This document shows, one piece after another, positions 1 through 64,000 of a stretch of 64,000 nucleotides of DNA. The notes below the pieces were generated by a model, which saw only the letters and a list, made by a program, of their open reading frames with translations, ran no database searches and was not told the DNA's origin. The position numbers were made by a program, and so were the translations under genes. Numbering within the stretch: the first letter of the stretch is position 1; each line of letters opens with the position of its first letter. The DNA is from Geosiphon pyriformis uo1 (Eukaryota; Fungi; Glomeromycota), in assembly GCA_016748015.1 (NCBI GenBank), contig JAAOMT010000222.1, positions 685,924 through 749,923 of the forward strand, given 5' to 3'.

Positions 1-1791
1 ATATTATTATCTTTACCAGTAAATTCTGGAATCTTTGCAATGTAAGCAGTTGCCATTTCTTCTTTGTTTTCTGTAGTTTCTCTTTATTCTGATTCAGTTT
101 CCTTACTTTCCAAGTTCTCTGAATAATTACTTTCATTTTCTTGTAAGTAATCAATAATATTGGTGCTGGTTGATATTGGTTTCTGTTGTTAAGTAGGATT
201 TCTAGATAACTGAAAGTTTTCTGGTTTGGAGAAACAGTTAAGTGGTGAATTTGGTGTTTGTAATCGAGCAAGTAAAATTGGAAATAGTGTAATAGAAAGT
301 GGTAATTTGATACTGGTTTTTTGTTCAGGTGTTTGTAAGTATTTGGTAGTTGTTCTTGGTGTTTTTGGAGTATTTGAAGTGGTACTTAAGTGTTGTTTTA
401 GTTTTTGTTTGTCTTTGTTGCTTGTTTTTGTCTCTGATTTAAAGTCAATAGAGTATTTAAACTGTACTAGATATGTTTTTTCACAATACTTGATAATGTT
501 AAAATTAAGTTCTTGGAAGTAGGTGGCAAGTGTTTCATTGTTAAGGTCTTTAGTTTTCAACTGTAAATAGTGTACTAAATTATTATAGAAGTTGCTTCTA
601 ACTTCTGAGATATTGTAATTTCTAAGAAGATAATTATTGATATGGTTTTCAATATACTAGTAAAGTGTCTTCTTAACAATTTCAATTCTGTCTGGAATGT
701 TGAATTTCTGCTTGTAATGGGTGTAAATTAACTGATAATACTCTAGAGTTGTTGTGTCTGATATGGTTGTCACTTTGAATTTGTTGTTGCTGTGTTATTT
801 CTGTGGAAGAGCACCAAATATTACTGGAGGTTTTTGGTCTTTTTTCTTGAATGTTTTTAATGTTAATTTGCTGTGAATTTACATTCTCAGGAAGTAGTTA
901 GACCTCTAATAACTAAATTTATCTTTAAATTATCTCCTATAATTTGAACTGCTGGGCTTATAAGTGAAATAGCCAATTCTATGCCAGTTACTTTGTGTAG
1001 TTGCATTGTAGTAAATGTCAACTCTTTCCCAGGAATTGTTTATCTGGAAGCTCACTAAAAATGTGTAGTTACTTTGCTGTAAAAGTCAATTTTTTTACAG
1101 AAATCTCATCTGTAGACTACTCTAATAATTATAATAAGAAAAGAAAAAAAAAATAAAAAAAATGTAAAAGAAATAGAATTTTATCAAGAAAAACGTTTTT
1201 TATCTAGGCCTAAAGTTACTAACAGATTACTGAAATTGGTAGCTAATCAATTTCAAAACGTTAGTTTGTGTTAAAGAAGTTTCAAGTATAATAATTAAAG
1301 AATTTGGTTTTCGAATATTTAATTTTTTATTTGAATGTGTAAAAGATAATTTGTTTTAATTAAGATATCTAAAGTAGAATGCTATGGTAAGATACTATGA
1401 AAAGATACATTTTTTTGAAGAGAGAAGCTCTTCTTTTATACAACTTGTTATAGTACTAGTCTTTGAACTTGCACTTTTTTTTTTGCTACAATTTGGGTAA
1501 ACTAAAAATACATTTCGGTGAACTACAAGTTATTTCACTGAACTATTTGATTATTTCGGCCAATTTCCATTAATTTCGGCGAATTTTGACTATGTTAAAT
1601 GGTTCAGGGTATTGTGTAATTTGATTATCTTAATTTTTAGAGTACAAATTGAATTATTGATTGAGTAATGATATTTGATAATTTGATTAAATAATAAGTA
1701 ATAATCGAAATAATAATAATATATGCTAATTAATAATAGAAATTATGAGGGTAATTTTATACTAATTAATAGCTAAATTCTATTGGTAACA
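1..1791 (-). mobile_element. 5' portion of a Ty3/Gypsy LTR retrotransposon (subfamily B'), continuing off the left edge
   Basis: LTR 819-1791, then PBS (rc TTTGGTGCTCTTCC, 805-818), then a degenerate gag matching 31070-31880 (LNNETLATYFQELNFNIIKYC; MATAYIAKIPEF). Confidence 0.9.
819..1791 (-). repeat. 5' LTR, subfamily B' (~973 bp)
   Basis: Termini TGTTA..TAATA (decayed TAACA). Aligns along its length with the split LTR 23802-24249/44243-44758, and more distantly with 30085-31065. Confidence 0.9.
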
Positions 1792-2790
1792 AAATCTAAC
1801 AACTTATGTTTAAAGAACTTGCCAAAAATACCATTACTATTAACAAAATTTATTATTAATACCACTTTTTTTTTTACTTGTACCTAATTAAAAGGTCTCA
1901 AATTGAACAAAAATAAATAATAGACAGCTTTATTAAAAAAATCTCTAAACAAACATGCCTTGAACTTTAGCCTTTTTTTGATTAAACAGTTTTATTTTTT
2001 ATATATACTTTTGCTAATAAAACTAAATTAAGTTCTGTATTCAATAATAGGTTGTAAAATAACTAAGACCAAATAGAAAAACTACTTATCCAAAATAGTT
2101 TTGTACAAGACCACAAATGAAAAAAACTTCACATCTGAATTTGTTTTTTTCAAACTTAGATTAAAAAGATTCTTAATTAACAGAAAAATACCCAAGTATC
2201 AATGAGTTTTATCTACTTTTACAATCGAAATAGGTAGTTTGTTTATGCTCAAAAAAATTTTGCTGGCTTTTAAATTGATTAAAATAGCTACTGTCTTATT
2301 TGTATTTATTGAAATATCTATAATATTAAAAAATTTGCTAGCAATATTCAATATATTTTGTGTTTCTATATAATAATTGTTAATTCAAATTGTATTATTC
2401 ACATAAGCTTCAACTGTTAAATAGAAGATTAGATCTGTATTTAATTTAATTCTGCTTATTTTAGCAACAAATCTAAAGTTAACACAATATTTGAACAAAA
2501 ATTTTTGTTTTTTTACTTAAAATAAAAAAAATTGTAAAAGATTTTTCAAAAAAAAAATAAAAAAATCTCTTCTTAATTCAATCTGTTATGAACTTTATAA
2601 TCCTTAAACAATTTAAAGTTTGTCATAACTTTATTTGTGCAATTATTATAAATATGGCCAAAAAACTTAATAAACTTATTATATATTTTGATTTGAATTA
2701 AGCTGTTTTTCAGATATAGTCAGTTCATTGAATTATATGCTTTTTGCATATTCTAAAACATTAACCAGATTTCTCTTTTTAGTATTCATA
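1792..2790 (-). pseudogene. Heavily decayed LINE reverse-transcriptase fragment
   Basis: Colinear with LINE ORF2 at ~13500-14640 (e.g. AATAGCTACTGTCTT shared). The rc of ~2386-2409 reads AYVNNTI, the decayed YVDD motif (AFVDDTIW in the intact LINE). Confidence 0.75.
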
Positions 2791-3980
2791 ATATTTAATA
2801 AATTTTATAAAAAAAAATTAAAAAATAATAATAATTAACAATAATTTATTATTAAAAATAAAAAAACAGAAGCAATAATAAAAACTTGTAATTTTATATT
2901 TTTTAAAATCTGTTATGTTTTTTATTTACAATATTAAAATAATTTTAAAATACCAAAAAAATATATTTTAATTTAATTTGTTTTTACTTTTATATTAATT
3001 TTAAAATGAATTATTATAAAAAAAAACTACATAATATAAAACTTAAATTATATAAAAAATTATTACAATTTATTACAAAAAAAGCAAAAATAGTAGTTAT
3101 AATTATTATTTAAATCTATTATAAAATTAAGTAATATATCAACAAAAATTACTTAATACTAATAAAAAACACCAAAAAATATGTTAACAAAAATTCAAAA
3201 ATTAGTTACAAAAAAAACCAGCAAAAATTAGAAACATCTGTCAAACATCCAAAAAAATTGTTATATAATTAGTAAAAAAAACAATGAATTTATTTGTTAA
3301 AAAACAAATTTTATTATTTTTTATTAAAAAATAAAATACAAATTTTATTAAAAATAGTATTATTATTAATATTAACTTTACAAATATTTAAAACTTTTAG
3401 CTATATTGAAAAACTTAAACAATATAATTGAAAAAACATATTAATTATAAATAGATACTTATTACTATTTTAAAAGTTTTTTTTTTACCAAAATTTAAAG
3501 TGCAGTTTGAAAACTGTAAAGAAAAATTAAAATTAAAATCTAAAAAAAAACTTATTAAAAAATTAGAAATAAAACCAATTACAAAACAAGTTACTAAAAT
3601 AAGCAACCAGTCTAAAAATCATAAAACCCATAATTAAGAATCTTTTAATAATCAAAACTCTTTGAAAGATATATATAAAAACATAATTTTATTATTACTA
3701 CTAGTAGAAAATGATGACAAAATAACTATATTATATATCACAGATTTTTCAGAAAAAAAAAGATATAAACATGTATACATGGTAGAAAAGCCCAAAAAAC
3801 AGCAAGTACATGAGTTATATCTAATTTAGAACACTTTTCTGTTGCATTGTATTGAGTTTTAAAGTTCTCAACTAATTTGGATGCTTTTTTACATATCTTT
3901 AATCTTAACTATAAATTTTTGAATTTTTCAAACAGATAATAACTGACTGTTAAAAAATAACAAAATTTTCCGAGAGCATT

Positions 3981-4088
3981 CACGTGGTTCCAACTACAAT
4001 GGATGCTTAGGTCAAGGTAGTTTCGTCACTAATCGCCCTATAAACTACGCCTTGTAATACTTGTATAGACGACCAACACGTATAAATA
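3981..4088 (+). promoter_or_regulatory. Putative SPT16 core promoter (E-box CACGTG 3981-3986; TATAAATA 4081-4088)
   Basis: Motifs lie 90-200 nt upstream of the ATG, at the start of the CpG-retaining island. Motif match only. Confidence 0.3.
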
Positions 4089-4177
4089 CAGCTTATTTCA
4101 AGTGACTGTACAAGTAGCGGTAGTTGAATCGACCAACTTCACCTTAACTAAGCAATAATTTTGATCTCGGTCCAAAA

Positions 4178-7100
4178 ATGCGCGAAGGAAGAGAACAGCT
4201 TCGTTTTGACGCCAAAACGTTTCATAAACGCGCTCGTACTTTTTTGTCTTCTTGGAAGGTTTGTCTTGAGTGAATCACGGGTCCTTCATGCCTGAGACAG
4301 GGTGGTGTTTGCTACCAGAAAAAAACGCGTCTGGTTCAATTTTGGAAATCTAAGGGAAATTCCGGACTAACTCCGTGAATTATTATACATTCATCGGCTT
4401 GCTTGCTGAAAATATGTGGGTTTGCGTTAGGCTTCATTAAATAGAGGTCCTTCCGATGAACTTTTCAAAGGCGCCACAGCCATCCTTATCGCTGTAGGTG
4501 ACATGGTTGATGAGTATCCATATCAAAAATCTTTGGCTTTCGAGGTATTCATTAATAGTGTGTTAAAAACCGAGTAATTCTTTAAAAAAAAACATTTTTT
4601 GACACAAAGCACTTTATTATTCATTAGGCCTGGCTGTTGGGCAATGAAATATCAGGAGTATTACTTCTTTTAACGCCTGAAAAGATTCACTTTGTTACAA
4701 ACGAAAATAAAGGTCCCAAATAATTATTTCAGAATTTTTTACACTGCAAAAACTCATATTTTGCCAATTTCTAGCTGCGTTATTGGAGGATTTAAAACAA
4801 GGAGAGAAGCAGGTACCGATCGAAATACATAAGCGAACAAGAGATTCCAACCATAATCGTAAACTATTTGAGCAAATCGCTGCTATTGTAAAGGAAATCA
4901 GCCCAGAGGTAATTCAAAAAGTTTAAAATAAACCTCGTTTTTATTTATCACCTGTAAAAACACGTGAATTTCAATCAATAGAAGCGAATAGGAATAATAC
5001 CTAAACAAAGATACTCCGGGGGTTTTATAGAAGACTGGAACAAGGTCTATGATGAGATAAAAACTGATTTGGTGGAAGTTGATGTTTCGTCCGGTGTGGC
5101 ATCGTCCCTAGCAATCAAAGATGAGGATGAACTGGTAAATAGTTTGTACATCTTCTCTCAATGCTCCTAATGATTAATTTATTTTGATTGTTCAAATAGA
5201 AAACTATACGTAACGCAAGCAAGATAAGTTCCCTTATAATGAGGCGTGTTTATGACACACTGGGGACTATAATCGATGAAGGCAAGGACATGACTCATGA
5301 AAAATTTGCCGACGAAATTCAAATAATGTTCGAAGATGATAAATGGCTTGAAGGTCGTATTTCTGGTCAAGATGTAAGAATACCTTTAGGTATCTTGAAA
5401 AGTCTCAGCGATCATCTCAATCTCTCAAAATAATGTTTTTTTAATATTATCTCAAAGCTTGATTTCGGAAAGCTGGAATCATGTTACACCCCAATTATTC
5501 AGAGTGGTGGAAATTACGATTTGAAAACATCGGCCCAATCTGACGAAGGAAAACTACACACTGAAATTGGTGGAATTGTTCTTTGCTCATTAGGTGCCCG
5601 ATATAAGTATTATTGCTCAAATATCGGAAGGACAATATTAATACAGCCAAATAAAGTATGTTATTAATATTACTCCTGCTTGCAATAAACCATGTAAGTA
5701 AATCGATGATTTTGACCTTGATCTGCTTTTTTTCGAAATAGACCCAGGAAAAGAATTATCAGTTCCTGATAGACCTTCAACGCCACGTAGTGGATACAGT
5801 CAAGGATGGCACAAAAATACGCGACGTATATTCTAAAGCTATTGACTTTATCAAAAATAAAAGGCCTGACCTGGAAAAATTTTTTTTAAAGACTATTGGT
5901 TTTGGGGTAGTGTCTTCCTATTCAATTGGTTTTGAAAGTTTTATATATATACACATATATGTGGCTGCCTTCATACTCTCACTTTTTTTAACAGATGGGT
6001 CTTGAATTCAGAGAAGGAAATTATATATTAAGTCCAAAAAATACTAGAGAGCTTAAGAATGGTATGATTTTAAATCTCTCTCTAGGATTTCAAGGTTTAG
6101 TCAATGAGAATCCGACAGACGAGCAGAGTAAAAGGCAGGGATTCAAATTTTCTTATTTATCAAATAGCTTCTTTGAAACATTCTTTGTATTAGTAAGAGA
6201 CTAATCACAAGATCATTTTATAGTTATTCACTGTTAATAATTGATACTATTCGAGTAACCAACGAAAGATCTGCCATTTTGACGGATTTTTCGAAAAAGC
6301 TTGATTCCGTATCCTATACTTTCAAAGTACACTATCTGGATTAATTCTTTTAATAAAAATGGTACTCGCCTCTAAGTCGATTTTTTCTTTCTTTAAAGGA
6401 TGAAACAGAGAGCGATCAAGAAGCCAAGAAAGAAAACAAACGGCCTGCTAAGCCAACCGAAACCAAAAAATCGCCCCCTAAAAAAAGTGCTGTTCTGAGA
6501 TCAAAATTCCGGAGCGAGGAACAGGTTGGAGTTTTCTCGTGCAAATTGCTCTTGGGCATATTATGCGTACGATAATCATTTCAAATATAAATAGCATGAA
6601 ACACCAGATCAAAGGCGCCGGCAACATCAAAGGGAGCTAGCTGCACAAAAACAAGCTGAAGGGTTAGCTAGGTTTGCAGAGTCTGACGATCCTCAAACCA
6701 GTCAACAACAAGCAGTTTTTCAAAAGTTTGAAAGCTATAAACGGGATTCTTCTATGCCAAAGGAGATTAAAGAATTGAAGGTATGAAGAAAAGATCTCAA
6801 ATATGGTAGAGGCTTTTTACGCTGACTCAACTTTTAGATTGTTGTAGATCCTAGAAATGATTCGATTATCTTGCCTATCTTTGGTCTCGCGGTCCCTTTT
6901 CATATCTCAACTTTGAAAAACGCCAGCAAAACTGAGGAAGGTGATTATGTCTATCTACGTCTCAATTTTTTAACCCCCAATCAAGCCACCGGGAAAAAAG
7001 AAGATATGGTGAGTTGCTTTTCTTACGGAGATAATGGAGTTTAAAATACTTCAAATTAAATTCGAATATGCTTCCTATTTTGCACTTGAGCCTTTCGATG

Positions 7101-9177
7101 ATTCCGATGCCAATTTTGTCCGTGCTGTTACTTACCGAAGCACTGATCCGTATTTGTCTGAAGTTCATAAGAAAATACTTGACCTTAAAAAAACTGCTGC
7201 CAAAAAGTAAGATTTTTTCTACGAGAAAGGCATATCCGTTCAATATCCAATTGAATACTCGTTTTTATTAATTAGGGAAGCAGAGAGAAAGGAAAGAGCA
7301 GACATCATTGAGCAAGATAAACTTATCGAGTTGAGAGGTCGTAACATTTTTTTTTTTCAAACTAATCATTCATCATTCTGATTGTATCACTAATTGCTGT
7401 GTATTCAGGTCGACGACCTCAGCGTTTGCCTGATGTCTTTGCGAGACCAGGACTCGAAGGAAAACGGGCTCCTGGGGAACTGGAGATTCACCAGAATGGC
7501 TTGAGATACAACTCAAGTAAAACTAATCAAAAAATAGGTTAGGCCTTATATTTTTTCAGTATGATATACAAACTTCCTTATTATTTATCGCTGTACCCAT
7601 AATTTGGGTTTTAATAGATATATTATTCAGTAATGTCCAGCATCTCTTTTTTCAACCTTGCGATCATGAGCTTATTGTTCTGTTGCACGTCCATTTGAAG
7701 AATCCTGTTATGATCGGAAAGAAAAAGACAAAAGTAAATTTTCGGTTATAAATGATCTGGGTTTCTTTGATTTCTACTTGACCGTCTTTCTTTTCTCCTT
7801 TAATAGGATATTCAATTTTACCGCGAGGCATCTGATGTTCAGTTTGACGAAACTGGAAATCGAAAAAGGAAATATCGATACGGTGATGAGGACGAGTTGG
7901 GAGCCGAGCAGGAAGAAAGAAGAAGAAGGATATTATTGAACAAAGAATTTAAATTATTTGCTGAAAAAATCTTTGAAGCGGTGAGTAATGAGTAATTAAT
8001 GTTCTAGAAATATAAACTAACTCTTTGAATCATTTTTATCTAAATCTAGAGTGAAGCGGTGAGTAATAAGTCATTAATGATTTCGAAATATAAATAAGTG
8101 GTTAAATAAATTCATTTTCTATACGTAGAGTGATGGAAGATTTGAAATCGATGTTCCTTATAGAGATCTAGGCTTCAACGGCGTGCCATATAGGACCAAC
8201 GTATTACTTCAACCTACCACCGAATGTTTAGTACATCTAACTGATCCCCCTTTCTTGGTAATAACAATAGCCGACATCGAGGTTGCACATCTGGAGCGCG
8301 TAGTGGTAAGGAACTTGATAATTTCAAGGTGTCTCCTGTCGCCATGGATTTTATACAATTTTTTGGTTCATTATTTTATAGTATGGTTTGAAACACTTCG
8401 ATATCGTATTTGTCTTCAAAGATTACTCTCGGACACCTATTCATATCAACACAATTCCTATGGAACAATTGGAAAATGTAAAAGAATGGTTGGAGTAAGT
8501 AAAAAATTTCATAATTACCATTTCAAGCCCAGATAATAATAATTTTATATCTGCTCTTAGCTCCGTCGACGTGAGCTTTACCGAAGGACCTCATAATCTG
8601 AATTGGGGCCCAATTATGAAGACTATCAAAGAAAATCCTGCTGAATTTTACAGGATAGGGGGTTGGTCATTCTTAGACGAAGATGACAAAGTAATTTTAT
8701 TTTTGAAATGACTATTTGCTGAATTTTTTATAGATTCCTAAAGATTATTATTTCAATTTTTATAATTATAGGAAGGTTCTGGCGCATCTTCCGAATCTGG
8801 AAGTGAATATCAACAAAGTGAAAGCGAAGATTCAGAGAGTTCTGTAAGCAATATTAGTTTTGTTCTTAACTTCCAAGCCTTAATTCTATTTTTAAAATTT
8901 TCATATGATGGGAATTATCAAGAGTGACGAAAGTAGTTACGAAGATGATGCTTCTGATGATACTGAGGTGGATGAAAGTGATGAATCAGCTCCTGACTGG
9001 GACGAATTGGAGGAAAAGGCACGACGAGGTTTGTGCTTCTCTTTCAAGTCGAAATTGACTTCTTACAAATTTAGTAAAGCTCACTTAATGTTCTTTTCAG
9101 CTGATGAAAGAAAACAGGTAGCAAAACGAAAGGACACATCTGATGATGAGCGTAGCAAGAAAAAATTCAGGCACTAA
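4178..9177 (+). CDS. SPT16: FACT complex subunit Spt16/Cdc68, multi-exon
   Basis: Spliced translation gives the Spt16 motifs [110 protein letters not shown] and acidic DWDELEEKA. Approximate exons: 4178-4258, 4431-4544, 4628-4712, 4775-4908, 4982-5134, 5200-5373, 5458-5656, 5742-5907, 5995-6134, 6224-6326, 6399-6524, 6595-6780, 6838-7008, 7091-7207, 7276-7338, 7409-7537, 7618-7733, 7807-7980, (8050-8058), 8129-8305, 8382-8494, 8561-8690, 8772-8843, 8923-9028, 9101-9177. Confidence 0.96.
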
Positions 9178-10876
9178 GAGAGCTGATTAGCATTTAGGAT
9201 ATCGAAGATTCCAGGTATATCATCTGCCATTAAGAACAAATCATAATTATTTCAACTCACAAGTGGCAAATCATGACCATGTACCCTTAATTAGGAACTC
9301 GCTTTTTAAGCCATTAAAATTGATAATTCATATTTCAGACTTATTTCTTATTCCACCATGATGAATATAAATTTACCAGATACTACCTTAAGTAGTAAAA
9401 TCAACAAGATACTCCCCAATCGAACACGAATAATTAAATTTCGTGTTTGTAAAAAAACCTTTTGTATGGAAAAATTTTTATTAAAAATGACACATTTATA
9501 GTATAACGAGAACATCAGTTGCGAAATGGATTAATTATTTGTTTCGATTATGCGATATTCTATATATAGTATTAGGTAATTGAATATACGCGACGAATCG
9601 TGGCTAATGCACACCATAGTAACAGAAGTCGGTAGAAAAGCCTTTTACATCATCACACTCAAAAATCTAAAGCTTCGCTAGCGCAAATTCATCATTTCCA
9701 TCAATGGTCAGACTTACGACTCTGCGATCTTATTTGACATTTGTGATAATGGTTATCTAAGTGCAATGAAGCTGGTATTAGAGCAAATAAGGTTTAAGAG
9801 TGTAGTTGTGGGATTTTTTCCAACTTATTAGATTATCTTGTAAATCAAATTCATTGTCGTAGTTTGATCTTATTTAATTTATATAATATAAAACTAAAAC
9901 ACTTTACTTGATTTTTGAAGCCATTCATATAATATGACTATGTTGCGCTTTTTTGATTTTGTTATTCAATAATTTGGTTAAACTATTTTTTGTTTAAAAG
10001 CTTAGCTAAAGTTAATGTATATTGGTATTTTTATTTTAAATAAACATATATTTTAAGTATAGTTTATATTTGTTTTTAAAATATGTAATATAAAAATTAT
10101 AAACATATATTATTTAATAAAATTTTATTTAAAAAATATATAAAACAAGCTAAATTTATTTATTAATAATAATTTATTATTAATTTTTGTATTTGAATTA
10201 TTACAAATTTATTATTATTTACAATTATACAAATTACACACACATATATAATATTATTTTAAATTTTATTTTATATATACTTATAGTATAATTTAACTAT
10301 AAACTATTTTTATATAAACTAATTTCTGCATATTAAACATAAATTATACACAAATAATACATAATCAATTATTTAAGCCAATTAAGACTACATTATAATA
10401 TATATTATAAAAGTAATTTTATGTTAATTAATAATTTAATAATATTGTTAATAGCTATAATTAAAAATTATTATTAGATTTTTTAAATATATATTTTTAA
10501 TATTAATTGCTTTTAATAAACAAAATATTAAATATAAATAAATAATAATTTATAATTTTGATAAATAAGTTTATTATAAATAATTAATATAATTTATAAA
10601 AAAAATAAGCTTTAATTATTAAATATTAAATTAAATATCTTTTTTTAATACTAATATTATATATATATAATTTTTATAATACAAAATATTTAGTTATTTT
10701 TATATATTTTTTAAGTTATTGTTAATATTTAATTTTTATTATTATTATTATTATTATTATTTAACGAGTGAGGTCCACACACAACCTAGCACTATACATC
10801 AAAGAAATGATCTAAACTAGGCGTGAATCATGCACTTTCTACACGTGACCAGCCACTCAGGCCAGTCAGGACAACA

Positions 10877-13800
10877 CTATGCAGCTATATAGACAGAAGC
10901 TGAAACACCAATGCCAGAAAAAAACATACAAGACTTGCAAAAACCAAAATACACACCAAAAGCTTTATCAATACCAAGCAAATCAACCACACCAGCAGAA
11001 AGCCGTGAAGTCAAACCAGAGACCAAAGTAGGAAACGAACCATCCAAAGGAATCAGTCTGTGCTTTTCCATATAGGCACAGTGTTTGGCCCAAACCAACC
11101 AGATCTCATCTCTAAAAGTAAGGCCAAGAGAACATGCAAAATTAACAACCTTCAAACATGCCACTTTGGGATTATGGAAGACAGAGACAGCTTCACCGAA
11201 CCATTCATCAAAAACAAAACCCTTATGAAGGGTCATGAATACTGAGAACCCTGAAACACAAGACGATAACAACTGCAACAAAACCGAAGAAGAAACAGAA
11301 GAACCAGAAAGTGTTTTCCAAGTGTTCATGTGAGAATTTAACAACCGACACCGAGCAGAATCATCGACCTTACAAGAAAAAACATGATTCAACATCTCTA
11401 CATCACCACAATATAGACACAACACACTGGGATAAAGTCTATTATAAAGTCATTGTTACCGGAGGTTTTTAGTCTCTTTTCTGTAATGTTGTTGATACTT
11501 ATTTGCTGTGAATTCACGTTTTCTGGGTGTGGTTGAACCTCTAATAACTGAATTTATCTTCAAATTATCTCCTATAATTTGAACTGCTGGGCTTATAAGT
11601 GGAATGGCCAATTCCTTGCCAGTTATTTTATGTAGTTACATTGTAGTAAACGTCAACTTTTTCCCAAGAATTGCTTGTCTGGAAGCTCACTAAAATGTAT
11701 AGTTACTTTGCTGTGAAAGTCAACTCTTCTACAGGAATCTCATCTGTAGGCTACCCTAATGATTGTAATAAGAAAAAAAAAGGAAAATAAAAGAAATGTA
11801 AAAGAAATAGAATTTTGTCAAGAGAAACGTTTTCTATCCAGGCCTGGAGTCACTAACAGTTTACTGAAATTGATAGCTAATCAATTTCGAAATGTTAGTT
11901 GGTTTTTGGGGATTTTCCAAGGGCAATAATTAAAGAATTTGGTTTTTCAAATTATTTGGTATTTATTTCTTTTTGTGTGTATAGAAAATGGTTCTAAGTG
12001 CTAAATCTAAAGTAAGATACATTTTCTCGAAGAGAGATGCTCTTTTTTTATACAACTTGTTGTAACACTATTCTATGAACTTGAACTTTGCTATTTTCTA
12101 CAATTTCACTGAACTAAAGATACATTTCAGTAAACTACAAGTTATTTCGGTAAACTATTAGATATTTTGGTGAACTATCAATTATTTTGGCGAATTTCTA
12201 CAAATTTCGGCAAACTTTTGAATATTACATAGTTTAGGATATTGCATGATTGATCATTGCAATTAGGTTACATTTGTGTTGTGTACAATTTGGGTTATTA
12301 ATTAAATGATAATTTCAGATATTTTTGCTAATGTAATAAGTGATCATTTGAAATGATAATATATGCTAATTAATGATAAGAATTATAAGATAATTTCATG
12401 CTAAATAATATCTCTAATTTCATCTGGTAACACCATTTTCGAACAGCCACAGGCAACTGATGATGCAAAGCCTTCATAAAATAAGAGTGTGCATTAGCCG
12501 AAATCTTGCTAGTGAAACCGGTGGCCATATGCAAATCAGGATGCCACACCAAAGAAGAACGGGACCAATCAACATCAGCACACAAGTCGACAGGCAAAAA
12601 TTTAGAACCAGATCTCACCTCCCAATGTGCATGACATATGGCACAAAAAGTGTCACGGATGAAATGCCTTGAATTACCAGAAACAACGTTGCCATCAGCC
12701 ATCAAAAAGTGTTCATCCAGGCGAGGAGGAAAAAACCAGTCAGAAACAGAAATAGCACCAGCAATTACATCAGCATGCTCGTTTCCCAAAATTCCAGAAT
12801 GACTTTTGACTTTGTGCCAGGTAACTCTTAGGCTCTTACTGTATATGACGTTGGCAATGTGCTGACACTCAACCCAACACCGATTACGGAAATCAGGAAC
12901 CACCAGACCCAATTCCGATTTGCAAGCATCCAAAGCAGACTGACTATCCAAAAATAAATGTACATTACTAAAAACAGGAACACACTCGAGAGTCAACGCA
13001 ATTGCCTGTAACTCAGCCATGGTAGATAACATCAACCCAGACACGCCAACTCCCAAACTCATACCAATGTCCTTGAAAAAAGCCACAGCACCCGCTTCAC
13101 AGCCAACTGTACTCAAATTTCTCAATAACCCATTAGTGTAGACCAATAGCACCCTTGCATTAACTTGCGAAAGACGATCGCAGACAGACACAAAATCAAA
13201 GGAACCCAGAATGTTCAAGAGACTAATATTAGCAAGAAGAGGAATGCGGGCAGGAGAGAAATTCTCACTAGCAAGAAACACAGCAGAAAGTCTAAACTAT
13301 TCAGGAATAGGGCCACGGGGGTCCAGTTTCTTCCATTGCTTAAATGTGAACCAATCAAAGACAGTACCATAATAATCACGAAGTTGGTCTACAAAGGCCA
13401 CACCATACCACCGAAGTGAGGGAAGACACCTAGAGAAAACTGATTTACCCAAAACAGTCGACATGGGCATCCCACTATTGGCACGAAAGGAATTGGGAGA
13501 GGATCCACCCAAGGACAATTTGCAATTATAAAGCACACAAACCAAACCTGCCAAAAAATTATTAGAGGTGCTAACATGAATGCGAACAGGAGAACTCAAT
13601 GGATGAATAAAGCACCAACATAAAACCTGTAGGTCATGAGACCTATGAGAGAACAAACGTCCTACAATCCTACCAAAGTTGGCAAAATTAATAAGAGAAG
13701 CAACTTTGCCTTCAGACTGAATTTGCAGGAAAGATCTCAAACCATAAAAGGAGGGGTGGTGAATTGAATCACTAGGAAAATTGAGCAAAAGTCCAGATTT

Positions 13801-16548
13801 AAGCTTCAGGTCTTTACAAATCATAGCATCCCACTTGTTGCAAATGCCTATAGGAACAAAGCTAAATTGTGTCTTGTAACTAATTATAGGTTGGAAAACC
13901 GCTGAAACCAAATATAAGAACTGCTTATCTGAAATAGCCTTTTTAAGAACCAAATTTGTAAAGAAACGAATGTCCAAATGTGCCTTAGCTAAACTGGGTT
14001 TGGAAAGGCCTTCAGTTGACAAAAATATGTCCAGATACTGATGGGATTCACCCTTTTTGGCCACAGAGATAGGGGAACCACTAATGAAAAGAGCGGGATT
14101 TCCAACTTTACAATTGATAGGAATAGCTACTGTCTTGTTATTGTTTATTGAGATGTCATTAATCCAAAAAAACTCACTAGCAACGTTCAAAATGTGTTGA
14201 GTTGCACTCTGACTACTGCCAACCCAAATTGTATCATCAACAAAGGCACCAGTGGCAAAATAGGAAGAAAGCCCAGCTTGCGATTCGACATGACCACTCT
14301 TAAAAACAAAATAAGAAATTAGCTTATACCCACAGACACTTTCCTAATGCTTGATTTCGCACAAAAGGGGATCATAAAAAATGCACCACAGGAGGGGGGA
14401 AAAAACCTCTCCCTGATCTAAACCATCATGGACACGATAACCATCTGTCAAACCAAAATCTGTCATGACTCGATTAGTGCGACCTCTATGAATGCCACCA
14501 AAAAACCGAATAAACTTGTCACACATTTTAATTCTGACCAAACACTTCTCCAAATGCTCTCAGCCAACTGAATCATATGTCTTCCTCATATCCTGCAAGA
14601 CCAGCCAAAGCTCTTTGTTCTTTTCCAGGGCATTTTCAACAACCAAACCAACTGCAAAAATGGGGGACTGTGTCGTCGTACCTTTCAAAACTGAAAAATT
14701 GTCACCACAAAGAACATCATGAGTGCTGCATGCTGAAGAAATCCTGTCTGAAAGTATTTTGGAGAGAATCTTGCGAGCTGTCTCAATCAGTGCAATAGGA
14801 CAAGTATTTGTAAGAACACCCTCCCATTTATACGGTTTGGGAATCATCAAAACCCAAGCTTCTCTCCAAGGGCCAGGGACAGATTCCTCAGACAGGCAAG
14901 AGTTCAAAAGCACCAAGAGCATATTAAGAACTGAAACATCGCAATGTTTCTAAAGCTCATTTAAGATACCTGAAAAGCCAGCAGCTTTGCCATCCGGCAG
15001 ATTGGAAACAACCCCAAACAATTCGTCGAAGTCGATCAAACCCATTACACCAGAAAAAACTTTGTCAAAAACATAACCCAAAGGATGATACTGGCAAGAC
15101 CACTCATCATTAATGTCGAGCACCACCCTTTGCTTTCTAGTCCAGCCTTCCATAATCTCATCTATCTTAGACTTCACAAGAGCAGGATCCAACACCATCT
15201 CATCCCCCACCACCAAATGATCTAAAACCACCTTGCAAAAGGGTCGTTCCAAAACACTACGTACAGTATGACCTTTGTTCAACTCAAAACTCTCCATTCT
15301 TTTGTCAATTGCTGACTTGATCTGAGATTCTTTTGCATGGTTAGACTCTGACAACTTAGATGAATGGTAAGATTTCCTTATCTTGGCCAAAGCTGAACGA
15401 ATGGTATTAAAATGAGAACCCGAAAGAAAGAGAGACTCCACAACAGAAGCATTAGCAGTATCAATTCCCTTCCATGTGTTAAGTAGAGAAACAAATTCCT
15501 CATGAGAGACCAGACGAGAGGCTTTGACAATCTTCAACACCAAAAGTTCTAATTTGTGAAATCTGGATGATACTCTATTATAAACATTGTCAAAACTCTT
15601 AAACCATTTTTTTTTGAAAACATTTTCAGCCGACAAACACACCACTTGGCAAAGGTAACTCCACATTGTGTCCAGATCCAAACATATCTTGGCAGCATAA
15701 AATTCATCATGGAACATGGCAGCATTCGCCAAAGTATTTTCTTTAAACTTGATCCAATCGGCGTCATCAGCATTCACAAAATTGTACTTCCAGCGATCCT
15801 TATTCGCCCGATTGCGCAATGAGTTCAACTGTACATCCAGCAAACCACCAAGACCCACGGAAACAGAAATGGCTTTATGATCAGTGTCAAAATACTCTTC
15901 AACACCAGATACATCATGACCCAAAATTGCGTTAACAAGACTTGACGACACAAACACATAATCAATAATTTTAGCCACCCCATGAGAATTATTTTATGTA
16001 GCTTCTTTTTCAAACATGCTTCCACTCAAAGAGTTGACCAAACTCAAATCAAAGCATTTTTTTAAGCTGGCACTTTTGCGAGAATCATCTTCATTGAAGT
16101 CACCACCCAAGACAATGAAAGAAGACTCATTTACTGCCCTTGCGATCAAAAAATTGATATCATCTGCCTGAGAGAAATGTACTGCCAAAGATGATCCAGC
16201 ATATAGCCCCAAAATTGACACAGACAGCTTATTTTTGAAGAGAAGCTTAATAGAAAGAAACCAGCCAGGAATGTCTAACACCTTACACACATGCCAAGCC
16301 AAAAAATTGTTCATAATGATTGCGATCCCAGAACCCATGTGACCAGAACTCAAACCAGAAGTAAAAACCTGGACACCAACAAACTTATTCATAATCCAAG
16401 GGCAAACCCCATCTTTCAACTTAGTCTCAGTAACAATTGAAATCATATTGTTCATTTCTTTATGCCAACAAATAATATCCTTCTGTTTTGCAGGATTGTT
16501 TATACCCCTAACATTGCACATGGCAATTTTCCAAATATAACTGGTCAT
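10877..16548 (-). pseudogene. LINE ORF2: APE endonuclease, RT, RNase H, CCHC
   Basis: APE: CNVRGIN, VTETKL, LGGDFNE, IDYVFVS, TDHKAI. RT: PIALIE, LQDMRKTYDSV, GLDQGEVFSPLLW, FVDD. RNase H: YTNG, AELQAI, LDSQ, WHKVKSHSGILGNEHAD. C-terminal CLYC..HVFSC. Several premature stops. Confidence 0.92.
11454..12432 (-). repeat. Solo LTR of family B inserted in LINE ORF2
   Basis: TGTTACC..GGTAACA termini, 979 bp, homologous to 30085-31065. TSD TCAT/CCAT. Removal restores ORF2 as VAVRKWLYNRLYPSVLCLYC. Confidence 0.93.
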
Positions 16549-18452
16549 TGAGATAAAGAGAGGACCAAAGAACCCGAACCAGCACACATCTGCTCTAACT
16601 TTGCCAAAATCGAACCAATGGAGGCATCAAGAGCAACCAACTTCGATTCTAAAACACCAATTTTAGAAGTCAGCACCTTGGAACTGCTATGACCCAATTG
16701 AGAATTATTATCACCAGAAGGGAAAGAAATGGGTTGAGTCAAAGGAACGTCTAACACCATGTTGAAATCCAAGTCAGAGTTAGCCACCATGAGAGAACCA
16801 GAGACAGACGGTTAAGAAGTATCCACCAGAGGAATCATATTAGAAGGAGGAACTAAAGACACCAAACTGAGATTGTTAAAATAAAGAAGAATGTTTGAAA
16901 TTTGATCAGATAAAAGCTCTACAGAGTGTTCCAGATGCACTAAATGTGCACCCAAGGGGGCATCGATCATAGAGGGAGGGGAAGGGGTATTACCAGAACT
17001 TGAAGTACCAAAGAGCAGAGAACCAGAACCAGAGCCATCAAGAGAAACATGAGAGACCGAAGCAACTAAGACCACTTGGGCCCAAGATTTGCCTCCAAAA
17101 GCAACAAGACGAGAGATCGGAACCTTCTTTTTAGCATATAATTTGGCCAACTGGAGACGAGTATTCAAGTTAGCAGGCTTTTTAAAAGATTTGTGTGACT
17201 GAAAATCTGATGCAATCTCAGCATCACATTCCAAGGCAGAATGACCGAACTTCCCACACCGTTCACAGTGAATCAAATCCAACCTAGCCCATGAGAGTTT
17301 TACTTCACCCAAGATTGGCTCTGTGTGAAAGGCTGATTCCATAGCTTCATCAGATTCAAAACATACCACAGCACAGCGTGTTCTGTTGCCAGTTTCCAAT
17401 GAATGATTGATAACACAAGTTTTCCCACCAGCCCCTTCCAAAAGATTCTCAAGGTCATGAGCTGTTGTTCCTACTGGCAAAGTGAACAGAAGTGCTCTGA
17501 ATTGATCCCTAAAAGCCCATGTTTCATGATCTCCCACAGTCTTGGCCACACGTACAAAATCTTTCCCAATTAGAAAAGACCATTTTGATGTGAACAGATC
17601 AGCCTGGCTAGATTCGGCAAACTCCACCACAGCCTTCTGCCATAGCCCAATTAACTGGACTTTGATAGACACTATCTGACCATACTCGGATACTGTGGTG
17701 ATGATCATTTTCTTTGGCGTGTCCATGAGAATTTCCTTGATTACTACAGTCCAATCTGAGCGAATTCCTTGTCTCTTAAGATCGCTGTTTACTATGATGT
17801 TATTTTTCTTGGCCAATGATGTGGCCTTTTCCATGCTCTCTAATGAAGTAAATGTCAATCTGATGATCCCTTCAAATTTTGAGGGGATAGTAGCCCCCCC
17901 AAAACCGTTGATTTTTGAAAACAATTTTCTGATCAATTGAGTTTTTACAGTCACTGATTTGCCTTCCACAGCCGAGAGATTAATATCTAATGCAAAGAAT
18001 TTCCTAACAGCAACTTCCACTTGAGATTTAACAATCTTGGGATCCAACCACATTTTTTCTAAAGGAATACCAAGAGGAGAGGGGAGAGGACCACCATTAT
18101 CATTATTCATGTTGTAATCTAACAAACCAAGAAGGGAGCCACAGTCCAAATTATTCTTAACTCTCTTTGTCTTAGGAGTAATTGCAGCCAAGCCAAGAAG
18201 AGAACCATCATTACCACCAGCCAAGATGCCATCAGTAACACTGTCACCAGAATCACTTTCTATATCCGAGTATTGACTTCCACCAGAAATAGGTTTGGCC
18301 AAAGCAGCTTTGTTTCTATCACTAGACTGATCCATATGGCGAAGGAAAATTCTTTTTTTTTGAGAGGAGGGACCACCAACAGAACCAGAAGAAGCACCAA
18401 TAGGAGCTTTCTTATTCGACATACTACTGCCAGAAGCAGCTTCCAAGTCCAC
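16545..18452 (-). pseudogene. LINE ORF1 (RRM-like region, CCHC knuckle, coiled coil)
   Basis: CERCGKFGHSALEC knuckle; one in-frame stop at 16812 joins ORFs 16812-18494 and 16545-16790. Start is GTG at 18452 or ATG at 18422. Confidence 0.88.
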
Positions 18453-18669
18453 AATAAAGGGATTATTTGTAAGAGAAATGTTGAGGTACAGCAAGTGAAA
18501 AACAAAAAACTACTTTCAAAATATGACTTTTTTTCAGGAATTTGAGACAAAGGAGAGTATTATTTTTTTTTTTATATTTAATATTTATAAAATTTTTAAA
18601 ACTTTAATATATCTGGTATTTTTAAAATTTTTTTTGGTATTTTTAAAATTTCTAATATTATGTTATTTT

Positions 18670-19015
18670 TTTTATTAATTTAATAAGTAGAATCTAAATA
18701 CAAATTAATATAATATATTAAATTAAGTGATTTAAATTAAATATAAATCATGTATTTATTATATATAACTAGTTATTTAAGCTAATTAAAACAATACTAC
18801 TTCTTTATATAAATAAAAATAAAAAGACACAAAATATATATACTAAAACTAATATTTAAAGTCTTTGTAATACTAAGCAATTTAATTATACTCCTTAATA
18901 ATACATTCAAAAAACTGTTAACAGAGAAAAATACTAAGCCATTTAGTAGAATAAAATTTTTTTTTTATAATTATCTAATATTTAAAGCAAATAAACCAAA
19001 TCTTGCTATTATTTT
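18670..19015 (-). mobile_element. Old, AT-eroded LINE 3'-end fragment
   Basis: Colinear with the LINE ORF2 C-terminus and 3' UTR at 10760-11110 once C->T/G->A decay is allowed for. Confidence 0.6.
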
Positions 19016-21383
19016 GCATCTGTTTGTTAAATGATTTTAATTTCAAGTTATTTAGTAAAATAATTTATTATAATTACAATATAATGGTTTTTTTGAATTA
19101 TAATAAGTAATAGTTTAACTAAATTGATTTCTATTTTGTTAAATAATTGTCCAACTTTAATTAAATTTAGAGATTCTGTAAAATAAGTTTTTTCTTTTTT
19201 TTAATAACTATTATAAGATTTTACATATTATTAAATATTTTTTTGTATATATAACCAAAAATAATATTTAAATATTTTTTAAATTATATTATGTTTTCTT
19301 AAGTATACTAATAAAAAGTTTCTATACATATTATATAAAATTGTTTTTTTTTATTTTATTAAATTAATCTAAGTAAATTGTTTAAATTTTAATAATTTTG
19401 ATAATAAATTTTATTATAATATAAAAAATATTGTTTGAATTGGTGTTATAATTAATGTTTTTACTTAAAAACCAATTTTTTAATATAATAAAAGTTTTTA
19501 AATAGTTTTTAATATTGTTATATATTTTTAAATTCATTGTTTATTGGTTGTTTGTTTTGGTTATTGTAGTATAATTGGTGTTTTTTTGACTTGTTGATAT
19601 TAATTTTAATTTTGTTTTATTCTGAAAAAGTTATTTATATTAGTATATAATTTTTCTGGTTTGTGATAAACAATATATTTATAATTAGCTAAAAAATCAG
19701 TTTATTTAGATTGTTTAATATTAAGTTTTAAATTCTTTTTGTTAAGCTATTTAAGATTAATATTGTTAATAATAATGTCAAATTTTTTTTTTCCTTATAA
19801 GTACTATTAAAAATGCTTAAAAGCCCAGATAACAACTGCTGTTTTTAATTTAATAGAACTATATTTGAGTTTTGTTAGCTTAAAAGTTCTGTTAACATAA
19901 TTAATTATTTGTTTTTTGCTATTATTATTTAATTGTAATAAAATAGCATTAAAAATAGTATATAAAATATTGGTAAGTAGTTGGAATTGTTTATTAAAGT
20001 CTAAATAAGTAAGAATTAGGACTGTTGTTAGTTTTGTTTTTAGAATCTCAAAGACTTTTTGTTGTTTTAGAGTTAATTAATATTAAACATTTTTGTTAAT
20101 AAAATAATTAAGTAATTTGGCAATTTTAAAAAAATTTTCAAAAATTTTTTAATAATAAAAAGTTAATTTTATAAATCTTCTTAGTTTGGTAATATTCTAA
20201 AGAATTTAGAAGTTTTTAACAATACTAATTGTTTTTAAATTGAACTAAACTCCATTTTTACTAATAATATATTTAAAGAATATCAAGTTTGTTTTTCTAA
20301 AGTGACATTTTTCAATATTTAATTTCAATTCTGCTTTTTGTAATTGTTGAAAAACTTTTTACAGATAAATTAAATAAGCTTTGAAACTTAGAGAGTATAT
20401 ATTAATATTATTAAGATAAACAACTACTAATTGTTACAGAAGTTATTTATAGACAATATTTATAAGTTGTTAAAATATTGCTGATATAGTGTAAAATTTA
20501 AAAAGCATAATATTAAACTCATAATTTTTTTTTAGATGGTAAAAACTGTTTTTAGTCAGTCTTTAAGATCTATTTCAATTTGTTAATATCTTTTTTCTAA
20601 GTTTAAAGTTAAGAAGAACTTGGCTTTTTCTAAAACATCTAACATATTGTTAATTTTTGAAAGAGAGTAGATATTTTCAATTGTTATACTATTAAGTTGA
20701 CAATAATTTACATAAAATCAAAATTTTCTGTTTTTCTTTTTGACTAAAACTATTAATAAAATCCAAAAGCTTTTTAAAAAGAATAAAATTATTATTAAAC
20801 ATCTGTTGAATCTTTTTTTTAATAAACTGGTAACTGGTAAGTAAGACTTAATATGTTTGTTGATGTTTTAATAAAGCATTTTTTATGTGGATTTGGTGTT
20901 AAATAATATTTGTTTTTTCTAAATTATTGTTGTTTTTGGCAAATATATTAGTATATTTAGTAATAAATTGTTTTAATTGTTTTTGTTGTTAAAGTTTAAG
21001 AAACTTATGTTAATTTAAACAAGTTTTTTTTCAATAATATAATAGTTTTTGTGCTTAAAATAATGTTTAAATTTGAGAAAAGTGTTGTTACAAGTAATTA
21101 TTTAGAGTGTTAAAACAAATAACAAACTTATAACTTGGTGCTTAATAGTTGGAAATATTAATAATTTCTAAAGATTTTGGTTAAGTCTTTTGTATAATAA
21201 ACAGATATTTAATTAATAATTTTTTCTGTAAATTTTTTTTTTCAGTATGATAACCAGTTTATTTTGGCAGTTATATTTTTCTAATAAGCTATTCTTAAAT
21301 TTCTATTTTTGTTCTTAGGTTTTTTATTAAGCTATCTTTGATGTTAATTACTTAATGCTTAAATTTTATAATCAATTAGTAAA

Positions 21384-23670
21384 AAAACTTTTTGTCTCCT
21401 TAATTTTATGACCATGATCAGAGCAAAGAGTAAAAAAGCTGCACTAGATATCTGTCCTGAGATATCTAATAAAATTTTAACCAGAGGAGCTCTCTCTGTT
21501 GTAGAAACAACTAGGCAAAACGTTTTAGAAGCCTTTCCCTTATCCAGTAATCATAAAAAACTGCCTTTGGTAGCCACTGAATCAACTTTCTCATCTTTGA
21601 CTGGTTTTTCATTGGTTAAAGTTCCCTCAAAGAGACACACTTGGGTTAGTTCCAGTGTTGCCTCCACCCCAACTAAGAGCCCAAAAGTTTTTAATAATAG
21701 ACCAGTAAATAAGCTGGTCTTTCCCTCTATAGATTCAACACCTGGTGCTTCTGGCACCATTTCTTCAAAAAAAATGGTCAAAAAGACCAAAAGTTTAGAA
21801 AAATGGGGGCAGTTGCTTGCCTCTGCTATTGTTACACTGAACCCCTTTGTGATTTCCAATGAGATCTTAGATGAGATTTTTGTAGCATCATCTGACATGT
21901 CATCCAAGATGAGCCAAGATTAACCACTGGCTGTGTTGTCAAATGTGGTGTCTTCCAGCAGATCTTTGCTGGTTTTAGAAGCAAAACAATCTCCTCCTGT
22001 TGAGTCACCTGTTCTTGAGAACTGGGCTGATCAAATGGAAACTAAATCATCTCCTTCTCTAGTTTCTGGTACTACTTCTGGTGGTGCTTGGGAAATTATT
22101 ACTAGTCGTCAAAGGTTTGCTGGGTGAGTGGCCTTTACTCTGGTGCTTGATGCTACTTTTAAGATCAAATTGGCTCATGTTAAGATTGTTTTTCAGTCTG
22201 TGCATGGTTTTTTGGGTGCTAAATCTGTTTCAAAAAACAATGTGAAGCTTTTCTGTGTGGAGTTTGCTTCTTAACAGTCTTTGGAAACTGCATTTCTGGT
22301 TGAGCTTACAAGCTCTGTTTGTTTGACCACTCTCAAAATTGCTAAGTTTTTGGTGGTTTCTGAATCTGGTTCCTCTTCTGCTGCTGTTGCGCTGTGTGAT
22401 GTGCCTTTGGGTGTGTCTGCTGTTGACATTAAGTTGGCTCTCAGTGTGTTTGGTAGTGTCACTTGTGTTGTGCTAAAGCCTGCTGGCATTTGGCAGTATG
22501 TGGTGGTATATTTTGAAAAGTTGGACTTTGCTGTGTCTGCCTTGAAGCATTGGTCAGTCTTGGTGGGCAAAGATAGTGTTAGAATCCTCCCTTTGGTGAA
22601 TCAAAATAAGACTATTTTGTCTTATAATAAGTTTAAGGCCAAATTGGTTAACCTTCCCTCTGGCTGTACTGTCTTTGAAATCAGTGATATGATTTCTCAG
22701 ATTGGTGGTCGAACATGTTTCATCTCTCGTTTTCCTGATTCTGGTCATTGTTCTTAGTTTGCTTTGGTTACATTTGACTCTTAAGGCAATTTTGAATTCT
22801 GCTGTAGTCAAGACTGGTACTCTAAGAAAATGCCGTATTTGGTGGGAAACTCCTGGCTGCTGGTGCTGCTTTAGATGTCAAGAAATGGGCCATCTGGCCA
22901 TGGATTGCAAGATTTTCTCACCTCCCACTCTCAAGATTCCCAAGGTTTTCAAGTCTTGTTTTGTGAGTTCTGCTTTATATGCCAAGACTGCTGCTCCTTC
23001 TGGTCTTTCTGAGTTTCCTCTTTTAGTGGCTTCTTCGGCTGCTTCTGCTGCTGATCCTGCTGTTAGTTCCAGGTTGGACTCTTTGGAAAAGCAGATTTCG
23101 GATTTGGCTGCTCTGGTTAAGTCTATTGTTGAGCCTGTTGGTTCTTTGGTTGCTTTGGTGTCTTGTTTTCTTGATGATAATGCTGCTAAGGCTGTTCAGG
23201 TTGAGAAAAATCTCATTTTCATAAAGAGTGCTGCTAACAATTTTTCTAACCTCTTGGTTGAAGTCTCCAAGGACATTGCTTGTCTTAGATTTGAGGTTGA
23301 CTTTGGTAATATGGATTATGATGGTATGCTGGCTGCTAAGCCTTCTTTTTTAAGTGAGAACACTATTGAGCGTGTTATTGCTTTGTGGTGAATGTCTGGT
23401 GCTAAAACCAAGAGCAATATTGAGTCTACTAGATTGTTTTTTAGTGAGTTTATTTTTGACTCTAGAAATCTGAATGGTATCATTGAGAGAATTCGTGGGT
23501 TGGAGTTATTCTTACCTACTTTTGATTCAGCATAGTGAGTCCTTGATTGGGCCGAGTGTCTAATCATGTGTAGAAAACGCATGATTTATGCCTATAATAT
23601 AATTCTTTCTGTGGTATCATAGTTTTAGGTAGTATTTGGGTCTTGCTCGTTAAAATATAATAAAAAAAAA
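21384..23670 (+). mobile_element. ORF1-only non-autonomous LINE derivative (HAL1-like)
   Basis: TSD AATTAGTAAA (21374-21383 and 23671-23680), A-rich tail, single ORF1-like frame, 3' UTR homologous to that of the LINE at 10762-10879, no ORF2 sequence. Confidence 0.88.
21408..23535 (+). pseudogene. Divergent LINE ORF1-like protein (~700 aa when repaired)
   Basis: ORFs at 21408, 21933 and 22281 share one frame; one +1 frameshift at ~22790. GIWQYVVVYF, WSVLVGKDSVRI, GGRTCFI and CFRCQEMGHLAMDC align with LINE ORF1. Ends FDSA-TAG. Confidence 0.82.
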
Positions 23671-24249
23671 AATTAGTAAACAACAAAAAAAACAAAATAA
23701 AACAAAATAAATAAATAAAAAATAAAAAATAAAAATAAATAAAAAATAAAAAATTAGTATCTTATTAATAATCATGATTAAGAGCTATTAGTCTAGTATA
23801 GTATTACTAGTAGAATTTTAGCTATTAATTAGCATGAAATTATCCTTATAATTTCTATTATTAATTAGCATATTATTATTATTTTAACTATCACTTATTA
23901 TTTAATCAAATTATCAAACATCATCATTCAATTAATAACCCAATTTGTACCATAAAAATTAAGATGATCAAATTACACAATACTTTAAACCATTTAATAC
24001 AGTCAAAATTCGCCAAAATTGATAAAATTGGCCGAAATAATCAATAGTTTGTAGAAATAATTTGTAGTTTGCTGAAATGTATTTTTAGTTTGCCAAAATT
24101 AGAGTAAAAAAAAAAGTGCAAGTTCAAAGACTAATACAACAAGTTGTATAAAAAAAGAGCTTCTCTTTTCAAGAAAATGTATCTTTTCATAATATTTATC
24201 ATAGTACTTTACTTTAGATATTTTAATTAGAACAAATTATCTTATATAT

Positions 24250-25126
24250 TGTTACTCATAGAAATATAGGAAATATATTAGCATGATTATTAGCCAATCA
24301 GAAGTAGGTGTAGTAAATGTGGAATTCCAAGATTCCTCTCAGGAATTGCAGGATTCCAGGAATTTTAGAATTTCCTGATGAGGAATTGCAGGATTCCAGA
24401 ATTCCAGAATTTCTCTCAAAGAAATCGCAGGATTCCAGGAATTTCAGGATTCTTGTCGTGAAGAATTAAGGAATTGAGGAATCTCAATTATGTATATATA
24501 GCAGTAGAATTAGAAGCTAAAAAGACAGATTTCTTAGTTTTAGATTTAATTTAAGCAACTCTTCAATTTACAATCATCTAATAAATAATTATTTGTTATC
24601 TCAAACCTATTTTCATTATCAATACTTCATGTTGATAATAATTGATACTTAACCACACTGGAACAATAGCTCTTGATTATGGTTATTGACAGAATACTAA
24701 CTTGCAAATTGCCTTGGCTTATTTCTTTTCTTTCTTTATTTTATTTTATTTTCTTTATTTTCTTGTTTTGATTTTATTGTTGTTTACTAACTTTATTGAA
24801 GATTAATGCACAGGGCACTGATGTCAGAATAAACGTGACTGGTAAAAGACCAGAAATAAGAGTAGAACACTCAATTGAAGATAGCTTACCAGGAGGAATA
24901 CCGGCCATCAAGCTGAGAAAGAAATTGACAAAACTGTGGTTTTGGAAAGCTATGAATAAAACTATCATCATTGAATCTCTGTCCATTATACAAAGAACTC
25001 AACCAAACCCTTCAGATACAAAATTTTCAGATACCAAACCTTCAGATTATTGACAACAAGAATAGCTTTGAACACCAGGTTACAGGTTTGTATTTAATTC
25101 AACACCAGAAATTGTCACCTGTAACA
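24250..25126 (+). repeat. 5' LTR of A, with a GAATTCCAG-motif array and a TATA-like TATATATA
   Basis: TGTTA..TAACA; direct repeat of 43378-44238, which has fewer motif units. Confidence 0.95.
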
Positions 25127-28100
25127 TTTGGTGCTTCCTGTGAGGTATAATTTTACAGAGAACCAGCACCAACAAACACCATCCAAAAGTAGCAGAATCA
25201 GAAAACATAGGAGCAAACCATTTAGGATTTGCGAAATTCCTATTTCAACACTATTGTCAACACTTGGGATTAAACTACAATCATATATCTGCCAAATCAG
25301 TCTTTAATTTCTACGTCAATGAAAAAATTTCCTTTTTGTTAGAAACACCAATGAATACTGAATCAGCCAGGGAAACTTTCTACAGAGAATTAATTCAAAA
25401 TACCAACCTGCCAACAAATCACAATTTTGCCTCCATTATTACTGAGATCAACAAAGAAATTGAACATCACACCCAACAAAGATATCCAATTACTTATGCC
25501 AGTAAAGGCAAAGGAAAACCACAAACACCAGTAGTAATATCCAAAAAGATACAACCACCCACTTGGAAGAAAACAAAAGTTGAATCACCAACTGCTCCAT
25601 CCTATCACTACACACCAGGAAGTGCCATCAATATAATATTAGCAAGCATGTCCACATCAAATACAATATCAACATTCGAACAATTTTCATTCCAAAGTAA
25701 ACAAAAAAAAACAGATCTACTAGAACCATATGGCAAATATTTTGAAAGATTTAAGTTGTGATTACCAACACCATCAGGAATTCGATTACTGCCGCCTCAA
25801 CCAGACTTTGGAACCACTACTCTGTGGGAACTATCTGAAGAAAAAGAGGAAGAAGAATCGGAAGATCAAGAATTTACTTACCAAAACCCGATCCTTAAAA
25901 ACCCAGAATTTGGAACCCCAAATGTTCAAACTCAGTGAGAAAATCTGGAAATCGAAACTCCAAATATTCAAGCACCGCAAAATCAAAAACCCGAAGTAAT
26001 TAATCAACACTTACCTCCAGTTATTGTCATCAATCAACCACCAGTTGAACCAATTGGTCAGCCCATTCAAATACCAAACCAACAAACTCAACAACCACCC
26101 CCAGTACCACCTCAACAACAACAACAACTTCCACCACAGCAACAACAACAAATGGCATATGCACCAATTGTGAAGCTCGACAAATTTACCAGCAAAGAGG
26201 ACAATGCACAAGTTTGGCTAAATGATGTAGAAAAAGCCATCACAGCCAATAGATGGAATGACACCAGAGCCATGCAAGCCATACCTTATTTTCTCAAGGA
26301 TACAGCAGATTTATTGTATCAAAGCCTGGTCAACAAATCCCAAGATTTTAATGCCTTTAAATTAGAATTTTTAAGATACTTTAGCAATAACAACAGCATC
26401 AACAGATTAGTTAACACTTTCACTACAATTAAACAAGGAGAAACTGAAACAGTTACCACATATCTGAGACATTTTCATAGAAATCTGTGACAAATCCAAG
26501 CAATTGATGTTAATTATTTCACAGCACCACAAATTCTCAATCAATTTATCTGTGGCCTGTGCAGTAGCATCCTGCAACACATATGCTCATTGCATCCAGC
26601 CACTCTCCAGGATGCAGTTATACATGCCAGAAATTTTGAATCTGCCAAATTAGAAGCCAATCATGCCTATACTGTGAACCTAGTGATGAATGGATCATCT
26701 GAATTGAATTCCAAATTGAAACAATTCAGTGATTCAATTAATCAGAAATTAGAGAGATATTTAGCTGACAATCATGCAATTTATCAACTACCACAATAAT
26801 GCAATAATCCAGGAAACACGAATCATTTCCAAAATCAGTTGTGTCTATTATCATCATCAGCAGCACTTAATCAGCTGTGGCAGTCAGAAATGCATATTTG
26901 TCACAACTGTGGTAAACAAGAACACATAAGAGCAGACTGCAGATTTTATAGCAACAATTCACGATCAGGAAATCAATATCAAAACCTCAATTGCAGATTT
27001 CAAACTCCAAATTGTTACCCAAATCAAGATCAAACTACTTACCTGCCAATAATACAGTCACCAATCTATCAACCACCAGTATATCAATTTCAAATTTATC
27101 AACCACAGCCACCAATAATCTATCAGCCACAACCCCAAATAATTTATCAACCCCAATCAATTCAGACACCATCCCAAAATTCAGTTAATATGACATCAGG
27201 CCACCCCAGACCTAGAATTACACAAAACTGGAGATTGGCGATGGTTGTCCACCAACTGATTCCCAGTTTTTCTAACTTACTATCAGAATTGTGTTCTCGG
27301 AATTCAGGTACTGGTGCCACCCAAAACCCGAATTCCCAGAATTATTTAAGTCTTCTGGTTACCCCAGAAGATGCCACTAACACCAATTCAGGATCCAACC
27401 AACAATTAACATTCACCAGTAATATTTCACCAGCCACTGTCATAGAAGACGAGTCACTCACAGCCATATTCCCATTTGAAATTGAGGAACTATCAGGAGT
27501 TCTTTTGTTCAGCAGAGCTGCTATTGAGGAAAAACCCATTATGACAATGTACACTGATGCCAAAATTAATGGCCATTCCATCAAGCTCATTCTTAATAGT
27601 GGGTCAGCAGGCAGCATTATTACATGACAACTTATGGACCAATTAGGTCGCCAAGTTAATTGCGCTGCCAGCACTAGAATCATCACAGCTAATGAAGCAA
27701 CCAAAACACCTATCGGCGAGATAGATGAATTTCTATTTGAAGTCAATGGCATCATTACTCCCATCAAAGTCTTGATAATGGAAGCCACCCAATACCAAGC
27801 TCTAGTTGATAATGATTGGCTGTCCAAAACCAATGCTGTTCTGGACTGAATGACACAAGAGCTTCAACTAAGCATCAATAGTCAACACACATGTGTGCCA
27901 GCCATGTGTGGCCACTTCAAAGTTCCATCAAGAGAGGAATCATTGATAGAGCTGGAGGAAGAAGAAAAGAAGCCTATCTGGGAAGCTTACCAAGTCTCGT
28001 GGGCCAACAATGACCACAATGAATTGCCACTTATACTCTTATGAAATGATAAAGGAAAGAGAAAAGAAGAAGAAGAACTTATCTGGGGAACAAACCAAGG

Positions 28101-29178
28101 ATCATGAAGTGATAACAGCCAAAGCAAACCAGCCACTGAATGAAGTTGAGAAGAAAAGGGAAAAGGAAAGAAACAGGAAGAGGAACCAAAACAAACCACC
28201 TTCTTTACTCATATTCCATATGCGACACCACCTTAAAATACTTACCGTCGACCCAAACTTATATGCATCAGTTGTGGCAAGAAACTGTCAACAATGGGTG
28301 CATGCTGTAGTAAGAACAAAAAATAGACAACAGCAACTGAGTACTACTGTCACCCATGCATCCTTGAATGCAATGGACAACTGCCAAAAATAGGAAAATG
28401 GGACAGTACCTTGTGTTTAACTTGTGGAGATACTCTCTTAGATGAAGGGATATGGAAAAACATTCCTAGAAGAGAAGAAGCATGCGACAAGACATGTCAA
28501 TACACCATCCTGATCAATGACTGGGTACGAAAGGGAACTCCCATTGACAATGCCTGGAAGCGAGCATTAAGACATCTAGAAGAATACCCACATGATGAAG
28601 ATGAGATCTGAAGAATGGCATATACTATGTTAGAAGACACTACAACAGAGGAGCTGAGAGAAATTAAAAACAACCCACTATCTCTATTTGAGCCCGAATA
28701 TGTCCAAACCTTTGATGTCTTCGGCAACATTAAAGATGATTCAGAGAAATTTCATGAGCACTACCAGTGACTAGCACCCACAAAAAAAGAACAAAAAGAG
28801 CGCTTAGCACAGCTAAACACCTGGCTATGTGACCACTGTTTAATTCCATGTGACTTTCAATATTGTAATGAGTGTGATCTCATTTACAATCCACCACCAT
28901 GCATGATCTACACAATCTCTGAAGAGAAAAAACCAATCAGTGATTGTGCATCAGAATCAGAATTGCCAATCAATCACGATTCAAACTCTGACAATGACGA
29001 TGACAACAATGGTTTAAGCTCCATTCAAAATAGCAATGACAATGACAATGATTCCAACTCAGATCCAAACTCTAATACAAACTATGAATAATATATTGCA
29101 CTACCAGATCTCTCCAAAGAACAGGAGTTGAAATGGTATAGTGACAATGGGAAAGGTATCATGCCAGAACACGTGCAT

Positions 29179-29553
29179 GATACTGATGCAGAGTTTGATC
29201 TGAGGTATCCAAGAAAAGAAGCCATCAAATTGGAACCACATTTGTGCACCTGCATTGATCTGAAAATAGCACTGGAAATTTTGGCAACAACAATGGTTCA
29301 ATTAGCATCTAGGAGTAGTTTAGCAAAAAAAAAGATTAATATAAGAGGAGGAATAATTGACGTGGGATATGTAGGAAATATTATCACTATGCTACAAAAT
29401 GACTCAGAAAAGGCCTATATAATAGAGTCCAATAAAAAGATAACACAGGCAATATTTCTGCCTCTGGTTAGAGTAGCTCAGTTGGTATCAGTAGGAAAGA
29501 GAGAGAAATTAGGAATAACAGCAAGAGGAATACAGGGATTTGGATCAACGGGT
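29179..29553 (+). other. dUTPase domain in A pol (equivalent in B at 34509-34877)
   Basis: All five dUTPase motifs: DAEFDL, SRSS, GIIDVGYVG, TQAI, RGIQGFGSTG. Confidence 0.93.
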
Positions 29554-31111
29554 AGAATAGATGTACCAGTTAATATGGCAGAGGAAGAAATTGTTGGCCA
29601 AAGAGAAATTATCTCAACTGGTCAAGCTATTTCCATTCCACCATATAGCCAGTACATGCTAGCAATAGAAAAGAAAAAAAAGAAGCAAGAACAGATTTTT
29701 GAGGCTGAAACAAACCTTTGTGAATCAGGAAAGATTGGACTGAGCAATCTTCACATACTAGCCAAAAGCTATAGCCACATAAAAATTCCCATTTACAACA
29801 ACACTGACAATGTCATCAACATACCAGAAGGAACTATCATCAAATATTTAACCACAGAAATAGAAGACCAACCACCAAACTTCATTCCAGACTTTCCACA
29901 GCTTTGTGGATATGTTAATATAACATCACAAATGATATACGAACAAAGCGAATATTATTTGCTTCAACCAGAATAATTGGAACAAATGAACATGGAAAAC
30001 TTGAATCCACTCTAAAGTATGCAACTTAAGATGTTGCTCAACAATTTTAATAACATTTTTGCCAGCAAAAATGAGTTTGGCAGATGTTACTAGACGAAAT
30101 TAGAGATATTATTTAGCATAAAATTATCTTATAAATCCTATCATTAATTAGCATATATTATCATTTCAAATTATCACTTATTACATTAGCAAAATGTCCA
30201 AAATTATCATTTAATTAATAACCCAATTTGTACACAACACAAATGTAACCTAATTGCGATGATCAAATTATACAATACCCCGAACTATGTAATATTCAAA
30301 AGTTTGCCAAAATTTGTAGAAATTTGCCAAAATAATTGATAGTTCACTAAAATATCTAATAGTTCACAGAAATAACTTGTAGTTCACCGAAATGTATCTT
30401 TAGTTCAGCGAAATTGTAGAAAATAGCAAAGTTCAAGTTCATAGAATAGTGTTACGACAAGTTGTATAAAAGAAGAGCATCTCTTTTCGAGAAAATGTAT
30501 TTTACTTTAGATTTATTACTTAAAAACTATTCCTACGTATACAAAAAGAAATAAATATCAAATAATTTAAAAAACCAAATTCTTTAATTATTGCACTTGG
30601 AAAATCCCCAAAACCCAACTAAAATTTTGAAATTGATTAGCTATCAATTTCAGTAAACTGTTAGTAACTCCAGGCCTGGATAGAAAAACGTTTCCCTTGA
30701 TAAAATTCTATTTCTTTTACATTTCTTTTATTTTTTTTTCTTTTCTTATTACAATCATTAGGGTAGCTTACAGATAAGATTCTTGTAGAAGAGTTGACTT
30801 TCACAGCAAAGTAACTACACATTTTTAGTGAGCTTCCAGACAAGCAATTCCTGGAAAAGAGTTGAAATTTACTACAATGTAACTACATAAAGCAACTGGC
30901 ACAGAATTGGCCATTCCACTCATAAGCCCAGCAAGTTCAAATTATAGGAGATAATTTGAAAATAAATTCAGTTACTGAAGGTCCAACTACTTTCTGGAAA
31001 CGTGAATTCACAACAAATCAACATTAACAACATTTAAGAAAAGAGACCAAAAACTTCTGGTAACATTTAGTGCTCTCCCACGGAAATAACACAGCAACAA
31101 CAAAATTCAAA

Positions 31112-34100
31112 GTGGCGACCACACCAGATGCAACAACTCTAAAGTATTACCAATCAATTTACACCCACTGCAAGCAAAGATTCAACATTCTAGACGGAAT
31201 TGAAGTTGTCAAGAAATCAGTATACCAATATATTGAAAACCACATTAACAATTATCTTTTTGGAAATTACAATATCTCAGAAGTTAGAAGCAACTTTTAC
31301 AATAATTTAGCACACTATTTACAGTTGGAAACTAAAGACCTTAACAGTGAAACACTTGCCACTTACTTTTACGAACTTAATTTTAACATTATCAAATACT
31401 GTAAAAAAACATATCCAGTGCAGTTTTAATACTCTATTAATTTTGAATCGGAAACAGAAACAAACAAAAAAGGCAAAAACAAATTGAAACAATACTCAAA
31501 AACCACCCCAAATACTCCAATATTATCAAAAACAACTGCCAACCATTTACAAACACCTGAACAAGAAACCAGTTCAAAACTTCCACTTACTATCACATCT
31601 TTTCCAGCTTCACTTGCACAAGCACAAATGCTTAATTCACCCTTAAATCAATTTGTAAGACCAGAAGATTTTACATCACTCAGAAGTCCCATCAGACAAC
31701 AAAAACCCCTTCAAACTAGTTTCAATCTCCTTGACTTTCTAGCTGAAAATCAAAGTGAACACTCTGAGACAGCAGTGAATGAAGAAAACAAACCTGAAAT
31801 ATCTGAAGAAGAATCAATAAACAATGAAAACAAAGAAGATGAAATAACAACATACATCGCAAAAATCCCTGAATTTAATGGAAAAGACATTGAGACCAGT
31901 TCCCAAGAATGGCTTGACCAAGTTACTAAAGCTGAAGATGCAAATAAATGGAATGCTGCCAGAATGTTAAGAACAATTCTTTATTTTCTCAAAGGAACAG
32001 CAGGAGAATGGTTTGAAAACTTGGCTGCCCCATTCAATGATTGGAATGCTTTCAAAGCAGCCTTCCTTGAACAGTTTACTGACAATAATACCTCCATTAC
32101 CCTTTGTAATTGTTTTCGAAATATCAAACAAGAACCCTCTGAATCTGTTATGACTTATATTAGGAAATTCAACAAACTTCTCAGATGAATTCGCCAACTT
32201 GAAACAAACAATTATTATTCCGATGCTTAAATCTTGGATCAATTTATCGCTGGTCTAAAAGATGAACTAATTAAAAAGGTTCGCCCACATGCACCAGAAG
32301 ATTTAAACTCTGCCATACAGCATGTGAAAAGATATGAAATGGCCATGGAAGAGGCCAATTGCACAAAACTTGTAAATTTGGCAATTGAAGAAACCAGCTC
32401 AGCAACTGAAAAAAAAATTGACCAACTCACAAAAAAAGTTGAAAACTATTTCACCAATCAACAACAACAGCAACCCCAAAGATATCAACCACCCCAAAGA
32501 CAAAATCAAAATAACTTTGCACCACTTTCTAATAATCAGCCTCAGAATTGCCATTACTGTAGAATCTCTGGTCACTGGAAAAGAGATTGCAGAAAGCTAC
32601 AATGAGACCAACAAAATAGGAGTAATCAATGTTACTCTCCACCACAGCAATCTTATTATTAACCACCACCACCAGCTTACTATTTACCAAGATCTCAATA
32701 CCAAAATAACTATTATCAGCCTGCCCCACAGCCAATCCAACAGCAATACCAACAACCACCTATACAACATTATCAAGTACCTGTTCGAAGACTAATTACA
32801 CAAAATCAATTCACACCACAAAACCAATACCAAGTAAACAACAATAGAATCAGTTCGAACAACCAATTAATTCTCCGAAATTCCACTCAACCAAGACCCA
32901 ACTACTACCACACTCAACCCAGTTATTTAACAATGCCAGAAAAACAGAATTTTCACCTCGGAAGGTAGAGCTGCAGCACAACAACAAAACCCTTCCTATA
33001 CTCCCACCACAATCCCACCAGCCAGAATCACTGAAAATGCTAACCTTTCAGATATATTTCCTTTTGAGTTCAAAGCAAATGAGTCACCATTCCTGCTTAG
33101 CAATACAACTGCCAATGAACAAAAAGCAATTATGGCTATGTACACTGAAGCAGAAGTCGAAAGAAAGACAATTTGCTTGATCCTAAACAGTAGATCCACC
33201 GGAAGTATTATCACCTACCAGTTAATGCAACAGTTGAAGAGAAATGTTGACTGACCAGCTCAAACAGTAATCGTTACTACTGATGGCATGAAAAAGACCC
33301 CAGTAGGAGAAATTAACAATTTTCTGTTTACACTTGATGGAATCACTATTCCAGTCAAAGTTCTTATAATGGATGCACCCCAGTACCAAGCTCTCATCAG
33401 AAATGATTGGCTTCAAAAAGCCAATGCTAATCTGAATTGGGAAACACAAGAGTTAACAATCTCCTACCAAGGACAACACGCCCGGGTACCTGCCACTTGT
33501 GGTACATTCAACAAACACTCTAAAAAAGTCCCGGCTTTTGAATTCGAACTGGAAGAGGAAAAACCCCTCATTGAAACATTTATGGCTCTTGGATCAATGT
33601 CCAACTGGGCCAATAAAACAGAACAAGAACATTTTATTCCACACTCTGAACTCGAAACCTCTGGATGGAATATCCCTTACTCAAAATCTGAACCAAGGAA
33701 ACAATGCCCCTATATTTTTCTTAAATATAAGGACTGCCACAAGAAACTATTATCAATGGGAGCCTGCATTTTACCTAAAGAAGAATATGAAAATCATACT
33801 TGTTATTACTGTAAGGCTTGCTACAGAAAACAATGGGGCCATCTAATAAAAAAAAGTGGAAAATAGGACAACACCCCTTGTTTGACTTGTGGAGATATGC
33901 TACCAGAAGAATACAATTGAATTGATGTAGCCATGAGAGGAGGAGTCTGTGATCAGACCTGCCAATATGCTTTATCAATTTCAGAAAAAGTAAAAAGAGG
34001 AACACTCTTTAATGCAGCATACAACAGTGCTCTCAACAAACTTTATCACTACCTCCATGATGCCGAAATGATTTTCGACCTAGAAATGGCATTAATTAAT

Positions 34101-36718
34101 GGAGCTACCAAAGAAAATGTTCGTCAAATGAAGGAAGCAGAATACATTGAATACACTATGGAATTAGCTGAATTCAATTACAAAGACGAAGTAAAAGTCT
34201 ATCACCAAATTGCAAGTTATACCTACCCAACTCAAGAAGCTCAAATTCAATGATTAGAGCAAATGAACATTAGGCTATGTGAAAAATGCATCATGTCTTG
34301 TGATAAACAGTGATGTCCTGAATGCTATGTTCTTAGTATCTCCTTGCCCAGTGAAAATGATAAGAACAAAATTGAATTTGGAGAACTTGAAGCAATGGAA
34401 GAAATTGAAACAACACCCATCTACCTTATTGAAAATCAGCCTGCCTTACAACTTAAATACTTCAACAACAATAGACAAGGAATAAAACCCAAAAAAGCAC
34501 ACGAAATTGATGCTGGATATGACCTAAGATATCCAGACAAGGATACTCTTGTTCTTAAACCCAAATCTCTCACAAAAATTAACCTCAAAATTGCACTCAA
34601 AATCTCACCAGGAGCAATGGTTCAAATCATCTCCCAGTCCTCTCTGGCAAGCAAAGGAATTAATGTCAGAGGAGGAATAATCAATGCTAGATATACTGGA
34701 GACATTACAGTGATGCTTCAAAATGAAACTAACAAACTATTCAAGATCGAACATGCTGAAAAAATTGTCCAAGCTATTTACCTACTCCTAATCAACATTT
34801 CGGGTTTGCAACTAGTCAATCAAAGAGAACAATTAGGAAAAAGTGATAGAGGAACCCAAGATTTTGGTTCAACTGGACGATTCACAGTTTCAGTTAATAT
34901 AGCTCTTAACACACAGAACAAATCCCACCAGATTCTTAGACTTTCACAACCAATTATCATTTCACCCTTTAGAAAACATCTGGAAATCTACATCTGCCTA
35001 AAGTCAACAACCACACAACAAATTTTTAAGTCCAATGAACAAGTCTGCTTGGAACATAATATTTTGATCCTAAACATTTATATTCTAGAAGGAACAAAGA
35101 AAGTCCAAGTTACTTTTTACAACCCCAATAATTACCTCATAATTTTATTAAATAATTTAGAAATTGGAGTTATTCACAGTAATATATTTCAACAAAAATT
35201 ATCCCAAACAGTTCCCGATTTTTCTGAAATTATTGGACATTCACTACCAAAAATCAACCCAAACCTCAGCCTGAAAACTACTATGTTGTCATGGAAAAAC
35301 TATCTCGAATCAACATGGGACAACTTGAATCACAACAACAGACCCAGCTCAAAGAGCTAATTGCAGAATTTGCTGATATCTTCGCTGAAAACAACAATGA
35401 CTTAGGAAGAACCGATTTGGTTCAACACCAAATTTATACAGGAGATGCCAAACCAAGAAGACAACAAGCATATCGAGCTGCTTCAGAAAGCCACCAATTC
35501 ATCTGAGAAGAAGTACAATGAATGCTTAACAATGGGCTTATCCAACTTTCCATGAGTCCTTGGGCTTTACCTGTAATGCTAGTCAAAAAGAAAAATGGAA
35601 AGATCTGATTTTGTGTTGACTATCAACAACTCAACAGTATTACAATTAGAAATGCCTACCTTCTTCCCCAGATTAATGACATGTTAGATGCCCTTGGAAA
35701 ATCCAAATACTTTTCAACACTAGATTTAGAAAGCAGTTACTGGCAAGTTGCTATGGATCCCAAAGATTGCCCCAAAACAGCATTCACCACCCAAGACAGA
35801 AATTACAAGTTCAATGTAATGCCTTTTGGATTATGCAATGCACTAGCAACATTTTAGAGATTAATAGATGTTGTGTACCAAGGACTTCTTTAGAAGTCAG
35901 TAGTTGTTTATCTTGACAATACTGATGTTTATTCTCCATTGTTCGAATTACACTTAAAACACCTGCAAGAAGTTTTTCAACGATTACAAAAAGCAAGACT
36001 AAAACTTAACATTGAAAAATGCTACTTTGGAAAAACAAGCTTGGCCTTTCTTGGGCATATCGTTAGTAAAGATAGAATCAAACTGGACCCTGGAAAAATC
36101 AGCATTGTTAAAAACTTCAAAACTCCTTGAAACACTACAGAACTAAGAGGATTCATAGGATTAGCATCCTACTATTGGAAGTTTATCAAAGGATTCTCAG
36201 AAATTGCAAAACCCCTCAACCAGCTCACCACCAAAAACGTTGAATACAAATGGACTACTGAACACCAAAAAGCTTTTGGAATTCTCAAGGAAAAACTGAC
36301 AACAGCTCCAATTCTCACCTACCTGGATTTCAGCAACTGATTTCGATTAGCTACAGATGCTTCGTATACTGCCTTTGGTGCCATCTTATCACAACTAGAT
36401 AACAATGGAAATGAGTGAGTAATTGCTTATGCTAACAGAACATTAAAACCAGCTGAGAAAAACTACCCTGCCACAGAACTAGAAACAGCAGCCATAATTT
36501 GGGCCCTACACCACTTCAACTTTTATCTCAGGCCTAAAGAATTCGATATTATCACTGATAATATTGGACTCAAATGGCTTCAGAACAAAAATACTCAGCT
36601 GAATGCAAAACAAACCCAATAGACAGAATTTCTAGCAAACTATTGATACATAGTACATCACAAACCAGGAAAACTCCACACCAATGTTGACTGTCTCTCT
36701 AGAATGAGACAAGATTAG
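31112..36718 (+). pseudogene. Element B gag-pol (gag, PR, Cys-rich, dUTPase, RT, RNase H)
   Basis: CHYCRISGHWKRDC, LILNSRSTGS, DAGYDL, RGTQDFGSTG, MPFGLCNA, YLDN, TDAS, ELETAAI. Stops, plus two small frameshifts (~32955, ~35270) that look like decay. Confidence 0.9.
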
Positions 36719-36769
36719 AAAACACAAAAACCAATACTCAACTTAACCAACCAAAAAAGCCAACAAACA

Positions 36770-38155
36770 ATAAATTCAGAAAACTACAACAATCTCAAAC
36801 AATATTTGGAAACATTAACAATTCCAACAGATTGGTCTCCAGATGAAAAACATCGACTACAACTACAAGCCAAACAATATTTTTTACACAACAACATTAT
36901 TTATCATCGAAATTTCAAAAACCCAAACAAATCACTTAGATTAATACAAGAACAGAAAAAAGAGACCATATTATACAACATGCACTCAGATCCTTCATTA
37001 GCACATTTCGGAAAAGATAGCACCACCCAAAAAACACTAGAATACTACTTTTGGCCTCAAATGAGAAAAGACATTCACAAATATGTCAAATCTTGTGATA
37101 GTTGTCAAAGAAGAGAAGGAACACACTCTATTGAACCATTAAATCCAATCAAAGTTGGACAACTCTTTGACTAAGTTGGTATCGATTTAATCGGACCATT
37201 ATCTATTACCACTCAAGGAAACCGTTATATTGCAGTAGCTGTAGACTATCTTACTAAATGGCCCAAAGCCAGAGCCATTCAACGAGCAGATGCAAAATCA
37301 GTAGCAAATTTCATCTATGAAGACATTATTTGTAGACATGGATGTTCAATTGAACTTTTATCTGATCAGGGAACACACTTTGTAAACAACCTGATACAAG
37401 AAATTTGCGAATGATTCAATGTCAAAAGACCTCTGTCTTCGTCCTACCATCCACAAACAAATGGACTTGTGGAATGTTTTAACAGAACATTGTGTAAGTC
37501 ATTAGCCAAAGTCTCAACTGATTTTGAACAAGAGTGGGATATCTTTATTCCATCAGTGTTGCTAGCATACAGAACACTAAAACAAGATACCACAAAACAC
37601 ACACCATTTGATTTAACTTATGGAAGAACAGCAACATTACCAATTAGTTTCACAGTGGAAACATACCCAGCACAACCAATTGATGAAAACAATTTCTAAG
37701 AAATGCTTTAGCAAAGAGCCTACACTCTGCTTAGTACATTAGAAAAAAAACAATGAATAGCAGCCACCCATATTGAACATTCCCAAGCTCGACAAAAAGA
37801 ATGGCATGATAACAAATTGCCTCCAGTTACCAATGAATTTAAAATCGGAAACAAAGTTCTCTTACACAGAACTAAAGCTAAAAAACAATGGAGTGGAAAA
37901 TTTGAAAATAAATGGAATGGACCATTTTTTATCCATGAAGTCCTAGGCAACGGATCATACAAGCTAAGACTTGATGACAAAATCCTAGCAAAAGTTGCAC
38001 ATGGAGATCATTTGAAACACTATCATTTCAGAAACAATCCTGAATCATTAATTCCACAAATTGGTACACATTCCCCTTTAGTCAATTTCGAAGATATTCC
38101 CTGAAACTTAGAACCAATAGTTGTCATTAAACAATCTTCCAACCTGAACACTTAA
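36770..38155 (+). pseudogene. Element B integrase (separate ORF)
   Basis: HHCC (MH..AHFG..CDSCQ), GIDL, SDQGTHF, YHPQTNGLVE, GPF module (WNGPF). No chromodomain. Confidence 0.9.
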
Positions 38156-38261
38156 ATTAATTTTACTAGTTATTCCCTTATAATTTAGAAACAATCAAAA
38201 CAAAAATAACATAAAAACCCATACACCAAAAATAATTTTCTTTTATTTTAAATCTCTTATA

Positions 38262-38938
38262 ATGACTATTCCTCAAAACATTCAACAATTATCCCAAAAA
38301 CTAATGTTAACTTTAAAAACAATACCCGAATTATCCATTACTGTTACTGGAAACCACATTAATTATATCCAAACAGAAGTAGTTACAAATTTAGCCCCAA
38401 ATTCACGAAAATATCACCCATATAAGAAGAACACAAGAAGTTATTCTGGAATTCATCTGCCAAAACTTTTAAAGCTTGCTTTAAGAGAAAACCTAATGCT
38501 CACTTCAATTAATATTCCACCAAATGCTACAATTCAACAAAGATTTCAACTGTGTCTCAATGAGGAAAACACTGAATATCCTCCAATTTATAGATATTTC
38601 TACATTAGAAAAACACTCTACGAATAGAAACTGGAACTTACAACAGCAAACCTCACAAAAGAAGTTATTCAGAAACAACTCCACAACAAATTTAAGACAA
38701 CAGCTGGACCAACAAATAGTCACTACAAGCTCAGAGCTGCTCTTAGACTTTATGACCTATTCCACATCTGTGAAAATGTCCTACAAAACCCAATTTTATG
38801 ACCTTTGAAGATTCAATACATTGGAAAGCTCACAGAACTGAAATTTCAACAATTTTCAGACCAAATTTCTTCAATAATTTTGGATTACTATCTGGAAATT
38901 AGAGACAGTACTTGGACTTTGAAGAAGCTCAGTCTTGA
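38262..38938 (+). pseudogene. Element B ORF3, unknown ~225-aa protein
   Basis: ATG at 38262; aligns with A ORF3; ends LDFEEAQS-TGA at the PPT after a late frameshift. Confidence 0.7.
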
Positions 38939-41297
38939 GGAGAAAGTTATGTTACCAAACAAAATTAGAGATATTATTTAGCATAAAATTATCTTATAAA
39001 TCCTATCATTAATTAGCATATATTATCGTTTCAAATTATCACTTATTACATTAGCAAAATGTCCAAAATTATCATTTAATTAATAACCCAATTTGTATAC
39101 AACACAAATGTAACCTAATTGCAATGATCAAATCATGCAATACCGCAAACTATGTAATATTCAAAAGTTTGCCAAAATTTGTAGAAATTTGCTGAAATAA
39201 TTGATAGTTCACCAAAATATCTAATAGTTTGCAGAAATAACTTGTAGTTCACCGAAATGTATCTTTAGTTCAGCGAAATTGTAGAAAATAGCAAAGTTCA
39301 AGTTCATAGAATAGTGTTATGACAAGTTGTATAAAAGAAGAGCATCTTTCTTCGAGAAAATGTATCTTACTTTAGATTTATCACATAAAAACCATTCCTA
39401 TGTACACAAAAAGAAATAAATATCAAATAATTCAAAAAACCAAATTCTTTAATTATTGCACTTGGAAAATCCCCAAAACCCAACTAACGTTTTGAAATTG
39501 ATTAACTACCAATTTCAGTAAACTGTTAGTGACTCCAGGCCTGGATAGAAAAACGTTTCCCTTGATAAAATCCTATTTCTTTTACATTTCTTTTATTTCT
39601 TTTTTTTTCTTATTACAATCATTAGGGTAGCCTACAGACGAGATTCCTGTAGAAGAGTTGACTTTCACAGCAAAGTAACTACACATTTTTAGTGAGCTTC
39701 CAGATGAGCAATTCCTGGGAAAGAGTTGACGTTTACTACAATGTAACTACATAAAGCAACTGACATGGAATTGGCCATTCCACTCATAAGCCCAGCAAGT
39801 TCAAATTATAGGAGATAATTTGAAGATAAATTCAGTTACTGAAGGTCCAACTACTTCCTGAAAACATGAATTCACAACAAATCAATATTAACAACATTTA
39901 AGAAAAGAGACCAAAAACCTCCAGTAATACTGAACTGACATCATCCAGCATCAGATCAAGACTGGAGATGCAATGCTAATTAAACAAAGAGCATACAGAG
40001 TACTACCAGCTAGCCATGAAATTATCCAGCAAGAGATAAACCAAATGCTTGACAATAGGCTAATTCAGCCATCAATGAGCCCATGGTTGTCACCAATGGT
40101 ACTTGTTTGTAAAAAAAATGGAAAAATCTGCTTTTGTGTGAATTATAGAAAACTCAATAGAGTAACTCATAGAAATAGCTACCTCACTCCATGGATCCAA
40201 GAATTATTTGATGTTTTCAGTGGAAACAAATGGTTTTCAACATTAGACCTGAACAGTGGTTACTAACAAGTAGTTATGGATCCAGCCAACAAAAAAAAGA
40301 TGGCATTTACCACCAGAGAAGGGAATTTTGAATTTGAAGTAATACCATTTGGCTTAACCAATGCACCAGCCACTTTCCAAAGGCTAATGGAAATTGTTTA
40401 TACTGGCTTATTGTGGAAATCAGTAGTTGTATACTTGGACAACACCAATGTGTTCTCAAAAACATTCGATGATCATCTTTATCATCTTCAACAAGTGTTC
40501 AAAAGACTAAAAAGAGCAGGACTAAAGTTAAATACAACAAAGTGCTTCTTTGGTAAGACAGAACTAAAATTCTTGGGACACATAGTCAGCAAAGACGGCA
40601 TCAAAACGGATTCAGAGAAAATAGAGATAGTAAAGAACTTTCTAGTACCAACCAATGTGACTGAATTGAAATCATTCTTGGGATTTGCAAGCTATTATTG
40701 ATGCTTTATAAAGAACTTTTCAAAGATAGCTCAACCACTCAATAATCTGCAAATCAAGAATATCAAATATGAATGGACAGAAAGTCAACAAGAAGCTTTT
40801 GATATTTTGAAAAGAAAGCTTATTCAAGCTCCAGTACTGATCTATTCAGATCACAACAAACTATTCATTATTACCACCAATGCATCAGGCCAAGCATTGG
40901 GAGCAGTACTATCTCAGAAGGAACCAGATGGTAGAAAACATTCAGTAGCTTATGCCAGCCGAGATCTAACACCAGCTGAAAAGAACTATGGAATACTAGA
41001 ACTAGAACATTTGGCAATCTATTGGGCAGTTATAAAGTGGAATGAATACTTAAGCCAAAAGTTTGATATATACACAGATTATAAAGGGTTAACATCACTT
41101 CAAAAGCAAAAATTTGATGACAGCTGCCAATTCAAATGGAAAATGGCATTCTCACAATATACTTATACTATACACTATAAGAAAAGAAAAGATAACAGAA
41201 ATGCTGACGGTTTGTTGTGAATAAGACAAATCTAAAAACATTTCAAACCCAAAAATATAACAAAACCAGAACAATACCAACGAAAATACAACAAAAG

Positions 41298-42680
41298 ATG
41301 AACATACAAAAATATTAACAAATGTAACATTATATAAACACTCAACAGTTCAAGAAGAATTTATCTCAAACAGAATGAAAGAGTATCAAACAACAATCAA
41401 AATATTTTATCACTTACCAAAATATACTTTATCAGAAAAATAGAAGGGATCCAGATCAACCAACCAAAGTAATTACAGAGCCAGAAAAAGAGACAATATT
41501 ATTCAACATGCACTCAAATCTAATAGCAGAACATTTTCACAAAGAAGCAACCATGGAAAAAACCAGAAAGAGATACTATTGGCCATTAATGTATCCAAAC
41601 ATTATCTAATATGTTCAAAATTGTGATGTTTGTCAGCAAAGAGGAGGTACAAAACCCAGTGAACCATTAAGACCAATCAAAATGTGACAACCATTCAACC
41701 ATATTGGAATTGATCTAGTCAAATTATTAACAATTACCAGAAAAGAAAACAGGTACATAGTAGTAGTCATAGACTATCTCACTAAATGGCCAGAGGTGAA
41801 AGCAATTCAAAGAGCAGATGCAGAATCTGTTGCTAAATTTGTTCATCAAAATTTAATTTGTTGACACAAATGTCCAAAGGAATTATTATCAGACTAAAGA
41901 ACTCATTTTGTGAACAAAACATTAACAGAATTGAGCCAAAGATTCGGAATTAAGAGACCACTATCATTACCATACCATCCACAAACCAACGGATTAGTCA
42001 AAAGATTTAACAGAACATTGTGTGAAGCAATAGCTAAGCTCAGCCAAGAAAACCAGAATGATTGGGACATGTTGATATTATCAGTACTATTTGCTTATCG
42101 AACAATAAAACAAAACACTACACAAACAACACCATTTGAATTAGTATATGATAGAACAGCAACATTACTAGTGGAGATAGAGGTCAACACATATCTAACT
42201 AAACCAATAACAGAAGAGAATTTCTAAGAAACATTGTTAAGAAAAACATATGACTTAATAGAAACATTGGAAAACAAACGAAGAAGAGCAGCTGATAACA
42301 TATAAAAGTCACAAGAGAAACAAAAAGAAATACATGATAATCAACTACCAGACAAACCAGTTGAATTCAAGATTGGAGACAAAGTACTCTTATATTGTAC
42401 CAAAGTGGAAAAACAATGGAATGGAAAATTTGACCCCAAATAGGACAAACCATTTCACATAGAAGAAATTCTAGGAAATAAAGCTTATAAATTAAGACTG
42501 GACAACAAAATTTTAACCAAAGCAGCACATAGAAATTGACTGAAACCATACTACAACACCATATTATCATCCATCAGTAATATTCTACAATTAGGAGTAC
42601 AGAGAATACTAGTCCAACCAGATCAGATTCCACAAGATCTGGAACCAATCATTATTATTGACAACAACACATCAAATTGA
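41298..42680 (+). pseudogene. Element A integrase (separate ORF)
   Basis: Own ATG (MNIQKY), in a different frame from RH. MH..EHFH..CDVCQ, GIDL, YHPQTNGLVKRFNRTL, GPF-like C-terminus. Confidence 0.9.
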
Positions 42681-42734
42681 TCCATCAAAAGAATATATAA
42701 AGACATGGTAGACGTGACAGAAAATATCAGAAAA

Positions 42735-43364
42735 ATGTAAATTACAGACAATATTCACTTATTAGCATAACAACTCTTTCAATTGATTCAACACCAGAAA
42801 ATAGAGATTACAATCAATTAACAAACCATTCGATATCAAGATACTAGAAAGACATTGCAATCCAGAACACAGAAGAAAACTGAAAATACTGTGGAAAAAA
42901 TCATTGCGAAAGTAAAATTAACAATAAGAGAGTTAACAAAAAAGTCACTATATCAAAAGTTGACTAAAGAAACTTGGAATTGATGAATACAACAATTTTT
43001 ACGAAACTATTGTTATTTTTACTTGGGACAACATGTAAATATCCAGAATTTATATACGGATAAAACAAAGCAATTATTTAACAAAAGAATACTACAACAA
43101 TTAGAACATTTTGTGAGAAAGAACAACTTATCTACACAGACCCGAGCTATATACCGAATACACATAGCATTTCAGAATAGACCAAAAATATTACTCAACA
43201 AAGCAATAGATATGGTTACCAGTAATTAATGAGGAAAGATCACCAATACTCAATTTGAAAAATTATAGACCCAAATAACACAAGTAATTCTCGAAAACAA
43301 AATCTAGGAAATACTTCAAGAGGGGGAATTAAACGAGTTGAATTTTGATAGAGCTCAATATTAA
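42735..43364 (+). pseudogene. Element A ORF3, unknown ~210-aa protein
   Basis: One frame from ATG 42735 to NFDRAQY-TAA abutting the PPT. Internal stops are transition-type. Homologous to B ORF3 and to C at ~45213-45870. Confidence 0.72.
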
Positions 43365-43377
43365 AAGAAGGGAATAA

Positions 43378-44238
43378 TATTACTCATAGAAATATAGGAA
43401 ATATATTAGCATGATTATTAGCCAATCAGAAGTAGGCATAGTAAATGTGGAGTTCCAGGATTCCTCTCAGGAATTTCAGGATTCCCCGACGAAGAATTAC
43501 AGAATTCCAGAATTCCAGAATTCCTCTCAAAGGAATCGCAAGATTCCAAAAATTCCAGGATTTCTGTTATGAAAAATTAAAGAATTGAGAAATCTCAATT
43601 ATGTATATATAGCAGCAGGATTAGAAGCTAAAAAGACAGACCTCTTAGTTTTAGATTTAATCTAAGCAACTCTCCAATTTACAATTATCTAATAAATAAC
43701 TATTTGTTATCTCAAACCCATTTTCACTATCAACACTTCATGTTGATAATAATTGATACTTAACTATACTGGAACAATAGCTCTTAATCATGGCTATTGA
43801 CAGAATACTAACTTGTAAATTGCCTTGGCTTATTTCTTTTTTTTCTTTATTTTATTTTTTTTTCTTTTTTTTCTTGCTTTGATTTTATTGTTGTTTACTA
43901 ATTCTATTGAGGATTAACATGTGGGGCACTGATGTCAAGATAAATGTAACTGGTAAAAGACCCAGAAATAAGAGTAGAACACTTAATTGAGGATAGCTTA
44001 CTAGGAGGAATACCGACCATCAAGCTAAGAAAAAAATCGACAAAACTGCAGTTTTGGGAAGCTATAAATAAAACTATCACTATTGAATCTCTGTCTATTA
44101 TACAAAGAACTCAACCAAACCCTTCAGATACAAAACCTTCAAATACCAAACCTTCAGATTATCAACAATGAGAATAGCTTTGAGCACCAAGTTATGGGTT
44201 TGTATTTAATTTAACACCAGAAATTGTTACCTGTAACA
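43378..44238 (+). repeat. 3' LTR of A
   Basis: TATTA (decayed TGTTA)..TAACA; direct repeat of 24250-25126. Confidence 0.95.
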
Positions 44239-47200
44239 ACATCTTAAATAAAAATTAAATATTCGAAAACCAAATTCTTTGATTATTACACTTGAAATTC
44301 TCTCAACACAACTAACATTTTGAAATTGATTAGCTATCAATTTCAGTAATCTGTTAGTAACTCCAGGTCTAAATAAAAAACATTTTTCTTAACACAATTT
44401 TATTTTTTTTATATTTTTTTTATATTTTTTATATTTTTTTATTTAAATTATTAGGGTAGCCTACAAACAAGATTTCTGTAGAAAAGTTGACTTTTATAGC
44501 AAAATAACTACACATTTTTAGTGGGCTTTCAGATGAGCAATTTCTGAAAAAAAGTTGATATTTATTACAACATAACTACACAAAGTAACTGGCACAGAAT
44601 TGGCCATTCCACTTATAAGCCCAACAGTTCAAATTATAAGAAATAATTTGAAGATAAATTCAGTTATTAGAGATTCAACTGCTTCCAGAAAACGCGAAAT
44701 TAACAACAGACAAACATTAACAACATTCAAGAAAAAAAACCAAAAACCTCTGGTAGCAATGGTTAAGTATTAAATTATATTAACATGGAGTGTTAATAGT
44801 GTAGAATAAATTAATATTTCTTTAATTAAACAATAATAAAATAAATTTGAGTAATAATAAATGTTTTATTAATATAAATATAATTCTATTTCAAGTTATA
44901 AAAAACTATCTTTTAAAGAAAAGAGTATTGTTGTTCTAAACTGAATTGTCTTTTTTTGTTTTTAATACTCTTACTATATATACATAATTTGTATTATACA
45001 AGATTCCTTAAAATTTTTTAATTTCTTTGACAGAAATTCTGGAATTTTAAAATTTTGAAATTCTGAAATTTTACAATTCTTCAAGAAAAATCCTGTAATT
45101 TTTTAAGAGAAATCTTGGAATTTTTTTTTTTACTATGCTTATTTCTAATTTGTTATTTTATCTACTTATTATAATTTCTAATTTATATAAGTAATATTAT
45201 TCTTTTTTTTTAATATTGAGCTCAATTGAAATCTTTTAAATCTCTTAAATTTTTTTTTTGGATTAGCACCATAATTTTTTTCTTGAAAATTACTTGGACA
45301 ATATTGGTCTACAATTCTTCAAATTGGACATTAGTAATTTTTTTCAATTAATTGATAGTTACTGTATTTATTGTTGAGTATAGCAGTATTTTTGAATGGT
45401 TTTGAAACTCTGTTTGTAACCAGTATATTGCTTGTGCCTATATAAATAGATTGGTTTTTTTCATAAATTATTTAAGTTGTTGTAATATTATTATGTTAAA
45501 TATTTGTCTTGTTTTATCTGTATATAAGTTTTGAATATTGAGTTTTTCTCTCAAATAATAATAGTAAAAGTTTCTTTGAAATTGTTGTGTCTATTATTTT
45601 CAACTTTTTTTATTAACTTCTTATATAGTACTGTTATTTTTAATGTTTCTATGAATATTTTTACTTTTGTTATTATATTTTTTACTATATTTTTATGTCT
45701 ATGTATACTCTATATTATATTTTATATTGATATTTTAGTTTTTTTTCTGTGTTTTTATATTGAATAGTTTGTTAATTAATTGTAATATTCATGTTCAGTT
45801 TTTGATATTTAATTAGTTAGAATAACTGTTAGACTAGTAAGTGAATATTGTTAGTAATTTCCTTTTTTTTTTGCTTTTATTGTATATATTGGTTCTTTAT
45901 ATACTGTTTTGGTAGATTAATTTGACATGTTTGTGTTAATGATAATGATTGGTTTCAGATCTTATAAAATTTTATTTGGTTAGATTAGGATTTATTGTAT
46001 TTTCAGTTGTAAAATATTATTAATAAATAATAATACTATATTTTGATATGGTTTTAGTCAATTACTATATGTTGTTTTAGCTAAAATTTTGTTGTTTTAT
46101 CTTAACTTATATGCTCTATTTTTTAGAATTTCTTTAATGTAAAATAAACTGTTTTATTTGGAGTTAAATTTTCTATTCCATTGTTTTTTTACTTTGGTAT
46201 AACATAAAAGTACTTTGCTTCTAATTCTAAATTTGGCTAGTTTATTTGGTAACTGGTTATTATGTTATTTTTTTTGTCTTTTTTGTAACTTTTGTATATT
46301 ATTAACTGCTTTTTGTCTTTTGTTTTTTAATGTTTCTATTAAGTTATATGTTCTTTTTAGCAATTTTTCTTGAAAATTGGCTTCTGTTATTGGTTCAGTT
46401 GGATATGTATTGATATTTATTTTAACTGATAATATTGCTGTTCTATTATAAATTAGTTTAAATAATATTGTTTGTATAGTATTTTGTATTATTGTCTGAT
46501 AAGCAAATAATATTAATAGTATAAATAAATTCCATTTATCTTGGTTTTTTTGGCTGATTTTGGCTATCACTTTACACAATGTTCTATTGAATCTTTCAAC
46601 TAAGCTATTTTGTTTATGGATAATATATGGATAATATAATAATAATAATGGTTTTTTAATTTTGAATCTTTGATTTAATTCTGTTAATGTTCTGTTTACA
46701 AAGTAAATTTTTTGGTCTAATAGCAATTTTTTTGGACATTTATATTGACAAATTAAATTTTGGTAAACGAATTTGGCTATAGATTTTACATTTGTTTTTT
46801 GAATTGCTTTTGTTTTTGGCCATTTTGTAAGATAGTTTATAGCTACTGCTATATATTAATTGTTTTTACTGGTTATAATTAATAATTCAATTAAGTTAAT
46901 TCCAATTTAATCAAATAGTTGTTTTACTTTAATTGGTCTTAATAGTCTACTGAGTATTGTTCCTCCTTTTTTTTGACAAGCATCACAATTTTGAACATAT
47001 TAAATAATGTTTGGATATATTAATGGCCAATAATATTTTTTTCTGGTTTTTTTTATGTTTGTTTTTTTATAAAAATATTCTGCTGTTGAATCTAAATGCA
47101 TATTGTACAATATTGTTTCTTTCTCTGATTCTGTAATTACTCTAAATAGTTGATCTGAATTCTTTTTGTTTTTCCAATATAGTATATTTTGGTAAGTAAT

Positions 47201-50200
47201 AAAATATTTTGATTGTTGTTTTATGCTGTGTTGTTCTTTTTGAAATAATTTCTTTTTAAACTGTTAAGTATTAATATAATATTAAAATTGTTAATATTTT
47301 TGTGTATTCATTTTTTGTTATATTTTTGAATTGAAATATTTAGATTTGTCTTATTTGTGATAAGTTATCAACATTTCCATTTTTTTTCTCTTTTTATAAT
47401 ATATAGTATAATTAAATAGTAATAGTTTTATTTTTTGTATGATAATTGTCTTCAAATTTTTGCTTCTTGATTGATGTCAATTCTTTGTAATCAATGTATA
47501 TATCAAACTTTTGGCTTAAATATTTTTTCTATTTGATAACAGCCCAATAGATAGCTAAATATTCTAATGCTGGAGTTCTATAATTCTTCTTGACTGAACT
47601 TAAACTTTGGCTGGCATATGCTATTGAATGTTTTTATCTATTAGCTCCTAATGCTTGGCTGGATACATTAATAATAATGATAAATAGCTTGCTATAATTT
47701 GAATAAATTAATACTAAAGCTTAAATAAGTTTTTTCTATAATATATTAAAAGTTTTTTGTTGGTTTTTAGTCTATTTGTATTTAGTGTTCTTAACTTAAA
47801 GTTAATAAAGTAATTGAGTCAGTTTAGATAAGTTTTGGATAAAGTAGTGGTAGTATTCAGTAAATTCCAAAAATGTTCTTAGTTCTATTAAGTTTGTTGG
47901 TACTAAAAAGTTTTTAACTATTTCGATTTTATTGGAATCTGTTTTGATGCCATTTTTGCTTACAACATATTCCAAAAACTTGAATTTGGTTTTTACTAAT
48001 AAAGTATTTGGTTGTATTTATTTTTAATCTGGTTTTTTTTAATTTTTTAAACACTTATTAAAGATAATGAAGATGATTATCAAATATTTTAAAGAATACA
48101 TTGGTATTATTTAAGTTGACTATTATTGATTTCCATAATAATTCAGTATAAATAATTTTCATTAACTATTGGAAAGTAGTTAAAGCATTGGTTAAGCTAA
48201 ATAGCATAACTTCAAATTCAAAATTCTCTTTTCTGATAGTAAATACTGTCTTTTTTTTGTTAGCTAGATTTATAATCACTTGTCAATAACTACTGTTTAA
48301 GTCCAATATTCAAAACTATTTCTTTTTTTTAAAAGCATTAAATAGTTTTTGGATCTGTGGAATTGAATAGTTATTTCTACAAATAACATTATTGAGTTTT
48401 TAGTAGTCTACACAAAAACAAATCTTTTTATTTTTTTCTATTCAAGTATTATTAGTAAAAACTATAGACTTATTAATAGTTAAATTAATTTATTGTCTAA
48501 CATATGATTAATTTCTTGTCAGATGATTTTATAACTAATAGATAGTATTCTGTATGCTTTTTATTTGATTGGTATTGCATTCTCAGTTTTTATTTGGTAT
48601 TGAATAATGTCAATTTTGCCAAATTTATTTTTACTTGCAAAGATTTCAATGTAATTATTGAGTAATATTTTAAGTTGTATACATTAAAATAGATACAAAT
48701 TTCTCAAGTTTATTTGTTTTAACTGTTTTGGTTATAGCAAATAATATTTTTCTTGTTTATATATGATTTGTAATATGATATTTACATATCTACAAAATTG
48801 TAAAAAATCTGGAATGGTAGTAAATACTTGATTCTCCACTTTAGTGTTTAAGTATTCAATAATAATTCTACTTAGTATTTCTATAGAGTTTTTAGTTGTA
48901 TTGTATATTGAAATCTTAATATGTTTATGATTTTTGGCTAATATATAGAAATTGGTAATAGCAATTTCTCCTGATTTACAAATGATGACTTTTACTTTAA
49001 AAATTTGGGATTGATTTTTCACATTTTTTTTTATAGTTAACATATACTGATTATATGGTAAAATAGAAATAAATTAATTAATAAAGATAATTTCTCCTTT
49101 ATTAATTGTTTTTTCTTTTGCTATATTAACTAATATTTTTATTTTATCTGTGAATTCAAATCCACTTATTTCTCTTGCTATTATTTTTAACTCTCTTTTT
49201 ATTGTCATTGATACTAACTAAGTTATTTTTACTAAAAGCAAAAATATTGTCTGTGCTATCTTTTTATTTAGTTCAATAATATATTTTTTTGGAATTATTT
49301 TGTAGTATTGCAATAATATTTTTTACATATCTTGTATCAATTATTTCTCCTCTGATATTAATCCCTTTTTTTACTAAATTAAATCTAAAGACTAATTGAA
49401 TTATTGTTATTGCCAGAATTTTCAATGCTACTTTTAAATCTATGTTGATATGCAAATAAAATTCTAATCTAATGGCAGTTTTTTTAGAATATTTAAGATC
49501 AAATCTTATATTAGTATTATGTATACATTTTGGCATGATATTCTTATTATTATTGCTAAACTATTTAAGTTTCTGCTTTTGTGAAAAATCTGGAAGTGTG
49601 ATATATTGTTTGAGATTGAAATTGTTATTGTTATTGTTGCTGTCATTGCAAACAGAGTTGGAATCATTGTTGTTATTATTATTAGAGTCTGAATTGCAAT
49701 TGAATTTCAATTCTGATTTTAATATATATTTGCTAATTGGTTTTTTTTCTTTACAAATTGAATAAATTATGCATGATAGTAGATTATAGATAAGATCACA
49801 ATTATTACAATATTCAAAATTACTGAAAATTAGACAGTATTTATATAGTCTCATATTCAATTGTTTTAATCTTTGTTTTTGCTTTTTTCTAGTTAGTACT
49901 AGATCTTAGTAGTGCTTATAAAATTGTTTGGAATTATTCGTAATATTAATGAAAATGTTTAGATTAGAAATAAGAACTGTTTCAACAGATTTTGATAAGT
50001 TGTTTTTGATTTTCAATATTTCATTGAGTTAAGTACCTTTAACTTTGACACTTATTATTTATTAGATCTTGTTTTTATTATGTAGATAATTATTTAAATA
50101 TAAAGTGCTTGGTTTTATACAGCATTAAAAAATGTTTTTTTGCTCATCCAGTTTCTAATAATAATTATATATTAATATGAAGTGTTATATGTTCCTCTTT

Positions 50201-50994
50201 GACCAGAAATGTTATTTCATATTTCTTTGTTAAGTAACATTTTTCTACAAGTAAAACATGGTTTTTTGTTTTATTTTCCTTGTCTTTTTAAATACTCAAA
50301 GTATTTTCTATAATATAATTTGCAATAATAATAGGTATATGTTCAGTAGTTCTCTTCTGGCAAAATCTAAGCTTTCATAGATGAAAGTTTTTTCTTATAG
50401 TCAATGTATCTAAGTGGAATATAAGCCAGTTTTTTTTTGGTTCTAATAAGTAAAATACATGCCAGCTATTGGCTAATTCTTTTATAGTGACAGTAACTTG
50501 TGGTTTATTTTTTTATTTTTTTGTCTTAGTTTAGTATTAGTAATAGTTTATTATGGTTATTATTAGCTCATAAGATTTAATAGGGTTTCCAAATAGATTT
50601 GTTTGTTTTTTCTTTAAATTTGATTAATAATGATGTTTGGATTGATTTGAAGTGTCTATAGATAACTGGTATTTAAGTATGTTAACTATTTTGACTGAGC
50701 TATAGCTCTTGAATATTTTAGTCAAGCATAGTATTAGTCTTGAACAGCCAGTCATTATCAACAAAAACTTAATATTGTATGGCTTTTATAATAAGAACTT
50801 TGATGGGTGCGATAATGTTATTGACTTCAAAAAAAAAGTTGTCAATTTTGTTAATAAAAGTTTTGGTGGCTCTATTAGTGGTAATAATTTTGGCATTGAT
50901 AATATGATCAACTTGGTGACCTAATTGGTCCATAAATTGTCATGTAATGATACTGTTTGGTAAATTATTATCAAGAATTAATTTGATAAAGTGG

Positions 50995-51843
50995 TGTTAT
51001 GAAATGGTTTTCTTGGTATATTTAATTGCCAATATTCTGTTTTAATTACAATCAGTCTTTTGTGAGTTTTTCAATTCTATTTGTGTAATAATGTTACTTG
51101 TTATACTAAAAGCTTTCTCTTTAATGTTGTGATATAAGTTATTTCTCAATTTCTGATTATTGTATGTGTTTATATATTCTTTTTTAGAGGCTAAACTAAA
51201 ATTTACTTGCTGTTTGAGGTTTTTTTTGAGGCTATCTTTGCAATTTTTTGATGTGTTTCTCTAATCTAGAAACATAAAATGTTAATAGTCTTTAGCACTT
51301 TTCCTAATTTTCACAATAAAGCTTTTATTAATTAGTAACAACATAAATAATTTTGATCAAAAATTATTTTTTCAAGAGATTTAGCTGATAAATAATAGTT
51401 TTATTTAATAAATAATACAAGTAAGTTTCTTAACACATTGGATTCAGTTTTCAATATTCTTTTTTATTTTTTTTTGATTAAAGATTTTTGTAAATATTTA
51501 TTTTTAAAAGTAAAGACTAGAAGATAATTAAAGTAAAATTATTGAATGAATTATTTTGTTGAATAATATTATTTTTCTCAATATTAAAACTACTGTATAT
51601 ATACATATTTATAGTTTTATAAAAAAACACATTGTAATACTTTTTTTTGGTATTTCAACCTGGTATTTGTCACTATTACTAGTTGGTATTGGTCATTATT
51701 ACTAGTTGGTACTTGCTATTATTATGAGATAGTGCTTGCTATTATATTAATTATTATCTTTCTAGGATTATTACTGTGCTATATTATAATTAGATAATTT
51801 ATATTATTTTATGATTTTTTTGCTAAATTTTTGAACCATAATA
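50995..51843 (-). repeat. Solo LTR of another family (E), inserted just before the protease active site of C
   Basis: Termini TGTTATG..CATAATA, perfect TSD GTGG, 849 bp, 23-bp tandem array at 51661-51750. Removal restores VDDH|FIKLILD. Strand inferred from array/TATA order. Confidence 0.8.
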
Positions 51844-53622
51844 GTGGTCATCAACTTTGATATCAGTATACATAGTAGTAATCAGTTTGGTGTTAAGAGT
51901 GACTCTACTAAATAACAGAGTTTTTGATTGGTTTCTAACTCAAATAAGAAGATAGCAATTAGTAATTTGTTTTTTGTGACAGTTGTTAATAAGATGTTAT
52001 TGGTAAATAGTGTTGGATTGGTTTTCAGTGATTTGAGTGTTGTGATTTCTGAAGTTACTAGTAAACTTAAATAGTTCTGAAAATTTAAGTTTTGGGTATA
52101 CCTATTTTTTAAACTCTACTGGCATAATCCTAATGGCTGGTTTGATAAACTAAAAATTAGTTGGTATATTATTATCACTAATGTTCAGTTTTGTTAAGTA
52201 TGTATAATTTTTAGTCTTTGGTTTCTAGTTAATATTGACATAGTATATTGAAGCAGTGTTTGAATTTGTTAGAGTTGATAAATTACTAGTGCTAAAGTTT
52301 AATACATTGGAGATACATATATAAATTGTTGTGTTATTAGTATATAATAAAGTTGGTATAGTTTTAATAACAAATTATTGGTGTAGTTTTGGGTTTAAAA
52401 TTCATGATTAGAGTTTCTATATTGGTTTTTTGATTATAAGTTATTAGATTTGAAGTAACAATCTGCTTTTAAATGGTTTTGTTTATTACAGTAGTAGCAA
52501 TTATGCATTTTTTGTTACCACAATTGATTTAATAATAATAATAATAATAGATGCAACTGATTTTGGAATCAACTTAAACTTCTTAGATTGTTGTAATATT
52601 GAGAAAACTAATAGATTGCTTAATTGTTAGTTAAGTATTTTTCTAATTTTTAGTTAATCAAATTACTGAATTGTTTCAGCTTAGAATCCAATTCAAATGA
52701 TTTATTTATGACTAAATTTATGGTTTGTGCATGATTGGCTTTAAGTTTAGCTAATTTAAAATTTCTGATATATATAACTATATCTTGAAGAGTATTTAGC
52801 TATATTGGATGTATTTGTTGTAACAAACTGCTGTATAATTCATAAATAAATTGATTCAAGATCTGTGATACTGTAAAGTAGTCAGTATTGATTGTTTAGA
52901 TTTGACACAAATTTCTGTAGAAATGTCCCAAGTAAGTGGTAACTGCTTTAGTATTATCTTATTTAATTATAATGAAACTAGTTAACAGATAATTAATACT
53001 ATTATTATTGTTAAAATATTATAAAAACACAGTTTTGAATGTGTTAAAATCTTGAGATTTGTTGACAAAATTCTGGTACTATGAGTTAACTGTGTCTTAT
53101 AAAAAGTAAGAAATAACTTAAAAAGCTTTAGTATTGTTTTATTTATTGGCTATAATGACTTTTACCACATTGTTTAATCATGCTTGGGCATTGTTTTCTT
53201 TATTAGTAAATTTTTTGAATTTTGTAATTAGTACATAGACTATTGATACAAGTAGTAATTGTTGTTGTAATTGCTGTTGGGTGGCAATTGGTGCTATTAG
53301 TGGTTAATTAATCAGAATAACTAAAAGTAAGTTTTGTGAAAAAATAGAAGCTAGGTTTGGATTGTTTAGGTTTGGCTAGATTTGAACAATCAGAGTTTGA
53401 ACTTCCTGATTATTTAGAATCAGATTTTGATTATTATTTTCCTGATTGCTGTTTTTTTCTGATTTGGTATTTTTTCAATAACTAATAGATTCGAAATTTG
53501 GTTAAGATAACAGTAATTGAAATTCTAATAAGATTGTTGGTTGCAAGTTAAATTCTTTAAAAAAATTGCCATAAGTTTTTAATAATTTGGTTTTTTCTTG
53601 ATTATTTTAAAATAGTACTTAA

Positions 53623-56600
53623 TATTACTCATAAAAATTAAAAATTATAATAATAAGTAAAATAGTTAATTAGAAATAAGAATAGTAAAAAGAAGAATTC
53701 CAGGATTTTTTTTAAAAAATTGCAAAATTCTAGAATTCCAAAATTTCTCTCAAAAAATTAAAAAATTTTAAGGAATTTCATATAATATAAATTATATATA
53801 TATAGTAAAAGTTTTAAAAACAGAAAAAGTAATTTTAAAAGAATTTAATAGAGTTTATATTAATTTAAAACAATATTCTTTTCTTTAAAAGATAGTTTTT
53901 TATAACTTAAAGTGGAATTATTTCCATATTAATAAAATTATTTATTATTATTAAATCTATGTTATTATTACTTGATTAAAGAAATATTAATTTATTTACT
54001 TTATCAATACTTTATGTTAATAAAATTTAATATTTAATCATACTAAACCAATAGCTTTTAATTATAGCTATTAATAGAATACTAATTTTTTATTTTTTTT
54101 TATTTTTTATTTTTATTTTTTTGTTGTTTATTAATTAATTAAAGGAATTAAGCATTAAGTATTTGATGTCAAAGATAACCTGATAAAAAACCCAAGAACA
54201 AGAATAATAATTTAAAAATAGCTTACCAAAAAGATATAACTGTTAAAATAAACCAGCCACCATACTAAAAAAAAAATTTACAGAAAAAACCATCAATTGA
54301 ATCTCTGTTTATTATACAAAAGACTCAACCAAAACTTTCAGACTCTAAAATTTTCAGAAATTACTAACATTCCTAGCTATTAAGCACTAAATTATGGATT
54401 TGTTATTTGTTTTAACACTTCAAATAATCATTTGTAACATTTGGTGCTCTCTGTAAGGTATAATCTAACAGAAAACCAGCACCAACATTAATTATCTGAA
54501 AAAGTAACAAACCAAAAAATCATAAAAAAAATCATTTAAAATTTGCAAAATCTTTATTTCAATATTACCAAATTTATCTTGGACTGATAAGTAACTATTG
54601 GCCAGCAAAATTAGTTTTCAATTTCTATGTTAACAAAAAAATTAAATTCTATTTGAGAAACTAAGAAGATCTAAAAGCCACTCTTAAAAATTTCTACAAT
54701 AAACTATTATAAAGCACCATACTTCTATCAAACTATCTGTTTGTATTACTAATTACAAAAATAAACAGAGAAATTAAAAAATACATTTAACAAAGGTTTT
54801 CTATTATCTTTGCAAACAAAAGAAAATTACAAACTTCAATAGAAATACCAAGAAAAATACAACTGTCTACTTAAAAGAAACCAAGAGTTGTTTTATTTAT
54901 TCATCTATTATATTATCATATACTAAATAGTATTATACACATACTATCTGAATTTATATTAACATCAATGGCAAAAACACTATTATTCTAAGTTCTATTC
55001 CAAAATAATTAAGAGAAAGTTAAATTACTAGGAACTTATAGTAATTTCTTTGAAGAATTTAAATTGTGACCAACAACACTTTTAAAACTTTGATTACTGT
55101 TATTTCAACCAAATTTCGGATCTATTAGTTATTGGAAAGATACTGAATCAGAAGAAAAAAAAGACAATAATTAGGAAAATAATAATCAAAACCCAATCTT
55201 AAATAACCCAGAAATATAAACTTTAATTGTTTAAACTCTAATTGTTCAAACTCTGCAAAATTCAAACAATTCAAATTTGCTCTTATTCTTTAGCAAAACT
55301 TACCTTCAGTTATCATGATTGATCTACCAGTTGCACTAATTACTACACAATAACAACAACTTTAACAATAATTACAATAACAATAACTTATATCAATGAC
55401 ATATACACTTATTGTCAAATTAAAAAAATTCACCAGCAAAGAAAATAATATCTAAACATAGTTAAAAAACATAGTCAAAGCAATTACAACCAATAACTGG
55501 AATAACACCAAAGCTTTTTAAGCTATTTTCTACTTTTTATAAGATACTACTGACTTATAATATCAGAGTCTAATTAACAAATCACAAATCTTTAACACAT
55601 TTAAAACTGTATTTTTACAATATTTCAGTAATTACAACAACATTAATCAATTATTAACTAGTTTTACTATTATCAAACAAAATAATATTGAAACAGTTAT
55701 CACATATCTAGAACGTTTTTATCAAAATCTGTACTAAATCTAAGCAATTTAAGCTAATTATTTTATAGCAACACAGATTTTTAACCAGTTTATTTGTAGA
55801 TTATACAGTAGTTTATTATAATAAATACACTCAATGCACTCAAATACTCTTTAGAATACAGTCACATATGCTAGAAATTTTGAATTAACCAAACTTAAAG
55901 CCAATTATGTCCAAACTGTAAATCTAATAATGAATAAATTATCTAAATTAGATACTAAATTGAAACAATTTAGCAAAGCCATTAACCAGAAAATTAAGGA
56001 ATACTTAGCTAGTAATTAGACAATTTATTAGCCTTTACAATATTATGACAATTAAGAAAATTCTAATTGTTTCCAAAATACATTGTGTCTATTATTATCA
56101 TTATCAAATTAATTATGACAACAAAAAATACATAATTGTTATTATTGTGATAAATAAGACTATCTAAAAGCAGATTGTTACTCTAAATTTAATAACCAAC
56201 AATCGGAAAATCAATATTAAAACCCCAATTGCCAATTTCAAACTCCAAATTATACCCAAAATCAGAAACAATATTAGTTTTATTACTATCAAATAATGCA
56301 ACAACCTATATATGTACTTCCAGTTTATTAGACTCTAGCACTAATAATTTATTAACAGTTATAGCCACAAATAATTTATCAATCCCAACAAATTCAAGCA
56401 TTACTTCAAATTATTGTGTTTATATTAACTAAAAATTTAAGGCAGAAAATTATTTACACTTAGCAAAATTGAAGATTTGCAATGATTATATATTAACCAA
56501 TCTTCAGTTTTTTAAATCAATCATCAGAATTACACCAGCAGAGTTTAAAAAGTAAGCATACCCAAAACCCAAATTTCCAAAATTATTTAAGCCTTTTGGT

Positions 56601-58855
56601 TACTTCAGAAAACAACTTATCCAATAACTTGAAAACCAATCACCAACCACTTATTAACAATATTCTATCAGCAATTATTACAGAAAATAAATCATTAACC
56701 ACTATTTTCTCTTTTGAATTAAAAAACCAAGTAGAAACATCATTATTCAGTCAAGTCATTCTTGACATTAAACAGATTACTGCCATATATACTGATGCCA
56801 AAGTTGATAGTCATTTTATTAAACTAATTTTTGATAGTAGATTAGCAGACAGCATTATTATATAACAATTTATGGACCAATTAGATTGTTGGGTTAATTG
56901 TGCTGCCAGTGCCAGAATTATCATAGCCAATAAAGCAACCAAAACTCTTATTGATAAAATTAATGACTTTCCTTTTGAAGTCAACAGTATTATTACACCA
57001 ATCAAAGTTTTGATAATAGAAGCCATATAATACTAAGCTTTTATTAGTAATAATTAGCTGTTCAAGACCAATACTGTACTCAATTGGACTATACAAGAGC
57101 TATAACTTAATCAATATAGTTAGCATACTCAGATATCAATTACTTGTGGCCATTTTAAAACAAATATTACCACCCAATTATTACTAATTAAGTTCAAAGA
57201 AAAAAAAAAACCTATCTAAGAAGCCTATCAAAGTTTCATGGACTGAAAATGAGCACAACAAACTGCTACTAATATTTTTTTAAAATGACAAGAGAAAAAA
57301 AAAGAAGAAAATAAACCACAAGTTATTACTTTTACAGAAGAAACAAATAATGATTGGCATGTTTTATACTTGTTGGAACCAAGAAAAAAACTATCCTACT
57401 ATTAAGATCTAGCATTCACTCAAAAAAAAACAAGAGCAGTATTTAGAACAATTAAATATTAAACTCTGTAAATATTGCTTAATTCTCAATAACTTTAAAT
57501 ATTGTAATAATTGTAATTTTATTTATAATTCACTATCATGCATAATCTATTCAATTTCTGAAGAAAAAAAACCAATTAACAAGTGTATTTTGGAATCAGA
57601 ATTGAAATTTAATTGTGATTCAGACTTTAATAATGATAACAACAATAATTCCAATTTCATTTACAATAGCAACAACAATAGTTTTATCTTTATTTACAAT
57701 AGCAACAACAACAACAACAACAATAACAATTCAAACTCTGATTACAACTCTAAACAATATATTATGCTTCCAGATCTTTTAAAGAAGCAAAAACTTAAAT
57801 AGTTCAACAATAATAATAAAAATATTATGTCAGAACACATGTATAATACCAATGCAGAATTTAATTTTAGATATCTAAGAAAAACTGCCATCAGATTAGA
57901 ACCTTATTCACATACTAGTATAGATTTAAGAGATTTAAAAGATCTTGATAGAGCTCAATATTAAAAAAAAAGAATATTATTACTCATAAAAATTAAAAAT
58001 TATAATAATAGATAAAATAGCCAATCAGAAATAAGCATAGTAAAAAAGAGAATTCCAAATTTTTTTTTAGAAAATTACAGAATTACAGAATTCCAAAATT
58101 TCTTTTAAAAAATTACAGGATTTCAGAATTCCAAAATTGCTCTTAAAAAATTGCAGGATTTTAAAAAATTTCATATAACATAAATTATATATATAGTGAG
58201 AATATTAAAAGCAGAAAAAGTAATTCCAGAAGAACTTAATAGAGTTTATATTAATTTAGAACAATACCCTTTCCTTCAAAAAATAGTTTTCTATAACTTG
58301 AAGTAGAATTATTCTCATATTAATAAAATTATCTATTATTATCAAATCTATGTTATTATTACTTGATTAAAAAAATATTAATCTATTTTACTCTATTAAT
58401 ACTCCATATTAATAAAATCTAATACTTAACTATACTAGACCAATAGCTTTTGATCATGGCTATTAATAAGATATTAATTTCTTATTTTTATTTTTTTATT
58501 TTTTTTATTTTTTTTTATTTTTTTTATTTTATTTCTTTGTTGTTTACTAATTAATTAAAAAATTTAAGCACTGAGTAATTAACATTAAGAATAGCCTGGT
58601 AAAAAACTTAAGAACAAAGATAAAAATTTAATGATAGCTTATTAAAAGAGCATAACTGCCAGAATAAACTGGCCACCATATTAAAAAAAAAATTTACAGA
58701 AAAAATTATTAATTGAATTTTTGTTTATTATATAAAAGACTCAACCAAAATCTTTAAACTCCAAAACTTTTAGAAATTACCAACATTTCCAGCTATTGAG
58801 CACTAAATTATGAGTTTGTTATTTGTTTTAACATCCTAAATTATTACCTATAATA
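53623..58855 (+). mobile_element. Gypsy element C' (C family, internally deleted), antisense within the gag of C
   Basis: LTRs 53623-54439 and 57978-58855; PBS TTTGGTGCTCTCTG at 54440; TSD TTAA/TTAG. Gag and PR present; RT, RH, IN and ORF3 absent. Confidence 0.9.
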
Positions 58856-61800
58856 TTAGTATAATAGTGTTTTCATTATTAATGTTAATATGAATTTGAA
58901 TAATATATAAATAGTACTTTCTGGTATATAGTAGTATGATAGATAAATAAGTAAAATAACTCTTGATTTCTTCCAAGTAGGCAGTTGTATTTTTTTTGGT
59001 GTTTCTGTTAAAGTTTGTAATTTTTCTTTGTCTGTAAAGATAATAAAAAATTTCTGCTAAGTGTAATTCTCAATTTCTCGATTTATTTTTGTAATTAGTG
59101 AGATAAATAAATAATTTTGTAAAAGCATAATGTTTTAAAATAATTCATTATAGAAATTTTTAAGAATAGCTTCTAGATTTTCTTGGTCTTCCAAGTAAAA
59201 TTTAATTTTTTTGTTAATATAAAAATTAAAAGCTAATTCTGCTGACCAATAGTTACTTGTTAGTCTGAAATAAGTTTAATAATATTAAAATAAAGATTTG
59301 GTAAATTCTAAATAATTTGTTTTTGTTACTTTTAATTCTGTTACTTTTCTGAATAATTGATATTGATGCTAGTTTTCTGTTAAATTATATCTTACAAAAA
59401 GCATTAAATATTATAAATAATTATTTAAAATGTTAAAACAAATAACTAGCTGAAAATATTAGTAATTTCTGAGGATTTTGAAGTTTGAAAATTTTGGTTA
59501 AGTTTTTTGTATAATAAACAGAAATTTAATTGATAGTTTTTTCTATGAATTTTTTTTTCAATGTGGTGGCTGGTTTATTCTGACAGTTATGCTTTTTTTG
59601 GTAAGCTATTTTTAAGTTTTTTATTTTTGTTTTCGAATTTTTTACTAGACTATTCTTGACATTAATTATTTAGTGCTTAATTTTTTTAATTAATTAATAA
59701 ACAACAAAAAATAAAAATAAAAAAAAATAAAAAATTAATATTTTGTCAATAACTATAATCAAGAACTATTGGTTTAGTGTGATTAAGTATTAAATTTTAT
59801 CAATATTTTATATTGATAATATAGAATAAGTTAATATTTTTTTAATCAAGTAATAATAATATAAATTTAGATAATAATAGATATTTTATTGATATAAGTA
59901 TAATTTTATTTCAAGTTATAAAAAACTATCTTTTAAAGGAAAAAGTATTGTTGTTTTAAACTAAATTGTCTTTTTTTGCTTTTAATACTCTTGTTATATA
60001 TATATAATTTGTGTTATACAAGATTTTTTGAAATTTTTTAATTTTTTTGATAAAAATTTTAGAATTCTGGAATCTTATAATTCTTTAAAAGAAATTCTAA
60101 AATTTTGAAATTTTGGAATTCTGCAATCCTTTATAAAAAATTCTAGAATTCTTCATTTTATTATGTTTATTTTTGATTGGTTATTTTATCTACTTATTAT
60201 AATTTTTAATTTCTATAAATAACAGTGTGTGTCTTATAATTTCAATAAAATTTAAAACAATTTAAGAGGTTTTTTCTTAAAAAATATTATGTATAATTTT
60301 AATTTCTAATCTATTTAATAAAATAATAAGGTGATTATTAAAGTTATAAAATATTACTTAAAACTTTTTTATTCTTTTTGAAATGTAAATATTTAAAATT
60401 AAAATTTTATGCTTTAAACAGATTTGTTTATTTAATTTAAATATTTGTTGTATAATAATAAGTTTTGAGCAAGTATAAATTTTGCAATGTTTTCTAAAAA
60501 GTGGAATAATAATTGGTTAAAAAAGTCAAAAAATCTGGTAAAATTTATTTTGTGTATTAAAAGTTATGTTAATTAAAACTGTAAATTATCTAATTAAACT
60601 AAAACTTTGAGTTCTTTTTTTACTTTTGTCTAATTGTTCTTGTTAATTTAAAATATTAATTAAGAACAAATAAATAGCTTAAACAATTTTTTTAATATGT
60701 TTAATATTTAAGAATTTTTTAGTTTTATTTTATAATATAATTGTAATGTTTTTTGTATATTTGCTAGTAAAAAAGTAATTGTATAATGTAAATTGATTAA
60801 ATTAATTTATTTTTTTTGCTGGTAGTTGATAATTTTAAACTAAAAATAGTTAATAATACTGTTATTGTAATAAAACAAATTAATAATAACTAGATTAAAA
60901 TCTTAATAAATAATAAATAGATAGTAGTAGATTATATAATTGTTATTATATAAAAAATAATATTAATTATTCTGTTTTTGTTAATTTTTTTGCATTTTTT
61001 GCAATTATATTTCCAATATCTAAAAATTTTACAATAGTAACAATTTAATTATTAGTTATTATTAAATAATAAGAGCTTTTCTTGATTTTATTATTGTGGT
61101 AATTAATATTTTTGCTGTTAATTAATAAAGTAAATTTTAACTTTTTTAGTAAGTTGGTTAAGTTTTTTTTAATTACTGAGCTGGTTTTTTCAATAACTAA
61201 GTTAACAAATTTAATGTGGTTGCTTTTTTTATAGCCATTTTATAGTTTTCAACATATTATATAGGAGTAACTAAATCTGTTAAAGCATATAAGCAAACTT
61301 TTTTGATTAATTTATTTTTTAAACTAGTAATAAATTGATTTAAAATTTAAGTATTAAAATAGTAAGTATTTGTTTTCAATTGCCAAATTTTTTAATATAA
61401 GTTATAAAAAATTTAAATAGTTCTTGTTTGATATTTTAAAAATGGTTTTAGAAAGTAATTAAAGTATTATTGTTATAAACTATTTAAAAAAAGTAGTTTT
61501 AAAGACTTGCCAATCTGTAAAAGAGATGGCAAAGTTTTTGAATTATTTGTTTATAGTTTTTTTAAGAAAATAAGAAATTATTTATAATATTTTTACTATA
61601 TTCTACCTATTTATATTTCTTGTTTTAGTAACTTGGTCAAACCATTCTTAAAAATTGGTTTCAGTGTTTTTTCTAAAAAAAATCAAGAATTTTTGCATAT
61701 AAATAGTTATTAATTTTTTGTTTTTTTATTATTATTGATTTCTTTTTTTTATTTTATTTTCTTTAATAAGTTTAAAAATGTTTTTTTTATTGATTAATGT

Positions 61801-62559
61801 TTTTAAATATTTGTTTTAATTTTCTATTAAGTAATTAAGAAAATTAATACTTGTGTAAATTAGTTTTGGTTGTTGAATAAAACTTTTTGTAAAATTTTTT
61901 AATCTTAAAAATCGATTAAAAGATGAATTAAATATTTGTGTTTAAATAAATAAAGCTAAAAAAAGTGTAATTGCAAGTAGAAGTTTAATATTTATTTCTT
62001 ATTTAGGTGTTTGCAAATATTAGAAGATTGTTTTTAGTGTGTTGAAAATTGTGTAAACTAATCAGGTGTTTTTTTTGCTTTTTTGTTGTTGTTTGTTTTA
62101 GATTCTAATTTAAGTTCAAAAACAAATTGTGAATTTATGAGGTATTTTTCTTTACAAAACTTGATAATATTATAGTTAAGTTTTTTAAAATAAATAGCAC
62201 AAGTGTTTATACTAATAACTTTTGGATTTTTATTAGAATAGTAAATTAAATTTTCAAGTAAATTCTTTTTGATATCTGTAATATTATAGTTTTTAAAAAA
62301 ACAATTATTGATTTGGTTTTTAATATATTGAAAAAATGTTTTTTTAACAGCTATAATTCTATTTTGTATTTCAAATTATTGTTTGCAATAAATATAAATT
62401 AACTAATAATATTTTAGAATTGTTATATTAAATATAATTGCCATTTTAATATTATTATTATTGTGTTATTTTTAAAAAAGCACCAAATATTACCAAATAT
62501 TTTTTTAGTTGTTTCTAAATATTGTTAATATTATTTTGTTGTTAATTTTATTGTTAATA

Positions 62560-64000
62560 AAAATTAATAATCTTTAATAAGTTAACTTTTTTTTAAAAGT
62601 ATTTTTTATAGGACATCTTTAAAAAAAAATCTGTAAAAGAATTAAACAGATCAAAATTATTGAACTTCCTAAAACTTGAATTATAATTAGTCTTATTTTC
62701 ATTAAAGTTTCTATCTAAGATTATGAAAAAACTGGTATTCAAAACTACAATAACCAAAAAATTGAATTTATTAGTTTGTATTATTTTTTTGTTCAAAGTT
62801 ATATTACTATATAAGTTAATAATAGAAATTAATATATCTTTTTTAAAAAAAATATAAACATAAAAGCCAACTTATTACTTTAATAATCTTGTTTATATGT
62901 TTAGCAATATTAATATTTACAATAATTGTTATTTAACAATTCATATAACCAGTCTTAATATTTAAAATAAAAATTTGAATCTTATTAAATTTATTAATTA
63001 ACTAAAACTTAATATTATTTTTTAATTTAGTTTCTATAATTATTAATATTAAATTTTTTATATTATTATGTCAACAAATAATATCTAATTGTTTAATTAA
63101 TTATTTATATTTCAAATATTATATATAGTTATCTTTCAAATAAAAATATTTATTAATTAAATATAATATATAAAAAACTTTAAAAAATCTAGACAACCCA
63201 AAACTACACAAATAAAACTATTTAAAACTAATAATTTGGATTCCAGAGCTCTAATTTTGGCTGTAAAAACTTTATTACTATTAGAAAAAGACTGCAAATT
63301 AATATTAATTGCTAAACTAATAAGTAGAAAAAATAAAGATATCTAAAAAAAATTAATGCAAAAAATAAAAAGTATAGATAACATAATTAAAATATTCAAT
63401 TTAGTAAATATCTTAATCATCTAATTATTAAGAAATTCTAATAACTATTTAAGCATACTTAATTAAAAATTCAAAAATTCAAAAATAAAAAAAATAAAAT
63501 CAATTAAAACATTAAAAAAAACATTTTTATAAAAATTTGTATTTAATAAAAAATAAATTAAATTATTACTAACTATTTAAACTTATAATAAATTACCAAA
63601 AACCAGTAAATAAAATATGAAAATCTGTTTTTTGGCATAAAGTTGAACAAATTGTATAGGTTTTTTCTTAGAGATTAGTTGTTTATATATTATTTATATT
63701 AAAAAAAAGATTATTAGCTTAATTACATTTTAAAACCAAATAGCCAAAATAACTACAATTATCATAGCAAATTAGATATAATCTAATTTATAAAAGTTTA
63801 ATGTTCTTAAAAATTGAAATAATATAAAAAGCATAATCAAGATTTTTTTTTAATTTAAAACTTACTATTGTATAATAAAGCTTTAAATTAATAGTAAAAA
63901 ACTCATTTATTATACAAGTTTTATTACCTATACTATTTAATAAACTATCTAAATTATGAACTGTGATTTTTATAAACAAAGTAAATAATAATATTCTGAA
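62560..64000 (-). pseudogene. Heavily decayed LINE relic (ORF1 3' half and ORF2 endonuclease start)
   Basis: SFFIILDRNFNE resembles SSFIVLGGDFNE, and TVHNLDSLLNSIGNKTCIIN resembles TAHDLENLLEGAGGKTCVIN of the LINE at 10737-18558. Confidence 0.72.

Follow-up and report, generated by a model that had tools for sequence, protein, structure and literature searches.

Integrase is encoded by a gene of its own in a Ty3/Gypsy-type lineage of LTR retrotransposons represented by four copies, elements A to D, in the window (the whole 64,000-nucleotide stretch analyzed here): the gag-pol frame closes at a fixed stop codon after RNase H, a short spacer follows, and integrase (IN) begins at its own start codon. 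We regard it as all but certain that this stop and this separate gene are a genuine layout and not decay. The fuller statement, which adds to them that IN would be made by termination and reinitiation across the spacer, is read from sequence, and we hold the case for it to be evenly balanced.

Pfam matches in the window follow the order gag-PR-(dUT)-RT-RH-IN, with Gypsy-type RT, RNase H and H2C2/rve integrase, and PBS-like and PPT-like stretches provide candidate priming sites (Table 1). Element B is nested within pol of element A, which keeps a single frame over 1611 codons from gag to dUTPase, likewise across RT-RH and across IN, the frame shift falling at the junction spacer; the Cys-rich region of A had no Pfam match. 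Decay by C-to-T and G-to-A changes is heavy across the window. The initial annotation spoke of four divergent families; by nucleotide identity there are two, A with C (72% over 3764 nt) and B with D (67% over 1763 nt), with differences that are mostly transitions in both pairs, whereas the layout shared by four copies stands. Protein identity between A and B is 54% in RT-RH and 50% in IN.

Table 1. Coordinates of the retrotransposon features in the window
Feature	Position	Strand	Remarks
Element A 5' LTR	24250..25126	+	followed by PBS-like stretch at 25129; 4-bp target duplication, one mismatch
Element A gag - protease - Cys-rich region - dUTPase	25144..29976	+	single frame with scattered nonsense changes; Pfam Retrotrans_gag, Asp_protease, dUTPase
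Element A RT - RNase H	39934..41235	+	single frame; ends with TAA 41233-41235
Element A spacer	41236..41297	+	62 nt; A or C 52/62; no ATG; no predicted fold
Element A integrase gene, own ATG (aligned part)	41298..42632	+	
Element A ORF3	42705..43349	+	~215 aa; 20% identity to element B ORF3; no Pfam family above cut-off
Element A 3' LTR	43378..44238	+	polypurine tract upstream, about 43363-43374
Element B 5' LTR	30085..31065	+	4-bp target duplication, one mismatch
Element B gag - protease - dUTPase - RT - RNase H	31430..36718	+	decayed; ends with TAG 36716-36718
Element B spacer	36719..36769	+	51 nt; A or C 46/51; no ATG; no predicted fold
Element B integrase gene (H2C2, rve, SH3-like)	36770..38104	+	first codon ATA here
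Element B ORF3	38262..38948	+	~229 aa; no Pfam family
Element B 3' LTR	38950..39929	+	52 substitutions in 979 columns relative to 5' LTR, 48 of them transitions
Element C RT - RNase H	47340..48611	-	family A, more decayed; ends with TAA 47342-47340
Element C spacer	47312..47339	-	28 nt; probably shortened by deletion
Element C integrase gene, ATG 47311	46043..47311	-	
Element D RT - RNase H	19606..20964	-	family B, heavily decayed; ends with TAA 19608-19606
Element D spacer	19538..19605	-	68 nt
Element D integrase start (ATG 19537) and N-terminal part	19012..19537	-	

The junction stop occupies the same aligned codon in A, B, C and D, a few residues past the last conserved RNase H motif; its positions, the four spacer lengths and the IN start codons (ATG in A, C and D, ATA in B) proved to be as the initial annotation had reported them. 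All four copies have A at -3 of the IN start. The spacers lie in frames 2, 0, 1 and 2 in A, B, C and D, respectively, with only B in frame. The spacer of B is the A/C-richest part of its pol-IN region, its content being equalled by 2 of 2640 scan windows; that of A is equalled by 15 of 2637, with the maximum on the spacer itself. The short spacer of C aligns as an apparent deletion relative to A and would thus be weak evidence for natural length variation.

The heavy decay, the in-frame spacer of B and an in-frame nonsense change after RNase H in a distant fused element (L066) are what one would expect if a Gln codon had turned into a stop and the linker had slipped out of frame in dead copies, a reading that we find barely credible. 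Decay rates are too low for it: the share of Gln codons possibly decayed to TAA or TAG is at most 0.038 in RT-RH of A and at most 0.094 in that of B, so that a shared junction stop is more than chance. Reads from a single DNA run that holds many copies, and is possibly the window's own sample, show the stop to be fixed in other family-A copies, with no other letter at 3% or more at this position (1303 contigs), and C and G positions near it are decayed by 7-13% in the same reads. The A integrase ATG is kept in about 92% of read depth, one-base indels within the A spacer reach 18% and 13% of local depth, and no variant falls on the B stop among the best 40 of 60 variant rows. The suspicion that ATA in B is a decayed ATG was well founded: 91% of the depth at 36772 (60467 of 66443) reads G, and ATG is thus the first IN codon in most family-B copies of this run. 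The invariance of the A stop in reads and the split in 31 of 31 close loci, intact relatives among those that share the layout, together refute the decay reading.

These relatives belong to a set of 79 soil-metagenome loci, and the close named relatives are from Rhizophagus irregularis. A stop precedes IN in every close locus whose contig includes the RNase H end (31/31), whereas RNase H and IN are fused in 15 of 18 distant loci. Intact relatives have the layout gag-PR-RT-RH / IN / ORF3, and their open frames reach about 1600 codons; of the proposed ancestral arrangement gag-PR-Cys-dUT-RT-RH / IN / ORF3, the split is upheld, but dUTPase, for which the 79 loci gave no match, is not general. The three best RT-RH protein matches extend 2 residues past the RNase H motif and no further, four R. 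irregularis gene models from the same cluster have the same end, and IN homologues have Met-Asp at the aligned first column in 5 of 6 cases. A search of viral contigs gave 19 pattern matches, with no relative among them. In trees built from database matches only, few of them named, and without curated references or an outgroup, IN sequences form a 59-row clade (support 97) that contains all 25 DNA-verified split rows, three window rows and no fused row. In the RT trees, the fused protein P0181 adjoins two proteins that end after RNase H, and the union of two split RT subclades is without support in the IQ-TREE run; a single clade for split RTs is not rejected (p-AU 0.64).

Fungal introns have lengths comparable to these spacers, and a fused Pol could in principle be restored by spacer splicing, readthrough or ribosomal bypass. 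Among the 21 relative loci with clean spacers (48-102 nt; frames 8/5/8), 8 are in frame and 8 permit some in-frame GT-AG join. Yet these joins lie at unrelated sites, for which reason we reject a shared intron, and 13 of the 21 spacers have none; nor does an in-frame GT-AG rescue exist in any of the four window copies, so the splicing that the initial annotation named as a way to fuse RH and IN is not borne out. All three frames are seen, in-frame stops lie a few codons upstream of the IN ATG in many relative loci, the R. irregularis gene models terminate at the stop, and a fusion would make the conserved Met in its initiation context unnecessary. Restored fusion is therefore very improbable.

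We posit instead that ribosomes would terminate at the gag-pol stop, stay attached to the genomic RNA, scan through the short spacer, which is free of AUG, and start again at the IN ATG of full-length RNA in what is presumably a fungal (glomeromycete) host. The spacer could act as a cis signal, through its A/C-rich tract in the window and a sequence motif or hairpin in sister groups, and free IN may be packaged via genomic RNA or Gag binding, by analogy with foamy virus Pol. Reinitiation appears the likeliest mechanism; it has likewise been proposed for LINE-1 ORF2, where a 63-nt spacer would be crossed by scanning or looping (PMC5972666).

The 21 clean spacers contain 3 ATGs, where dinucleotide shuffles have 15.9 +/- 3.1 and none of 1000 had so few, although such counts overstate independence because the loci are related; the gaps between IN and ORF3 are not depleted (9 vs 10.9 in shuffles). 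In 48 loci, the IN start has A at -3 in 36 and G at +4 in 44. Where pol carries a tail of 270-360 aa past RNase H, the spacer still measures 62-93 nt, which argues that the IN start tracks the stop and not the RNase H domain. In 4 of the 48 loci the ATG overlaps the upstream stop or is at most 5 nt away from it, and in 9 the gap exceeds 110 nt, as counted by an automatic rule that takes in some damaged copies. AUG depletion and strong start context are equally compatible with a subgenomic mRNA. The wide gaps tell against reinitiation, whose viral form, in the account given in PMC5972666, spans short gaps only, up to 29 nt in pneumoviruses.

Three unrelated spacer types occupy the one junction position: unstructured, A/C-rich spacers in the window; a conserved sequence motif just 5' of the IN ATG, without a consensus fold, in the short-tail group; and, in one relative subgroup, a covarying hairpin of ~37 nt upstream of the IN start codon, every strong model match placing it 3-25 nt ahead of the ATG. 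The stability of the hairpin does not exceed that of shuffled sequences (z -0.08 and -0.26). Its model had no match in the window or in distant loci, its exact pattern none in viral contigs or prokaryote genomes, and the 13 loci scanned against Rfam matched no family, IRES or other, at E up to 5. A reinitiating ribosome would have to unwind any hairpin that lies between stop and start.

Alternatively, the separate IN gene could be translated from a subgenomic RNA whose 5' end arises from an internal promoter, cleavage or exonuclease stalling at a spacer structure. This reading, which we consider unlikely but worth serious attention, accommodates the AUG-free spacers, the strong start context and the motif or covarying hairpin just 5' of the ATG; ORF3 downstream likewise needs a translation route, and foamy virus Pol comes from a separate subgenomic transcript (PMC7828637). 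However, overlapping stop and start codons in sister loci leave no space for a noncoding signal, three unrelated spacer types are found at the one position, and the invariant U-G pair of the hairpin works on sense RNA only, which argues against a DNA promoter in that group.

A-rich and CAA-rich sequences can act as translation enhancers, and the unstructured A/C-rich tracts of the window resemble them; together with the placement of the hairpin before the ATG, they lend something to the idea that the spacer works as an internal ribosome entry site of the genomic RNA, independent of upstream translation. Such a site would not account for a start codon that moves with the upstream stop, and with the negative Rfam result we judge it improbable. 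Still less probable is that IN, as a separate protein, comes from an RNA in which a leader close to the 5' LTR has been spliced to an acceptor site ahead of the IN ATG, the route taken by foamy virus pol and retroviral env. Element A has AG immediately before the ATG, and branch-point-like TGAC/TTAAC words are present in both relative motifs, but most short-tail loci lack AG before the ATG, and in 2 of 17 aligned loci the hairpin has CGG in place of CAG, its pairing partner having changed to match. Termination-reinitiation remains our preferred reading.

ORF3 encodes 137-149 aa in relatives, where it is predicted to be all-helical, and 215-229 aa in the window. A profile of the relatives' ORF3 matched 18 loci and not the window, and a profile-profile comparison of the two gave a probability of 0.4%, though their motifs look alike by eye. 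No env Pfam match was found in ORF3 of the window or relatives, and the elements are not env-bearing in the Errantivirus-like sense. Fold searches with Foldseek against PDB and viral structures gave no match at E 0.001; the best VIA score, Z 5.0 (rmsd 3.2, 79 aligned), is likewise no match, and Atlas scores were below 0.9.

Fusion within Pol is the presumed means by which LTR retroelements dose integrase and load it into the particle, and a clade without the RH-IN fusion needs another route for IN translation and packaging. Such a clade is a naturally occurring system in which polycistronic translation in fungi can be put to the test, and its short spacers are perhaps usable as expression tools. 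Annotators would take the stop for damage and the IN gene for a transposase, so that intact elements would be miscounted in mycorrhizal genomes. Literature searches that did not extend to Repbase or most subscription journals turned up no Gypsy lineage described as having IN in its own ORF, and an earlier description may exist. More tentatively, we may be looking at a large fungal LTR-retrotransposon clade with a three-gene RNA (gag-pol / integrase / ORF3) and uncatalogued spacer elements, the ~37-nt hairpin included, that would serve for restart or as an IN-packaging handle, and whose stand-alone YPYY-type IN gene might be a Ginger1 precursor; this wider picture is doubtful.

Among known systems, canonical Ty3/Gypsy elements share direct LTRs with TG...CA-type ends, 4-bp target duplications, PBS- and PPT-like sites and the gag-PR-(dUT)-RT-RH-IN order, and dUTPase between PR and RT is known from fungal and rotifer members (PMC6431247). 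Metaviridae pol is described as a single polyprotein cleaved by the protease (PMC3248453), whereas here IN has its own ORF, followed by a third, non-env ORF. Because the stop is fixed and IN has its own ATG, IN would not be released by the protease from one Pol, and the lineage is a derived variant of Ty3/Gypsy and not a canonical member.

LINE-1 likewise carries two long ORFs on one retroelement RNA, and its 63-nt spacer compares with 48-102 nt in the relatives. But LINE-1 and SART1 are non-LTR elements and victoriviruses and hypoviruses are RNA viruses, and in none is the downstream ORF an integrase. In SART1 and victoriviruses the stop and start sites overlap, as against 4 of 48 relative loci; the window, with stop and start 28-68 nt apart, does not show the overlapping or nearly adjoining stop and start of TURBS or other stop-restart systems. 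Foamy virus Pol is uncoupled from Gag and packaged via genomic RNA (PMC7828637), but its precursor, made from spliced RNA, still carries IN; here the break falls between RNase H and IN, and RT-RH is fused to Gag in intact full-length loci. In DIRS-type elements, the integration enzyme also occupies a separate ORF (bioRxiv 10.64898/2026.05.21.726589), but it is a tyrosine recombinase and not the DDE integrase of an LTR element.

Ginger1 encodes a stand-alone Gypsy-like integrase of ~400 aa with H2C2, DDE and GPY/F and a ~40-aa YPYY-type segment before the zinc finger (PMC2836005). The INs studied here have aromatic-Pro-aromatic-aromatic positions in the pre-zinc-finger segment, a likeness read by eye against Ginger1 as known from description only. 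No OTU/Ulp1 tail was seen on IN, and scans of four regions for the terminal inverted repeats of Ginger1 (40-270 bp) found no flanking inverted repeat above 23 nt. IN sits behind RT-RH inside LTRs, and a Ginger insertion was rejected on the lack of flanking inverted repeats and the presence of RT-RH directly upstream of IN in the window and 31 loci. The chain of events that links LTR elements and Ginger has been called unclear (PMC2836005), and the lineage described here bears on the traffic of DDE integrases between LTR elements and Ginger-type DNA transposons.

The AT-rich window holds nested, decayed retroelements, among them element A, which comprises gag, protease, a Cys-rich region, dUTPase, RT, RNase H and integrase (IN) and carries element B within it; C and D are minus-strand, more decayed kin of these two (nucleotide identity 72% for A/C and 67% for B/D). 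All four Ty3/Gypsy-type copies end their RNase H frame at one aligned codon, a spacer of 62 (A), 51 (B), 28 (C) or 68 nt (D) follows, and IN begins at an aligned start codon, ATG in A, C and D and ATA in B, exactly as the initial annotation described; every start has A at -3. The conserved layout it proposed stands, but the divergent families it counted reduce to two, because C and D are related to A and B.

Differences between LTR pairs are almost all transitions (48/52 in B, 82/86 in A), making conversion of a Gln codon to a stop in dead copies the obvious rival. Yet the share of Gln codons possibly turned to stop is at most 3.8% in the RT-RH region of A and 9.4% in that of B, and A keeps a single frame across each long coding block. 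Retention of the stop and the ATG among copies is supported by one public DNA run with many element copies, which may be the window's own sample: across 1303 contigs covering the A junction, none of the 16 variant positions at or above 3% falls in the stop codon, the G of the IN ATG is altered in 20192 of 260197 depth, and one-base spacer indels reach 18% and 13% of local depth; across 2102 contigs for B, position 36772 is G in 60467 of 66443 depth, and the stop is absent from the best 40 of 60 variant rows.

Relatives carry the same break. A metagenome scan seeded with IN homologues gave 79 loci (best 80 of 567 candidates, a sample skewed towards the split clade), which we divided by their IN identity to the window with a 40% threshold, set once a gap between 34% and 41% had become apparent. 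The RNase H end is present in 31 of 58 close loci, and all 31, a few of them damaged, stop before IN; it is present in 18 of 21 distant loci, 15 of them fused and three broken, one (L066) by the plain in-frame nonsense change that the decay reading invokes. The stop is not restricted to decayed copies, however: in L027 and L038 the gag-PR-RT-RH frame stays open for ~1610 codons before it ends at a stop, and IN is encoded separately behind it. Decay as the source of the stop is thus scarcely conceivable, and we hold it virtually certain that separation of IN from the RNase H frame is a real layout. Among these loci, L033 and L038 have IN-ORF3 upstream of another gag-pol on the contig, as in tandem copies or circularly permuted assemblies, and in L040, L041, L042, L045, L048 and L054 RNase H and IN are seemingly separated by an additional frame or a long insertion that runs up to the IN start.

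Proteins agree. The IN N-terminus of B, searched among longer proteins, matched six (337-432 aa), five with a Met-Asp start aligned to the window's Met. With A's RNase H as an independent query (best 120 of 288 matches examined), the best three RT-RH matches terminate two residues past the last RNase H motif; among the matches listed, most of the remaining top ones terminate within 25 residues of it, and those from plants and animals run on into IN. R. irregularis supplies 11 of the 15 proteins listed in the best match's cluster; its four members that reach the RNase H end all terminate there, and none contains IN. The window's host is presumably a glomeromycete. Some clade members in the P0008 and P0153 homologue clusters are labelled archaeal in MAG records, probably through binning contamination. 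In a sister group with the P0008, P0015, P0029 and P0037 clusters, the called RT-RH proteins have a constant length of 480-530 aa, which, with overlapping frames in L052, hints at a second split or a frameshift between PR and RT.

Coordinates of features in the window and in related loci
Feature	Location	Remarks
Element A LTRs	window 24250-25126 and 43378-44238	
Element B	window 30085-39929	inserted within pol of A
Cys-rich region	window 27949-29091 (+), and corresponding part of B	between protease and dUTPase; several CxxC pairs; no Pfam match
Decayed non-LTR retrotransposon	window 12370-18509 (-)	ORF1 with RRM and zinc-knuckle, then endonuclease and RNase H matches; adjoins B-type LTR
270-360 aa tail between RNase H and stop	L027:4360-5163; L018:3494-4438; L048:2032-5109	no Pfam match in L027, L018; NUDIX domain in L048
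Protease and RT frames overlapping out of phase	L052:178-2218	
Short-tail motif before IN start	L006:423-474	example from L002-L013
Long-tail hairpin	L033:2266-2312	example; loci L014, L016, L018, L020-L027, L031, L033, L034, L036, L038, L044, L046, L050, L055, L059, L060
ORF3	L013:1682-2125	example, ~145 aa; 17 other loci

Trees place the window with split elements. In an unrooted FastTree IN tree of 215 rows without curated references, from which 16 near-duplicate plant rows and similar ones had been dropped, one clade of 59 rows (support 97) unites every one of the 25 DNA-verified split rows with the three window rows, 19 proteins that begin at their own Met and 12 unclassified rows; it includes no fused row. 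Likewise unrooted and without curated references, RT trees of 157 and 47 rows group the window exclusively with split or RNase H-ending rows (support 98 and 95). A grouping of the two split RT subclades lacks support in the 47-row tree, and the fused, short-linker protein P0181 sits beside two RNase H-ending proteins; both speak against a single origin of the split. A constraint holding all 26 split rows together was not rejected (p-AU 0.64), and the constrained tree scored higher.

Once damaged, duplicate, overlapping and very long junctions were excluded, 21 of the 31 spacers remained, spanning 48-102 nt and all three frames (8/5/8). In-frame GT-AG rescue is available in eight, at unrelated sites, and in none of the four window copies; the spacer is not a shared intron, and a restored RNase H-IN fusion is extremely improbable. 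The 21 spacers contain three ATGs against 15.9 in shuffles (0/1000 as low), a depletion not seen in seven IN-to-ORF3 gaps. Of the 48 loci that include an IN start, 36 have A at -3 and 44 have G at +4. The closest long frame upstream terminates 6-110 nt short of the ATG in 27 loci, overlaps it or terminates within 5 nt in four, lies more than 110 nt away in nine and is missing from the contig in eight.

Spacer elements are of three kinds: an unstructured A/C tract in the window's families (no fold predicted in A, B or D), a conserved sequence motif in the short-tail group, for which no consensus fold was found, and, in the long-tail group, a hairpin of ~37 nt, 3-25 nt before the IN ATG, with two helices and a one-sided 11-12 nt bulge. 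In an alignment of 17 loci, 98% of cells are paired (at most 45% in slid registers), both partners vary in 6 of the 12 pairs, and such double changes fill 33 cells versus 9 in shuffles, counts flattered by deriving the structure from its own related test sequences. A model scan returned 23 strong matches, one per locus and all on the sense strand upstream of IN (17 being training rows), two weak ones and none in the window; the hairpin had no Rfam match, and its single-sequence stability did not exceed that of shuffles. Downstream of IN, relatives have a conserved ORF of 137-149 aa (10 loci read; profile matched 18), predicted to be all-helical (pLDDT 89); searches against Pfam, known folds and the Atlas gave no match. 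The ORF3s of the window exceed this ORF in length, share 20% identity with one another and could not be shown to be its homologues.

We give roughly even chances to expression of IN by termination-reinitiation with scanning, in which a ribosome would terminate at the RNase H stop, remain on the RNA, scan the AUG-poor spacer and reinitiate at the IN ATG. This reading is favored because the position of the start follows that of the stop regardless of pol tail length, the spacer avoids AUG, stop and start overlap in some sister loci, and LINE-1 offers a precedent with a 63-nt spacer (PMC5972666). A subgenomic RNA dedicated to IN is a possible but doubtful source, internal entry is unlikely, and a spliced IN mRNA is more unlikely still.

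The split elements have the LTRs, target duplication and domain order of Ty3/Gypsy elements but lack the single Pol polyprotein described in PMC3248453. The available text of mycorrhizal transposon papers gives class counts rather than this layout (PMC11952901; bioRxiv 10.1101/2021.03.30.436303), and that of other reports treats other splits (PMC5911963, PMC6431247, PMC5941688, bioRxiv 10.64898/2026.05.21.726589); within a literature scope that stops short of subscription journals, Repbase and supplements, we found no description of a split-IN Gypsy layout. By eye, the residue pattern in the IN of the split elements recalls the YPYY type of Ginger1 (PMC2836005); identity with Ginger1 was rejected, since no flanking inverted repeat longer than 23 nt turned up in the four regions scanned for TIRs and RT-RH adjoins IN. 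Foamy virus Pol (PMC7828637) provides a model for packaging an uncoupled enzyme, and by analogy free IN could be packaged through RNA or Gag.
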